Shown: piece after piece, positions 1 to 64,000 of the stretch
Layout of the letters: every line of letters begins with the position of its first letter
How positions within the stretch are numbered: position 1 is the first letter of the stretch
NCBI RefSeq assembly: GCF_030028105.1
Contig: NC_092374.1
Span: forward strand, 178,398,057-178,462,056
Source of the DNA: Mobula birostris
Taxonomy: Eukaryota
Direction of reading: 5' to 3'
Length of the DNA: 64,000 nt
The notes under the pieces: generated by a model
Seen by the model: only the letters and a program-made list of their open reading frames with translations
Told to the model about the DNA's origin: nothing
Databases searched by the model: none
Translations under genes and position numbers: made by a program

Positions 1-3000
1 AGCTGATAAAATTAATGCAGGGTAAGATGTTCATTTTAATGACCGATATATGGGCCCTGACTGATGCTGGAAGGTGTCTCCATCTATTAATATCTTCGTC
101 TGTTTTTTTTTTAGAATTAAAGAGTAATTTGTTTTAGCCACAGATGATAGGGAAGTATTAACTTTAATACCCAAGTAGGGGACTTCATTTGTAACTTTAA
201 TCTAGGGAGGGAGAGACACCTTACTTTTATCCGTATTAATCAGCATCAGTGCTGATTTTAACAAATTAACTTTGTATCCTGAAAGAAATCCAAATTGCTC
301 CAGTGTTTTTAAAACATAGGGGAGAGTTTGTTGAACATTTGCCATATAAACTAGTGTGTCGTCCGCGTAGAGTCATATTGAATGCGATGTTGTACCGATT
401 GTAATAGGGGAAATCTGAGGAGAGTTTCTAATTAAATGTGCAAGCGTTTCAATAGATATAGTAAAAATTAAAGGAGACAAAGGGTACCCTTGTCGTGTGC
501 CCCGTCCTATGTCAAATAACTCTGAGAAACCTCCTCCCACACATACCTGGGCTGAAGGACTTATTGCCAAACTTAAATTCTTTTAGAACTCTCCAAAGAT
601 ATGGCCATTCAAGGTGATCGAACGCTTTTTCAGCATCGAGAAATAGCAGGCCACAGGCAGATGGGATTTTATGTGTTGCACTCAGTACGTGTAAGAGCTG
701 GTGAATATTATCAGATGCGAAACGACCCTTGATAAAGCCCATTTGATCTGGGCTAACTATTTTCCTAACTACTGTCTACAGTCTACTGGCTAAGACTTTG
801 GAAAATATCTTGAGGTCGGCATTTATCAAGGAGATTGGACGGTAATTGGCACACTCCAAAGGGTCCTTACCGGGCTTAGGTATAACTGTGATCAGGGCAG
901 AGTTTAGATCTCTATGGAAAGCACCATTTCCAAAAGCATAATTTAATGTTTCTAACTATACTGGTCCAAGAATATCCCAAGGTGCTAGGTAAAGTTCCAC
1001 AGGTATGCCATCTATGCCTGGCGTATGGCCCTTATTTGTAGCTTTGACTGCTTTGAGTAGCTCATCCAGTGTAATAGGAGAGTCTAGAGTTTTGGTGTCC
1101 TCTAATGACAACGTAGGGAGGTCTAATTCACTAAAAAAATCTGTGAAGTCATTCTCAGAAGGAACTAAGCCACTTGTATACAATTCTTTAAAGTAATTCT
1201 TGAATGTCTCATTTATTTCCTCTGTTGAAGATACTACTCCACGTTTAGCACATCTAATCACTGGTATAGACCTTTTAGTTTCCTATTGTTTGAGCGTTAG
1301 AGCTAAAAGATGGCTTGGTCTGCTGCCTTCTGCGTAATACTTATGTTTGGTTATATGGATCATATATTCTGCCCTGCTTCTTAATAAATTATTTAATTCT
1401 GCTTGTTTTGTATTAGCTCGTTTTCTTTTGTTATGGTGTATATCCTTTTGAGATCATTTTCCAAAACCTTACATTCTTCTTCTAAGATGGAAATCTTTTG
1501 AAGCCGGCTTTTATGTAGGTGAGAACTGAACCATATAGCGTTATTTCATAAGAAACCCTATTGGAAGCCCAAATCACTGTCACATCTGAGACACTATTTT
1601 TATTTAAATTTATAAATTCTGTCAGTTTTGTTCTCAGTTGTGATAGAAATTCGTCATTTTTTAGAAAGGTGGAGTTAAACCTCCACCTAGTAGCGTTATT
1701 TTTAATTTTGCCAGAACTAAAAGTAGATACGACTGGGTTGTGTTCAGATAGATGTCTGGGCAAAAGTTCTATTGAGTGTACTAAAGGCAGCAGACCGGAG
1801 GGTATAAGAATGTAATCTATCCGAGAGAAAGTTTTATGTCTTGTGGAGAAGAAAGTATAGTCTCTAGCAGATGGATTATGCACCCTCCACACATCAGTTA
1901 AATTTAAATCCGTTAGAAAAAGGTTAAGTTCTTTGGAAGCAGATTCTTGAGAGCTTGATGCAGTTGAGGAAGATTTATTGAGGTTAATGTTTACCGAAGC
2001 ATTCATGTCCAAACCAACATATAGTTGGTCGTCACTTAACTTCAGTAATTGTGAGGTAATTTAGGGAAAAAATTCAACCTCAAATATAGTTGGGGCATAT
2101 AGGCTAATGAATGCAACTTTTTTACCCTGAATGGATGTGCAGCAAAAGGCTAGACGTCCTTTATTGACGCGCCAGTCCTTTCAATTGATACATTAATATT
2201 ACGTCTCATTACTATCGTAACTCCTTTCGTACGAGTACCATCAGCTGATGCCACAACAGGTTTATAAAAAGGGTTTTGAACTCTGGGAATGTCATTAGTT
2301 TTAAGATGTGTTTCCTGTAACAGCGCAATATCTCTTTTCTTTCTGTGTAAGAAATTTAAAACCTTTGAACGCTTGTAGGGAGAGTTTAACATTAAATGAT
2401 ACAATAGTAAGATTTTCTAATTTATCTGTGTTGCTCATCTTCCCCTGGATCTGTTGTTGTAGGTTGGTGGTGGAGCCCTGAGTTACCTCCTTCCCACCCC
2501 ACTCCCATCACCCCTCCCATTAAACCCTTTACTTTGTAACATCTGTGAGTGTCACTTAGCAATGTCAGACACTGAACACTATCAACCGCCTTCCTTCCAG
2601 CACCAACAAATTAGAAAGGCAGCGCAGTTCTCATGGACAACCATATCAAAGAGACAAGAAAAAAGAAACCTGGACAAACCCATTAACCTATATAAATAAA
2701 ACCGTTTCCATCTCAAATATAGTATAACACATGATCAAGATCCCAACAGCTATCTTGCAAGAACCTGTCGCTTCAATAGACCGTCGCTTAGCGATGGCGC
2801 CAATGACGTCTTATCTGGTGCCCAGAAATGTAAACAAGTTTACTGGAGACATAACATTCATAGTTAGTCAGAACAAACTGCTGTTTTTCAGTTTCATTCT
2901 TGATGAAGTATTACATTTGGGTATATTGTATATTACCTTAAAACTCTGACCTGCAATAGAAACAAATTGGCCCCTTAATTAACTAAATACAAAGGTGCAA

Positions 3001-4156
3001 TGAAAGACTTTCCGATAAAAGAATAACCAGAAAACTTCACACCTAGAAAGTTAACTTGCCTGTGCCTGTTAGATTGCGCATACAGGCTGGTCCGAGCTCT
3101 TAATGCTGCTCCATCTCCTCCCGAGGGCCATGTGGACTTTGACCAGGGTCTTCTTCCATACCTCCCAGCATTGATGATTTCAGAGCTTCTTTCGCTTCCT
3201 CTGCCGAGTTAAACAACATCTTCATGCCCTTGATATTCACTCTCAAAATCGCTGGGTATGTGAGGAACGAGTCGATTCCCCTTCTGTCGAAGTTTAGCGC
3301 GGATCTCCTTGTATCCCTGCCGTTCCTGCATCGTGCCAGAGCTGCAGTCGGCGAAGAACTGCAGCTGGGTGCCATCAGGGAGAGTAGGTTTGGCTTTCCT
3401 CACGCCCTCCAGGATAGCCTGCCGGTCGGTGTACCGTAGAAGCTTAAAAATCATGGTGCGTGGTCTTGAGGTGTTGTTGGAAAAGATCCTTTGTGCTCTA
3501 TCAATCTCCAATGGAGTGCTGTGGGAATTCTTGAGCGCTGGAATCCAATTAGGCAGCATCTTCTGGAGGTAACCTCTTGGATCATCGCCCTCAGCGCCTG
3601 TCAGTAAGTTGACCAGCCGCACATTGTTTCTCCTGGATCTGTCCTCCAAGTCGTTTAACTTCTTCCATATCTTAGACACCACCGCGAGACAGGAGTTAGT
3701 AACTTTCTCGTTCTTGCATAAGCAAACCTGAATGTTGTCTATTTTATTGAAGACCGTGCTAAATTTTTTAGCGTGAATGTCTGCTTGCTCCTTTAACGAC
3801 TGGAGAATGTTGCTATTCTCTGTCATGTGCTTCTGTATGGGGTCGAGAGCCTTTTCCAGCAACTCCCTTAGCATGTCGGCTACCATTTCTTGCAGCAATT
3901 CCATCTCCGTTGCCATTGTTTGTTTATTTAGCATAGTTATTTCCTCAGATGAATCGCTAGCTTGATGTCGCCTGCTGGTATCTTGTTTCCTGGTTGAATT
4001 TGGATCTCTTTTTGAAGCCATGTCTTTAGTGAGATCTTTCTCCAACTCAACCTTGTATTAAGACCGTCTATGAGCCCTGAAGAACTTGAAAAAGGAGGGT
4101 TATATGTCAGCGCTCAGTTCTCTGCTGCCATCTTGCCTCGTACCTCACTGGAAGTC
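1..4156 (-). mobile_element. Degenerate fish-type L1 (LINE) with 5' UTR, ORF1 and fragmented ORF2 (EN + N-terminal RT); runs off the window start
   Basis: ORF1-like 3209-4045 (coiled-coil, then RRNNVRLVNL and RPRTMIFKLLRY). ORF2 pieces: IALLQETHL (2150-2404), YTFFS..HKTFSRIDY..SEHNPV (1482-2012), KGHTPGIDGIPVELY (956-1261), GFIKGR..DAEKAFD (512-742), RGTRQGYPLSP (373-570). Many stops and frameshifts. Confidence 0.92.
3209..4045 (-). pseudogene. L1 ORF1p remnant (frameshifted near its C-terminus; continues in the 3100-3375 frame)
   Basis: LEDRSRRNNVRLVNL / EIDRAQR / RPRTMIFKLLRYTDR motifs typical of L1 ORF1p; lies upstream of the ORF2 fragments. Confidence 0.85.
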
Positions 4157-4157
4157 A

Positions 4158-5460
4158 TTAGAATTTCTCAACATCCCCGCCCATCCCTGGCCACCACCAG
4201 TCTTGCTGGAGGGTTGTGATCATGCTCTGCCTTCCCTGATGCATCCCCTCATGATAAAACTTTAGTAGTATCTGTCTAATACAGGGTGGGGCTACCGTGA
4301 CTCTTTCCTCCCCATATGTCCAGCACCCATCTGATCCCTCCTTTGCTCCTCTTCTCCTCCATTTTCCCTTCTCTTCTGCCTCTACCTCTTCATATAATTT
4401 TACTAAGCTGGCTTCTGTCATTTCCTTCTGCACACTTGCAATTTCAATTGCCTCTTGGTCCTCTGCTGCCTTCTTATTTGCACTAATGTCTGCCCTCAGA
4501 GGAATTGGGAAAACTTTATGTTCTGGAGTGGCCGCAGTCTCTCTGAGTCTCCCCTGGTGTTTTTGTTCCTTTGCTATACGCTGAACAGCCGTCAGTGTGT
4601 CAGTTTGTATAGGGTCCTGCTTAGAGGGTTTATACAGATCCTCCTCTATTTTAACTGGGTCTGTCTTTACTTGCCCACAATCTTGCTTGTGTGTAACCCA
4701 CACTGCTGGGAACTGCTGACAAGGTAACCCATAGGCCCCATCCGGGCTGCAGTCTCTGGTGATCGGGGCAGCTGAGACTATGCTAGGCAAGTTGTGTATT
4801 CTGTTGGTTGTATGTGTACGCTGCCCCTGACTCGTCCATAGTATTTCTTCCTTTCCCGAATCTATAACAGCTCCTGCTTCCCTTAGGATATCTATTCCAA
4901 GGATCGTGCCCTCATTATTTGGACATACCCAGAAATACACTGGAAGCTGCACTCCCCCGATTTCTAGTATTTGCTTCTCGCTTCTTTCTGCTTTTACTGT
5001 TTTCCCTTCTACACCCCTGATATAACTGGCCTGACCGGTTGTTGGTAAGGGTAAGTGTGTTATCGATACTGATGCCCCTGTGTCCACTAACATATTGCAT
5101 TGCCAGCCCCCTAACAGTGCAGTTATGTACATCCGCGGGTCACCAGCGCTGGCAGTGGAGCCTGCTGCCACATCTTTTTCTGCCCTAAGAGGCACTGTTA
5201 CTAGCCCTTTGATCTGATCAATAGTCAGACGGGTTACTGATGGGGTGAGTGACTGGGTGTCTGCTGTGACCTTCGCCTGGGTTTTCCCCCTCCCTTTTGG
5301 ACACTGTCTCCAGCTATGTCCTGATAGGCCACAGCTGTAACACACCAACTCCTTCCCTGTCTTATACCTGGTTCAGCAGTCCTTTGCTAAGTGCCCCGGC
5401 TGCTGGCAAGCAAAACAAACTCTCCGGGACATCACAGCAGCTGTATCCATATAACTAAAT
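4158..5460 (-). mobile_element. Retrovirus-like (ERV/LTR) gag-pro-pol remnant with a large in-frame internal deletion
   Basis: Two CCHC knuckles (CFACQQPGHLAKDC at 5376-5417, then in-frame TGA, then CYSCGLSGHSWRQC), aspartic protease LVDTGAS, RT N-terminal FPAVWVTHKQDCG, then integrase N-terminal-like YHEGMHQG..WWWPGM; no RT catalytic core. Confidence 0.8.
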
Positions 5461-5461
5461 A

Positions 5462-5627
5462 ACCATATAGTCATAGTCACACTTTATTGATCCTGGGGGA
5501 AATTGGTTTTCGTTACAGTTGCACCATAAATAATAAATAGTAATAGAACCATAATAGTTAAATAGTAATATGTAAATTAGGCCAGTAAATTATGAAATAA
5601 GTCCAGGACCAGCCTATTGGCTCAGGA
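5462..5627 (-). mobile_element. L2/Rex-Babar-type LINE 3' tail fragment
   Basis: Reverse complement matches the 3' end of the copy at 31290-31420 (ggtgcaactgtaa..aaaaccaatttccccc..gatcaataaagt..gactatgact). Confidence 0.7.
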
Positions 5628-7140
5628 AATATAACAATTACAGCACGGAAACAGGCCATCTCGGCCCTTCTAGTCCGTGCCGAACTCTTACTCTCACCTA
5701 GTCCCACCGACCTGCACTCAGCCCATAACCCTCCATTCCTTTCCTGTCCATATATCTATCTAATTTAACTTTAAACGACAACATCGAACCTGCCTCAACC
5801 ACTTCTGCTGGAAGTTCGTTCCACACAGCTACCACTCGCTGAGTAAAGAAGTTCGCCCTCATGTTACCCTTAAACTTTTGCCCTTTAACTCTCAACTCAA
5901 GTCCTCTTGTTTGAATCTCCCCCATTCTCAATGGAAAAAGCCTACCCATGTCAACTCTATCAATCCCGCTCATAATTTTAAACTCCTCTATCAAGTCCCC
6001 CCTCAACCTTCTATGCTCCAAAGAATAAAGACCTAACTTGTTCAACCTTTCTCTGTAACTTGGGAGATGAAACCCAGACGACATTTTAATAAACCTCCTC
6101 TGTACTCTCTCAATTTTATTGACATCTTTCCTATAATTCGGTGACCAGAACTGTACACAATACTCCAAATTTGGCCTTACCAATGCCTTATACAATTTCA
6201 ACATTACATCCCAACTCCTATACTCAATGCTCTGATTAATAAAGGCCAGCATACCAAAATCTTTCTTCAACACCCTATCCACATGAGATTCCACCTTCAT
6301 GGAACTATGCATCATTATTCCTAGATCCCTCTGTTCTACAGCATTCTTCAATGCCCTACCATTTACCATGTATGTCCTATTTTGATTAGTCCTACCAAAA
6401 TGTAGCACCTCACATTTTTCGGCATTAAGTTCCATCTGCCATCTTTCAGCCCACTCTTCTAACTGTCCTAAATCTCTCTGCAAGCATTGAAAACCTACCT
6501 CATCATCCACAACACCTCATACCTTAGTATCATCTGCATACTTACTAATCCAATTTACCACCCCATCATCCAGATCATTAATATATATGACAAACAACAT
6601 TAGACCCAGTACAGATCCCTGAGGCACACCACTAGTCACCGGCCTCCAATCTGACACACAGTTGTCTACCACTGCTCTCTGGCGTCTCCCATCTAGCCAC
6701 TGCTGAATCCATTTTACTACTTTGATATTAATGCCTAACGATTGAACCTTCCTAACTAACCTTACGTGTGGAACCTTGTCAAAGGCCTTACTGAAGTCCA
6801 TATAGACAACATCCACCGCTTTACCCTTGTCAATTTTCTTAGTAACCTCATCAAAAAATTCAATAAGATTTGTCAAACATGACCTTCCACGCACAAATCC
6901 ATGTTGACTGTTCCTAATCAGACCCTGTCTATCCAGATAATTATATATAACATCTCTAAGAATACTTTCCATCAATTTACCCACCACTGATGTCAAACTG
7001 ACAGGCAGATAATTGCCGGGTTTACTCTTAGAACCCTTTTTAAACAATGGAACCACATGAGCAATACATCAATCCTGCGGCACCATCCCTGTTTCTAATG
7101 ACATTTGAAACATTTCTGTCAGAGCCCTTGCTATTTCTAC
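5628..7140 (-). mobile_element. CR1 LINE, 5'-truncated (RT domain + 3' end)
   Basis: ORFs 6517-7056 ([47 protein letters not shown]) and 5698-6510 (CR1 C-terminus LVRPNLEYCVQFWSP); frameshift near 6515. Confidence 0.95.
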
Positions 7141-7149
7141 ACTAAATTT

Positions 7150-8290
7150 CCAGACAAGTGCTGATAGAGGACAGCTCCAGTGCCTGCTTCGAATGCATCT
7201 ACCTCAACAATGAATGGCTGAGATGGGTCTGGGTATTGCAGCAGTAGGGCAGTGGTGAAACGTCACTTTAGCTCTGAAAATGCTTGATCAGCATCGTCCG
7301 TCCAATGGAATCCTGCCGAGGTCTTCTCGGAACCACAATAGAGCCAAGATTCTGGATGAACCGGTGATAAAAGTTCGCAAACCCCATGAAGCGCCGTACC
7401 TGTTTGACTGAGACGGCTTGTGCCATTCTGCAACTGTCTGAACTTTACTAGGGTCCATTTGAACACTGTATGGGGTGTATAGCCCAAAAACGACACCTGG
7501 TCTTTATGGAATTCGCATTTTTCAGGCTTGGCGTACAGGTAATTCTCAAGAAGGCATCTGAGTACTCTCCGGACATACTGGAAGTGCTCCTGATGAGAGT
7601 GGGAATAGATAAGTATGTCTTCTAAATGGACAAGCACACACTGGTTCAACATGTTCCTGAACATATCGTTAACCAAGGCCTGGAATACAGCGGGGGCGTT
7701 AGCCATATCAAAAGGCATCACCAGGTACTCATAGTGGCCATTAGAGGTGCTGAAAGCCATTTTCCACTCATCCCCTTTTCTTATGCGAATCAGATTGTAA
7801 ACATTGCACAGATCAATTTTGGAAACTATTGTTATTCCCTGGAGATGTTCAAACGCATATGGCAGCAAGGGAAGAGGGTAGCGGTTCTTCACAGTGATGT
7901 TGTTCAGGGGCTGATAATCGATGCAGGGATGGAGCTTGCCACCTTTCCTGCCGGCAAGTTTGACGGTCGGATAAACCCCATGCTCATTGCCTCCTTGATG
8001 TATTCCTCCATGGCCACCGTTTCAGGATGAGAGAGGGAAAAGAGCCAGCCCCGGGGAGGACTGGTGCCAGGTAGGAGGTCTATGGCCAGTGTGGGGCAGG
8101 GTGATGGCCTTTCTTTTACTGAAAACCTCAAGGAGATCCGCATATTCATCCAGAATCCCAGACAGCTCCACATCCTTAGCTGAGACAGGCAAGGCCAATG
8201 CAAAACAAAAGCGAAGCGTTGCTGTGCTCTGTCCAAGTCTTGACAATCACTACAACACAAGTATGGAGTTGAATACTGTCACAATTAGCT
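7150..8290 (-). mobile_element. Gypsy (Tf2/sushi-like) LTR retrotransposon RT fragment, degenerate
   Basis: [48 protein letters not shown], decayed YLDD (HLED-ILIYS), KCEFH..FLG. Confidence 0.9.
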
Positions 8291-8339
8291 GACGTGCAAA
8301 TTCACACATACAATTGTCGTATCTACTGTGCTGCCGAAT

Positions 8340-9560
8340 CCGTGGTTGTGACTCTGAGATTTAAAGGATCATTGGGAGATGTAGTGAAAACAACTTCTGA
8401 AGGTCAAAACAAGCATTACGCTTATCTGCAAGACAAGCCCTGTTGCTTGATTTAACTTTGCATTCAAGCCCTCCCACATGTGTTGAGCATCCCACATTGA
8501 TTCAAGTTTGGTTTGGAATCTCCACCTCGCCCGTGAGATGACTTTCTAGAGATCATAACAGCATCTGTTGTAGCTTTCTTGGTCTCTAGACTTAAATACT
8601 TCTGATCTGGCCCTCAGCAAGTTTCAGATCTCATAGTCCATCCAGGGCTTCTGATTGGGGAATACTCTGAATAATTTAGTTTGTAACACACTCATCGACA
8701 ACTGTTTTAATAAAGTCCATTACAGGCAGGATGTGTTCATTCAGATCTCTAGATGAATGCTTAAACATGGCCCAGTCTGCTGACTCAGAACAATCCTGTA
8801 ATCGTTCCTCTGCCTTCCGGGACCAACCCTTAGTTGTCCTAATCTCTGGGGCCTTGCTTTTAGGCTTTGTTGCATGCAGGTAGGAGGACAGCCAAGTGAT
8901 CTGATTTACTAAAATGTGGTGTGGGCAAGGAACACATCTTAGTACAGCAGTGGTCTAGTGTGCTAGGACCTCTGGTGTTACAGATTAAATGCTGGTGATA
9001 ATTGGACAGGTTTTTCTTCAAAGAAGCCTGGTTGAAGTCTCAGACTATAATTTGAAATGCCTTGGGATGGATTGTTTCTTGTTTGGAGATGGCGTTATGC
9101 AGCGACGTGAGTGCGTGATTATAGTCTGCCGCTGCAATCAGGATTACACATGAGAACTCCTGAGGATGGCATTTAACTGTTCAGTGTTCCAAGTTAGGGG
9201 AGCAGGAGTTCAACAGAACTGGCATGTCGGATCACCAGTGGGAATTGACCATGAAACAGACACATCCTCCCACTGCATTACACGAGTCAGCACTTCAGTC
9301 CATTCTATAAATCATAAATCCTTCTGGACTGACTGCTGCATCCGGTGTGTCTCGATACAGCAAATAATTGAGATGTCTCCCATCTGCCTCTGATACAGCT
9401 GTCTTGTCCTCAGATCATCAGTTTTATTCTCAAGCGATTGTACATTCACCAACAAGATGCCAGGTGGAGGAGGCCTCATTCCTCTGTGTTTCAGCCTGGC
9501 TTGGATTCCTTCTCTCCTGCCATGGCAATGAGACTTAAAAGTGCCGTGCCTAACTAGTTC
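8340..9560 (-). mobile_element. Rex1/Babar-L2-type LINE endonuclease region, heavily decayed
   Basis: GILLVNVQSLENKTDDLR..IICCIET (9312-9560) resembles an APE endonuclease N-terminus; downstream frame broken. Confidence 0.6.
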
Positions 9561-9769
9561 GGATTCTTCAGTAAGGCGATCTAAAAGTCCATTGTTAAGA
9601 GAAAAGTTATACTGCAGATTGCAGTGAAAATAATTCAAAAGAAGTATATTTAAGAGGAATTTTGAAACAATATTCTGCAGCCCACAGCAAGTCACAAATG
9701 AGAACCAGTGTTATCTTAACAATATAAAATAATATATAAAAGGTTTTAAGAGGAAAAGATAAAGAGTAG

Positions 9770-10105
9770 CCAACTAGTATCTTTTTTGCAAGGTTGACAT
9801 GTCTAGTCAAGGAGGGCATACATTTAAGGTGAGAGAGAGTAAGTTCAAAGGAGATGTGTGGAGCAAGTATTTTTACACAAAGAGTAGTGGGCGCCTGCAG
9901 TGCATTGCCTAGGGTGGTGGTGGAGGGGAAATACGGCATTCAAAGGACTTTTAGATAGATATATGAATGTACAGGAGATAGAATTATATGAGCATGGTGT
10001 AGGCAGAAAGGATTAATTTAATTGGACATTTAATTACTTGTAATTAATTTGGCACAATATTGTGAACTGAGGGGTCTGTTCCTGTGCGTTACTGTTCTAT
10101 GTTCT
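9770..10105 (+). mobile_element. CR1 3' end fragment
   Basis: atttaaggtgagagagagtaagttcaaaggagatgtgtgg..ttttacacaaagagtagtggg..gggtctgttcctgtgcgttactgttctatgttct matches the CR1 terminal segment seen in the longer copies. Confidence 0.75.
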
Positions 10106-11324
10106 AAGCTTCTCTTCATTCACATTTACTTAGGTACTAATATGACAAATTCCAGTTTCAGGCTGATATCTTACAAAGGATGGACAGTTATTATTTTCAA
10201 CAAGGGAGAATTGAGCCACCTCTCTTTGACATTGAACACTTTATCATTGATGAATTATTCACCATAAGTACCTTGGCTGTAGTCATATAGCACAGTCCTG
10301 TATAGTATGGTATCTAAAGCCCCCTAGCATTTCCAATGCCTAGAATGATAGCAAGTGTATGGGTGAAAATTTTGAACTCAACAATAACAACACAATTACT
10401 GCACCATTACAAAACCTTAGCACTATCCTGCCCATCTGATCAGTGTCATATCTGCCTTCTATCACTCCTGTAGCACCAATAGAATGGAGCTGCGGTAGAT
10501 CTTGTCAACAGTTTCTGCTACAACATTCTGAAGGCCACTTCAATAATATAACAGGAGTGGTTGTCAGGCTGGGTTTGAACCAGGGTTGTTATGAAATTCT
10601 GTACCTTTAGTCAGTGAACTACCAGAAGAAACATAGATTAGGTGGACCCAAGTGCAGAGGAGACCAGAGCTGAGGATGGAATTGAACAAAGGATCTACAT
10701 TTGAGGGTTGATTAGCAGAGAATACAGGCTAGAACTCGAGAATCACTTCTCAACAGTAGGTAAACTCCAGACTGAGCAAAGATGAACAAAACAAGGGAAC
10801 TTAAATGGCAAACAAAGCAAGACACAGATGCACAGATAACTAAAACACTGCATGGAAATAATCAGTGCAGAAGGAACTTCTTGCTTTCTGTCATCTTGGC
10901 TACTCTTTTTTGTTTCTCCCTGTCTCCCCTCCCCTCCCACAGTTTTCGTAGTGTATGTTGGTTGTTATGGTTGTTTCTGCTGTTTTGTTTACTCCCTTAC
11001 AGCTGGGTAGCCAGCATTCCCTTCCCTAGAAGTCCCATTCTAACATGTTAGAATTGATTGTCCCTTGCATGTTCCATATCAGATATACAGAGAAGCTGTG
11101 ACATTGATCCCAACACTTCAAAACAGTTGGAGAGTCTTGGTATCACATGACAAACTCTGAATTGTAGAAACGAGTAATAATCTTACGGTGTTGGTAACTA
11201 TCAGAAAGCACTACTGGGGACAGTGAAGTGCTGTGTGGAGGCCGCTAGAGCATCTGAAAACATGCATTGTGGAGTTATAAACACTTGGCTGATGATCTTT
11301 GATCCACAAATAACAAACACATGG

Positions 11325-11435
11325 GATGTTAAGCAACACACATAAAAATTACTGGTGAACACAGCAGGCCAGGCAGCATCTATAGGAAGAGGTACAGTCA
11401 ATGTTTTGGGCTGAGACCCTTCGTCAGGACTAACT
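11325..11435 (-). mobile_element. Penelope pLTR terminal fragment with a decayed hammerhead motif
   Basis: Similar to the Penelope ends at 42871 and 59080; hammerhead GAAA box mutated to AAAA. Confidence 0.75.
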
Positions 11436-12559
11436 TTCTCAGCCTGGCAAAGTGTTACATCCAGCAGCATTGTGGTCAGACCTAGGTTCACCCCAGTGTT
11501 GGTCTCTGTCATCAGACTTTCCCCAATATTAGGCTGTCGGCTGTGTCCTGGATTCCCCTCAGTGTCAGATTCTGTTCCAGACTCTGCCCACATGCCGTGA
11601 ATTCTCCATAGTGTCAGGCTGTGACTCCAGAAACCCCCATGTCAGTCTTTCTCATCATTCTTCCCCCAAAGTTGGGCTTCTCCCTCAGCTTCTCCCAATG
11701 TTAGGCTCCATCCCTGGACCGTTCCCAATGACAGATTCTCTGTCTGGATGCTCCCAGTATTGGACATTATCCTGAGATTCTTCACAATCTGCATGGTATC
11801 CCCCAAGATATTTCTATATTAGTGATTTTTTTTATTGCTGTGACATTATTTTTTCTTTTTACTGCAGAATTAACTTAGACTGTTCAGGAACCAAAAGGTC
11901 TCTGTAGATAGCTTAAAGGGAACCTATTAGTTGCTCTTCACTTGCAAATGTACTGTGTGGTGTTGTGGCTACAGTACTGTTAGGGTCAGCTAGATCTTCA
12001 CAGACAGGCAGAGGACCTTGTGCATCCAAGTGATCTGTCACAGTCTATAACCAGCTTGTGAAGTTTCTTCATTAATCATTATTGTCATTGCACAAACAGT
12101 TCTTTGTTTTGATGGTAAATATGAACAAAATCTAATATTTACAAGTGAATATATGTCATAGCAGGTTTCATTTTATTAATGAGCATAATGGATTTAATGT
12201 ACTGTACTACAATATTTTCAAAACAAAGGCAATTTATTATTTAATTGAAATTTATTTTTACTTTATTATTTATTATTGTCACATGCACCAAGATACAGTG
12301 GAAAAACTTCATTCTGTTTCAAGACCACATGAATAGCGATTTGGCAGATCACTGAAAGCTTCATGCTTGTAACATGAGCATTAAAAATTTTAGACCTTAG
12401 TTCAGACGTTGAGAGTTTCTGATGTTACAATATGGCCTAAAAGCTTTACCTGAACCATTCACTGCAGGCAGATACCACCTCTCATGTGAAAGAGCCAAGC
12501 CCAGGAATCATTCTGAAATTAGAATGGATGAAAAATGTTGCATATGTAACTGCATTAGG

Positions 12560-12822
12560 AGCCATGGTTGTGTAGCTTTAAGCATGGTGCCATTACAGCT
12601 CCGGGCTTCAGATATCGGAGTTCTCGTCTGTAAGGAATTTTTATGTTCTCCTCGTGACTGTGTGGGTTTCCTATGGGTGCTTCGGTTTCCTCCCACAATC
12701 CAGACATACCAATTAAAGGGTTAATTGGTCATTGTAAATTGTTCTGTAATTCGGCTAGTGTTAAATAGATGGGTTGTTTGATGGCACAGTTCGTTGGGCC
12801 AGAAACTGTATCTCTAAATAAA
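12560..12822 (+). mobile_element. tRNA-derived V-SINE-like SINE
   Basis: Central core tgttctcctcgtgactgtgtgggtttcc..ggtgcttcggtttcctccca and tail ctgtatctctaaataaat; relatives at about 13240-13425(-), 15040-15170(-), 24470-24810, 37440-37830, 51460-51730, 61750-61995. Confidence 0.7.
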
Positions 12823-15667
12823 TAGATCTGGTAAGGGAAAATTTATATGGGATATAAAGGGATAACTCTACTTTCATCACAATAAAATAGTGTAAAGATA
12901 ACTTGATGCTTCCTGGGTATTGGAAGAAAGCCCTTTTTCAGAAAGTGAAATTGATGAATGATAAACCTTAGTCCATTGTTATTAATGGCTGGAAGTCTGT
13001 TCAGTTTCTAGAAGTGAAACAGGAACAGTTGTTTTGGAAAAATGTGAATGTTATAGTGAATAAACACTGTTAATACATACACAAAGTGGACACACAATCT
13101 AGGTTTTCTTTTGTACTGGATAATTTTTTTCGGAGCTCATGAGAAAGAGAATTGTATTTAACAGTCTGCAGAAATTGAATCAATGAACATTGAAAATATA
13201 AGGTAGAGAAAGAAAATATGTCATCAGATATTTATTTATTTAGTGATACAGTATGGAACAGGCCCTTTTGGCCCTTTGGGTCACACCGTTCCAGCAACCC
13301 CCGACCAACCAAATTAACCCTACACATTCCACGAAGATCATTACAGATCAGCGCCAGAATTGAACTCCGAACTCCAGGATACCCTGAGCTGTAATAGCAT
13401 TGCTCTAACTGCTCTGCTACCGTGGCACCTGTATACATTGTAATAACTTCCTAATCAGAATCAGCAAAGTGCAGGACAGAATCGTAATTTGATTGTTTTT
13501 TCATGGCAATATTTGTGGTATTGTGATGAAGGAACAGACATGAAATAGCCCAGCCTCCCTCAAGGATATCCAGATCAAGTAGCAAAAGTATTCAAGCAAT
13601 CCACAATCGATGACAAGATCAGTTGACAGCCCAAGTATGGCCCATGTTGAAAGTTACCATTGGCCTTTTATTGGGATACTAGTACCTGTATAGGTGCTAA
13701 AGTGAAGCAACAAAAAATGCTAAAGTTTAAGTCATATTTACACTGAAAACTGTTCTTAATATGTTACATTGCTGACAAATTACCAGATGAAAAGGTTAAA
13801 TAACTCAGGAAGGTGGGACAGATTTTTATGAAATCAAGGAACTGACACAGTCAACGCAGGACAGCTTTCAAAATAATGATACAACAGGCGAGGTTTAAAC
13901 ACGTTGCTGATTTATGGATTGATGATGAGTTTTGGTGCATTGAAACATTTGAGAACTGGAGTAATGTTGTCCATAATTTATTAATGATATAGTACTTTGT
14001 AGATTTCTGTACAGTATGACTACCTCTGTATGATGATATGTATTTACCAAATGCAACTCAAACTGCTTTTGTGTGCTTGAGTAAATATTACTTCACTGTG
14101 AACTCTAAAGATAATGTAAAGTAAAATCAGAAGGAAAATTATTTGACACCGTGTCAGTATCACGCTAAATAAAAATTTAGAATGTTGAACAAATGAAAAA
14201 TCAACGTGCCAGTTCTTTCTATTGTCTTTTAGTGGCAAAACAAATCTCATGGAAAGGAAAAACTCACTCATGGTCTCCATGTTTGGTTAACAGGTGAGGT
14301 TAGAAATGCAAGAGCATAGAAATAATATGTGTTCAGAGACTTTGTTGCTAAAGTGGCAGTCCTTTGTTTTAACCTAACCATGTAGTCCACAAAAAATAAA
14401 CCTTGATCCTCCATAGTTTCACAATAATACAAAAAATAGAAGCAGGGGTAGGCCACTCAATCTCTTAAGCATTCCCTCCCATTCAGTATAATCATTGCTG
14501 GTCTGCCCCCTGCCGCATCCCCATAGGTTACCTCTTCTCTCCCATTCCCACCTCCCCAACTCTTCAATAAGTTGCCACTGGTGATCTATTGGGACCTTGG
14601 TAAATGTATATCTGGATGGATGGATGGAGGCCCTGAGCTTAATTTGTAACACAGGCCCAGACATTGAACACATTGCTGCTCAGTTCAGAAATTCCCCAGG
14701 GGAGCAACACCTAGGGAGCATAGCTTTAAGTGAGAAACTTTGAATAATGAAAATGAAAGCCAATGGATATAGGCCAATGGCAAGCAAATGGAACGAGCTT
14801 CGATAGGCACTTTAGTCGGCGTGGAGAAGTTGGTCTGAAAGGCCAATTTCTATGCTGTTTTATTCTGACTTTCAAACAAAGTATTGGTTATTTGAGTGAT
14901 CAAGTCATACAATTGTACTCTTAACCCATTTTAATCTTCCTATATTCCTGTGAAGCTTCTCCATACCTCCCACTGACCTACATGCAATAAACAGCACCCT
15001 TTTAACCTACCAACTGCATGTTTTTGTGAGTAGTGAGGAAACCAGAGTTCCTGGGACAAAGTGCAGTCACAGGGAGTACATGCAAAATCCACACAGACAG
15101 TACCGGAGGTCAGGACTGAACTTTGGTCTCTGGAGATGTGAGGCAGCAGTTGTAACTACTGCATCACTATATAGCCCAGAGCATTTGTAACACTGGCTAA
15201 GCTGGGTGAATTCAAAGGCCTGGAGGGATACTCCCAAGTTTATTTCATTTACTTGTAATTTCTGTCTAACATTTAATTTTTGATCAACAAAGAACTAGTC
15301 ATGATCCCTGATTATGCAATTATCACAGAATCAAAGAAGTGTAGAGTACAGAAATGAGGCATTTTGGCCCACTTCATTCATACCAACCCATGGTGCTTAT
15401 CTACAACAATCCTGTTTACCCACATTAGGCACCTATCCCTGTATGCCTTTCCTATTCGGGTATTTGTCGAAGTTTTTTGAAATGTTGTATCTGCCTCCAT
15501 CATTCTGGCTGTTCATTCCAGATATTCAGCAATCTCCGTACAAAACACTTACTCCGAGGATCTCCTTTCATTGCCTTTCCTCTCGCCTTGAAACTGAACC
15601 TTAAAGTTCCAGATTCCCTGTGTGTGTTCTGGCACTTCCTGTGTCACCTTGCATCTCATTTGAGATC

Positions 15668-15975
15668 ATAGAAACATATAAACCCTACAGCACCATACAG
15701 GCCCTTCGGCCCACAAACCTGTGCCGAACATGTCCTTACCTAAGAAATTACCTGGGGTTACCCATAGGCCTCTATTTTTCTGAGCTCCGTGTACCTGTCC
15801 ACAAGTCTCTTGAAAGACCCTATTGTATCTGTCCCCACCACCGTTGCCAGCGTCCCATTCCACACCCTCACCACTCTGCGTAAAAAACTTAGCCCTGACA
15901 TCTCCTCTGTACCTACTTCCAACACCTTAAAACTGTGCCCTCCCATGCTAGGAATTTCAGTCCTGGGAAAAAGGG
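15668..15975 (-). mobile_element. CR1 3' end fragment
   Basis: FLRRVVRVWN..DTIGSFKRLVDRY in ORF 15758-15946; (atagaaac) tail. Confidence 0.8.
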
Positions 15976-16557
15976 ATCATTGGAGTAAATTTCTCCTTCC
16001 TCTGCAGAACTCAACTTATAATTACAGACTCTATCCTCGTTGGGAAGGGGGGGTATTCTCAGCAATCCTCCAGATAAAATTTGCCCAAATCTTCCAAAAC
16101 TTACCAAGCAATGAACCGGGAAATAGACTATTCCCAGTCTGAGGAAGTAACGTACTCTTCCACTCACTGATAACAGGACACTGTGTGGAGAATGGATTAC
16201 TCTTAGTCTGGAATTCCAGCTGCCAATTTCAGGCCAGATTTTCCGAAGACAAGTACAACAGGCTGCTTACCTGAATAGGAAAAATGAAATGGAGATACAG
16301 GAGACTACAGATGCTCAATCGTGGAGCCACAGACAAACTGCTGGAGAATTTCAGTGGTGGGGCATCCGTGGAGGGTGTAGGAGGAACTGGCTGGTTCAGG
16401 AGGAGAGACAACAAGAAACAGGATGAAGCGGATTGTCTTAACTGAGGAGAGGTAAGAAAAACTTCCCATTCAGTTTAATTAAGATGGTAAATATGATTCT
16501 AATAATGTGTGTGTTCGACTTTCTTGACTTTTATAATTAAACAGTCAATAATCCAGC

Positions 16558-16675
16558 ACCACACATCAAAGTTGCTGGTGAACGCAGCAGGCCAGGCAGC
16601 ATCTCTAGGAAGAGGTACAGTCGACGTTTCAGGCCGAGACCCTTCGTCAGGACTAACTGAAGGAATAATCCAGCA
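16558..16675 (-). mobile_element. Short Penelope pLTR fragment carrying an intact hammerhead core
   Basis: Near-identical to the Penelope ends at 59085-59190. Confidence 0.85.
16618..16655 (-). ncRNA. Minimal type I hammerhead ribozyme (Penelope-associated), intact core
   Basis: Minus strand reads UAGUC-CUGACGA-AGG(GUCUCGG)CCU-GAAA-C-GUC-GACUG. Confidence 0.75.
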
Positions 16676-16829
16676 CCCTCAGGTTTTCAGTGGTATCAGA
16701 CCAACGGATATTCCAGAGTTTTGGATATTACTCCTATCAGCTCCTAAACATATTTTTTCACATGTTACACATGGGATAATACATTTTCCAGTGATTCCAG
16801 GGAGTTTATAGGCAGTAGGATATGGAGAC

Positions 16830-17250
16830 TGGAGAGAGTACATGAGAGGTCTGCAGGATGCTACCTGGATTAGAGGCTATGAACTTTAAGGAAAGGTTAG
16901 ATAAAACTTTTTTTTAACCGTAGAGCATCAAAGACTGAGGTGAGAACTGATCGAGGTATTTAAAGTTATGAGAGGAATAGATAGGTTGGACAATCAGAAT
17001 CTATTCCCAAAGGTAGCAATATCAAATGCCAGAGAGCATACTTTCAAGGTTAGGGGGAGAAGTTTTTTACGGAGAGTGGTAGGTGCTTAGTTATTAGAGA
17101 TAGTAGATGAATCAAGTAGTTTGATGGGGTTTAAGGACTTTTAGGTAGGCACAATATGAAGGGTATGGATGATACACCAGAGGAGGGCATTTAGTATGAA
17201 TTAGCACATCTTCATGGGATGAATGGCTTATCCTTTGTTCTGTTCATGCA
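16830..17250 (+). mobile_element. CR1 3' fragment, decayed
   Basis: gagcatcaaagactgaggtgagaactgatcgaggtatttaaagttatgagaggaatagatagg..ttttttacggagagtggtaggtgc matches the CR1 C-terminal coding segment. Confidence 0.75.
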
Positions 17251-17479
17251 GTTAGTCTGAGACCTTGTTCCAGGCAGAAACCAAAACCTGATTATGTTGT
17301 TGGGGATGGGCATCAATGGAGTCTGTGGAGAGAATTTGCTTTGCAATCCTAGTGAACTTTATCTTCAACATGACAGTCTATGGGGCAAGCGAATGAACAA
17401 TTAAGGCGTAGGGTTAATGATGGGGTACAGGGCTGGCAGTGCAGCCAATACAAAGTTCCTTCTGCTATCACATATGGAG

Positions 17480-18250
17480 GGACTGCGAAAGAGCTTAAAT
17501 TCTTTTCTTTAATGTCTCTTTTTACCTTTTCAAGGTGGCTGGGGTTCTGTTGAATTCTGTGATCTATAGCTGCACTCAAATGGTAGTTCGTTATGGCGGT
17601 GGGATCTCGCTTCTGGAGCTCGCCAATGGGCCGTTTTTGACACCTCCAGGAGAGGCTTGAAAGACTTGCAGCTTCGGGGTGTGGCTTCAAGGAGCCCCTG
17701 TGGCCTCGAGTCCTTGCTGGTGTCAGCAACTGAGGCATCGCAGGAGAACTACTGATGGAACGTCGTGACAGCAGGTGCAACTGTCAGAGGCCTCTGCATT
17801 CTCTCTCTCTCGGAGAAACTTGGAATAAAAGCAGTGCTGCAGATTGTAACGTCGTAACAGCGAGCTGTTTGTTGGACTCCCCTCTCTCTGGAAAGGGTGC
17901 CATCTCTCTCTCTCCCTTGTTAGTGAGAAAGAGAGAGTCTGCGCCATGTTGAATTGTTGGGTGAACAATGGTTCTTGTTAGACTGCAGATCATGGTCTCA
18001 CTTTGGGGGTTTGTTATTGCTTGCTTGGCAGGTAGTGGGCATTGATGTTTCCTGCTGAAACAAGTGGGGCAAGGGGGAGGGGGGAGGGTTGATGCTTTGT
18101 TGCTGCATGTGCGTGGGGGGCCTTTGGGTTTCTAGCATTTTTGTGTTATTCATTCTTTTGGGTTTTCTTGTTTCATGGATGTTGGTGAAGAGTAAGAATT
18201 TCAGGTTGTGTACTGTATATATTCTGTGAAATTTAATGAAACATTTATTT
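17480..18250 (+). mobile_element. Non-autonomous retroposon-like interspersed repeat
   Basis: GC-rich head and T-rich 3' part ending ..tgtatatattctgtgaaatttaatgaaac; similar architecture at 20200-20420, 28915-29539 and 51770-52500(-). Confidence 0.5.
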
Positions 18251-18356
18251 TTTAAAGGAAACTTATCTGCTGACTGTGCAGCTCACCAAGGTACAACAAT
18301 CCTTTTGCACGGCTCCCCTGACCATAAGAGTGCTGAGTTGATACTTAGAAAAGAAA

Positions 18357-20030
18357 CCATAGAAAAACTACAGCACAGAAACAGGCCTTTTGGCCCTTCT
18401 TGGCAGTGCTGATCCATTTTCTGCCTAGTCCCACTGACCTGCACACGGACCATATCCCTCCATACACCTCCCATCCATGTATCTGTCCAATTTATTCTTA
18501 AATGTTAAAAAAGAACCCGCATTTACCACCTCGTCTGGCAGCTCATTCCATACTCCCACCACTCTCTGTGTGAAGAAGCCCCCACTAATGTTCCCTTTAA
18601 ACATTTCCCCCCTCACCCTTAACCCATGTCCTCTGGTTTTTTTCTCCCCTTGCCTCAGTAGAAAAAGCCTGCTTGCATTCACTCTATCTATACCCATCAT
18701 AATTTTATATACCTCTATCAAATCTCCCCTCATTCTTCTACGCTCCAGGAAATAAAGTCCTAACCTATTCAACCTTTCTCTGTAACTGAGTTTCTCAAGT
18801 CCCAGCAACATCCTTGTAAACCTTCTCTGCACTCTTTCAACCTTATTTATATCCTTCCTGAAATTTGGTGACCAAAACTGAACACAATACTCCAGATTCG
18901 GCCTCACCAATGCCTTATACAACCTCATCATAACATTCCAGCTCTTATACTCAATACTTTGATTAATAAAGCCCAATGTACCAAAAGCTCTCTTTACGAC
19001 CGTATGACGCCACTTTTAGGGATTTTTGTATCTGTATTCCCAGATCCCTCTGTTCTACTGCACTCCTCAGTGCCTTACCATTAACCCTGTATGTTCTACC
19101 TTGGTTTGCCCTTCCAACGTGCAATACCTCACACTTGTCTGTATTAAACTCCATCTGCCATTTTTCAGCCCATTTTTCCAGCTGGTCCAAGTCCCTCTGC
19201 AGGCTCTGAAAACCTTCCTCACTGTCTACTACACCTCCAGTCTTTGTATCATCAGCAAACTTGCTGATCCAATTTACCACATTATCATCTAGATTATTGA
19301 TATAGATGACAAATAACAATGGACCCAGCACTGATCCCTGTGGCACACCACTAGTCACAGGTCTCCACTGGGAGAAGCAATTCTCTACTACCACTCTTTG
19401 GCTTCTTCCATTGAGCCAACGTCTAATCCAGTTTACTATCTCTCCATGTATACCTAGTGACTGAATTTTCCTAACTAACCTCCCATGCGGGACCTTGTCA
19501 AAGGCCTTACTGAAGTCCATGTAGACAATATCCACTGCCTTCCCTTCATCCACTTTCCCAGTAACTTCCTCGAAAAACTCCAATAGATTGGTCAAACATG
19601 ACCTACCACGCACAAAGCCATGTTGACTCTCCCTAGTAAGTCCCTGTCTACCCAAATGCTTGTAGATTCTGTCTCTTAGTACTCCCTCCAATAACTTACC
19701 TACTACTGACGTTAAACTTACCGGCCTATAATTTCCCGGATTACTTTTCGATCCTTTTTTAAACAACGGAACAACATAAGCCACTCTCCAATCCTCCGGC
19801 ACCTCACTTGTAGACAGCGACATTTTAAATATTTCTGCCAGGGCCCCTGCAATCTCAACACTAGTGTCCTTCAAGGTCCAAGGGAACACCCTGTCGGGTC
19901 CCGGGGATTTATCCACTTTAATTTTCCTCAGGACAGCAAGCCCCACCTCCTTTTCAATCTGTACAGTTTCCATGATCTCACTACTTGTTTCCCTTAATTC
20001 CATAGACTTCATGCCAGCCAACAGCACTTC
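18357..20030 (-). mobile_element. CR1 LINE, 5'-truncated (RT domain + 3' end)
   Basis: ORFs 18963-20144 ([46 protein letters not shown]) and 18425-18976; frameshift near 19000. Confidence 0.95.
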
Positions 20031-21984
20031 TTTCACCCTGTATGAAACTGATCTCATTCTCTTTAACTTCACTTTCATTGCGTATTCTAGTTGTATCACT
20101 TCTACTTCTGCTTTCCTTGGAATATGGTTCATATTATGATACATTTCTTGTTTCTGGTTGCTCCTCTTTGTTTGCTATTTTTGGGTGTTTTTGATCGGGC
20201 AGACTGCAGATAATGAATTGAGTTGAACTGAATATGCCTGGACACTTTCAATGTTATGTTTTATATGCTGTGTTTTTGCTCATTTTTCTGTTTCTGCATG
20301 GAGGGAGGGGTTGATGTTTTTCTTTGAGTAGTTTCCTTGGTTTTCTTTGTTTCATGGCTGTCTGTGGAGAAGACGAATCTTAGGGACAGATACTTATGCT
20401 TTGATCATAAATGGACTTTGAATCTGTTGCAGTGCTGATTTTCTGCACTGACCATTTACAACCAGAGCTGTGGTTTGCTAATGTCATGTTACTCTGTGAT
20501 TCACAAAGAACTATTTGACAGCCTGTTCCTTCGCCTTCTAGTTTCGTAAAAAAAGTGACCACTGGTTTCTTACCTTGTGAGCCTCCAACAGACCCATCAT
20601 GATGAAGAATCTTGGCCCAAAACTTTGACTGTTTATTTCCTTCCATAGGTCCTGCTGTCAAGCTGAGTTCCTCCAGCTTTTTGTGTGTATATATCCATCT
20701 TTCAAGCCTTTCTCCTCTGTGTTCAACTCCTCTAGGGAAACACTCTCCCCACTTTGTCATTACATGCATCACCCTTTTGATCTCCATCTTCCTTTGTTTG
20801 ACCATCCCAACCCCTCAAAACCTGAAGGTTTATCACTTCTGTATCTGCTGCAAGCTACTGGCCCCTGTCCCTCAAGTAGCTAGATCCCAAACTTCTTTCC
20901 TAAAACTCCTTGCTAATACCCCACTATTCATTACAAGCCTGTTTAGTTTGACCTACTGTCTGTAATGTCAAATCACTCTCTGTAGAGTCCTCACATGCTT
21001 ACCCGTGTACAAAGATCTAGATCTGTTCTGCACTGTGAGCACTAGACACTACCCCAGACCATGGTGTCTCTTGCAGCTAGAGATTCCACAGGAGACTGTC
21101 TTCAAGCTTACTGATGGGACAGTCTTGAGACAGACCCTGCCCTAGTTTGCGAGCTTAAGTTGTACATAGGCCAATGATTTTGATGTTCGTAAACATTCAA
21201 AATCCCAGAATTTTGACAATTTGGTGTCTAGCTGACTCATTATCCCGGGAAGTGAGCTGGATGTCCAGAGTATGAATGAGGTATGACAGCAAGACATAAG
21301 CATGGGATCCGTCCTTTCAGCCCATCGAGATTGCCATTCAATTATGGTTGATTTATTTTTCCCCCTCAAGTCCATTCTGCCTTCTCCCTATAACCTTAAT
21401 GTACTTTCTCATCAAGGACTTTATCAGCTCTGCTTTAAATATACCCAAGTTATTTAACCTCCACAGTTGTCTATGGGAATGTGTACAGCCAGAGTTTGGG
21501 GTCCTGACTGTGGACAACGCGTGTGGCTGGTGCCAAGGATGGAGTCTGGAACACCAGAGGGTGAATGATGAATTCTATGCTTCACTTTTGCTTTGTTGCA
21601 GAGTGACAGTGCAGAAACACAAAGTAAGTAGTGAGGAGAGGAATAACGACATACTGTTTGCAGACCGTTTAGAAACTGGATAATGGAGAAACTGTTTCTG
21701 AATTGCTTATGGTGGGTTTTCGGACTTCTCGACATCATCCTGATGTTAATAATGAGATGAGGGTTGGTCGTGGATCCAGACAAACGCAGAATTTTCTCCA
21801 GACTCTCTCCATTGCCAGTACATTCCATAATGTGGTATTCACCAATAGTGGCATAACCTATCTTGTAAAGTTGCAACATAATGTACCAACTTTTATATTC
21901 TGTGCCAAGACCAATGAAGATAACCCTGCTATATGCCTTCTTCATCACTCTATAGATCTATGCGCCACTGTCAGGGAACTATTG

Positions 21985-23130
21985 TAGGGTAACGTAATTG
22001 GAAAAAATGGACATAATCCACAACCACTGAAATTGAGTTGGGGTTTTGCTTTAAGAGGCTGGGCTGACATGATGACGTTACATAAAGATTTTTAGTGTGT
22101 TTTGGAGTTTAAGATGTGTTACAGGCTCTCAGACGATTCCAGAATTATTGAACACGTCGGGCAACACAATTGCTTTGAAACTGCCAAAGTTTTGCAAGCA
22201 AAGTGCCGTCACTTTTATCATACAAGCTGAGGCCCAGTTGGCTCTGCAAGAAATCACCACCAGTGACACCAAATTTTACCACATGGTAGCATCGCTCAGT
22301 ACTATTATGGCTACAAGAGCGGTGAGTCTGCTTGAACACCCGCCTGAACACAATAACTACCAATTGCTGAAAACTACCCTTTTACACAATTTTGGACTAT
22401 TGGAGTCTGTGTGTGCCAAACAGTTGTTCTCCTTATCCAGTCATGGTGATGCTAGGCCTTTGGAGATAATGGACCACATTCTGTATCTCCTGGGAAATCA
22501 GCATCTTTGTTTTATTTTTTAAAAACTCTTCATGCAGTTAATGCCTGATCAAGTTTGCATAGCCCTCACTAATGCACCCGTGATGGACTATAGCGAGCTT
22601 GCTAAAAAGGCTGATAGTCTACACTCAGCTAGACAGCGGTGCATCATTCCTCCTCCTTTCTCTACCTCAATAAGCCCAGTCAGAAAAGCCCCCAACAAGA
22701 GGATGCCAGTGGCTGTGAAACAAACAATGCTGGGTCTGTGGTTTTATCATGCTCACTTTATTACATACATGAAGAAGTGCCGGCCATTTTCTGCTTTGAC
22801 AGTTCCAGCACATTGGGACATCAAAGATCTGTGAACACCTTGAGCTTCAACTGCCAGGGTTGTCTGCTATTCATTATGGACATCTATTCAAGGTGACGCT
22901 TCCTGTGTGACACGTGCTCAAGTGTGTGTGCTGCCAGCATAGCCTATTGAGGAGAAGGCAAAGAGCTATGAGATCTTTCTGGAGGCTGACAATGGCAGCA
23001 AGATCCAGACTTAAAGGACACGACAGGTGTCGCTCTGCTTCAGTGGGTGACATTACACGTGGGACTTTATCCTGGCTAAAGTGGCTGGACCTGTGCTCGA
23101 TATAGATTTCCTGTGTGTCCAAGGGAACTT
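21985..23130 (+). mobile_element. Gypsy-type LTR retrotransposon 5' part (LTR remnant, gag, protease), decayed
   Basis: IALKLPKF..FIIQAEAQLALQEIT..TKFYHMVASL gag motif (22097-22522); cgcttcctgtgtgacac (RFLCDT) protease-like remnant near 22900. Confidence 0.75.
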
Positions 23131-26100
23131 TCCTGAACACATTTGACAAACTCTATTCCATCCAATTCTTTTACAGTATGGGAGTCCCAGTCAATATGTG
23201 AAGAGTCAATTTCACATACTATCACAACCTTATGTTTCTTGCAACAGTGTGCGATCTCTCTACAAATTAGTTCCTGTAAAGCCCACAGACCTTCTCCACT
23301 GCCAGGATGAAGCACAATGCAAAGTGGAGGAGCAGCATCTTATAGACAGCCTGGATTGTTTATGACTCAATGGTATGAATACTCAGTTGTTCAATTTTAG
23401 TTTAACACACCTTCCACCCACTTTAGCCCCTCTCCATATATCCCTTTTTCCTACCTCTCCTTCTGACCTTCCAGTCCTCCCACTTTTGTCCCCTTTCCCA
23501 CACCCACCCCTAGCTTCTCACTCACCTTCATCCCCGCCCCTCCTTTACTCATATATCACCCTTCTTACCTCCCTTCACCAGATTTCTCCTGTCCTCACAT
23601 TGTCCTTCTCCATCTGTTTTTCTTTCCTCTTTCCTCCCTCTTTGTCTTCCTTCAGCTATCATTTACCTTCCACTGTCTCCCAACTCCAATTCCGCTCACC
23701 TTCCCTACCTGCCTGTCGTCTCACACCCTTCCTCAGTCCACCAGTTACCTAGGAATCCCTTTCCCAAAGTCAAATTTCTTTAATGTAACTGTTCTTCTTT
23801 TTCCAATGCATCCCTTCATACTTACACCCATAACACCACTGAGCCATAGATACAGGCCTGTCGTGGTTTGGAGGCTAGTGTGCCTCATTCCTCTGGAGGA
23901 CTGTTGGCTGGAGTCAGAGCTTCATGTTTTGGTTCTTGGTAGGGTCACCCATGCCATACAGGTCAAAGGGTAGAGGACAGAGTAAGAGTGGTCCACCGGT
24001 CCTCAAGGTTCAGTGTTCAGCTCTGGGCTAATACACCTGACTGGTAACACAAACTTGTTATGGAAACAGTAATTAAGAATCCTTCTGCATCTGAGTGCAA
24101 TGGTCCACCCAGGACTTCAATGACTGACAGTAGTGAAAACCGAGTAGAAGCTACTGTCACGATGAAGGGAGCCTTGAATACCACCAGCGATGGAGGACCT
24201 TCATTGCTGCCCTAAATGCAAGCAGTGTAACAGGCAGTAAGTAAGTAAGCATTCTCCTGAAAGCCCCTCAGGTTTTCATATTCATCCATGGATTAGGGGG
24301 AACTTACAACAGTTAGTTAAACCAAACAGGGAACATTTTTGTTGCAGGACAAGAAATTGGAACATCCAGGGGAAGCTACAGGGTCACAGAGTTTTCAATA
24401 GAGACACAATGAGGAGAGAGGAAGTGGAAGGGTCTCATGAGGTGCCTGCTGCAGAGAATTCAGGCTTGCATGTTTTTTCTGTAACTCTTGGTTGTCCAGG
24501 TTTTCTCCCCCACCCCAATGATGCATAGATGGTGCATTAACTAGCAACTGTAACTTGCCCCTAGTGTGTGAGTCAGGGGTAGAATCTGGAGTTGATGGAG
24601 AAGATGATAAGAATCTGGAGTGAATAAAATAACAACCTGCAGCAGCTAATTTACCTCCTGATCTGCCATGTCTTTGGGATGAGGGATGAGCACCCAGCAG
24701 ATACCCATGGAGTCACAGGAGAAACATGCAAACTGCACACAGATATCACCCAAAATCAGAACTGAACCTGTGTCTGCAGTTAAGCTGCAGGGCTACCAGC
24801 TGCACCACTCCGCTGGTAGTGTCTTAAGGGAAGAATAACAGACGAAAGCCCAATGATCCATCAATCTGAAGCCCTGCCTCCTACACCAAATCCTTAGCCG
24901 CAACTGTATAATCTTTCTTTCTTTCTTTTCAAATCTTTTTATCATGATTATCCAAAATTAACAAGACTACATGGAAGTAGGCAACACTTATAATGTCTCA
25001 AGAGAAAAAGAAATCGCTTTAAAGATTGGAAAAATTCTGGTGACAAGAAAAAGAGGAAAAAATAAACCCTACTAAATCAAAGAAAAGTGAGAAAAAAAAC
25101 ACCAGTAGATGTTCAACCCTGGAGCCATGCGTCATACAAAAAGCTTCTAAAGATAAACATCAAACCGCCAGCAAGAAAAAATAATGTACCAAAAATTTAC
25201 AATTAGATCGTGGAGGAAATCTATCAATTAACTCAAATGATAGTAACGAACAAATGAACCCCATCTTTTCTCAAAATCAAACGTAGGTTCAAAGGTTTGA
25301 CTTCTAATTTTCTCCAAACTAAGACATAGCATCACTTGAGAGAACCATTGTGACAAAATGGGAGCCAATGTATCCTTCCACTTCAACAAAATGGCCCTCC
25401 TAGCTGTGAATGTAACAAATGCAATAACATGTTTGGTCAGACAAAGAGATACCACTGATATTTTGAGGAATTATTCCACAAAGCACAGGTAATTTGTTAG
25501 GTTGTAAATTAAGTTTAAGTGCTTTAAAAATGGTAGAAAAAAAACTGACTTCCAGAACTGTTCCAGTATAGAACAAGACCAAAACGTGTGTGTCAGTGTA
25601 GCTGTCTCAGTTTTACATCTATCGCAATAACTTTCAACATTTGGAAACATTTTACACAATCTCTCATTCATCAAATAGTAACGATGTACAATTTAAAATC
25701 GAATCAGTGAATGACTAGCACAGATCAAAGAAGAGTTAACCAACTTCAGAACCCAGACCTCCGTCATAAAAGTCAAATTAATTTCCTTTTCCCAATCTTC
25801 TTTAATCTTAAATAAAGGACGCTTATCTCATTGTAATAGTAAATTATAAATTCTTCCAATGGAACCCTTCATCAATGGATTCATACTCGTAATAGTATCT
25901 AACAAGTCGGTATCCAATATATAAGGAAAATTACTTAAATATTTTTGTAAGAAATGTCTAACTTGAAGGTATTGTAAAAAGTGTGAGTATGAAAGGGAAT
26001 ATTTATCAACTAACTGTTCAAAAGACATCAGTCTATCTTCTTTAAATAAATCCAAGAAAGAATTAATACCTTTATTTTTCTAAAGTAAAAAAATGGATCA

Positions 26101-28133
26101 CTCAAAGAAGGCTTAAAAAAATAATTACGATAAATTAAACTACAAAGTTTAAATTGTTTAAAATTTTGAAAAAGTATGGATCTGGAGCCAAGTTTGTAAA
26201 GATTGCTTAATCACAGGGTATAAATTTAAATTAGCAACCTTAGCTAATTGTATACGTAAAGCAGTTCCCAATAGCGAGGTTAAATAAAACTGTTTCATAG
26301 CTTTCAATTCCAAGTCTACTCAAATTGGCCAATCGTTCTTATCAATCTAGTGTAACCAAAAGGACATATATCGCACATTAACAGCCCAGTAATACATTCT
26401 TAAATTAGGCAAAGCAAGACCTCCATCCTTTTTCAAATTTGGTAAGTGACATTCACTAATTCTTGGTCGTTCATTATTCCGAATAAAAGATAAAATAATA
26501 GAATCAATCTGATTGAAAAACTTCTTAGTCAGAAAAACAGGGATATTCTGAAATAAATATAAAAAGTTTGGTAAAATCATCATTTTGACTATATGGATGC
26601 GACCAGCAAGTGAAAATCTAAGTGGATTCCATCTGCTAAATAAATACTTCATCAAATATACCAAGGGAACAAAATTAGCTTTATAAAGATCCTTATATTT
26701 TTTAGTGATTATAACACCTAAATATCTGAAGGAATCTGACTTTGAAAGGAGTATTATCATATATAGAAATAGATTCATTTAAAGGAAACAGTTCACTTCT
26801 CCTGAAATTTATTTCCTATCCTGAAAAATCTCCAAATTCATTAAATAATTTTAGCAAGGCAGGAATAGATTCCTCGGTATTGGATATATAAACCAGTAAA
26901 TCATCAGCGTAAACAGTTATCTTATGAATGGTCTCATTCACAAATACCTCAGAAATATCTTTAGCTTCACGAAGAGCAATAGTAAGGGGTTCTAATATTA
27001 AATTAAATAACAAAGAACTTAATGGACAACTTTGTCTTGTCCCCTGTGAAAGCTGAGAAAAGGGGATCTACAGTTATTAGTAATAACAGTAGCAATAGGA
27101 GTTTTATATATCATTCTATTCCGATTATTAAAATTAATACCAAAACCAAATTTCTCTAAAACATTAAATAAATATTTTCATCTGACTAAACCGAATGCTT
27201 TTTCAGCATCCAAAGAGACGATGCATTGCGGAGTTTTAAAAGAGGACGAATATATGATGTTAAATAATCTCTGAACATTTGAAAAGGAATAACGACCCTT
27301 TATAAAGCCTATTTGATCTTTAAAAATTATTTTACCCAAAATATTTTCCAACTGATTGGCCATTATCTTTGACAGAATCTTAGCATCGACATTCAATAAT
27401 GAAATACGTCTGTATGAGGCACAATTAGTAGGATCTTTATCCTTTTTTAAGATTTTAAGAAAGAGAAGCCTCATAAAAATCACCTTTCATAAAAGAATCC
27501 TTAAGCATTTCCAACATTTACGGAGAAATCAATTTACCAATTTTTTAATAAAATTCTACATGATAGCCATCAAGTCCAGGGGCCTTACCAGATTGTATTG
27601 AAAAAATAGCTTTATGAGTTTCGGCTTCAGTAATTTGGGCATCAAGAGTTTTTTGATCTCAACAGAAATTTGAAGAAAAGCAATCTTTCATAAGAAAGCT
27701 TTCATTTTAGAAGAATCTACTGGAAATTGAGATTTATAAAGTTCAGTATAAAAATCTTGAAAAATCTTATTAATTTCTTCATATTCCCTAGCCAGGGTAC
27801 CATCTTTCCTATGGATTTTCAAAATCTGCCTTTTGGTTCTAGCTGTTTTTAATTGAGATGCGAGCAGTTTGTTATTTTTATCTCCAAACATATAAAATTG
27901 GCTCTTTAGCTTAAGCAAGTAGCCTTCACTAGGATGAGTTAATAACAAATTACATTGTGATTGGAGTTCCACCATTTGTTTGAATAAATCAATATTAGGG
28001 GAGATTGCATAAATATTATCTAAGTCTTTAATTTGTTTTGAAATCTTATCTAATTCTACTTTAGTCTGTTTTTAAGCTTAACTGAATAAGAAATGATCTG
28101 ACCACGTAAAAATGCTTTAACTGTATCCCATAA

Positions 28134-28545
28134 TGTGATGAAGGCCCGTCACTAACTACGGACGGCACATGGCACACTCGGTAAAACACTCATCCCCAGC
28201 AGTAATAGTGACTGGGTCTGAAACAGAGCTGCTGCATGGAGCTGTCTCAGAAAGAGGCAGCAGCAAACTGCACAGGTGTGCTGATGGTGGAGGATACCAT
28301 CTTTAATTGGATAATTGAGTTAATTAGCTTTTGGTTGGCCTAGGGGGAGGGGCTTAGCAGTTATAAGCCTCAGGTTACCAAGGCTTTGAGGTTTTCTTTT
28401 GTGTTTAGTCTGAGGGTGGCTATATATATTGTTTTTTTCCAGTTTTTGTCTTGTTTTGAGGTAAGTAAAAGCACCTCAATCTAGTTTTGTGACTCAAGAC
28501 GTCTTGTTATTTTTCTTAAACAATTGACCCACAGTGGTTTTGACA
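28134..28545 (+). mobile_element. LTR (412 bp, TGTGA..TGACA) inserted in the L1
   Basis: TG..CA termini, followed after a TA spacer by a tRNA-Leu PBS; L1 coding sequence resumes on both sides; TAA is present on both flanks. Confidence 0.8.
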
Positions 28546-28547
28546 TA

Positions 28548-28590
28548 TGGTGGCAGCGGTGGGATTCAAACCCACGCCCCCGAAGAGACT
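28548..28590 (-). other. 43-nt tRNA-Leu 3' fragment (extended primer-binding site); not a tRNA gene
   Basis: Minus strand AGTCTCTTCGGGGGCGTGGGTTTGAATCCCACCGCTGCCACCA = 3' half of vertebrate tRNA-Leu(AAG/TAG type) including the non-templated CCA; one C>T in the T-loop. Confidence 0.85.
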
Positions 28591-28914
28591 TAATTTCGAC
28601 ATACCCCCATATCATTAAAAAGAAAAAATTATTTTATCTGGGTTTCAATGAAGCTGAGAAAGTCAAAGTTCTGCAATGATGTCTGAGACAGGCACCATGG
28701 TGGGTGGGCAAGAATGACATCAAATTCAAAAGACAAACTCAGAGGCGCATGATCAGATATAACAATAGCATCGTACTCACAATTCCTAACACTAGGCAAG
28801 AAGCGAGGATTGACTATAATATAATCAATCCTCAGATATTTTTTATCAACGTGAAAAAAAAGAATATTCTCTGTCATCAGAGTGTAAATATCTCCATAGT
28901 TCAATCAATCCGGG

Positions 28915-29539
28915 AGGAGAGGAGAAGATGGTAGCACGACGCAGCGCTCGTAGCCTGTCCGGTGAAATGATATTGTATTTGTTAAATAGGGTACCGTGCA
29001 GAATTCTGATTTGATGGAGACAGCCGTGAGAGCACGGAGGAACACCTGGAGTAGTCTCTGAAATACCCTGTTCGCTACTACTGTGCGATTGAGAATCTCT
29101 GGAGGGAAGGCCCCAAAATCCTCAGCTTTGCCTGCTGGTGGCGGCTGGGGTTGGGGTCGAAGCGCTCGGTAGAGATGGTGCTCTGTGTCGGAGTGCTGGT
29201 CGGAGCTCGAAGTTTTCGGACGACTCAGAGTCGGACTGTGGTCGGGTATGGCAGGGAGAGTTTTCTTCCTTCTCCCATCTGCGTGAGACGTGGGACTTTT
29301 GAGAGACTTTGAACTTTTTTTACAGTGCTCATGGCCTGTTCTTCATCAAGTTACGGTATTGCTTGCACTGTTGTAACTATATGTTATAATTATGTGGGTT
29401 TTTTCAGTTTTCAGTCTTGTTCTGTCCTGTGTTTCTGTGATATCACACCGGAGAAATATTGTATCATTTCTTAATGCATGCATTACTAAATGACAATAAA
29501 AGAGGATTGCATGTCCTCATAATCTAATCTAATCTAATC
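28915..29539 (+). mobile_element. Non-autonomous retroposon with a (TAATC)n tail
   Basis: 5' gggaggaggagaagatgg.., aataaa then the (taatc) repeat at 29520-29539. Confidence 0.6.
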
Positions 29540-29544
29540 CAAAA

Positions 29545-30330
29545 TCGGTCAAAAAGGAGTTAACGAATGGCGCGGAATGATTTGGAAGTCGCTGATTGGT
29601 TGAGCTCTTGTCAATCAAAGGATTTAAACAACAGTAGAAATTGAGAGCTTCCTACTTCTAGCCTCACCGGCACGTGGCACGTAGCAATCCTGAGATCACA
29701 ACTTTGGAGGTCCTGCTCTTTAATTTAGCACCTAACTCCTTGAACTCCTTTCTATTTCTCTAACTAACAAATCCACTATCACCACTGCTCACCTCTTTTT
29801 CCCCATCCTCTTATGAATCACAGAGCCAGACTAAGTGCCAGAGACCTGACCACTGTGACTTTCCTCTACCTGGTCATTCCACCACCCATCCCCGCCAAAA
29901 TATCCAAATTGATATTCCTGTTGTTGAGAGAGATGGCCACAGGGGTACTCTGCACTAGCTGTTTAATCCCATTCCCTTCCTGACTGTCATCCAATTTCCT
30001 GTGTCCTGTGCCTTTGGTGTAACTACCTCTTTATATTTTCTATCTATCACCCTCTCAGCTTCCTGAACGATCTGGAGTTCATCTAGTTCCAGCCCCAATT
30101 CGTTAATGTGGATTGTTAAAAGCTGCAGCTGGATGCACTTCTCATTAGGGATACTGGAGGTCTCCCTGCCTTCCCACATCCCGCAAGAGGAGCATTCCAC
30201 TATCCTGCCTGTCATCCCTACTGTTTTAAATAAAAAGAAGGGAAGAACAATAAATTGTTGGGAAAATATCTACCTACAGCTTTTCGCTTTCTCTCACTGA
30301 AGCTTCGAAGCTAAAACCTCAAAATCCCCA
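29545..30330 (-). mobile_element. CR1 5' region (5' UTR + ORF1 fragment)
   Basis: VECSSCGMWE..CIQLQLL..ELELDEL is typical of the chondrichthyan CR1 ORF1 N-terminus (29955-30215). Confidence 0.7.
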
Positions 30331-30419
30331 CTCTGACTATCCACTCAAATGATGGCTACTCCACTTGCCCCTGCCTTCATTTAATTTGTTCTTACCGATC
30401 AACGCTGATCACTGATTGG

Positions 30420-30616
30420 CCATTGCTCAAAACACCAAACTGCCACGTGTCAATGCCTTATATACTCAATCAGCAAACCTGAGTGAGCTACGTCTTCTCA
30501 CGCTTTGGATCTCTGTTATTCCATTGTTCAAAACACCACACTGCCACGTGTCAATGCCTTATATACTGAATTGGCAAAGTTAAGAGAGCTACATCTTCTC
30601 AGGCTTGGTATCTCTG
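30420..30616. repeat. Tandem duplication, period 101 bp, 2 copies
   Basis: ccattgctcaaaacaccaaactgccacgtgtcaatgccttatatact at 30420 and ccattgttcaaaacaccacactgccacgtgtcaatgccttatatact at 30521. Confidence 0.9.
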
Positions 30617-30894
30617 CTGGAAATATTTGAGATCGCTCAGTACCTGTGGAGAAAGAAAAGATATTTAGTTTCAGTAGAGCTGAAATAGGAGAGAAAAATT
30701 AGGGTTAGAAAGATAAAGCACAGAAGGGACAAAGCTACTGACCCTTGAATCTCACACTGACAATTGGTTAAAAAACTTGATAGATCTGTGCTTTGATCTC
30801 CAGTGGTAAAGAAAATTAAAGGGGGAAGGCTCGGGCAAAGAGTGAAAAAATAGAGAATATTGAGAGAGTGGAAATGAACAGAGAAGATATAAGA

Positions 30895-31420
30895 CCATAG
30901 GTGAGGATGTTTTATGAGTCTGTGGTGGCCAGTGCTATCATGTTTGCTGTTGTGTGCTGGGGCAGCAGGCTGAGGGTAGCAGACACCAACAGAATCAACA
31001 AACTCATTTGTAAGGCCAGTGATGTTTTGGTGATGGAACTGGACTGTCTCACGGTGGTGTCTGAAAAGAGGATGCTGGCTAAGTTGCTTGCCATCTTGGT
31101 CAATGTCTCCCATCCACTACATAATGTACTGGTTGGGCACAGGAGTACATTCAGCCAGAGACTCATTCCTCCGAGATGAAGCACAGAGCGTCACAGGAAG
31201 TCATTCCTGCCTGTGGCCATCAAACTTTACAACTCCTCCCTTGGAGAGTCAGGCACCCGGAGCCAATAGGCTGGTCCTGGACTTATTTCATAATTTACTG
31301 GCATAATTTACATATTACTATTTGATGATTTATTACTATTTCTATTACTATTTATTATTTATGGTGCAACTGTAATGAAAACCAATTTCCCCCGGGATCA
31401 ATAAAGTATGACAATGACTA
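30895..31420 (+). mobile_element. L2/Rex-Babar LINE 3' fragment
   Basis: RMFYESVVASAIMFAVVCWG..NKLICKASDVL..SHPLH..RLIPPR C-terminal motif, aataaa and (atgact) tail. Confidence 0.85.
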
Positions 31421-31782
31421 AGATATAGGAACAGAATTAGTCTATTTTGCCCTTCTGCTCAGCTCCATCATTAAATTATGGCTGATTATTTTCTGAACTC
31501 CATTCACCATTCTTCTACCCAAAACCCTTCACCACTTTACCAATCGAGGATCAATCAATTTCTGCCTTAAATACCCAAACAACTTGGCTTTCACAGCCCT
31601 CAGTGGGAACAAATTCCACAGATTCAGGCTGAATAAATTCCTCCTCATTCCAGTATTAAAAAGAAGTCCCTTTATTCTGGTGTGCCTTCAGATCCTAGAC
31701 TCCCCTGCTGATAAAAATATCCTCCCCATGTTCACTCAATCCAGACCTTTCAGTATTGAGCAGATTTCAATGAGATCCCCCT

Positions 31783-32364
31783 GACAGAGTGGACGGACAG
31801 GTAAATATGAGTATAGACTAAGAACAATGATTAGCTAATGATCAATCACCTTATGAGGACCTTTGCTTACTGTTGTTGGGCAAGTCAGAAAGAAACCCTA
31901 CCCAGCAACAGTTAACGCATTAGACATTGTCCTCTATCTAGCCATACAGAAGGGACATCTCAAGGTATAACTAAATATGGGAAGGATAGCATAAGGGATA
32001 GAATGTTTGAGAGAAAGGGGAAGGTGTCAATATAAGGAACTAATGTTGTATCCAGGCTAGCTGTGGCAGAAAATAATTATAACTAACCAATGATGATTTT
32101 ACATCTAATACGATATTAACATGTGATCGAAACTATTCTAAAACTGTCTTAACTCGTGTAATTGTAAGATTTCCTGTGGATGTAATGATTAATATTATAA
32201 ATTGTGATTTGGGGGAGGGTTGTGTCTGGACTGGCTCTTTGGGAGTTCAGTCTATAACTTCCTCCATAGCATGCGATGAATAAAGAGTAAAGTTTGAGAA
32301 AATATTGCTTGTGTTATTGTGTTTATGGTAACTGCGCTCTTGCATCGGGTCGATCTGCCTTGAC
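31783..32364 (+). mobile_element. Possible solo LTR
   Basis: Unique-composition block with an aataaa near 32279 and a ..ttgaca end; no clear TSD. Confidence 0.4.
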
Positions 32365-34393
32365 AACCTCCCCCCCACCTGTCCTTCTGAATTTCATTCA
32401 GTACAAGTCAATAGAGATCAAGCACTCCTCATATATTAAGGAGAGAAGGAAGAATATGACAGATGAGGAAGAAAAGGCAAGAACAGGTGGTCAGAATTAG
32501 TTTTGAACCCAAGTAATGTAATCATTGAGTGCAGAGGAAGGTCTAATCTGAGACTGTGGTGTGGTCAAAGGGAGGGTGGTAGTGTGATATCCTCAGATAC
32601 GCGGAGAGTACTACACTGTCAGTGGGGCCATGCACTGTGGAGGGGCAGGTAGAAGTTGTGGGGTACTGAAGGAGAAGCATTGCACAGTCAGTGGAGCAGA
32701 CATCATCTCATCGGGGAGAGGTGCTTTGTTATCTCTGAGGAATTCAATGAAGAAATGGCACTCGATCAGCAATCAGTTGCAACGCATTGACAGGGTGTAA
32801 TTCAGAGGAACACTATTGTGTTTCTCAAAATTAGAAAAGTAAGTTCAGTATATACAGTACTACAAGTACCACATTAAATGAGGAGAGTAGGGAACAGCCC
32901 CTTCAAACAGGTAAAGAGAGGCTGCATCCTCATACACAACACATACTTGTGATACATGGTTGCTTTCAGCCCACGGAAGTGACAAGCAGCTGGGAAACTT
33001 ATTACAGAGCTCTCTGTGTCAACATTGGAATATTGCTTTGGTTCCTCACTGGGGATGGAAAACATCATGGTCTTTGGGCTCTTGTTAGAGGTGGAAGGTA
33101 GTGCTGTTGTTCTAGAGGGAGAGGGTTAGCACAACACAGTGAATTTCTGGACTTGTGCCAGTGAACTGCTTTCTCTTCCTCAAGGAAGAAAAGTAATCAA
33201 GGTGTCTCCCCCCCCCCCCCCCGCAACCGCCGCAAAAAAAAAAAGGAAATTTCATATTGTACTGTCTTCACATATATTTTCTTGCAGCACAGGGTAGTCG
33301 AGGCCTCTGGGTGAGGACATTCAGGACATGGTTCTGCACCTAATTTTGTGCAACAACAAAGACTCCAGAGTTAGGGGTATGGAAGGAAACGGACAGTTGA
33401 CATATCAAGTCAAAATCCTTCATCTGGATTTGATCCAAAATGTTTAATCTCCATTTCCTTCCACAGATGCTGCTTAACACTATGAGCTCCCCAAGGAGTT
33501 TGGGTGTGGGTCCAGTTTGCAGCATCTGCAGCCTCTTCTGTCCTCCCAGGTAGGGATCTGTTGTCTGAGATGCAGAGTTACATTTGCTGTGAACTACCCA
33601 CTGCACCCCAGTCCAACTCCAGCTGAGTAATGTTACACAGATTCTGCCTATTCCACAGAATAGATGAGGAGGAAGAATAGTTCTTAGTGTGTGCATGAGG
33701 AATTCAGAGCAAGTGATAGACAAGTGTGATTGGATGGCCATGGGGCTGTGAAACCTGTGGAGGAATAGAGTTTAGAGTGTTTTGGAAGGCCTGGAATTTA
33801 GCAGCAGGAGTTTTGTGTTTGGACGAACAGCAGGGACTTAGATGTTAAAAGGAAAATCCCGAAACAAAGAAACACAGAACAGTGCACTGGGAAACAGACT
33901 GTCCTTGTTATTCCTCAGGCTGGCGCTACCATGACTGAGAAGGGACAGCAATCAAAACACCGCATGAACCTATTTACTACCCTGATCTTCTAACCTGGCC
34001 TTTAAGCTACTTCCACTAATGGTCTATTTCCCCATAATCATTTTCCAGTTTAGTCACATCATTGAGGACCATAGGGCAATCTCCAATTTTGTCATGATTC
34101 CCAGAGATTCCTTCTTAAGGTTTTATTTCCCCTCCAACCCCGCTGATTATTTTTGATCTCGACCTTTTACTTTAGACTATTTTGCTAATATATTTTCTAT
34201 CTTCTGCATCCTGGACCCTTACAGCTTTTCATATCTCCCTTTAGTGTCCTCTGCTCCTAAGAAGTAACTGCAACTGCTCAATTGTCCTCAAAAACAAAAG
34301 TACCCAGACTTTGCAGATCTCCCCTACACCCTCTCTTGTGCTATATCATCTTTGTAGTTCACGTAACATTTGCCAACTGTACTTGTTGGGCAG

Positions 34394-34506
34394 GACTCGG
34401 TGTGCTCCATGGAGCAGGTCCCATACTGTGGTTCATAGCTATGTTTGCAATAATTATTGGAGTGATGTAGAGGAGCAGCTTAGAGATAGCTAAGGCATTA
34501 CTACAG
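34394..34506 (+). CDS. Orphan terminal (GPI-signal-like) exon of a paralogous MHC class I-like gene; coding 34394-34470
   Basis: cag acceptor, gt donor, 113 nt, the same length as 63265-63377; encodes GLGVLHGAGPILWFIAMFAIIIGVM*; 50/77 nt identical to the paralog, ungapped; downstream intron 34507-34589 and 3' sequence to about 35115 also align. Confidence 0.7.
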
Positions 34507-37500
34507 GTGGGTAAACACAGATCTATTATCTAATCCTATTTTCTGTCACAGTACTGGACAACCAATCTCTTCTCATTTTTCCTTTGCAGATAAGTGTTTG
34601 GCCCGAACTCAAGCACAGCTCTGAACACAGGGTGGAGCCTCAGCCTGGTTTGGTTATGAATGGCCACGTATTTCAGTAAACTTAGTGTTGTATCAGTATG
34701 GAAGCTGATTAGCTTAATCTTCTGCGGTTTTGCAATGCACCTTTTTCCCAGTTTTAAATTTTCTTACATCTCACTCAGAATTCAGGTTTCAGTGTTGTGG
34801 TGTGTTGAAATCTGAGCATCTCATCCACAAGGTCTTACCTGAGATGAGTTGCTCTCCTCAACTTTAGCTGAAACATCAATATCATATATCAGACCATTGC
34901 TGTGAAGGGCTGTGGCCAAGGAAAGTTCATGGGTCAGGCAGAGAAAGCTTTGCTGGGTGATTGGAAGTACCTCACCGGAAGTGGGAATGCTGTGGACACT
35001 GGAGACCCAAAAGTAATTCTTTCCTTAATGGAGATTGGGAGGGTCCAACATTTAGCTTAAAATATGAACAGAAGCCTCTGGCTAATGGAGCAATTCGGTT
35101 CGAGATTTGAGTTGAAAATATCTGAGAATCATAAAAAAATTGTAAATAGATTCATGAATATGTGTGTGGCGACCTCTTTCTCCTTCTTGCGTCCCCCAAA
35201 GGAGGTTTCTTGCATTCTAACGATCTACCTCTCTCCCTCAATGCCGTCAGAGGATGATGCCTCAGTACTCCAGTGATCCAGACTCAATCCTGATCTCCAG
35301 CATTGTCGGTTTGATTTTTTTCACATTGTCCCTGTGACTGCTCAGAGGTTCCAGTTCCTTCCTCTATCCCAAACCTTGGTCACTGTAAAGTTTCTCTGGT
35401 GTGTGCAGGAGAGCAGTAGAATCTGGGGGCAGTAGAGAAGTGTGAAGGAGAGTAAAATGGGATTATTGTGTATGGGGATGGATACTCAGCACAGGCTATG
35501 TAGGCTGAAGAAAGTGTTTCTGTACCCTGATGCAGAGGAAAGAACCCCATATGCAGAAGGGTCTGTCTTCACCTGATGTTTTTAAGAGTTGCTGCTCTGG
35601 CCCTTTGCCTTGTTCTGACTGAAACGCAGGCCGTGATGGAGGGGAAAGAGCGGACTGGAGACTGACCTGACTGTGCTGATTACCTCTACAGGCATGGGGA
35701 GTCCCAAGAGTTCGGGAAAATCTCTGTCCAGCTTCAGGTGACTAAAAAATGTACTCTCACCTCACTGCAGGAATGCTTGAAGCAGACATGACATCCCTGT
35801 GTTATTCAGTGCTACCTCCCTGTATTTGTGAGGCACCTAGGGGAGAGTTATTGGGGGAATATGCATGATCCCAGTACTGAATATGGTCCAGGGGGTGTCT
35901 GGGTTCAGTGAGTGCTTCAGTCCCACAGGTTGTTCTGAAACTTGAAGTAAGATCATCAAGCGCTGCAAGTAATTATTCTATTATCCATGTGATTTCTGCA
36001 TTTGATGATCTTTTCAGACATACAGCACATCCAAGCCTTTAACCCTTTCACTATCGTGGGATGTCCAGGAAGTGTTTTACCATCCATAAATCCTGCTGGG
36101 ATGTAGCCAGGTTGTGAAGTTAGAAATGGGGTATTCTATCTGTGAACAGTGAGATCCCATCCAGAGCAATTAAATAATTACCAGACACTTCTTAGCCGTG
36201 GGCTGAGGGGAACATTGGCCTGAATGTGGTGACAGCCCTCCTGCTCTTTAAAACATATCGTGGGATTTTCTACACCTGAGATGCAGAACAGGATTGGTCT
36301 AATGTTTTAACTGAAACACAACACCTTTGACAGTATGGAAAACGTCTGAACTGCTCTCTGATCACGTAAAATTCCATCAATACCAAGACTCTGGCAAGGC
36401 ATCTATACTCTCTATGGAGGATGGGAGGTGACTTAATAATGGTGTATGAGAGGCACCAATAGAGTGAAATTCCAGCAACTTTTTCCCAAGGTGGCAATGG
36501 CCAATACCAGGAGACATCAGTTTAAGGTGAACGGAGGGAAGTTTATGGGAGATGTCAAAAGTGGTTTCTCTGACAGTGAATGGCGGGTGTTTGGAATGCA
36601 CTGCTGGGGGTGGTGGTAGATACTGATACAACAGGGATATTTAGAAGTCTCTTAGATAGGCACGTGGATGTAATAAAAATAAAGGGTTTGATGCAGTGCT
36701 AGGAGGAAAGATTAAGACTGATCACGCAGTACATTTTTATTGGTCAAAACAACATCATGGGCTAAAGGGACTGTACTGTGCTCTACTGTTCCATGAAACA
36801 CAAGTGTAGAAATATTGCTGAACTGCTCTCCGATCATGCAGCATTCACTTAATACCATCTCTGACAATGCAACCCATTCTCAGCACAGCACCCTCCCCCC
36901 CCCCCAGGGTGCAGACATGCAATGCTACACCATTGCCCCACTACCAAGTATTTGACCATGCACTGCTCCCTCTGCACAACAGTGCAGCTCACCAATGCCA
37001 CAGTGCTCCCCTAGCACTGCACCTTTGACACTGCATCACTCTCTCAGCAATGGTCTTTCAGATAATTCACTTCTGAATGTGAATCAGTGTCATTGCAGCA
37101 ATGGTGGAGTCCATCACTCCAGAAGTATAGTACTTCCCTGTAATTATCAATTTGGATTAGACCAGGTGAAAATGTCCTTCAATGGAATTAGTCCCAAATC
37201 TATGTAGCCAGACCAATCATCTCCCTGCAATCAAGGGGCAAAAAGCATTCTGATCCATCTGTGCATGTTCAAAATTTTTGGCATTGATTTCTCAGCTCTT
37301 TTCTGTCTTCCCCAATCTACCTCTTCATATTTCAATTTGTAACAGCAGTTAGCCATAGAGAGACTGGCCCTTCAGCCTGCTGAGTCTGTGCCAACCCACT
37401 TCCTACATTTCACTCTCTCCACATTTTCATGGACTCCTCCCCCTCCCCCCAGATTTTCATACTCACTCACACACTAGGAGGAACTTACAACTGTTAGCTA

Positions 37501-38251
37501 ACCTAACAAGGAACACAAGGGACATTTCTTGGATGGGGAAGGAAACAGGAACATCTGGCAGAAACCAATGTGGTCACAGATTTTGCAACCAAAGCACAAT
37601 GAGGAGAGGAAGTTGAGTTACACAAGGCACCTAATCCAGAGAATTCAGATTTGCTCGTTCTCCCTTAACCCCCTGGAATTCTTCCTGGGTGGTTTGGTTT
37701 CCTCCCTCATCCCAATGATGCACAGGTAGCTGCATTAATTGTCAACTGTAAATTGCCGCTAGTGTCTGGGTGATGGGCAGAATCTGAGCAGAAGACTGTG
37801 ATAACATGGGGAGAATGAAATAAAAATATAGGACTAGTAAAACTTGTTGCTTGTTAGGCAGTGTGGACACTGGGCTGGATAGCCTGTTTCTGTGCTGTGT
37901 AACTTTGTTGATGTTTTGCTTTTCAAACAGGCATTCAGCTTAGTTGTATCAGTTGGTTCTTTTTGCACAATTAGACTGTTAACTCCCTGTTGTTTTCTTG
38001 CGCACAGACGTAGACTTATATGGCACAGAACTAGATCCTTTGACCCACCAAGTTTATGCTGGCTATCAACCACCCATTTGCTCAAATTCTACACTGATCC
38101 TATTTTGTTTGTCACATATTTCAATAATTTCCCCCAATTCCCACACATTAGAGACAACTTACAGCAGCCAATTTACCTCCTACCCTGTTTTGCCTTTAGA
38201 ATGAGGAGAGAAAAGTGAAGCACTTGAGGGAACCTTGTGGGGTCACAGAAG

Positions 38252-38937
38252 TGTAAGAGGTTTCTTCTTTTATGTTACTGCAAAGGCTAATTGAAATGGC
38301 TTCTTTGTTATGTTAACTGCTGAGGAAGTTCTCCCGCTAGCAGCTTGTTTGGGTTATGTTATTGATGGGAGAGCAAACAAAACAATTGGAATGGATGTTG
38401 GTTTTTCTAGTGTGTCTGTAAGTTATTGTGATGCGTGGGAGTTTGGGGAGAAGGCACGATAGAGAGAGAGAGAATGGACAAGGTGCTGTGAGCCGGTTAA
38501 CGGGGTCGGACCCCGAGCAGGAGTCCGAGGTCCAGGATCTTCGGTGAGGAGAGGAGATGGAGACAAACTCATGCGGTGCTTCTGATCGACCACTGTCATT
38601 GGTCCCAGGCGGCAGGTGGAGCTGGTCAGAGGGGATCGAATGGTGAAGAGAAGATCGTTACCAGAGCACTAACTGTGTGCACAAAGAGACTGAACTTTGA
38701 TAAGTGTGGCGCCTTTTATTTTCCTTTTATATTTTATCTCTATTAATTACATAGTTCCAGTAATATCTATAAACTGTAATTCATTTAATGATATATGGTG
38801 TATTGTCTGTTATTTGGCAGGGTGGGGTACGTCACAAGCATCCACACAAATTTAGTTACCCAGTTTGGCGGGGCCGAGGGCTGTTTCCCTAGACGACTGC
38901 AAGTTGAGCGAACCTGAGGCTGGCCAGGGGGCAAACA
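38252..38937 (+). mobile_element. Solo LTR-like element (related to 48592-49260)
   Basis: TGTAAG..AAACA ends; shared internal motif gactttgataagtg..ggcgcc..tattt and tttccctagac; no TSD found. Confidence 0.6.
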
Positions 38938-39779
38938 TTTAATATCCCCTGTTCACTGGAGTTTTCGACCTTGCCTTTCTCTGTATCTCTCTTGTACTCT
39001 GTATCCTCACTTGTCAGGTGTCATTTAACTTGCAAGAATTTCTGCCAATCTACTTTTGTGACATCCCCGCCTATACTATTCTGATCAAACTTCTACCAAT
39101 TTAGGACAGGATATCGGTTGTGCTTGAAACCTGGAAAGTATGGCACACTGAGGAAGGGGGAAGAATGTGGCAGGGTGGGTTGTGGGAAAGGGACTGCAAT
39201 AGGAGGAAGAACACCCGAAGGATGGTGAAGGGAGAACCCACTGGGGAGTGCAAGAGCACAGGGAGGGAAAGTCATGGCCATACAGCATGAAACAGGCCAT
39301 TCAGTCCACCATGTCCATATCAACCAGGGAGTACCCTTCCTTATTAAACTAATCTTCCAACAAATTGTTCCTTTGTCTTCTACAGCTGGGAGATTCAAGT
39401 GTTTGTCCAGACACAAATTCAATGATTCTGCTTCCACAACTAACTGGCAATATGTTCCAGATACTCACCGCTCTCTGGATGAAAAGGTTTTCATCTGAAT
39501 CTTTTCCCTATCACCCAAGTCGATTACCTCTATAAATACCTGTGACACAAGGAGTAGAGTCTTGTACTCGATCTATACTCAATGTAATTTCAGGACCCCT
39601 CTAAACAGCCTCTGTCCCGGGGAGAACAAACCCAGCCTCTCCAGCCTCTTCTCATAAATCAAACGTTCTAGGATGCATCTCTTCTCCATCCTCTATACTC
39701 TTCGCACATCCTTCTTGTAGTGTGGAACCGCACGCAGACTCCAACTGAGTGGGGTAACTCAAGAGGGAGGAGAGGGCAC

Positions 39780-41000
39780 ATAGTGTAGTCGACAGGGTAT
39801 GTGGGAGAGAAGGGATGCATGAAGGAACGTGGGAGAGCGTACGGGGTGGGGAAGGGTTGGGGAAAGCGTGCGGGGTTAGAGAGCGCTTGGGCGGGACGGG
39901 AGCGCGTGCACGAATAAAGAACGCGCACGTAGGAAAAGGACAGGGTGGGGTGTAAGCAAGTGAGGAAGTGGGGGTTGGGAGAGGGATAGGTGCAGCTTGG
40001 GGAGCAATGAGTTTGCAAGGAAGTCCGCACTGGCGTCTGGCAGTGTATTGTACAGAAGTGTAATCCTAGTTGTCCAGGAGCGAGGGCGCAAGAGACGAGA
40101 TCCGGAGAATCGAGTGCATAGAGACACGTGAATAAGCAGTCGCTAGAATTTAGAGCAGAAACCAAAATTCTGGGGGATCTCGTGTGGAGGGAAGTGGTCA
40201 GTTGACGTTTTGGAATCTTATCTCTACTCTCAGCCCTTCACATAGCCGGCTACCTGCCCTTTACCCTTCCAGTCTAGATGAAGTACTTTGACCCAAAACG
40301 TCGTCTGTGCATTTCCCTTCATAGATGCTGCCTGACCCGTTGAGTTCTTGCATCAGTTTTGTTTTCCAGCAGGGATTCCCAGCCTGGGGTCCATGGCCCC
40401 CTTGCTTAATTATATTGGTCGATGGAATTAAAAAAGATTGGGAACCCCTGTTGTATACAGCGACTGGAGACGGTTTGTGGTGATCATCTCCCGGGAGGGT
40501 CCTGGAAACCTGCCCAGAGATGTGTCAGTGACTGGGTGTTGCTGCCTGCGCCTCTCTGTCGCGGTCTGCATGTGCCCACATCCTTACTGGAAGTGGTTCG
40601 GCTCCGCATCCTCCACTGCACATCCTGTGCCTGGCCGGCTGTCTACCGGCCCGCCTCCCTCCCTCCCTCCCTCCCCCGCTCCCCCCCTCCCCCTCCTCCC
40701 CACTCCAGAGCAGCGGCGGGCTGGTTATTTCTGCAGGAAGATTTTTAGTTACAGGAGTTCTTACTGGCTGCTCCTTGTAGCAGGCACTATTTATCCCCGA
40801 ACTGCCTCCGTGAATCTTATCTGCGCCCGCAGCAGTTTATTGACCAACGAGTAGATTTGTCGAGGTGAGGAGACACCGCAATGGAGAGTTGGAACGGACT
40901 GGGATCTCTCCTTTTCACCATATTGTCTCTCTGCTGTGTTGCGGGAAGCCAGGCAGGTAAGGCGAGGGTGTGTGATGGTTTTAAAGGTCTGGAGCTGCGC
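39780..41000. promoter_or_regulatory. CpG-rich island / probable promoter region
   Basis: Locally retained CpGs in a CpG-depleted background, GC-box-like polypyrimidine tract 40650-40700, candidate donors at 40865 (+) and about 40590 (-). Confidence 0.5.
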
Positions 41001-41249
41001 TTTGGAAACTCACCCCTAATCTTCTAGAGATCCCAGACGTGCCCCCATTAGACTGGAGAACTGGTGCATCACACTCATGTGTCCTACAGAAGAAATCCAA
41101 GATACTGGGGAATTTTTGGAGTCTATAAGTTCGGGATAAAATTATACTGAAAATGTTCAAGTGGCGTTTGAGATCTGTCGCGGGTTCCAAAAGATCTTTT
41201 TTCTCTGTGAACTTTAACGGCAGTAGGCAGGCCAACATAAGGTGCATTA

Positions 41250-41263
41250 CCGCCACCTACTGA
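41250..41263 (-). promoter_or_regulatory. CTCF-like motif
   Basis: Minus strand TCAGTAGGTGGCGG resembles the CTCF core CCASYAGRKGGCRS; adjacent to the CpG island. Confidence 0.35.
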
Positions 41264-42921
41264 GTTGGGGTGTGTAATGAAGAGACAGGAATTATATCCA
41301 CGAAATCACCCCGCCCGCTCCCCCCCCCCGCCACACACACACACCATCACCAAGAAAACCTCAAACAATATCAAAAAGTCTGATGCTCATCACAATGAAA
41401 GTCAATGCTCACTTAAACACATTAGATGGCAGTGGTATCCTAACAAACTTTCCATGTTTACCTGTGTGCCAAAGATCGCAATTTAGCAATGAGAAGTTTC
41501 CTTTCCACCTCTTAGGAGCTGCATTCAAACAATATATGCTGCACTGTTTCTTGACAAATACACTCACTGCAGATGCCAATATCATGCATATTATTCAACT
41601 TAGTATGTCCAATATGTAAATGTGTAAGTAAGACTTCTCTCCTTTTATATCCATCTCCCAGTTGAGTTCCCACCATCCTCTGAATTTTATATAAAAGCCG
41701 TTGTTTTATTCCTTTATCCCAAATGAAAAGGTACTTCACCCATTTCTCCCAGTAATAGTAGAATTTGGGAGATTTAATAGTACCACAACATAATCCAGAT
41801 GCTTGAGATTGAACTTTATCTCGGGTCTTTAAGACCACTGGTGAGGCAACACATCCATAATCAAATACAGATTAAAGCAATATACATTTACTTCAGTGAC
41901 CTCCTACTCACACCCAACTAAGCAACTGAGCACGTTAACGACATTTCTCTGGAATTTTATTCACATGCACTATGCATGTTAGCCTTGTATCCATCTACAT
42001 ACCAACTACAAACATAAAGCTTCACCAGTATCTCTTGTTTAAGTGATGTAATGTAAAGCTTGAGATCATGTGTGGGTGTAATGTTCCTTTCAGTAAAACA
42101 AAATTTAGACTGCCCAAGAGAAAATTTAAACACACACCGACATCACCAGTCTTTCTACTTCATTAATAGCTGCCTGCATTTTCCTAACTATTTAATTTAT
42201 GTCCTTGCCTCTCTTCCACACTGCAGCATTCCTTCATCAGCATATAATGATCTGGAAATATCTAAGCCAACAATTAAGAAGATACCATTAATCATAATAA
42301 AAAGGAGTGGGGTCCCATTCTCTATTTCATACTCCTCAAAAAAAGGTGTTTCTACCCTAACTTGTATCTCCTTATCATTTAAAACATCTACCACTTATTG
42401 CCATCTTTTCCAGGTTAAGCAGCAACCCTTGTGTCCATAACAAATAAGCTCTCTCTAGATCAAAGAAAACTGCCACCACTGGTTCTTTATTAACTTGGGC
42501 CTTAAAAATATCAAATTCCAAACTTAATACCAAGTCCATCATCATTCTTTCTACGAAATCCAGATGGGTATACAGCCTATAGGAAGCCTTGTGATAACTA
42601 TTTGTTCCGTTACCTTACATACATGTGAAATTAGCAAAGTAGGTCTATATAATAATAAGTACTTTATTGATTACAAGAGGGGAAATCTTTCATTACAGTA
42701 GCAGCATTTAAAAACACACAGCAGTGTGCAGACTAACTAGCAATAACGTACAGCATAATAACATACCAATGTTCAATAAAATGCAATAATAATGTATGAA
42801 ATAATAAAGCAGGGACTAATGTACTAGGATGCGTGTTCTGTCACAATGAGATGAATTGTTGTATATGCTTCAAAGTTGCTGGTGAATGCAGCAGGCTAAG
42901 CAGCATCTGTAGGAAGAGGTG

Positions 42922-42959
42922 CAGTCAACGTTTCAGGCCGAGATCCTTCGTCAGGACTA
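42922..42959 (-). ncRNA. Minimal hammerhead ribozyme, GUU cleavage triplet
   Basis: Minus strand UAGUC-CUGACGA-AGG(AUCUCGG)CCU-GAAA-C-GUU-GACUG. Confidence 0.65.
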
Positions 42960-43255
42960 ACTGAAGGAAGAGTGAGTAAGGGATTTGAAAGTGGGAGGGG
43001 GAGAGGGAGATCCAAAATGATAGGAGAAGACAGGAGGGGGAGGGATAGAGCCAAGAGCTGGACAGGTGATAGGCAAAAGGGGATACGAGAGGATCATGGG
43101 ACAGGAGGTCCGGGAAGAAAGACAAGGAGGCGGGGGGGACCCAGAGGATGGGCAAGAGGTATATTCAGAGGGACAGAGGGAGAAAAAGGAGAGTGAGAGG
43201 AAGAATGTGTGCATAAAAATAAGTAACAGATGGGGTACGAGGGGGAGGTGGGGCC

Positions 43256-45370
43256 TTAGCGGAAGTTAGAGAAGTCGATGTTCATGCCATCAGGTTGGAG
43301 GCTACCCAGACGGAATATAAGGTGTTGTTCCTCCAACCTGAGTGTGGCTTCATCTTTACAGTAGAGGAAGCCGTGGATAGACATGTCAGAATGGGAATGG
43401 GATGTGGAATTAAAATGTGTGGCCACTGGGAGATCCTGCTTTCTCTGGTGGACAGAGCGTAGATGTTCAGCAAAGCGGTCTCCCAGTCTGCGTCGGGTCT
43501 CGCCAATATATAAAAGGCCACACCGGGAGCACCAGACGCAGTATATCACCCCAGTCGACTCACAGGTGAAGTGTTGCCTCACCTGGAAGGACTGTTTGGG
43601 GCCCTGAATGGTGGTAAGGGAGGAAGTGTAAGGGCATGTGTAGCACTTGTTCCGCTTGCACAGATAAGTGCCAGGAGGGGATCAGTGGGGAGGGATGGGG
43701 GGGACGAATGGACAAGGGAGTTGTGTAGGGAGCGATCCCTGCGGAATGCAGGGGGGGGGGTGGAGGGAAAGATGTGCTTAGTGGTGGGATCCCGTTGGAG
43801 GTGGCGGAAGTTACGGAGAATAATATGTTGGACCCGGAGGCTGGTGGGGTGGTAGGTGAGGACCAGGGGAACCCTGTTCCTAGTGGGGTGGCGGGAGGAT
43901 GGAGTGAGAGCAGATGTACGTGAAATGGGGGAGATGAGTTTAAGAGCTGAGTTGATAGTGGAGGAAGGGAAGCCCCTTTCTTTAAAAAAGGAAGACATCT
44001 CCATCATCCTAGAATGAAAAGCCTCATCCTGAGAGCAGATGCGGCGGAGACGGAGGAATTGCGAGAAGGGGATGGCGTTTTTGCAAGAGACAGGGTGAGA
44101 AGAGGAATAGTCCAGATAGCTGTGAGAGTCAGTAGGCTTATAGTAGACATCAGTGGATAAGCTGTCTCCAGAGACAGAGACAGAAAGATCTAGAAAGGGG
44201 AGGGAGGTGTCGGAAATGGACCAGGTATACTTGAGGGCAGGGTGAAAGTTGGAGGCAAAGTTAATAAAGTCAACGAGTTCTGCATGCGTGCAGGAAGCAG
44301 CGCCAATGCAGTCGTCGATGTAGCGAAGGAAAAGTGGGGGACAGATACCAGCACGGAACATAGATTGTTCCACAAAGCCAAAAAAAAGGCAGGCATAGCT
44401 AGGACCCATACGGGTGCCCATAGCTACACCTTTAGTTTGGAGGAAGTGGGAGGAGCCAAAGGAGAAATTATTAAGAGTAAGAACTAATTCCGCTAGACGG
44501 AGCAGAGTGGTGGTAGAGGGGAACTGATTAGGTCTGGAATCCAAAAAGAAGCGTAGAGCTTTGAGACCTTCCTGATGGGGGATGGAAGTATATAACGACT
44601 GGACATCCATGGTGAAAATAAAGCGGTGGGGGCCAGGGAACTTAAAATCATCGAAAAGTTTAAGAGCGTGAGAAGTGTCACGAACATAGGCCGGAAGGGA
44701 TTGAACAAGGGGTGATAAAACCGTGTCGAGGTATGCAGAAACAAGTTCGGTGGGGCAGGAGCAAGCTGAGACAATAGGTCGGCCAGGACAGGCAGGTTTG
44801 TGGATCTTGGGTAGGAGGTAGAAACGGGAAGTGCGGGGTGTGGGAACTATAAGGTTGGTAGCAGTGGATGGGAGATTCCCTGAGCGGATAAAGTCGGTGA
44901 TGGTGTGGGAGACAATGGCCTGGTGCTCCTTAGTGGGGTCACGATCGAGGGGTAAATAAGAGGAGGTATCCGCGAGTTGTCGCTGTGCCTCGGCAAGGTA
45001 GAGGTCAGTACGCCAGACTACAACAGCACCCCCCTTATCGGCGGGTTTAATAATAAGGTTAGGATTAGTGCGGAGGGAGTGGAGAGCAGAACGTTCCGAA
45101 GGAGTGAGGTTGGAATGGGAACAAGGTGCGGTGAAGACGAGACGGTTGATGTCCCGTCGGCAGTTAGCGATAAAGAGATCCAGAGCAGGCAGAAGGCCAG
45201 AGCGGGGTGTCCATGAAGAAGAGGAGGGTTGAAGACGGGAGAAGGGGTCATCGGTGGGGGTGGAAGAGTCCTTGCCGAAGAAGTAGGCTCGGAGACATAG
45301 ACGGCGGAAGAAAAGTTCTGCATCATGGCGAACACGGAACTCGCTGAGATGTGGGCGAAGGGGGACAAAC
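43256..45370 (-). pseudogene. Penelope RT + GIY-YIG endonuclease, 5'-truncated, frameshifted near 43680
   Basis: IIKPADKGGAVVV, YLLPKIHK..GRPIVS, MDVQSLYTSIP, GVAMG..GPSYA, RYIDD; then GVIYCVWC..LYIGET..RFAEH. Confidence 0.9.
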
Positions 45371-45961
45371 GTGAGGATCCGGGTCCAACATATTATTCTC
45401 CGTAACTTCTGCCACCTCCAACGGGATCCCACCACTAAGCACATCTTTCCCTCCCCCCCCCCCGCCGCATTCCGCAGGGATCGCTCCCTACACAACTCCC
45501 TTGTCCATTCGTCCCCCCCATCCCTCCCCACTGATCTCCCTCCTGGCATTTATCCGTGTAAGCGGAACAAGTGCTACACATGCCCTTACACTTCCTCCCT
45601 TACCATCATTCAGGGCCCCAAACAGTCCTTCCAGGTGAGGCAACACTTCACCTGTGAGTCGACTGGGGTGATATATTGCGTCTGGTGCTCCCGATGTGGC
45701 CTTTTATATATTGGCGAGACCCGACGCAGACTGGGAGACCGCTTTGCTGAACACCTACGCTCTGTCCGCCAGAGAAAGCAGGATCTCCCAGTGGCCACAC
45801 ATTTTAATTCCACATTCCATTCCCATTCTGACATGTCTATCCACGGCCTCCTCTACTGTAAAGATGAAGCCACACTCAGGTTGGAGGAACAACACCTTAT
45901 ATTCTGTCTGGGTAGCCTCCAACCTGATGGCATGAACATCGACTTCTCTAACTTCCGCTAA
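45371..45961 (+). pseudogene. Penelope GIY-YIG endonuclease fragment (inverted duplicate arm)
   Basis: CKRNKCYTC, GVIYCVWCSRCGLLYIGETRR, E-H..LQPDGMN. Confidence 0.9.
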
Positions 45962-46257
45962 GGCCCCACCTCCCCCTCGTACCCCATCTGTTATTTATTT
46001 TAATGCACACATTCTTCCTCTCACTCTCCTTTTTCTCCCTCTGTCCCTCTGAATATACCTCTTGCCCATCCTCTGGGTCCCCCCCCCCCCTTGTCTTTCT
46101 TCCCAGACCTCCTGTCCCATGATCCTCTCCATATCCTCTTTTGCCTATCACCTGTCCAGCTCTTGGCTATATCCCTCCCCCTCCTGTCTTCTCCTATCAT
46201 TTTGGATCTCCCCCTCCCCCTCCTACTTTCAAATCCCTTACTCACTCTTCCTTCAGT

Positions 46258-46295
46258 TAGTCCTGATGAAGGGTCTCGGCCTGAAATGTGGACTG
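46258..46295 (+). ncRNA. Hammerhead ribozyme motif, probably inactivated
   Basis: UAGUC-CUGAUGA-AGG..CCU-GAAA-U-GUG-GACUG; cleavage triplet GUG and stem III disrupted. Confidence 0.5.
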
Positions 46296-47258
46296 CACCT
46301 CTTCCTACAGATGCTGCCTGGCCTGCTGCATTCACCAGCAACTTTGATGTGTGTTGCTTGAATTTCCAACATCTGCAGAATTCCTGTTGTTTGTTGTATA
46401 TGCTTATTGCATTTGGTAGGAAAGATTTTCTGTAGCAATCCTTATGATGGCTGAGCTGAATGAGTATATTCAAAAAGGTGCTCCACTACTTATTCCGTAG
46501 GTAATGGAGAGGATGTTCCAGATTGTCCATAATGGATAACAGTTTGTTTTATGACCTCCTCTCCACCATTTAGTCAAACGAGTCTGGACTGTAGCCAAGG
46601 CCGGATCCAGCCTTTTTGATGAGTTTATTTAGTCTTTTTGCATCACCAGCTCCAATGCTGCTCCCCCAACAAAAAGCAGCAAAGAAGACTTGCTACAACA
46701 GACTGGTAAAAGATCTACAATATCCTGCTACACACGTTGAAGGATCTCAGCTTCCCTAAATTTCAACCACAATTGACTCATAATCAACCCCAAACTCCAA
46801 AAGTCTACTGTATATGCTATCCCAGTTTTGGCAAATGTAGACACTCCTCCATTGCCCATTTTCCGATCATGGCTTATGTTAACATAACTTTGTATTTTGA
46901 GACTGACAGGATTTCAACCAGGTTTCCTGTACACATGACGTCAAGTTTATTTGGTAAATCTGCAATAAATTTCTTATCCTCTTGACCACTAGCTAACAGG
47001 CTTCTAGAATTCCATTGTAAGATTAAATGCCATTAACAACTCTCTTTTGAAATGTGAACATTTTTACTCCTTGAAAGGCATCATTAATAGCTTCTAGTAT
47101 TTTATGTCAATGTTTTTCTTCTGCTTTTCACATAATTTTAATATTTGTCCTATTTCAGTTTGTGCTGTACAATTTACCACATCTGCCATGACAGTTTATC
47201 AACAATTAGAGAATCCTTTGTTATACAATTATGTACTTTACACAATGCCATTAAACTA

Positions 47259-47876
47259 CAAGAGGTGATTGATAAGTTCGTGGCCTCAGGTTGCAGGAGT
47301 CAGTTTTAGAATACCTAGCACATTTATTTTTCCTACATTTACACACTTAGTCCAACAGTCGTGGAACATACGGATCCCTTCAGTGTAGAAGCCTGTTGGG
47401 CCTCCAGAAAGTGGTCCACGGCACGAGTTATTGATAAGCTCATGGCCTGAGGTAGAAGGAGATATTATTAACTTCAAACTTTCTGCATTTTCACTCAAAG
47501 AGTTGAACTGCACGTGCATGCAACAAGAGCTGTATAACCCATCTCCTTCTACCTAAGGCCACAATCTTAACAATCACCCCTGCTGTGGACCACCTGGAGG
47601 TCCAAGACGCTCTCGTTACATGCACGTGCAGTTCAACTCTTTGAGTGATAATGCAGAAAGTTTGAAGTTAATAAATCCGCTCCTTCTCCCTTAAGCCACG
47701 AAGTTATCAATCACCCCTGCTGTGGACCACTTCTACAAAGAAGGGATCTGTATGCTCCACGACCGCTGGACTATGTGTGTACATGTAGAAGAGGACTATG
47801 TTGAAAAATAAATGTGCTCGGTTTTCTAAAATTGACTCCTTCTACCTTAGGCCATGAACTTGTCAATCACACCTTG
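47259..47876. mobile_element. Tc1/mariner-derived MITE, nearly palindromic, TA TSD
   Basis: TA-caagaggtgattgataagttcgtggcct.. versus ..aggccatgaacttgtcaatcacaccttg-TA; internal inverted repeats (47493-47520 vs 47619-47647). Confidence 0.85.
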
Positions 47877-48539
47877 TATCTGCATTCTGGATATTAATAG
47901 ATCCCATTGATACTGTCTTCTATATTTTCTGCAGAGCCTCTGCATATGATATACCTATTTCCACCTGAAAATGCTGCCACTTCCACAACATTATGCAGGA
48001 CATCTTGGATAATCAGAGCTACATTTTCCTCCACAGTTGCTACAAATCCTTAGTTACTGTGATTGATTTATATTGGAAGCAGATCCACATTCAAACCTCA
48101 ACAAAACCTTAAACTCTTCCTTCCTTCTTTTATTTAAATCCTATCTACTGCCTTCATCACTGGAAGATAAGCCTCTACAATCTTCAATAAGCTATTTATT
48201 TTTCCATTTCCCAGAAATCTGCCATTTGACCTCCTCCAGTCGCTACCTCTGAGATCCCCGTCACTTCCTGCCATCTCTACCCCCTTCCTGTCTGAGAGAA
48301 AACTCCCAACAGTGGGCTTAGTCCATTGTTCCAACCCCAATCAGCTTAATTAGCTTGGTGGATGACTTGCGAGCGTACGCAAACCTTCCCAGCCCCTCAA
48401 ATGCCCAAAGATGACAGCCGCATCACCTTAACACAGACATCACACTACAACAATTAATCTAATCTTAACTGCACCATTAAGACAGTCTGTTACACGTCAC
48501 CAAGGAAATAGATTTTGTTCAACCCAAAGACCTTGCCTT

Positions 48540-51060
48540 CCTTTCTTTTTCAATGTCTTTATTAATTTCATAGAATATAAACATAACATAGTGTACGGGG
48601 TCTTTCTTTTGTTACATTTAAAATGGCGACTTTGTTATGTTAATCTGGGGAATGCGGCTTTGTTGTGCTTTAACGCTGAAGAGAGTTTGCGCTAGCAGTT
48701 TGTTTTACTTTAAATTGAGATAGCAGCCTTCTATTAGCCAATGGGTGGTTATGTATCGTTTTGTTTTCGGATACCATGCTGTATTTGAATGACTGTGGAC
48801 GGAGTTTTGGCAGGGAGTCGGAGGAGAGACGAGGAGGACGGAGGAGAGACGGGGGGTGGTCGGAGGAGAGATGGGGGGGTTGTGGAGAGACGGGGAGGAC
48901 AGCGGACATGTGGAGAGGCTCCGGTCGATCACTCCGGGTGGTCCCAAGCCGTGAGTCGACGGAATTCGGGTGGTCGTCAGGAATCGATTGAGCTCCAACG
49001 ATAGCGCACGAAGAACGTGGACTTTGATAAGTGTTGGCGCCTTATTTTTCTATTACTTTCCTCTCTGTATCAAATGTATATTAATGTCATAGAATTAGTA
49101 ATATCTATAAAGTGTACTTGTTAAAATTTACTGGGTGTGCTGGCTGATGATTGATGTTGTGATTGATTCGGGCGGCGACCAACCGTGTGGGGAGTGTTGA
49201 GGCGGGTGCTGGGCTGGATTTCCCCTAGACATACACGAGCTAATATAACTGAATTTTACAATAGCAATAATACAACATTGTTGGGAATACATTGTTATAC
49301 TTAAGATGGGTAATTATAAAACCAAATAGTATTTCATTGACAAAATTCCCAATCATGTAGGATACCAATGAATAACACAGGTCAAAAAAAATTATCTAAA
49401 CAAAAATCATGAAAAAGGAAAAAAAATAAAAACAAACCTCCACCCCCCAAAAAAAATAATCCAAACAGAATTAATCAACTAAACTAAAAAAGACATGGGC
49501 AATTTTAACAACGTAAAAATGGAAGAAAAGAAAACCTTAGTGTCGATGACTCCGTTCCTCTCAACCAACACTACAGAGAAGTAAAATAAGTTTGGAAATG
49601 GTCAAATTACATCATATGAAAATGCTGAATAAATGGCCTCCAAGTTTTTTCAAATTTAATGGAAGGGTCATAAACCACACTTCTAATTTTTTCCAAATTT
49701 AAACACAACATGGTTTGTGAAAACCAGTGAAATACAGTAGGAGGGTTAATCTCTTTCTAATTCAGCAAAATGGATGTTCTAGCCATTAAATAAAGAAATG
49801 CAATCATCTGATGAGCTGAAGAGGTTAAATGATTTGAGCCTATCATTGGTAATCCAAAAATAGCAGTAATTGGGTGAGGTTGTAAGTCTGTATTCAAAAC
49901 CATTGAAATAATATCAAAAATATCTTTCCAATATTTTTCCAACAAAGGACATGACCAAAACACGTGAGTTAAAGAAGCTATCTTGGAATGACATCTATCA
50001 CATTTTGGATTAATATAAGAATAATAACGAGATAGTTTATCTTTGGACATATGAGCCCTATGCACTACTTTAAACTGTATCAACACATATAGAGAATGAA
50101 TTAACCAATTGAAGAATTTTTCCCATTTTTCAATTGGTATAGTAATCTTAAATTCTCTTTCCCAATCAGTTTTAATTTCATTGGAAACATCAGGACATAA
50201 ATTCATAATTAGGTTCTAAATAATTGCTACAACATTTTTCTGAGACAGATTTAGATCTAAAATTTTTTCTAAAATATCCATTGGATATAAATGTGGAAAA
50301 TTAGGAGAAACAGTAATTATAAAGTTTCTGATCTGTAGGTATCTAAAAAAGTGAGATCTAGGTAAATTATATTCATTGGAAAGTTGATCAAAGGACATGA
50401 AACAATTATCCAAAAATAAATCACGAAAACGTACTATACCTTTGATTTTCCAATCAAAGTAACTTGGTCCATAGTGGAAGGTTGAAAAAGGAAATTAGAT
50501 ATAATAGGGCTTGCTAAAATAAATTGATTGAACCCAAAAAATCTTTGGAATTGAAACCATATACATAAAGTATGCTTAACCATTGGATTATTCATTTGTT
50601 TATACAATGTAGAAGAAATAAAAGGAAGCAAAGTTCCTAAAACCGAACCCAAAGAAGACCCTTGTAATGAATTACATACAAGATTTACCCAATGTGGACT
50701 TGAAGTTGCATCCAAATCTCGTAACCAAAATTTTAAGTATCGGATATTAATTGCCCAATAATAAAATCTAAAATTCGGGAGGGTGAGCCTCCCCTCTTTT
50801 TTAGATTTCTGTAAATACCTTTTACCTAGCCTAGGATTTTTTTTCTGCCATATATATGAGGAAATTTTTGAATCAACATTATCAAAAAAAGATTTTGGGG
50901 TAAAAATTGGAACCGATTGAAATACATATAGAAATTTAGGCAAAATAATCATCTTAATAGCATTAATCCGACCAATCAAAGACAAAGCTGTTGGTGACCA
51001 TTTAGTAAACAAGAGTTTAATCTGATCAATTAAAGGTAAAAAATTAGCTTTAAATAAATC
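48540..51060 (-). mobile_element. L1 3' portion (post-RT ORF2, zinc knuckle, 3' UTR), interrupted by a solo LTR
   Basis: LIGRINAIKMIILPKFLYVFQ..LPNFRFYYWA (50434-51012), CDRC..SLTHVFWSC (49757-50206). Confidence 0.9.
48592..49260. mobile_element. Solo LTR, 669 bp, 4-bp TSD ATAG
   Basis: TGTA..TACA ends; ATAG at 48588-48591 and 49261-49264. Confidence 0.9.
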
Positions 51061-51769
51061 TCGCCCTCCTCATTGGTCCGCATGCCTGTAATGGACCAAA
51101 TGGCCTGTCTTTGTGTGGTCTGGCTATACGATGTTAAGAACTTTACTCTCATTCGTCAAAAATGATGCTTGCTCGATTGTGACAATATCTTGACCAAACG
51201 TATGGTGTTTTCCCTGAATGTAGTCATTAACTGAGGAAACGCAGCTGCTAATCTGTAAACATCAAGATCCTTTGAAGTATTTTGTGATGTCCTGTTTGGC
51301 TTTTGGTGACATTAGTTGAGAGCTCCTATGAATGTTGTGTGGGGGAGGTAACTTGCTAATTAGAGCCATGGTTTACCTGCAGAGGCAGACAGGGTCTCCA
51401 CCTAACCTAACACCTCTCCCAATGCACTGTTCCCTCAGAGGCTTAAGTATCAAGCGGGGCAGAAATGTGACGATCTTTAGTGTGGGAGGTGAGCGTGTGA
51501 CCCACAAAACCACAGCTGGGACACCAATTCAAGATGGTTGGTGTAGCAGCTGGCAAAACTGTGAGATCGGGGGTCAGCTTCCACTGCTGTCAGTAAGGAG
51601 TTTGTATGTTCTCCCCGTAACCTTGTTACTTTCCTCCGGATGCTGTGCTTTGCCCCCATTGTCCAAAAATGTATGATTTAGGATTAGTGAGTTGTGGCCA
51701 TGCTATGTGGACACTAGGAATGCAGGAACACTTACCGGATGCTCAACAGCTGTTTTAATTTGATGCAAT

Positions 51770-52500
51770 CTGCATTCAAAGGTTCAAAAGGACATTTAAT
51801 GTCAGAGAAATATTACAATATACATCCTGAAATGCTTTTTCTTTGCACCTATCCACGAAAACAGAGGAGTGCCCCAAAGAATGAACAACAGTTAAATGTC
51901 AGAACCCCAAAGTCCCCCTCAGCTCCCCTCCTTCCCGCACATCAGCGGCAGCAAGCAACAATCCCCCCTTCCCCCCACCGGCAAAAAAAATCTGCACCCA
52001 CCACCGTGCACTCGAGCGTGAACAAGACAACAGTAAAGACAAAGACTTGCAGTGCAGTACTCCAAAGACTACATTGTTCACCCAGCATTTGACATACCAC
52101 AGGCTCTCTCTCTCCCTAATAAAGGAGAAATGCTGTCTCTGTTTCACGGCGAGAGGGGAGATATAACAAACAACTCACTAGTTTACGACATTAAAAGTCC
52201 CGTTGCGTTTTATTTTTACGAGCTCTGAGCCCAAAGATCTCAGGTCTCTGGGCACACAGCCGTAGATCTTCCGACTCTCCTGACGACACACGGATCTCCT
52301 GCCGTGACACCGACTTTCGATCCGCCGCTCTCCAGAGCCCTGAGATCCTAGGCCTCTAAAGACAAGCTGAAATCTTAGGCTGGAGCCCTTGGCGTGCCGA
52401 ACCGCGGCCAGTTGTGAAACTCGAGAATGGGTCCCTCTCCCACAAAGAACCATAGTCAGCAAGTAACTGCAGGTCAGGGTCTTCAAAAGGACCCTGAAAG
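51770..52500 (-). mobile_element. Non-autonomous retroposon-like repeat
   Basis: Architecture resembles the reverse complement of the 17480/28915 family, with a (tttgaa) tail near 51775. Confidence 0.5.
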
Positions 52501-52608
52501 GGAAAAATAAGATATATTAAAGATGGAAATACTGTAGAGCTGTTTCCGAAGAGGCAAACAAAGGAGTCACCGTTAGGCGCCATATTTTCCTATGTTTGAA
52601 AGTGTATG

Positions 52609-53811
52609 TGTAACCCAGGTTAATTAAACCCAAAGACGTAATGTTAGAAAGTTCCACCTGCGGAGGGATGAAAATGAAGTTTACCAAAGAGAACTTGGAA
52701 AAAAAAAATGCTGTGCGAGAACAAGGCGTGGCTGACGCAGGCACGGGAGGAGAGAGAAACGCAGAAACGATTAGAAGCTGAAGACACTAACTGTTAAGAG
52801 TGGAATTATTAGTGCGTAGCTTTACCCTAGTAACTCGACAATCTCAGGGTGAAACCCCTGCAGAAGAGACAATAGTGATCAAAGATTTATTGAAGCTATG
52901 GCTATAACATGCAGCAGCAAAAACGGTACAATATCAGCAGAGGCGAGTGTCCAAGATCTCTACCGTGTAACTGGACATTAGTTTTATAAAATCATACCAA
53001 GGGATTCGGTCAAGTTTTTGTGCAAGTTTGTGAATTGACTTGCCGTGGATGATAAACTATATTAGTCCAATGAGCCAAGAAAGAAGATGGTGAGCTACTC
53101 AAGATTCAATGAGCCAGCGCAGGAACGAAATGTGTAATGACGCAAAGGATTTAATATGGTTGGATGTGTAAATTCATTTTCATTCAAAGAATCCAAATTA
53201 GATTTTCTGAAAGAACTGATTATTTACAAAGACTTTGATAAGTCGCTGAATGAGATTTACTTTGTTTAAAAGTTCTAAAGTTGCAGAATTACGAAAGGGA
53301 TTAAACCGTATATATAACTTTTGAATTTCAGTTTAAACTTGTAGATACACTGGAACTGAAACTGAAGTTAATTATAATACTTAAAAATGGGAATTATGTT
53401 TGGTTTTCTAACTAACTAGGGATAAGTAAAAAGGAAAAGGTTGTCCGTAAACTTTTAAATAGGGAACTACACTAGATCTAATTAGTTCGAGAAATTAGAG
53501 TCATAAAGGAATCTCACTGATTCTAATTAAAAAGGAATTTGTTTTGGTTTGATATCTGAGATTTAGAACCTAAACAGAACGTTGGAATTTTGAATTGTTC
53601 TTGCTCATGTAAATAGTTTGTACATATTGTTGTTTTCATATAAACAGAACTTATCTCCAGAAGTATGTGGTTTCTATTCACTGCCTCCTTCCGATACCTA
53701 GAAGCTTCTGATGGCCTACTAGCACCCAGTGTAGTACTATGTAATTTGATTTTCTCAACGAGTGCAGCGACTAGTCGCACACAATAAGACAGGTGCTACA
53801 GTGGTGTTACA
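52609..53811. mobile_element. Solo LTR, 1203 bp, 4-bp TSD TATG
   Basis: Perfect TGTAAC..GTTACA ends; TATG at 52605-52608 and 53812-53815. Confidence 0.9.
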
Positions 53812-54514
53812 TATGTGGTAAATGAAGCTTCATTTTAAAAATATTTTATTTGCTTTATTCACTCATGGACGTGGATTCACAAAGTGAACCACTGTTTAGT
53901 TCCCCAACCCAAGATGTCCTTGAGAAGGTGGCTGGTTGCTGCCTTTTTGAACTGGTGCTGTACTCGAGCTGTGGATATATCCACAATGGTGTTCAGGTCC
54001 AGATAGTACTAAGTCTATGCTCTCTCAATTTTGGACAAGCCCTCAGTTAGTCAGTGTCAAGAGTGGTTGCTACATCCTCACAGCACAGAAGCAGGCACTT
54101 AGACCCAACAGGTCCATGTCAGCCAAGATTACCATCCAACTTGGCTCATTTGACTCATATCCCTCTAAACATTTCCTATCTGTGTACCTATCCAAGCATC
54201 TTCAATAGTGATACCCAAGTTGCTCAATAGTTTGGAGGATTGGGACCCTTCATTTTCTGTCCCCACTGCAGTTGGGTTCTTCTATCCAGAGCTGCTTAGG
54301 ATTTATACCTGGCTGATGCAGTGAGGCCTGTTTTAGTGTTGGTGGTTCCACGTGGATGGGGAGCCAATCACAGGGGTGAGGTGGGTGCCTAATTTGTGTG
54401 CCTGTGCATTAATTTGGGCAAGTGGAGAGTCTTCCACCAGAGTTTTGCCTTATAAATGGAGGGCATCCTTAGATATTTTCTCACACTCCTCTCTCACTCT
54501 CTTCTTTTTTTCAG

Positions 54515-54763
54515 TCTCCCACAGCTTGACATATTTCTACCTCCATTCGATAAACATTCCTGAGCTGCCATACATCTCCATGGTTGGGATGTTGGATGAC
54601 CTGCAGATATGCTACTATGACAGCACCATCCAGAGGGTAGAAGCCAAGCGACAGTGGATCATGGACGGCTTTTCAGCTAACGACTGGAAAAACCAGAAAG
54701 AGATCCCGGACGCAATTAAAAAGTTACTTCCTCCTAATCTGACTCCATTCGCCTCGATGCTTG
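54515..54763 (+). CDS. MHC class I-like heavy chain, alpha1 exon (phase 1-1, 249 nt)
   Basis: Polypyrimidine tract + cag acceptor, G|gtacgt donor; (V)SHSLTYFY..P..VGMLDDLQICYYDS..R.W..DW matches the class I alpha1 pattern. Confidence 0.9.
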
Positions 54764-56741
54764 GTACGTGTCTTTTGATTTCCGCTGTTCTTCGAGGCTC
54801 ACAGTGACTTGCACACTGAAAACACGTTGACCTTTCAATGGACCAAAGTAGGTTGTATCAGTTTTAAAATTCCTATCCTTGGTTTCAAATCTTTCAAGGG
54901 TTATATGCCTTCCCGACATCCTCTAACACATATTTACCTTCAATTAAAAGCATTCCATCTGTATCCCACATTTGCAAGAGAAATTTTGCCCTTCAAAAAA
55001 AACTGAGAATCTATTTCTGAGAACCCAGTGCTCATTCCACACCGATCTCCTCCGAGAAATAATGAGAATCAGACCCACTGCCTCTCTGGCTTCGCACGGG
55101 TCAAGCAAACATAAGTTAATATAAAGTAAAATTCAAATATATTACGTGTAATTTGCATGTGTACAAAAACATAATGATACTTATGCAAATTGGGAGAAAA
55201 ATCATGAGAAGTAATGTTGGGGTTTTTCAGCTTGGTTCAAGAACCTGATGGCAGTGGAGGGAAAGGTGCTAAACCTTGAGGTGTGGGTTTTCTGGCTACT
55301 GTAACTCATGCTTGATGGCAGCATGGGGAAGAGGACACGGCCCTGATGGTGGTTGTCCCTGCTGAAGAATGTCACCTTCACTGGTAAATGTCCTCCATCG
55401 GAGAGAGTTTCAATACTAGGACGTGATTTCTATAAATTTGTCAGAGTTTTCAATGACATGCTGAATCTCCTTAGACTTCTAAGCAAAGATGTTGGTGTGC
55501 TACCTTCTCCACACACTGATATGCAGTACACAGTCCTTCATCATGACCCCTGCATTATATCATGCAATGATATACACTCTGTACAGATCACCCCCTCCAC
55601 CAACAATATTCCACTGTGCCACACTCTCATGCTCACGTTCATTACTGATCCTGTCATGTGTACCACACACTGCATGCAGAACACTGTGATCCCATGCTCT
55701 TTGCCATTGCTTTGTGTGCTTCATGGTAAATTGCTAAATTGATTTGTTATTGTCGTATCTGCTAAGGTCCAGTGAAAAACTTCGTTTTGCACACCATCTG
55801 TACATGTCATTTCGTTAACACAGTACATTGAGGTGCAAGAGGAAGCAATAACAGAATGGAGAATGAATTGTTACAGTCATAGAGAAAGTGCAATGAAAGC
55901 AGACCATAAGGTGTAAAACCATAATATGGGTGTTTGTGAGGTCAGGATTTCATATTATTGTACCAGGGGATTATACATAGACTGATAACAGCAGGATAAA
56001 AGCTGCCCTTGACCCCGGTGATATATGTTTTCAGGCTTTTGTATCTTCTGCTCTATGGGATGGGGAAGAAGAGAGAATGTCATCGAACACAGAAGAGCGC
56101 AACAGTGTTGTGCTGAACCGGCTAAAAAGCTAATCAAAAACACCCAAACACTAATCTGTCCTACCTACACCACATCCATATACATCCATCCTCCTTATAT
56201 CAATGTACCTATCCAAATGTCTCTTAAAGTCCTTTAATGTATTTGCCTCTACCACTGTACTAGGCATCCATGACTCTGAGTAAAGAAAAGACTTACCCCT
56301 CAGATCCGTCTTGAACCAACACCTCTCACCTTCTATGCATGTCCTCTGGTGTTAGACATTTCAACCCTGGGAAACGGATGCTCTCTAATCATGTCTCTGT
56401 TTAACCTCTATCAGAAGGTTGTCTTATCTTTTCATCCCCGTCCTTCTTTCTAACCAGGAACATACTTTTCCTGTACTCTAGAAATTGATATTTAAACACA
56501 CTCCACATGTCTATTGTAGATTTGCCAGAGAAAAAGTGTTCTCAATTAACGCTTCTTAGTACCTGCCTAATGCCCTTATAATTTGCCCCACCCCAATTTA
56601 AAGCTGGTGGATGGATGGGGTCTTTGATTTTGTTGTCTGATTTACTGAAGCAGCGAGAAATGTAGATAGAATGTGCGGAGGGGGGCGCTGTGTGTGCTGA
56701 TCTGTGTCCATAACTTTCTGCAGTTTCTTGTGATCATGAGC

Positions 56742-56946
56742 CAACCGGTGGCCTAGTGGCATCAGCACTGAACTTCTGAGCGAAGGCTCCCGAGTTCGAA
56801 TCCAGCCGTCTCCCTTGCACGCTTTCCATTCATGCTGGGTTGAGCGTCGAGCTAGCAACTCGGCCTCTTTAAAAATAAGAAAGCCGGCTAAAAAAACACC
56901 ATCATGACGGCGTCCCAGTGACTCCACTCGGGCTTTCTTCTTCTTC
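56742..56946 (+). mobile_element. tRNA-derived SINE with a (TTC)n tail and 17-bp TSD, in the alpha1-alpha2 intron
   Basis: A box tggcctagtgg 56749-56759, B box gagttcgaatcc 56792-56803; TSD ttcttgtgatcatgagc at 56725-56741 and 56947-56963. Confidence 0.9.
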
Positions 56947-57169
56947 TTCTTGTGATCATGAGCAGACCTGATGCCATACCAAGCTGTGATGCCTATATTG
57001 TACATCAATAAGCATGACTGAGGGTCAAAGGGGACATGTCATATACTTCACCCTACTGAGACAGTGCACATGGTATTTACATGTTTAGCAAGACATTATG
57101 CAGGTGGGAATGGTTGAAGAATTCGAATATTCAGCCACTAACACAGATTAACCTGTTGGTCCTTTCCAG

Positions 57170-57439
57170 GCATCAGATACATCCAGGGGCTTCTGGGCTG
57201 CACGCAGTCTGCAAATACATTCAAAACCTTCCTCAAGATTGGCTGCCAAGATTTAGGAGAGCTCATTTGTGACTTCACTACCGGGAAGTGTATTACCACT
57301 GGTGTCCTGATGTTGGTCAATGATTATCTTCAGCAAGTTAATATTGCTGATATTCCTGAAATTTATATGCTGAACAGTAGCTGCATCCAGTATTTGAAGA
57401 AAGGTCTTCGGCTTGGCAGAGAGGAGCTTGAAAGGCAAG
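57170..57439 (+). CDS. MHC class I-like heavy chain, alpha2 exon (phase 1-1, 270 nt; not in the ORF track)
   Basis: cctttccag acceptor; open frame GIRYIQGLLGCTQSANTFKTFLKIGCQDLGELICDFTTGKCITTGVLMLVNDYLQQVNIADIPEIYMLNSSCIQYLKKGLRLGREELERQ with Q96, G100-C101, C164 and a class I end motif; G|gcaagt GC donor. Confidence 0.88.
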
Positions 57440-58224
57440 GCAAGTGGAACATCTGATTACATACTGTAAGCTCTGTGAGGGAACTCCTGCTTCAGACAAT
57501 TGATGGACTCCTGATCTGAGATGTTCAGGGGTGTCTTGACACAAATGGATGGGATCAGCCTGATTCTGAGTTTGTGAGAGAGTTTTTGATTCAGCACAAT
57601 GAGGGGACTCACAATCGAAGTGACATGACCAAATTTGGTGAGCAGTGTTCTGGTCTAAGAAGATGAGAGAGGTCCCAATCTGCGACACTGGGGGATCTCC
57701 CAATTCTGAATGGTGAGCAATGTCCTTATCTGGGGTGAAGGGTACCTCAACTGAAGGTGACTAATGATGTCCAAGTCAAGGATTGTGTTGGAACTTCTAT
57801 TTAGACACAGTAACAGATCTCCCAATCCAGGACATTGAGGGCATCTCTTGATCAGGAATTTTGAAGGATCTCCCAATTAAGGCTGGTAAACTAAACTTAA
57901 TTTGGGGTGATTATGGCATGATCAATCTTGGAATATGAGGTAATATTGACTTGGGACTATGGGTGACATAAAGATTGGTAACGGTGGCTGTAACCTTGAT
58001 CTAGGCCTGTCAGATGAATGAAAATTACTGCTGGCTATGGTCTGCATGGACTTGAGCTGAGGAGATGATTTCGGGCAGGATAGTGATTAATGGTGAGGTA
58101 GGTCCTGGTCTGAGGCAGTAAAGAGTAAGAATCCCACTCTTGGACACTGTAACTTCCATTTGTAATGGTAAGATAATATAAGTTTGTGTTGACTTAGTGA
58201 CGTTAATTCTTCATTCTTCCCTAG

Positions 58225-58500
58225 TTGCTCCAGAGGTTCAGGTGTTGAAAAAGAGGCCAACAGCTACTGAGGGCGAGAGTCTGTCATGCATCATCACTCC
58301 CTTCTACCCCCGTGCTATCAACGCCACTTGGCTGAAGAATGGACAGGTTGTCTCCAAGGGCTACGAGGTGACCGTGCTACCAAACTACAATGATACATAC
58401 TGGATGGAACTAGTCATTGAGCTGCAGGATAATGATACGAATATCTATACCTGTCATGTCAAGCACAGCAGCCTGCCGGGGGCACTGATGGTGCAGGGAG
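58225..58500 (+). CDS. MHC class I-like heavy chain, alpha3 (Ig-C1) exon (phase 1-1, 276 nt)
   Basis: ttccctag acceptor, G|gtaggt donor; VAPEV..LSCIITPFYPRAINATWLKNG..TVLPNYNDTY..YTCHVKHSSL Ig-C1 motifs. Confidence 0.93.
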
Positions 58501-59140
58501 GTAGGTCATCGTACGGTACAGAATTTGCTTCATTCTGTTGTGGTGGCTCATAAATTCATACAGTACTGAAGGAGGCCATTTGGCTCACCACATACATGCT
58601 GACCCTCTGGTGCCAGTCTATTCCAACCAGTACTTGGTCTGTACTTCGGCCTTCTCTTCCTCGATGATTCAAGTGCTTGTCAGAATTATGATATGAAAAT
58701 TGATCTTTTGCACAGCAGTACAGTGCAAAGACATAAAAGGCGTATGAGCTTAGAACATGGACCAACTCATGAAATTATGATACTGTAGCTATAGGTGAGA
58801 TTTACTAGCTGGAGGGAAGACTGCCAGCCCAAGGTGCGTGGATGAGAAGAGTATGTAGGTCTAGACCCAGGTGTGGATTGAAGGGAATAAGCAAAATGGC
58901 ATTTTGACAGACTAGATGGGCCAAATGGACTGCTTCTGTGCTGTAGTGCTCCATGACTGAAAGATAACATAAATTATAAAATGAAGTAATTAGTGCAAAA
59001 ATTGGAATAATGAGGTTGTGTTCATGGGTTCATGACTATTCATGAATGGTAGAAGAAAAGAAGATGTTTCTGATTAGTGCAACACACATAAAAGTTGCTG
59101 GTGAACGCAGCAGGCCAGGCAGCATCTCTAGGAAGAGGTG

Positions 59141-59178
59141 CAGTCGACGTTTCAGGCCGAGACCCTTCGTCAGGACTA
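59141..59178 (-). ncRNA. Minimal type I hammerhead ribozyme, intact core
   Basis: Minus strand UAGUC-CUGACGA-AGG(GUCUCGG)CCU-GAAA-C-GUC-GACUG. Confidence 0.75.
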
Positions 59179-60767
59179 ACTGAAGGAAGAGTGAGAAAGG
59201 GATTTGAAAGTTGGAGGGGGAGGGGGAGATCCAAAATGATAGGAGAAGACAGGAGGGGGAGGGATAGAGCCAAGAGCTGGACAGGTGATTGGCAAAAGGG
59301 ATACGAGAGGATCATGGGACAGGAGGTCCGGGAAGAAAGACAAGGAGGGCGGGGGGACCCAGAGGATGGGCAAGGGGTATATTCAGAGGGACAGAGGGAG
59401 AAAAAGGAGAGTGAGAGAAAGAATGTGTGTATAAAAATAAGTAACAGATGGGTTACGAGGGGGAGGTGGGGCATTAGCGGAAGTTAGAGAAGTCGACGTT
59501 CATGCCATCAGGTTGGAAGCTACCCAGACGGAATATAGAATGAAAAGCCTCATCCTGAGAGCAGATGCGGTGGAGACGGAGGAATTGCGAGAAGGGGATG
59601 GCATTTTTGCAAGAGACAGGGTGAGAAGAGGAATAGTCCAGATAGCTGCGAGAGTATTGCCTTCCCGCAATTCCTCCGTCTCTGCCGCATCTGCTCTCAG
59701 GATGAGGCTTTTCATTCTATGACGAGGGAGATGTCTTCCTTTTTTAAAGAAAGAGGCTTCCCTTCCTCTACTATCAACTCTGCTCTTAAACGCATCTCCC
59801 CCATTTCACGTACATCTGCTCTCACTCCATCCTCCCGCCACCCCACTAGGAATAGGGTTCCCCTGGTCCTCACCTACCACCCCACCAGCCTCCGGGTCCA
59901 ACATATTATTCTCCGTAACCTCTGCCACCTCCAACGGGATCCCACCACTAAGCACATCTTTCCCTCCCCGCCTCTCTCTGCATTCCGCAGGGATCGCTCC
60001 CTACGCAACTCCCTTGTTCATTCGTCCCCCCCCATCCCTCCCCACTGATCTCCCTCCTGGCAGTTATCCGTGTAAGCGGAACAAGTGCTACACATGCCCT
60101 TACACTTCCTCCCTTACCACAATTCAGGGTCCCAAACAGTCCTTCCAGGTGAGGCAACACTTCACCTGTGAGTCGGCTGGGGTGATATACTGCGTCTGGT
60201 GCTCCCGATGTGGCCTTCTATATATTGGTGAGACCCGACGCAGACTGGGAGACCGCTTTGCTGAACACCTACGCTCTGTCCGCCAGAGAAAGCAGGATCT
60301 CCCAGTGGCCACACATTTTAATTCCACATCCCATTCCCATTCTGACATGTCTATCCACGGCTTCCTCTACTGTAAAGATGAAGCCACACTCAGGTTGGAG
60401 GAACAACACCTTACATTCCATCTGGGTAGCCTCCAACCTGATGGCCTGAACATCGACTTCTCTAACTTCCGCTAAGGCCCCACCTCCCCCTCGTACCCTG
60501 TCTGTTACTTATTTTTATGCACACATTCTTTCTCTCACTCTCCTTTTTCTCCCCCTGTCCATCTGAATATACCTCTTGCCCATCCTCTGGGTCCCCCCCC
60601 CCTTGTCTTTCTCCCCAGACCTCCTGTCCCATGATCCTCTCATATCCCTTTTGTCAATCACCTGTCCAGCTCTTGGCTCCATCCCTCCCCCTCCTGTCTT
60701 CTCCTATCATTTTGGATCTCCCCCTCCCCCTCCAACTTTCAAATCCCTTACTCACTTTTCCTTCAGT

Positions 60768-60805
60768 TAGTCCTGACGAAGGGTCTCGGCCTGAAACGTC
60801 GACTG
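60768..60805 (+). ncRNA. Minimal type I hammerhead ribozyme, intact core
   Basis: UAGUC-CUGACGA-AGG(GUCUCGG)CCU-GAAA-C-GUC-GACUG; stem I UAGUC/GACUG, stem II AGG/CCU, palindromic ACGU stem III. Confidence 0.78.
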
Positions 60806-61749
60806 CACCTCTTTCTAGAGATGCTGCCTGGCCTGCTGCGTTCGCCAGCAACTTTGATGTGTGTTGCTTGAATTTCCAGCATCTGCAGGATTCCTGCTGT
60901 TTCTGATTAGTGTCTTCTTTGTGAGTCCTGTACCTTTTCCCTGATTGCATTAAAGGAGAAGAGGGCATGTCCCAGATGGCAAGGGTCCTGAGTACTGGAT
61001 GCCACCTTCTTGAAGCACTACCGCTTGAAGATGTCTTCGGTGGTGGGGTGGTTTCTGCCCTTGATGGAGCTGACTGTGTCAACAATTCTCTGCAGCTTCT
61101 TATACTTCGTAGATATCAAAATAATTTTTAAACGCTGTGAGAATGTCTGCCTATACCAGCCCCTTAGGCCGCTAGCCCATTAATCAAAAAAAAACTTCTC
61201 TCTATTCTCTCTAAATCTCTTAATCCTTGCCTTAAACCTACCTCTACAATAATAAGCAACTCTGCCATGGGGAAAAGTTTGCTGCTGTTTTATAAAAGAA
61301 ATTAAGCAGGAGCAGTATACAAACTACTGCAGTAAAAAAAAAGCTTTGTTCTTTCAGCATTTTGTACATTTTTCCTTTCAATGCCCCTAACAATTTTGTA
61401 TAATGCCATCAGCTCCTCTCACAACCTCCTCCCATTCAGGGAAATCAAACCCAGTCTCTTCACTGAAACACTGCATCCCAATAAATTCCTGGTGAATCTC
61501 CTGTGTACTCTGTTCCATGCAATCAAATTGTTCCTCTGGGTTGGTGACTGAAAATGCATCAAGTACTTGGGATGTAGCGTAGGTAATGTTTTGTAAAGCT
61601 GTTCCATAATTTCCTTGGTCTTGTATTCTGTGCCCATATTAATGAACACTCGTACCCTGTACACTTTGTTCATCACTATACCTACCTCTTTGACTGACCT
61701 GATGATGTATCTCCTCAGTAAAGCTGCACCAGAGCTTCACAGAACACCA

Positions 61750-61995
61750 TGGTAGTGTAGTTCAGAGTTCAGTTCCAATACCCTCTGTAAGAGTTTGTAT
61801 GTTCTCTCCATGAACTGCCTGGATATCCTCTGGCTGCTCCGGTTTCCTCCCATAGTCCACAGACGTACCAGCTAGTGGGTTAATTTGTCATTGTAAATTG
61901 CCCTATGATGAGGCTGGTGTTAAATAGGTGGGTTGTTGGGTGGTGCAGTGCATTGGTCCAGCAGGGGCTGGTCTGTACTGTATCTCCAAATAAAA
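61750..61995 (+). mobile_element. V-SINE-like SINE
   Basis: gagtttgtatgttctctcc..gctccggtttcctccca core and ctgtatctccaaataaaac tail. Confidence 0.7.
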
Positions 61996-62889
61996 CAAAT
62001 TATATTTTATGCCCTGATTAATAAATCCTGTAGGCTTTCTTTACCACCCTGTCTATCACTTTGAAAGAGCTGATCAAGTAGCTCCATTCTTCTCTTACAC
62101 GCCTCTGAACGTTTCTTTCTTCAAAAAACATGTCCCATGTTCTTGCTGAAAGTTATTATTTACAAGGTTACAGTATCTTCAGATTTTCTCTTGTTTGTGT
62201 TCAGTCGTAAGAAGCAATTATGAGTTATGGGCCAAAGAAACATAATAGACGCTCAAGGAAAGAAACAACTGAGAAGTGATTCGGCCTATGGGTCAAGACC
62301 TTCCTGGCTGAGAAATGACTGATATTCAGAGAAGTCATAGACCCTTACCGAACAAAAACAGGCCCATCTGCACAACTGGTCTATGCCAACCAAGATTCCT
62401 AACATGGCCCATATACTACCAAACATTTCCTGTCTATCTACTGGTTCCAGTGATTTTTTTTTGTTTAAAATGTTGTTAATGTAGCTGCCAAAACCATTTT
62501 CTCTTGCATCTCCTTCCCTGTGCTGACAACTTCTGCTTGAGAATGTTGGCCCTCCGGTTTCTATTATATTTTTCACTAATCACCTTAAACCTTTGTCCTA
62601 AAGTTCCTGATGCCCAAATCCTGGAAAAGAGATTGTGCGTTCATCCTCTCTATGCTCTTTATGATTTTATACGTTATTCTATATATCTCAACCTCTTACA
62701 TTCAAGGGAAAATAATGGCAAGCTATGCTACTTCCCCTTCTAATTCAAGTGTACCTTTCTTGGCAACATCCTTGAGAATATTTTGTACACCTTTTCCAGT
62801 TTAATGACTTCCTTCCTTTGTCAATATGCATAAGATCACCCCATTCTCCTCAGCTCCAGTGAATAAGACATCGCCCGCACCATACATGC

Positions 62890-63247
62890 TTTCTTCTTCC
62901 CCCATCTTCTGCTGAGCAGAAGGTAAGGAAGCCTGAAAGCACACACTGATGATCAAGGACAGCTTCTATTTTGCTGTTATAACAGTATTGTAGAGTTCCA
63001 TAGTACGGCACATTTAACCTTTGATGTCACGATCAACCGTATTGTGGCCCTTGCTCCTTACTGTGTGCCTGCTCTCTACTTCCTCTGTAACTGTTACAAG
63101 TTGCTTTGCATTCTGTTATTTTTGCCCCTTGTATTATCTCAATGTGCAATTGTAATGCAATTATCTGTGGATGGCATGCAGTACAAAGATTTTTCAGTGT
63201 ACCTTGGTACATGTGACAACAATTTAAAATATTACCAATTTACCAAT
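62890..63247 (+). mobile_element. L2-type LINE 3' fragment immediately upstream of the terminal exon acceptor
   Basis: gcctgaaagcacac..caaggacagcttcta motif and (ccaattta) tail ending at about 63247. Confidence 0.65.
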
Positions 63248-63264
63248 CTTTACTTGGTGAGTAG

Positions 63265-63377
63265 GAGCCGGGGAGCCTCGTGGTGCAGGTCCTTTGCTGG
63301 GGCTGATGGTGACACTTACGATGATGATTAAAGTGGTGTAGAGGAGCAGCAAGGAGAGAGTCAAGACTTTAGTGCAG
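63265..63377 (+). CDS. MHC class I-like terminal coding exon (hydrophobic tail, stop at 63339-63341) followed by a 3' UTR intron
   Basis: tag acceptor in phase 1, in frame with alpha3; encodes GAGEPRGAGPLLGLMVTLTMMIKVV*; donor gtgggt at 63378, acceptor ttttgcag at 63462; structure conserved in the paralog at 34394. Confidence 0.68.
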
Positions 63378-64000
63378 GTGGGTAAACACGCAGGTCCTTT
63401 CACTAATCCTGCTTGCCGTCACAGTATTGCTCAACCAATCTCTTCTCGTTTTCCTTTTGCAGGTGGGTGTTTGGCCCAAATCTCAAGCTCAGCTCTGAAC
63501 ACAAGCTGGATCCTCTGCCTGGTTTTGTGATTAATGGTTCAACACTTAAGCAAGCTTAGTGTTGGCTCCAGTGCGGGAAATGCTTAGCTGAATCTTCTGC
63601 CACCTTACAGCTCGTCTGTTTTGCAATGTTATAACTTTTTCTTACATCTCACTCAGCGATCAGGTTTCAGTGTTGTGGTGTGTTGAAGTTTCAACTTCTC
63701 ATTCGTAAAGCCCTACTTGACCTGAATAGCTCTTCCCAACCCTAACGCCAATGCAATACTGTATATCAGACCATTGGTGTGAGGAACTACTGCCAAGGCA
63801 AGTTAGTGGGATAAAGCAGTGGAAGATTTACTGGGCATTTGGAAAGACCTGAATGGAAGAGTGAATTCCTGTTGTGAACTCTGGATACCTAAGAAGAATT
63901 CTTCCCTTAATATGAGATTGGGAGGGTCCAACATTTTCTTTAAAATAGGAACAGAAACCCCTGTATATTGGTGCAATTTGGGTTGATGTAGAGTTAAAAA

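Follow-up and report, generated by a model that had tools for sequence, protein, structure and literature searches.

A ray nonclassical MHC class I heavy-chain gene of the elasmobranch UFA lineage with a distant leader exon

The window, the whole stretch of 64,000 nucleotides that was analysed, contains one MHC class I-like gene and transposons. Five exons on the forward strand make up the gene: a leader exon for the signal peptide (40881-40956; ATG, 25 codons plus one base; donor CAG/GTAAGG), located by tblastn with the leaders of the proteins P0001, P0103 and P0104; the alpha1 exon (54515-54763, 249 nt; acceptor TTTTTCAG/TC, donor TTG/GTACGT), 13.6 kb downstream of the leader; the alpha2 exon (57170-57439, 270 nt; acceptor TTTCCAG/GC, donor AAG/GCAAGT); the alpha3 exon with its Ig C1-set domain (58225-58500, 276 nt; acceptor CCCTAG/TT, donor GAG/GTAGGT); and the coding part of the last exon (63265-63341, 77 nt; acceptor GAGTAG/GA), which encodes a tail of 25 amino acids, a connecting peptide with a short hydrophobic C-terminus, and closes with a TAG stop at 63339-63341. 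The last four exons are in phase 1, and once the leader exon is added the window sequence yields a complete open reading frame of 315 amino acids with consensus splice sites. The intron behind the alpha2 exon is of the GC-AG type, and its GC donor recurs in the manta ortholog and in three manta paralogs. The 3' untranslated region starts at 63342, is covered by an RNA contig (X2) and extends past the window end at 64000; it is 75.6% identical to positions 34461-35095. A tail-like exon at 34393-34467, paralogous to the tail exon, is an orphan, since tblastn with 12 family and outgroup proteins detected no further alpha1-alpha3 exons in the window. An Rfam search of positions 40000-64000 returned nothing at the gathering threshold, and no hammerhead was detected by Rfam at E values up to 1 in the Penelope-like insert, only spurious hairpin matches on the inverted repeat of the insert.

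The original prediction had described the exons from alpha1 to the tail, and its coordinates, lengths, phase and stop-free reading are exact for all four. The extent that it gave to the gene was too short, because the leader exon at 40881-40956 lies outside its coordinates and had been overlooked. Its remark that the alpha2 exon is invisible in the ORF track is true of a listing in which each frame begins at a start codon, and this is the reason why the exon was not seen; a stop-to-stop frame (57142-57453) includes it.

Contigs from three public sequencing runs (X1, X2 and X3, classed as RNA by guess, 'RNA?') demonstrate spliced transcripts of the gene and support all four junctions with 0 mismatches to the window. 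The joints 54763/57170 and 57439/58225 are present in contigs of all three, the latter recorded as 57437/58223 with two ambiguous letters, which is equivalent, and X10 likewise carries the joint 54763/57170. The leader and tail junctions are seen as loose ends of RNA contigs: the sequence before 54512 is the 3' end of the leader exon, and the sequence behind 58501 is that from 63266 onward, with one X2 contig (record 20, 1667 nt) running 1573 nt beyond the alpha3 junction. Leader candidates closer to the alpha1 exon, for example at 53914-53959, were ruled out, as the loose end matched the exon at 40881.

The gene has an ortholog in Mobula birostris. Its protein is 95.6% identical to a Mobula birostris prediction (P0102, 'major histocompatibility complex class I-related gene protein-like') that is likewise 315 amino acids long and differs at 14 of them. 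The corresponding locus (L001, chromosome CM057560.1, about 177.0 Mb) is collinear with the window and has an identical exon structure and identical splice sites, the GC donor included, with introns that are 94-96% identical; the window differs by Penelope-like insertions that are specific to its lineage and sit in introns 1 and 4. An intact ortholog is also present in Hemitrygon (P0001), under the NCBI pipeline name 'CD1d-like'.

The class I domain identity of the window gene is far above chance: in Pfam, alpha3 is recognized as a C1-set domain at 7.1e-16, and alpha1 as MHC_I at 1.6e-5. For each domain the best PDB match is 8gm8_A (alpha1 1.7e-14, alpha2 4.6e-8, alpha3 3e-23), and an AF2 model of the ortholog P0102 (pLDDT 80.7), which served as a proxy for the window protein, has the same structure as its top match (Z 23.8, rmsd 2.7 over 255 residues; Foldseek E 3.4e-28). 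The structure is identified by its PDB title, obtained with the fold search: 8GM8 is entitled 'shark nonclassical MHC class I, UFA', and the title of 9CH4 gives UGA. In a maximum-likelihood tree of 74 sequences (IQ-TREE, LG+C20) the window gene falls, together with the nurse shark 8GM8 sequence (P0126, UniRef A0ABF7PPZ1_GINCI), into a UFA clade of 28 sequences with support 100/100; within it a ray subclade receives 100/99, and the window gene groups with P0102 and P0001 at 100/100. Three UFA characters are seen in an alignment of shark and ray members, P0102 among them: the alpha1 helix has a deletion at its end, the alpha2 hairpin has a cysteine pair, and the hydrophobic C-terminus is tail-less. 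The window protein has the same residues as these members at all three. The gene is thus a ray member of the known UFA lineage, and the idea that it might fall outside the chondrichthyan lineages described so far has to be given up: what had been named beforehand as evidence against novelty, strongly supported nesting inside a described lineage, is what the tree reveals. An apparently unassigned, possibly new MHC lineage of cartilaginous fishes is hereby corrected to a ray ortholog of UFA, a lineage for which a crystal structure already exists and which has been proposed to present lipids in a CD1-like manner since ancient times. In the literature both UFA and UGA figure as CD1-like molecules that bind lipids and have crystal structures (PMC12562908; PMC10751288), and UFA is placed in an MHC-linked class Ib cluster (PMC10751288). 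Among the details that our analysis adds is a transcript-verified ray gene model, in which the leader exon lies far upstream and a GC-AG intron is conserved.

UFA has been termed single- or low-copy in one review. We found one copy per species in sharks, but in myliobatiform (stingray-type) rays the family is multicopy and comprises two sublineages. In the manta about 190-220 kb separate the UFA ortholog from a UGA-like gene, and the other UFA copies occur within 1.7 Mb on the same chromosome. The window gene, Mobula P0102 and Hemitrygon P0001 form a distinct sublineage with extra cysteines in this expanded ray family, and in the tree they branch off before the sawfish and stingray UFA copies.

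The nurse shark UFA resembles the window gene in its shortened alpha1 C-terminus, in the extra CxxxxxxC hairpin pair of alpha2 and in the loss of peptide-anchoring residues. However, the two proteins are only about 40% identical; Y59 is kept in the shark but is D in the window gene, which has two more cysteines (C58 in alpha1 and C134 in alpha2) and belongs to a ray-specific sublineage of a multicopy family, in contrast to the one copy per shark species. Second closest is shark UGA (9CH4) with its elasmobranch orthologs (P0014, P0139-P0149), which forms the sister clade (84/82). UGA is, like UFA, described as CD1-like with a hydrophobic groove, but its transmembrane region is normal and is followed by a cytoplasmic tail of basic character; it lacks the alpha2 hairpin cysteine pair and shares about 30% identity with the window protein. 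Mammalian and avian CD1 and chicken YF1*7.1 have the class I fold and a hydrophobic non-peptide groove, as is predicted for the window protein too, and the lipid complexes of YF1*7.1 are the next-best structural matches to the P0102 model (Z about 22). Orthology with these molecules is not demonstrable; the CD1-type family Pfam MHC_I_3 (PF16497) matched at E 0.01, and its 15.9 bits fall short of the cutoff of 35.

The set of residues that characterizes classical peptide-presenting class I molecules (Y7, Y59, Y/R84, T143, K146, W147, Y159, Y171) is lost in the window protein except for Y7: in an approximate alignment anchored on the landmarks C101, C164 and Y59, in which the helix registers are uncertain, the other positions read D59, a deletion in the 84 region, V143, Y146, L147, M159 and G171. 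This agrees with the manual alignment of the original prediction, which had called the molecule nonclassical on account of Y59>D, Y171>G and the missing T143, K146 and W147, and its reading as a non-peptide-presenting molecule holds in view of this loss and of an unusually hydrophobic alpha1-alpha2 platform. The GRAVY value of alpha1-alpha2 is about 0.0, compared to -0.6 to -0.7 in classical-type chains, and the charged fraction at approximate groove positions is 0.11 versus 0.20-0.23. The hydrophobic fraction at groove positions (0.49) equals that of other shark class I-like chains (0.49) and does not separate UFA, which differs from them only in its low charge and its overall hydrophobicity. 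Retained features are the canonical cysteine pair C101-C164 and, in alpha3, the C1-set domain.

By analogy with nurse shark UFA, the window chain would most likely pair with beta2-microglobulin, and its hydrophobic alpha1/alpha2 groove would hold a hydrophobic, lipid-type ligand for recognition by T cells; given that the shark protein is only about 40% identical, the ligand may differ. The gene structure, the spliced transcripts, the UFA membership, the orthology with the P0102 gene and the loss of peptide-anchoring residues are established by the data above. We regard the reading as a whole, the putative lipid-type ligand included, as highly probable: five exons from leader to tail, intact and expressed, encode a heavy chain of 315 amino acids that belongs to elasmobranch UFA and is a nonclassical MHC class I molecule.

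The C-terminus deserves separate consideration. The tail begins with G-A-G-E-P-R-G-A-G-P; from there to the stop come about 15 residues, most of them hydrophobic, and there is no cytoplasmic domain. P0001, P0102 and the UFA family as a whole have kept this pattern. Mouse Qa-2 and ULBP/RAET1, class I-like molecules with a GPI anchor, have small residues near the C-terminus and, behind a short spacer, a hydrophobic stretch with which the protein ends. They belong to unrelated lineages, but their C-terminal layout is similar, and judged from sequence the UFA-family C-terminus is GPI-signal-like, which suggests attachment by a GPI anchor or by a minimal membrane stub. The YXXZ sorting motif of the CD1 cytoplasmic tail is absent from the window protein, which ends in the hydrophobic stretch and has no cytoplasmic tail to carry such a motif, so that endosomal sorting by a tyrosine motif as in CD1 would not take place; if the GPI-signal-like end is indeed lineage-wide, trafficking would differ from that of CD1.

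Such a tail could also indicate that the UFA-derived molecule no longer presents a ligand and instead is itself, held by a GPI anchor, the ligand of innate receptors, NK-type or other, comparable to mammalian ULBP/RAET1 and Qa-2. In the same direction point the multiplication of the family in rays, as is typical where receptors and ligands are in an arms race, and an alpha1 helix that is shortened and broken by prolines. We consider this unlikely: the same tail occurs in the single-copy shark UFA, which is lipid-binding according to the literature, the platform is still very hydrophobic, and the C101-C164 pair and the C1-set domain have been kept. Unlikely too is a change to a ligand class other than that of shark UFA. 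The window gene, P0102 and P0001 share an unpaired C134 in the beta-sheet floor (near classical positions 116-118), and an unpaired C58, also in the floor (near position 33), occurs in the two Mobula-type sequences only; this Y59-less sublineage with its gained floor cysteines might bind another class of ligand, which it could conceivably capture covalently and present from a GPI anchor.

In comparison with a functional UFA gene, a decaying or non-functional duplicate in a tandem class Ib cluster, transcribed without function, is improbable. The neighbourhood is rich in transposons and holds the orphan tail exon, a related Mobula hypostoma prediction (P0115) is without most of alpha2 and has lost the Ig cysteine of alpha3, and the dN/dS between the window gene and P0102 is about 0.9 for alpha3, as it is for the leader. 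However, the dN/dS over the whole gene is 0.48, a value derived from just 23 substitutions, and the exons are better conserved than the introns (alpha1 99.3% and alpha3 98.6%, versus 94-96%). At a neutral divergence of about 5%, two species still have the frame of 315 codons and all splice sites intact, correctly spliced transcripts are present, and the Hemitrygon ortholog is intact as well.

That the gene represents a new chondrichthyan class I lineage outside UAA-UFA is very improbable and counts as refuted: its identity to classical class I is low, at about 25-30% to the nearest sequences outside the family, and Pfam MHC_I does not reach its cutoff in alpha1 and gives no match in alpha2, but against this stand the full support for nesting within the clade of 8GM8, the best match of every domain to that structure, and the family-specific indels, cysteine pair and tail that the window gene and shark UFA have in common.

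The MHC class I-like gene in the window, verified by transcripts, adds a new member from a ray to UFA, a known nonclassical class I lineage of elasmobranchs. On the forward strand, three textbook class I ectodomain exons are followed by a short tail exon: alpha1 at 54515-54763 (249 nt), alpha2 at 57170-57439 (270 nt) and alpha3 at 58225-58500 (276 nt), read from stop-to-stop frames and splice sites, and the tail at 63265-63341 (77 nt), read from frame and splice sites. The introns are in phase 1, and both phases and exon lengths are exactly those of the original prediction. Its statement that the alpha2 exon is invisible holds only for ORF lists opening at a start codon, as the exon is present among stop-to-stop frames. 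Spliced together, the four exons encode a 290-aa chain without a stop. A full-library HMMER search with alpha1 recovered the Hemitrygon akajei relative P0001 (315 aa), whose signal peptide was placed by tblastn at 40881-40955. The leader exon (40881-40956, forward strand), 13.6 kb upstream of alpha1, starts with ATG and has the donor CAG|GTAAGG in phase 1; with it, the gene has a complete CDS of 948 nt encoding 315 aa, with one stop, which is terminal. The intron after alpha2 (57440-58224) has a GC donor, AAG|GCAAGT, which is used in contigs of presumed-RNA runs; the GCAAGT donor is kept in an ortholog on Mobula birostris chromosome CM057560.1 (L001) and in three manta UFA paralogs (L003, L004, L005).

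Sampled alpha3 words were present at fractions of 0.52-0.92 in three public runs from one organism (X1-X3, presumed to be RNA), and contigs from these runs were aligned to 54400-58600. They contain the joint 54763|57170 (GT..AG) and a joint at 57437/58223 which, with two ambiguous letters, equals the predicted GC..AG intron 57439|58225. The loose contig end 5' of alpha1 consists of the leader exon's final bases (40.9 kb), and that 3' of alpha3 is the tail exon from 63266 onward. Given the presumed run type, spliced RNA thus supports each of the four junctions between the five exons, two by internal joints and two by the loose ends. Contigs of 846 and 914 nt have no mismatch to the window; another of 1667 nt extends 1573 nt beyond the alpha3 junction, so that the 3' UTR passes the window end. 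Two pieces of intron 2 (56092-56373 and 56656-56937) are dispersed repeats that do not belong to the gene, probably SINE-like and transcribed genome-wide; in each of the four runs contig depth there runs into the hundreds, up to about 1900, and every short piece has 2 mismatches.

In Pfam searches alpha3 is an Ig C1-set domain (7.1e-16), alpha1 matches MHC_I weakly (1.6e-5) and alpha2 has no match. Among solved structures, the best match of alpha1, alpha2 and alpha3 is 8gm8_A (1.7e-14, 4.6e-8 and 3e-23), titled 'Crystal structure of shark nonclassical MHC CLASS I, UFA' (released 2024-11-27); the fold search also returned 9CH4, titled '...UGA' (released 2026-03-18). The 8GM8 chain is represented by a 265-aa Ginglymostoma cirratum entry (P0126). 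Searches with P0001 and the shark relative P0008 delimited one family, of which one copy each was found in the sharks Cetorhinus, Carcharodon, Mustelus, Pristiophorus, Heterodontus, Chiloscyllium, Scyliorhinus, Heptranchias and Ginglymostoma. Among rays, Amblyraja and Narcine yielded one copy each, Pristis two, Hypanus 2-3, and Mobula birostris and Hemitrygon akajei at least five each. Identity of the window protein is highest with the annotated M. birostris protein P0102 (95.6%) and with P0001 (84%). It falls to 53-63% against the remaining paralogs of myliobatiforms and sawfish, 45-49% against members from skates and electric rays and 38-42% against those from sharks, 8GM8 among them; outside the family it is at most 30%. 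An AlphaFold2 model of P0102 built on the family alignment (pLDDT 80.7) likewise has 8gm8_A as top structural match (Z 23.8, rmsd 2.7 Å, 255 residues).

The original prediction had raised the possibility of a new chondrichthyan lineage, to be given up if the gene nested strongly in a described one. This possibility is refuted by a maximum likelihood tree of 74 sequences, comprising the family, a UGA-like family, further class I sequences of elasmobranchs and chimaeras, and bony-vertebrate outgroups: the window gene lies in the already described UFA clade (100/100), in its ray subclade (100/99), together with P0102 and P0001 (100/100). The three make up a sublineage of their own, with all copies from sawfish and stingrays as its sister group (99/88). 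UFA itself has the UGA-like clade (100/100) as its sister group, with support of 84/82. Branching within UFA mostly tracks the species tree, so the lineage is older than the shark-ray split.

The window protein retains the fold determinants, namely C119 and C180 (the C101-C164 equivalents) and the Ig cysteines of alpha3. Two family signatures of alignment A1 are also present in it: a 6-8 residue deletion closing the alpha1 helix, and an extra pair of cysteines, C142 and C149, on two neighbouring predicted strands. Of the classical peptide-anchoring residues only Y7 remains in a landmark-anchored alignment, in which mapping is approximate. The alpha1-alpha2 platform has a GRAVY of about 0.0, versus -0.6 to -0.7 in shark or bony classical-type chains, and under the approximate mapping charged residues make up 0.11 of groove positions versus 0.20-0.23 in comparison chains; the plain hydrophobic fraction at these positions, mapped likewise, does not discriminate between them. 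The retention of Y7 alone, the hydrophobic platform and the few groove charges support the non-peptide reading proposed originally. Crystal structures and mass spectrometry of UFA/UGA indicate bound lipids (PMC12562908; PMC10751288). From family membership we infer that the chain would pair with beta2m and that its hydrophobic groove would hold a lipid-type ligand.

The third family signature is the tail, whose layout is constant from sharks to rays: small residues come first, then a polar spacer, which is short, and about 15 residues, mostly hydrophobic, that run up to the stop, with no cytoplasmic part. As judged from sequence, the arrangement is that of a putative signal for GPI attachment or, at the least, of a stub lacking a tail. 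CD1, in contrast, is sorted via a cytoplasmic tyrosine motif. Y59 is retained in both shark UFA members compared (8GM8, Cetorhinus), whereas the sublineage of the window gene has D there; it also has an additional C134 in the second alpha2 strand, and both Mobula-type sequences additionally have C58 in alpha1. In the standard class I topology the strands of C58 and C134 are non-adjacent, so the two are probably unpaired.

In M. birostris, the locus encoding P0102 (L001; CM057560.1, 177.01-177.03 Mb) aligns collinearly with the window over 38.9-64.0 kb, with introns 94-96% identical and alpha1, alpha2 and alpha3 at 99.3%, 96.5% and 98.6%. The manta CDS cut out at homologous coordinates is P0102, with identical splice sites. 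Differences are mostly transposon insertions, three in the window (42870-46391, about 48.5-51.1 kb and 59079-60900) and one in the manta. By the Nei-Gojobori method, overall dN/dS is 0.48 (14.5 nonsynonymous, 8.5 synonymous changes); by domain, where counts are very small, it is 0.25-0.33 for alpha1 and alpha2 and about 0.9 for alpha3. Within about 2 Mb of CM057560.1 (176.8-178.8 Mb, L001-L006) the ortholog is accompanied by a UGA-like gene (176.81 Mb) and four more UFA paralogs, one at 176.94-176.99 Mb and three at 178.48-178.75 Mb; owing to a very long intron 1, the genes span up to 50 kb. A 198-aa Mobula hypostoma prediction (P0115) is near the window gene in alpha3 and 88% identical in alpha1; most of its alpha2 is missing, and Tyr replaces the first Ig cysteine of alpha3. 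It may represent either a second Mobula copy of this sublineage that has decayed or a faulty prediction.

Outside the gene, the window is transposon sequence, with ORFs for retroviral aspartyl protease, integrase (zinc-binding domain) and reverse transcriptase (RT) at 3209-7892 and a retrotransposon RT ORF at 18425-20144, all on the minus strand. Intron 1 holds a Penelope-like element with RT (42870-46391), and intron 4 a truncated copy (59079-60900) with inverted terminal parts and a GIY-YIG ORF (60014-60475). The copies of the two introns are about 95% identical, a 656-aa ORF carrying an RT domain belongs to those of intron 1, and the manta ortholog locus lacks both insertions. An Rfam search of 58900-61100 (E up to 1) found no hammerhead ribozyme. 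An orphan paralogous tail exon with about 650 nt of 3' UTR lies at 34393-35095, with no alpha1-alpha3 exons found upstream of it within the window. Its UTR is 75.6% identical to 63332-63978 over 652 nt, its peptide is similar (60% identity) to the tails found in the other UFA sublineage of rays, and it is probably the relic of a tandem duplicate.

Follow-up and report, generated by a model that had tools for sequence, protein, structure and literature searches.

Our findings identify the gene in this window, by which we mean the whole 64,000-nucleotide stretch of DNA that was analysed, as an intact, transcribed Mobula copy of UFA, an elasmobranch nonclassical MHC class I lineage, and it adds a new member to a family that is already known and crystallised. 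The feature that first drew attention to the gene was the abundance of cysteines in its alpha2 domain, for which we favor, with a probability of roughly three in four, an account in which a UFA protein carries the universal C101-C164 disulfide of class I, a hairpin disulfide that is family-wide, and two lineage-specific cysteines that are left unpaired. The gene is encoded on the forward strand, and its exons, together with one GC splice donor, are laid out as follows (a slash marks the end of the exon).

40881..40956, + strand: candidate leader (signal peptide) exon, located by tblastn against P0005 residues 1-25 at 84% identity
54515..54763, + strand: alpha1 exon, 82 full codons (54517-54762); best PDB match 8gm8_A, E 1.7e-14
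57170..57439, + strand: alpha2 exon, 89 full codons (57172-57438); best PDB match 8gm8_A, E 4.6e-8
57440..57441, + strand: GC splice donor of the alpha2-alpha3 intron, caag/gcaagt
58225..58500, + strand: alpha3 exon, Ig C1-set; Pfam C1-set E 7.1e-16, PDB match 8gm8_A E 3e-23
63265..63341, + strand: tail exon for a short hydrophobic C-terminus, located by tblastn against P0005 residues 291-315 at 96% identity

Together the five exons, the leader being the candidate among them, make one open frame of 315 residues, which is the length of P0005. The leader candidate opens with an ATG at 40881 and is followed by a donor (g/gtaagg) after 40956, and its phase fits the alpha1 exon. The alpha2 exon is of phase 1, with an AG acceptor before 57170 and a frame that runs from 57172 without a stop, while in alpha3 both canonical cysteines of the Ig disulfide are intact (codons at 58287 and 58452). 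The tail exon ends in ...MMIKVV and passes directly into a TAG, so that a cytoplasmic tail is absent, and this layout of a short hydrophobic C-terminus is the same throughout our UFA alignment (A1).

Evidence of transcription was provided by Logan contigs from three runs of one organism (X1, X2 and X3). Spliced contigs from each run join 54763 to 57170 across a GT..AG intron with 0 differences from the window throughout alpha1 and alpha2; those of X1 and X2 run on through the joint 57439>58225 into alpha3, up to 58403, and the X3 contig spans the same joint, its alpha3 piece not being among those listed. The joint, given as 57437>58223 with 2 ambiguous letters, is the same as 57439>58225 and was found in three runs, and separate contigs of X1-X3 over 58408-58500/58501 again have 0 differences from the window. 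As the runs were only guessed to be RNA, it is the removal of both introns in the contigs that demonstrates a spliced product; and because these contigs match the window with 0 differences, the five cysteine codons of alpha2 are present in processed RNA and do not reflect a slip in the assembly. The presence of the joint 57439>58225 in spliced contigs also means that the second intron (57440-58224) has a GC donor. This GC-AG intron, whose donor (sequence above) is a strong consensus, is borne out by the transcripts themselves.

Comparison of its domains by sequence and structure points to UFA. For all three domains the top PDB match was 8gm8_A, at the E-values given above, and a Foldseek search with the model of P0005 likewise ranked 8gm8 first (E 1.7e-26); this entry, released on 2024-11-27, bears the title 'Crystal structure of shark nonclassical MHC class I, UFA'. 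When the alpha2 exon was searched with HMMER against 1.8 billion representative proteins, only four matches were returned, three of them UFA-type and one a weak teleost match, and word-indexed searches seeded with the HMMER matches yielded 19 ray proteins and 25 shark or ray proteins, P0005 and the nurse-shark sequence of 8GM8 (P0030) being among those recovered. The alpha1 domain alone scores 25 bits against Pfam MHC_I, below the 28.3-bit cutoff, and the alpha2 exon by itself draws no MHC_I match, giving only a spurious sub-threshold HTH match. We attribute this missing match to divergence, and it is no argument against class I. The alpha1-alpha2 platform of the AlphaFold model fits the class I fold, and Foldseek returned at least 500 class I matches in the PDB at E<=0.001. 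In a maximum-likelihood tree of 27 UFA-like proteins, built without the UAA, UDA and UGA outgroups, sharks and batoids form separate clades (support 100/100), and the window gene falls with P0005 and the Hemitrygon akajei protein P0001 in a group that we call clade A (support 100/100).

The nearest annotated protein is P0005 of Mobula birostris, which is 98%, 92% and 97% identical in alpha1, alpha2 and alpha3, differing from the window at 1/82, 7/89 and 3/91 residues, respectively. Judged from these sequences, P0005 could stand in any of three relations to the window gene: its ortholog in a sister species, one of its alleles, or a paralog of very recent origin. The differences are concentrated in the final 25 residues of alpha2 (57360-57438 against P0005 172-198), in the helix around the C164 equivalent, and polymorphism, gene conversion or selection acting on that helix could account for this.

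UFA has been described in sharks and rays as a class Ib lineage that is linked to the MHC, resembles CD1 and binds lipids; this description, lipid binding in a hydrophobic groove included, is based in both accounts on unpublished data (PMC10751288, PMC12562908). Shark UFA is further described as single- or low-copy (PMC12562908). Rays have many UFA copies, which have expanded into clades with different cysteine complements. No primary UFA structure paper was found among the full texts that were searched.

The cysteine codons that bear on the alpha2 domain are listed below, with residues numbered within the 89-codon alpha2 exon and, in brackets, in P0005.

57199..57201, + strand: TGC, exon Cys10 (P0005 C119), the C101 equivalent; found in 29/29 UFA proteins and aligned to the class I cysteine
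57244..57246, + strand: TGC, exon Cys25 (P0005 C134), the Tyr118 equivalent at the end of floor strand S2; clade-specific
57268..57270, + strand: TGT, exon Cys33 (P0005 C142), the Leu126 equivalent and first half of a C-x6-C motif; placed by family alignment, model and register
57289..57291, + strand: TGT, exon Cys40 (P0005 C149), the Trp133 equivalent and second half of C-x6-C; Trp stands in this column in Heptranchias P0029
57382..57384, + strand: TGC, exon Cys71, the C164 equivalent, with an N-S-S sequon just before it; placed by frame, family alignment and register
54610..54612, + strand: TGC, the single cysteine codon of the alpha1 exon (P0005 C58), equivalent to class I position 34 (Val34); Mobula-specific

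An earlier note on this DNA had called all six of these codons, and the reading frame and the spliced contigs confirm each of them. Its description of the domain as a class I alpha2 that has three cysteines in addition to C101-C164 is likewise borne out, by the register with classical class I and by the family alignment. We located the peptide GCQDLGELICDFTTGKC in the alpha2 frame, and the proposal that in this segment, GCQDLGELICDFTTGKC, a cysteine takes the place of the conserved Trp133 holds in the profile alignment and is reinforced by the Heptranchias tryptophan.

The register on which these equivalences depend is provided by a profile-profile alignment of 29 UFA proteins against a classical-type class I protein (P0003), which has a probability of 99.7% and is gapless through the segment. 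It places C149 on Trp133 (the W of ...NTYTW...), C142 on Leu126, C134 on Tyr118 (the Y of GYDG) and C58 on position 34. The equivalence of exon Cys40 to Trp133 thus follows from the profile alignment together with the tryptophan that Heptranchias has in the same column; in a weak match to chicken CD1 the second hairpin cysteine likewise falls on a tryptophan. An AlphaFold2 model of P0005, computed with the 29-protein alignment and of moderate confidence (mean pLDDT 76.6, pTM 0.67), places the strands of alpha2 at 112-122, 125-134, 138-143 and 148-151, with all three extra alpha2 cysteines on predicted floor strands. C142 sits on one arm of the S3-S4 hairpin and C149 on the other, with a 4-residue turn (144-147) between the arms, and the model would therefore make them direct cross-strand neighbors. 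C134 is the last residue of S2 and in the model sits opposite approximately residue 138 across the S2-S3 turn, while C142 sits opposite approximately residue 130. As the facing of the strands differs by about four residues, C134 does not appear to be positioned to bond C142. The alpha1 cysteine, C58, is modeled on alpha1 strand S3 (55-61), four strands away from S2 of alpha2. We take class I position 34 to line the groove at its B-pocket end, and we place position 118 beyond the F-pocket end. Being four strands apart and at opposite ends of the groove, C58 and C134 would be unable to pair.

The most informative of the extra cysteines are the two of the C-x6-C motif, C142 and C149. We tabulated the cysteines of 29 aligned shark and ray UFA proteins, 28 of which cover this segment, and found both cysteines in 22 of the 28, the nurse-shark 8GM8 chain (P0030) included. 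The carriers comprise lamniform, carcharhiniform, orectolobiform, heterodontiform and pristiophoriform sharks as well as skates, an electric ray, sawfish, stingrays and mobulids. Both cysteines are absent from four proteins of a stingray subclade (P0015, P0016, P0017 and P0019) and from Heptranchias (P0029), and only P0014 keeps one of the two. Fisher's test on their co-occurrence gives p 6e-5, a value that is uncorrected for phylogeny and has only two independent loss lineages behind it. On the maximum-likelihood tree, the stingray loss began with a 4-residue deletion that took C149, after which C142 was changed in one case to N and in another to L; that C142 was replaced twice once C149 had been deleted is the behavior expected of a cysteine without its partner. 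Heptranchias perlo is the sole shark whose UFA is without C-x6-C, and has Tyr and Trp in the paired columns, the Trp standing in the classical Trp133 column. Each of these is one base from a cysteine codon, so this state is perhaps a reversion rather than ancestral. The C101 equivalent is invariant (29/29), and the C164 equivalent is missing only from two stingray proteins (P0017 and P0019) and from the fragment P0018 with its truncated alpha2.

Conservation, joint loss and predicted strand pairing together make a cross-strand disulfide between C142 and C149 probable. In this respect the hairpin disulfide proposed in the earlier note stands, though not as something new, given that the pair is already present in 8GM8 and in most of the family. 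C-x6-C is a hallmark of UFA, one that is derived here from the family alignment and not from a published definition, and it is no novelty of this gene; it was probably already present in the ancestor that sharks and rays share. The same tabulation gives a mixed answer on whether the extra cysteines are conserved: the hairpin pair is, at 22/28, whereas Cys25 is limited to one clade of Mobula and Hemitrygon, and the alpha1 cysteine to Mobula. As an observation on the stingray subclade, which comprises P0014-P0017 and P0019 of Hemitrygon akajei and Hypanus sabinus, the hairpin pair was lost by way of the 4-residue deletion, and as P0017 and P0019 are also without the C164 equivalent, their alpha2 floor and helix must be differently built or degenerate.

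How these cysteines may act together can be proposed as follows. Exon Cys10 and Cys71 would form the universal C101-C164 disulfide, tying floor strand S1 to the alpha2 helix. Cys33 and Cys40, at the Leu126 and Trp133 positions on the strands of the S3-S4 hairpin, would most likely form a cross-strand disulfide, a compact covalent staple in place of the bulky packing of Trp133 and Leu126. Such a staple might hold the outer floor edge rigid and at the same time leave more room beneath the alpha2 helix, and this room could in turn allow a deeper hydrophobic groove, which would fit the groove reported for UFA. Clade A would then have one free floor thiol, and Mobula two, at opposite ends of the groove and too distant to bond to each other.

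The two lineage-specific cysteines appear to be of a different nature from the hairpin pair. Position 134 is Cys only in P0005, P0001, the fragment P0018 and the window, with I, V, L, F or T in the remaining UFA proteins. C134 shares its face of S2 with I132 and L130, and the nearly invariant K131 is on the opposite face. Cys25 therefore resembles a conservative exchange at a buried aliphatic floor position rather than a bonding site, and the topology suggests that it is probably a free buried thiol. At position 58, every UFA protein from outside Mobula has D, E, Q, N or Y, and Cys is confined to Mobula: most rays have Asp, sharks have Glu or Gln, and the Hemitrygon members of clade A have Tyr. 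A codon path from GAY through TAY to TGY fits a succession of Asp, Tyr and Cys at this position, and the alpha1 cysteine is, like Cys25, recent and, from the topology, probably unpaired.

The earlier note had suggested that the cysteines left over from the hairpin, here Cys25 and the alpha1 cysteine, might form an alpha1-alpha2 bond or an inter-chain bond, with a homodimer or with a partner, and so remodel the groove. We regard this as very unlikely. The Mobula protein does have an even count of non-canonical cysteines (the alpha1 cysteine, Cys25, Cys33 and Cys40), Cys25 is kept between the Mobula and Hemitrygon clade-A proteins, and free cysteines are known to drive dimers of some class I molecules, as in HLA-G (Cys42) and HLA-B27 (Cys67). 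However, the Hemitrygon clade-A protein has C134 together with Tyr at position 58, which argues against a pair between C134 and the alpha1 cysteine, as Cys25 existed without that partner; and the strand S3 of alpha1 and the end of S2 in alpha2 are four strands apart. We reject the intramolecular pair on this combination of topology and the Hemitrygon protein. The inter-chain form is unsupported, as Cys25 stands in place of buried aliphatics, which speaks against the surface exposure that dimerisation would require. A different connectivity in clade A, in which Cys25 bonds Cys33 or Cys40 and leaves the third cysteine free, would give a redox-switchable or isomeric floor, and is suggested by the presence of three non-canonical cysteines within 16 residues on neighboring strands. 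We judge it highly improbable, given that Cys33 and Cys40 co-vary as a conserved pair in proteins that are without Cys25, and that in the model C134 faces approximately residue 138 while C142 faces approximately residue 130, about four residues further down the strand.

It is scarcely credible that the excess of cysteines is simply the noise of decay in a degenerating, non-functional class I copy. Multi-copy ray UFA does include broken or degenerate members, such as P0018, which is without most of alpha2, and P0017 and P0019, which are without the C164 equivalent. Against this, the window gene retains an open frame over five exons whose 315 residues match the length of P0005, properly spliced transcripts occur in three runs, the canonical cysteines of alpha2 and alpha3 are intact, and a Hemitrygon protein of 85% identity retains the same alpha2 cysteine pattern. 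We reject a pseudogene on the open frame and the spliced transcripts. The reading of universal, family-wide and lineage-specific, probably unpaired cysteines in an intact UFA gene remains the one we prefer.

Comparison with the closest known systems helps to place the gene. The nurse shark UFA in 8GM8 (P0030), at approximately 40% identity to the ray protein, has the same four alpha2 cysteines (the equivalents of C101, C-x6-C and C164) at the same spacing, but has Val and Glu where the ray gene has Cys at the Tyr118 equivalent and at alpha1 position 34. Its crystallised chain is an ectodomain that terminates with alpha3; full-length shark UFA proteins such as P0004 have in common with the ray gene a tail-less hydrophobic C-terminus. 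P0005 (M. birostris, annotated 'MR1-like') and P0001 (Hemitrygon akajei, annotated 'CD1d-like') share all five alpha2 cysteines with the window; P0005 has the alpha1 cysteine as well, whereas P0001 has Tyr there. Classical class I of the HLA-A2 type has the same fold, the C101-C164 bond and alpha1, alpha2 and alpha3 exons with phase-1 junctions, and relative to it the ray gene has exchanged Trp133 and Leu126 for a cysteine pair and Tyr118 for a cysteine, and is without a cytoplasmic tail.

The relationship to CD1 is of another kind. UFA is reported to be functionally analogous to CD1, with a lipid-binding groove, again citing unpublished data (PMC10751288, PMC12562908), but in sequence the two are not significantly related, the best CD1 match to alpha2 being chicken CD1 at E 1.1. 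In the column of the second hairpin cysteine of UFA, chicken CD1 retains Trp, and in Foldseek classical and MR1 chains rank above CD1. A second CD1-like class Ib lineage of elasmobranchs, shark UGA (9CH4, released 2026-03-18), is the second-best PDB match to alpha1 (E 2.4e-8) and a structural match in Foldseek (E 1.3e-18), while its alpha2 has no detectable similarity to the alpha2 exon at E up to 10.

Our findings are in large part deflationary with respect to this one gene, as a crystal structure that contains the hairpin pair has already been deposited, and the cysteines particular to this gene have the look of ordinary substitutions. Their wider interest lies in the family. UFA has been put forward as evidence that lipid presentation of the CD1 type is as old as the jawed vertebrates, and a conserved, probable second disulfide in place of Trp133 offers a simple lineage marker for UFA; the replacement of Trp133 also suggests a route by which the alpha2 floor may have been reshaped for a deeper groove. 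As clade A gains floor cysteines and the stingray subclade loses the hairpin pair, the UFA copies of rays probably differ in groove architecture. The family-wide pair, its two joint losses, the ray clades with differing cysteine sets and the floor cysteines of clade A all seem to be undescribed in the literature that we searched. It is a long shot, though one that we mention, that clade-A UFA uses its reactive floor thiol at the Tyr118 position, joined in Mobula by a second at position 34, to capture ligands covalently or to gate their loading by redox state. MR1 captures ligand through a Schiff base on Lys43, and thiol capture, if true, would be a cysteine-based counterpart of this chemistry.

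Some further observations concern individual copies and the surroundings of the gene. P0018, a 198-residue Mobula hypostoma protein annotated 'CD1c-like', resembles clade A, but its alpha2 ends right after the extra cysteine (...KIGC) and Tyr replaces the first Ig cysteine; either the copy is broken or its gene model is wrongly annotated. Within the window, the leader-like exon sits 13.6 kb upstream of alpha1, and a further 6 kb upstream of it an orphan UFA-like tail exon lies at 34393-34467, which is either a relic or a piece of an adjacent paralog. Apart from this orphan, tblastn found no other class I exons (alpha1 to alpha3) in the window. The alpha1-alpha2 intron contains a high-copy repeat at 56092-56937, over which the summed contig depth of each of the four runs is in the thousands and variants and loose contig ends are numerous. 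It has no matching Rfam family, the Rfam search of the flanking introns having returned no match, and is probably a SINE-like element. Finally, the intron between alpha3 and the tail exon holds an open frame at 59719-60048 that resembles a retroelement protein.

Follow-up and report, generated by a model that had tools for sequence, protein, structure and literature searches.

We find that the 77 nucleotides at 63265-63341 of a 64,000-nucleotide stretch of the Mobula birostris genome (hereafter the window) make up the coding portion of the final coding exon in an intact class I-like gene, which is confirmed by RNA contigs. Because alpha3 is joined to this exon and the TAG stop is retained in the mRNA, the protein terminates in a hydrophobic segment of 15 residues, without any cytoplasmic part. 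As judged from sequence comparison, the gene is a batoid (devil-ray) copy of UFA, an elasmobranch nonclassical MHC class I lineage. The tail exon is predicted to act as a glycosylphosphatidylinositol (GPI) attachment signal, and GPI anchoring is in our view the best reading of this ending, with a probability of roughly 0.6.

Gene structure and transcripts

Five exons splice into one open frame of 315 aa (Table 1), with canonical splice sites throughout, apart from the GC donor that follows alpha2. The protein shares 95.6% identity with a M. birostris RefSeq protein (P0151) and 84% with a protein of Hemitrygon akajei, and possesses an N-terminal signal peptide, as judged by eye and by orthology; its leader exon was located by tblastn with Mobula and Hemitrygon orthologues. 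The donor of alpha2 is the GC at 57440-57441 (CAAG/GCAAGT), giving a junction that agrees with P0151 (...ELERQ/VAPEV), and the orthologous RefSeq proteins imply that this donor is the one in use. An alternative GT donor for alpha2 at 57403/57404 was rejected, as it would remove ...GLRLGREELERQ, which is present in all orthologue proteins.

Table 1 Features of the class I-like gene and of the second tail exon in the window
Feature	Positions	Strand	Basis
Paralogous tail exon, LGVLHGAGPILWFIAMFAIIIGVM then stop	34394-34470	+	sequence comparison, tblastn
Leader exon: ATG and signal peptide MESWNGLGSLLFTILSLCCVAGSQA, one split-codon base, GT donor	40881-40956	+	tblastn, sequence read, spliced translation
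alpha1 exon, phase 1, AG acceptor, GT donor	54515-54763	+	tblastn, spliced translation
alpha2 exon, GC donor	57170-57439	+	tblastn, spliced translation
alpha3 exon, Ig C1-set domain, ends ...LPGALMVQG	58225-58500	+	sequence comparison, Pfam, RNA contig coverage
Tail exon, coding part (the finding)	63265-63341	+	sequence read, RNA contigs, spliced translation, GPI-layout rule
Same exon after the stop, 3'UTR, frame reads RSSKERVKTLVQ	63342-63377	+	sequence read; end 63377 from RNA joint
3'UTR intron, 85 nt, GT..AG, begins 36 nt past the stop	63378-63462	+	RNA joint
Last exon, 3'UTR, exceeds the window end	63463-64000	+	RNA contigs continuous to 64000

The coding part of the tail exon reads AGEPRGAGPLLGLMVTLTMMIKVV in frame 3, and is composed of (G)AGEPRGAGP, followed by LLGLMVTLTMMIKVV and a TAG at 63339-63341. 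An AG acceptor at 63263-64 precedes it, and alpha3, which after its final Gly codon carries one further base, fits the tail exon in phase 1, the split codon g/ga encoding the Gly before the tail. The transcript evidence consists of assembled contigs from four runs (X1-X4) of one study, placed on 58150-64000. Contigs of X1, X2 and X4 join 58500/63265 (joint 58498>63263, cut +2) across a GT..AG intron, skipping 4764 nt, and among the RNA contigs none joins alpha3 to any other exon within this 4.76-kb intron. The junction from alpha3 to 63265, which the original prediction had proposed from the letters of the window, is thereby established, with no contig leading into a different transmembrane or cytoplasmic exon; the 315-aa frame and these contigs likewise bear out its claim of a tail-less class I-like heavy chain comprising alpha1 to alpha3. 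Contig depth is zero over the unique parts of the introns, which indicates that the contigs represent transcripts rather than DNA. The TAG is retained in the contigs, and within the tail RNA and genome differ only by one substitution that replaces Val with Ala (63310) and one that is silent (63335).

The same three runs also join 63377/63463 (joint 63372>63458, cut +5), splicing out an intron that lies wholly in the 3'UTR. Readthrough of the stop codon and a donor upstream of the stop were considered and rejected, since the RNA contigs use only the 63377 donor. Read on past the stop, the exon resembles the basic beginning of a cytoplasmic tail that has since been lost, and 63342-63377 is probably a remnant of such a juxtamembrane cytoplasmic start. 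A contig from the remaining run, X3 (58408-58781), continues from alpha3 into the intron and includes a change at 58500. Given its six mismatches and a 1-nt deletion in alpha3 (at 58478), this contig probably derives from another copy, either a divergent one or the unspliced transcript of a paralogue.

A second tail exon lies upstream of the gene in the window. It differs from the first at 27 of 77 nucleotides, with 16 nonsynonymous and 3 synonymous codon changes, yet its TAG stands at the homologous codon, and its frame and GPI-like pattern are intact; the second tail, its identical stop position and the number of differences are exactly as originally predicted. The similarity extends further, such that 34368-35118 (tail exon, 3'UTR intron and 3'UTR) shares 73% identity with 63238-64000. 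This copy had been described as a paralogue, which holds for the homology of the tail but not for a full gene, as only the tail exon and 3'UTR (34368-35118) are present in the window, and tblastn with six family proteins detected no alpha1-alpha3 exons for it in 1-34 kb. The copy is a relic, or else it terminates a gene whose last intron is very long.

The existence of this copy bears on the proposal that the ending as a whole is that of a decaying pseudogene, the shared stop being a disabling mutation inherited by duplicated relics. The lack of alpha1-alpha3 exons in the 34 kb upstream of the second copy, and the difference in post-stop frame between the two copies in the window, are in keeping with such decay. 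However, the gene at issue has a complete 315-aa open frame with good splice sites, is transcribed and is correctly spliced, and the same end is kept by 24 full-length relatives in 16 species. We therefore regard decay as highly improbable.

Family identity and conservation of the tail-less end

Among sequences in the PDB, the closest to alpha3 is 8gm8_A (3e-23, with the next match at 2e-16), and the same chain is the only significant match to alpha2 (4.6e-8), chicken CD1 being second and non-significant. Over 263 aa, the window protein is 39.9% identical to nurse shark UFA (8GM8; E 3e-72). A Foldseek search using the AlphaFold model of the Mobula orthologue (mean pLDDT 67) likewise returned 8gm8 as its top match (1.4e-23), an entry titled 'shark nonclassical MHC class I, UFA', with the UGA structure 9ch4 being much more distant (24-26% identity). 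In a tree of 27 family rows and only two outgroup class I chains, from which UGA was left out, the window protein and shark UFA form one clade against the two other class I chains, with support of 94/99. P0175, the nurse shark protein, is nested within the family, and the topology roughly follows the species tree and includes a well supported batoid clade. One further protein (P0082) was tried as a relative of UGA (9CH4) and rejected as unrelated.

Pfam matches the C1-set domain of alpha3 at 3.7e-13, while the profile for CD1-type molecules (PF16497) scores 22.4 bits, under its cut-off of 35, and so does not assign the protein to CD1; PF00129 scores 25.3, under its cut-off of 28.3. In the literature, UFA is described as a CD1-like, MHC-linked class Ib molecule, whose structure and bound lipids resemble those of CD1d (PMC10751288, PMC12562908), and it is located in the MHC-Ib cluster beside UDA and UEA (PMC10751288). 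Marker genes that would place the present gene in this cluster were not found within the window. Taken together, the PDB, Foldseek, tree and literature evidence points to a known lineage and not to a new system, and the suggestion in the original prediction of an independently evolved stress-ligand-type system is not upheld, given that the gene belongs with UFA and has kept a C1-set alpha3 domain, unlike ULBP and RAE-1.

The tail-less end is common to the family. All 24 full-length relatives retrieved, from 16 species of sharks, skates and rays, finish at one shared position of the alignment, their last residues forming a short hydrophobic run that no cytoplasmic residues follow (sharks sampled include Cetorhinus, Carcharodon, Mustelus, Pristiophorus, Heterodontus, Chiloscyllium and Heptranchias, and batoids include Amblyraja, a second skate-like sequence, Pristis, Hypanus, Hemitrygon and Mobula). 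Nurse shark UFA belongs to a family whose full-length shark orthologues share this end, whereas the crystallised construct of 8GM8 stops before the tail and is consequently uninformative on anchoring. In genomic DNA of the basking shark (L001) and thorny skate (L002), the TAG stands at the same codon as in the window, and is followed by a conserved stretch and a GT donor, at 42 and 41 nt past the stop respectively, compared to 36 nt in the window ray. The end shared by 16 species, together with the shared TAG and donor, argues that the truncation and the 3'UTR intron predate the split of sharks and rays, which we estimate at roughly 300 million years ago. The in-frame text past the stop, which is RRGAMRREAR in the skate, is not kept in frame between copies. 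In all cases examined, fewer than 50 nt separate the stop from the final exon junction, and by the usual rule the mRNA should therefore escape nonsense-mediated decay.

The window gene differs from nurse shark UFA in being a batoid copy, and in rays two sublineages can be distinguished: a single-copy one ending in '...MMIKVV', which includes the window gene, and an expanded one ending in '...IIFGVM'. Among the matches, sharks possess one UFA gene per species, while Mobula and Hemitrygon each possess at least five or six. Published remarks refer to UFA as single- or low-copy, and so it appears that rays have expanded the lineage. The NCBI models for rays (among P0003, P0167 and P0166) also include isoforms of 231 aa that skip alpha2 and retain the tail, as well as a Narcine isoform (P0166) in which a hydrophilic end replaces the tail, and which may be a secreted variant.

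The putative C-terminal signal and competing readings

Throughout the family, a conserved Gly-x-Gly/Ser lies two residues past the last Ig strand, followed by a 7-residue spacer that ends in Pro, and then by 13-15 uncharged hydrophobic residues (21 in skates), with which the chain ends. In the window protein these elements are G291-A-G, the spacer EPRGAGP and 15 hydrophobic residues with nothing beyond, although this copy has a Lys three residues from its C-terminal end. G291 is nearly invariant in the family, the next residue is Ala, Val or Leu, and the one after that is Gly or Ser. It is this Gly, the candidate omega residue, that is encoded across the 58500/63265 junction, and Ala and Gly follow it. 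Under a crude and untrained layout rule of our own (small-x-small 4-9 residues before a 13-21-residue uncharged C-terminal run), 25 of 26 family members pass, compared to 2 of 151 other proteins, one of which is in fact a mis-modelled family member; in 19 of those 25, the spacing is 7 residues. A GPI-signal layout, first noted in the window alone, is hence a property of almost the entire family sampled. Moran and Caras (1991) reportedly found that GPI addition requires no more than a tail-less C-terminal hydrophobic domain and, about 10 positions before it, small residues.

Considered as membrane spans, the tails are weak. In the best 19-residue window, family tails reach Kyte-Doolittle values of 1.5-2.2 and summed Hessa free energies of +0.05 to +5.8 (a crude estimate, with approximate Hessa values), whereas three class I chains with true spans reach 2.4-3.0 and -1.3 to -4.2 on the same scales, and continue for 23-82 residues past the span. 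In the AlphaFold model the last strand occupies residues 286-289 (LMVQ), and the terminal helix covers only 13 residues (302-314), at low confidence. It is the combination of a conserved GPI layout with a weak membrane span that leads us to place GPI anchoring above either a short anchor or a secreted fate.

Several features count against the GPI reading. The residue at omega+1 is Val in most paralogues, the window copy carries the near-terminal Lys mentioned above, and the position of the candidate omega Gly, two residues past the last Ig strand, would leave almost no flexible linker. Additionally, with Kyte-Doolittle maxima near or above the classical threshold of 1.6, the tail might still pass as a membrane segment, and in skates the uncharged run of 21 residues, with a free energy of about 0, could span the membrane. 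These last two observations are also those expected of a tail-less type I membrane protein, in which the 15-residue hydrophobic end, perhaps together with the GAGP stretch, would serve as an uncleaved short anchor, with a partner protein, or the thin membranes of the ER and Golgi, possibly helping to stabilise it. The descent of the exon from a transmembrane exon, to which the basic post-stop frame and conserved donor point, is likewise consistent with such an anchor. However, in sharks and rays the hydrophobic run extends just 13-15 residues past the conserved Pro, the free energy in most species (+1.2 to +5.8) is far from that of real class I spans given above, no basic anchor flanks the run, and a short anchor does not account for a conserved small-x-small motif at the spacing that a GPI signal needs. 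On balance, we consider an uncleaved short anchor unlikely, while still giving it appreciable weight as the principal competitor of the GPI reading.

Alternatively, so weak an end may neither anchor the chain nor receive GPI, in which case the protein would be released, shed, or both retained in the ER and degraded there, or would be endosomal in the manner of CD1e. The hydrophobicity of the tail is indeed marginal, one NCBI model (the Narcine isoform P0166) has a hydrophilic end in place of the tail, and the X3 contig reads from alpha3 into the intron. Yet that contig, with its 1-nt alpha3 deletion and six mismatches, probably belongs to another copy, and the hydrophobic pattern, length and stop are kept in all elasmobranch orders sampled, which would be unexpected for a dispensable tail. 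A secreted or intracellular fate consequently appears to us quite improbable.

Under GPI anchoring, the reading we prefer, the signal peptide would bring the chain into the ER, where its short hydrophobic end would retain it transiently in the membrane. GPI transamidase would then cleave at the conserved G291, just past the last strand of alpha3 and with Gly or Ser at omega+2, and would put a preformed GPI in place of the cleaved end. Once mature, the alpha1-alpha3 chain, presumably paired with beta2-microglobulin, would reside on the outer leaflet without a cytoplasmic sorting motif, and could be shed from there. This ending probably arose once, when an ancestral transmembrane/cytoplasmic exon acquired a nonsense mutation, the old cytoplasmic exons having turned into 3'UTR.

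The literature searched, which excluded the primary UFA paper, contains no statement on UFA as a GPI-linked molecule or on its membrane anchor. A search of a language-model atlas with the last 30 residues gave scores of at most 0.79, under the level at which the tool regards them as meaningful; one of these matches, to 'NKG2D ligand 3' (0.73, likewise under that level), bears on ULBP and RAE-1 and is to be taken as a lead only.

Comparison with known systems and implications

ULBP1-3 and RAE-1 are class I-like, GPI-anchored NKG2D ligands that lack alpha3 and do not bind beta2-microglobulin. The ray protein differs from these in retaining a C1-set alpha3 domain, and is for that reason not a ligand of the ULBP/RAE-1 type. 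By analogy, it is Qa-2, not ULBP, that is the closest mechanistic analogue. In Qa-2 (H2-Q7/Q9), alpha1-alpha3 is complete, a stop falls in the transmembrane exon, and the chain closes with a short hydrophobic C-terminus in place of a cytoplasmic tail. The ray gene resembles it in having its stop inside the transmembrane exon and its former cytoplasmic exons as spliced 3'UTR, a likeness that concerns mechanism only. By descent the two are unrelated, Qa-2 being a peptide-presenting molecule that branched off from classical class I recently, within rodents, whereas the truncation in rays and sharks predates the split between them and affects a molecule of lipid-binding type. Furthermore, mouse Qa-2 is established as a GPI-linked truncated class Ib molecule (PMC2483932), whereas GPI linkage is predicted here.

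The comparison with CD1 is of a different kind. Known CD1 molecules are type I membrane proteins, the tails of CD1b, CD1c and CD1d carry a tyrosine sorting motif, and CD1-type molecules are thought to need cytoplasmic tails in order to reach lipid-loading compartments. The ray protein, in contrast, ends at its hydrophobic segment, without the transmembrane span and cytoplasmic tail of CD1. UFA is nevertheless described as CD1-like in its binding region, and as a binder of lipids of the CD1d type (PMC10751288, PMC12562908).

It is possible, at what we judge to be a little short of even odds, that UFA has been an obligately GPI-anchored lipid-presenting molecule of CD1 type since before the shark-ray split. 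If so, UFA would be the first case of a CD1-kind antigen-presenting molecule that lacks any cytoplasmic sorting signal, and its sampling of lipids would be limited to secretory, surface and raft-recycling routes. This would suggest that the tail-directed endosomal sampling performed by tetrapod CD1 is a later addition or a separate solution. Moreover, if UFA has been both tail-less and GPI-linked for approximately 300 million years, then lipid presentation in the oldest jawed vertebrates would follow a different trafficking logic.

The UFA family, its crystal structure and RefSeq models with the exact ending described here are already public, and GPI-linked class Ib molecules are known. What is new is the transcript proof of the junction in a ray, and the finding that the TAG and 3'UTR intron are ancestral to elasmobranchs, along with an explicit prediction, made from sequence, of a GPI signal with a candidate omega site. 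The gene model is also now fixed, with its GC donor, its 3'UTR intron and a leader exon 13.5 kb upstream, at the far end of an intron 1 (40957-54514) that owes its length to repeat insertions. Copies of one repeat, at 88-97% identity, are found at 59079-60902 and 42870-46392 (in introns 4 and 1, respectively), and also at 11331-11435 and 16552-16665, and RNA contig depth over these copies is 10^4-10^5, compared to approximately 16 on the exons of the gene. Positions 1-22000 of the window contain many long, reverse-transcriptase-like retroelement ORFs (e.g. 18966-20174 and 5701-7068 on the minus strand), which are ordinary interspersed repeats.
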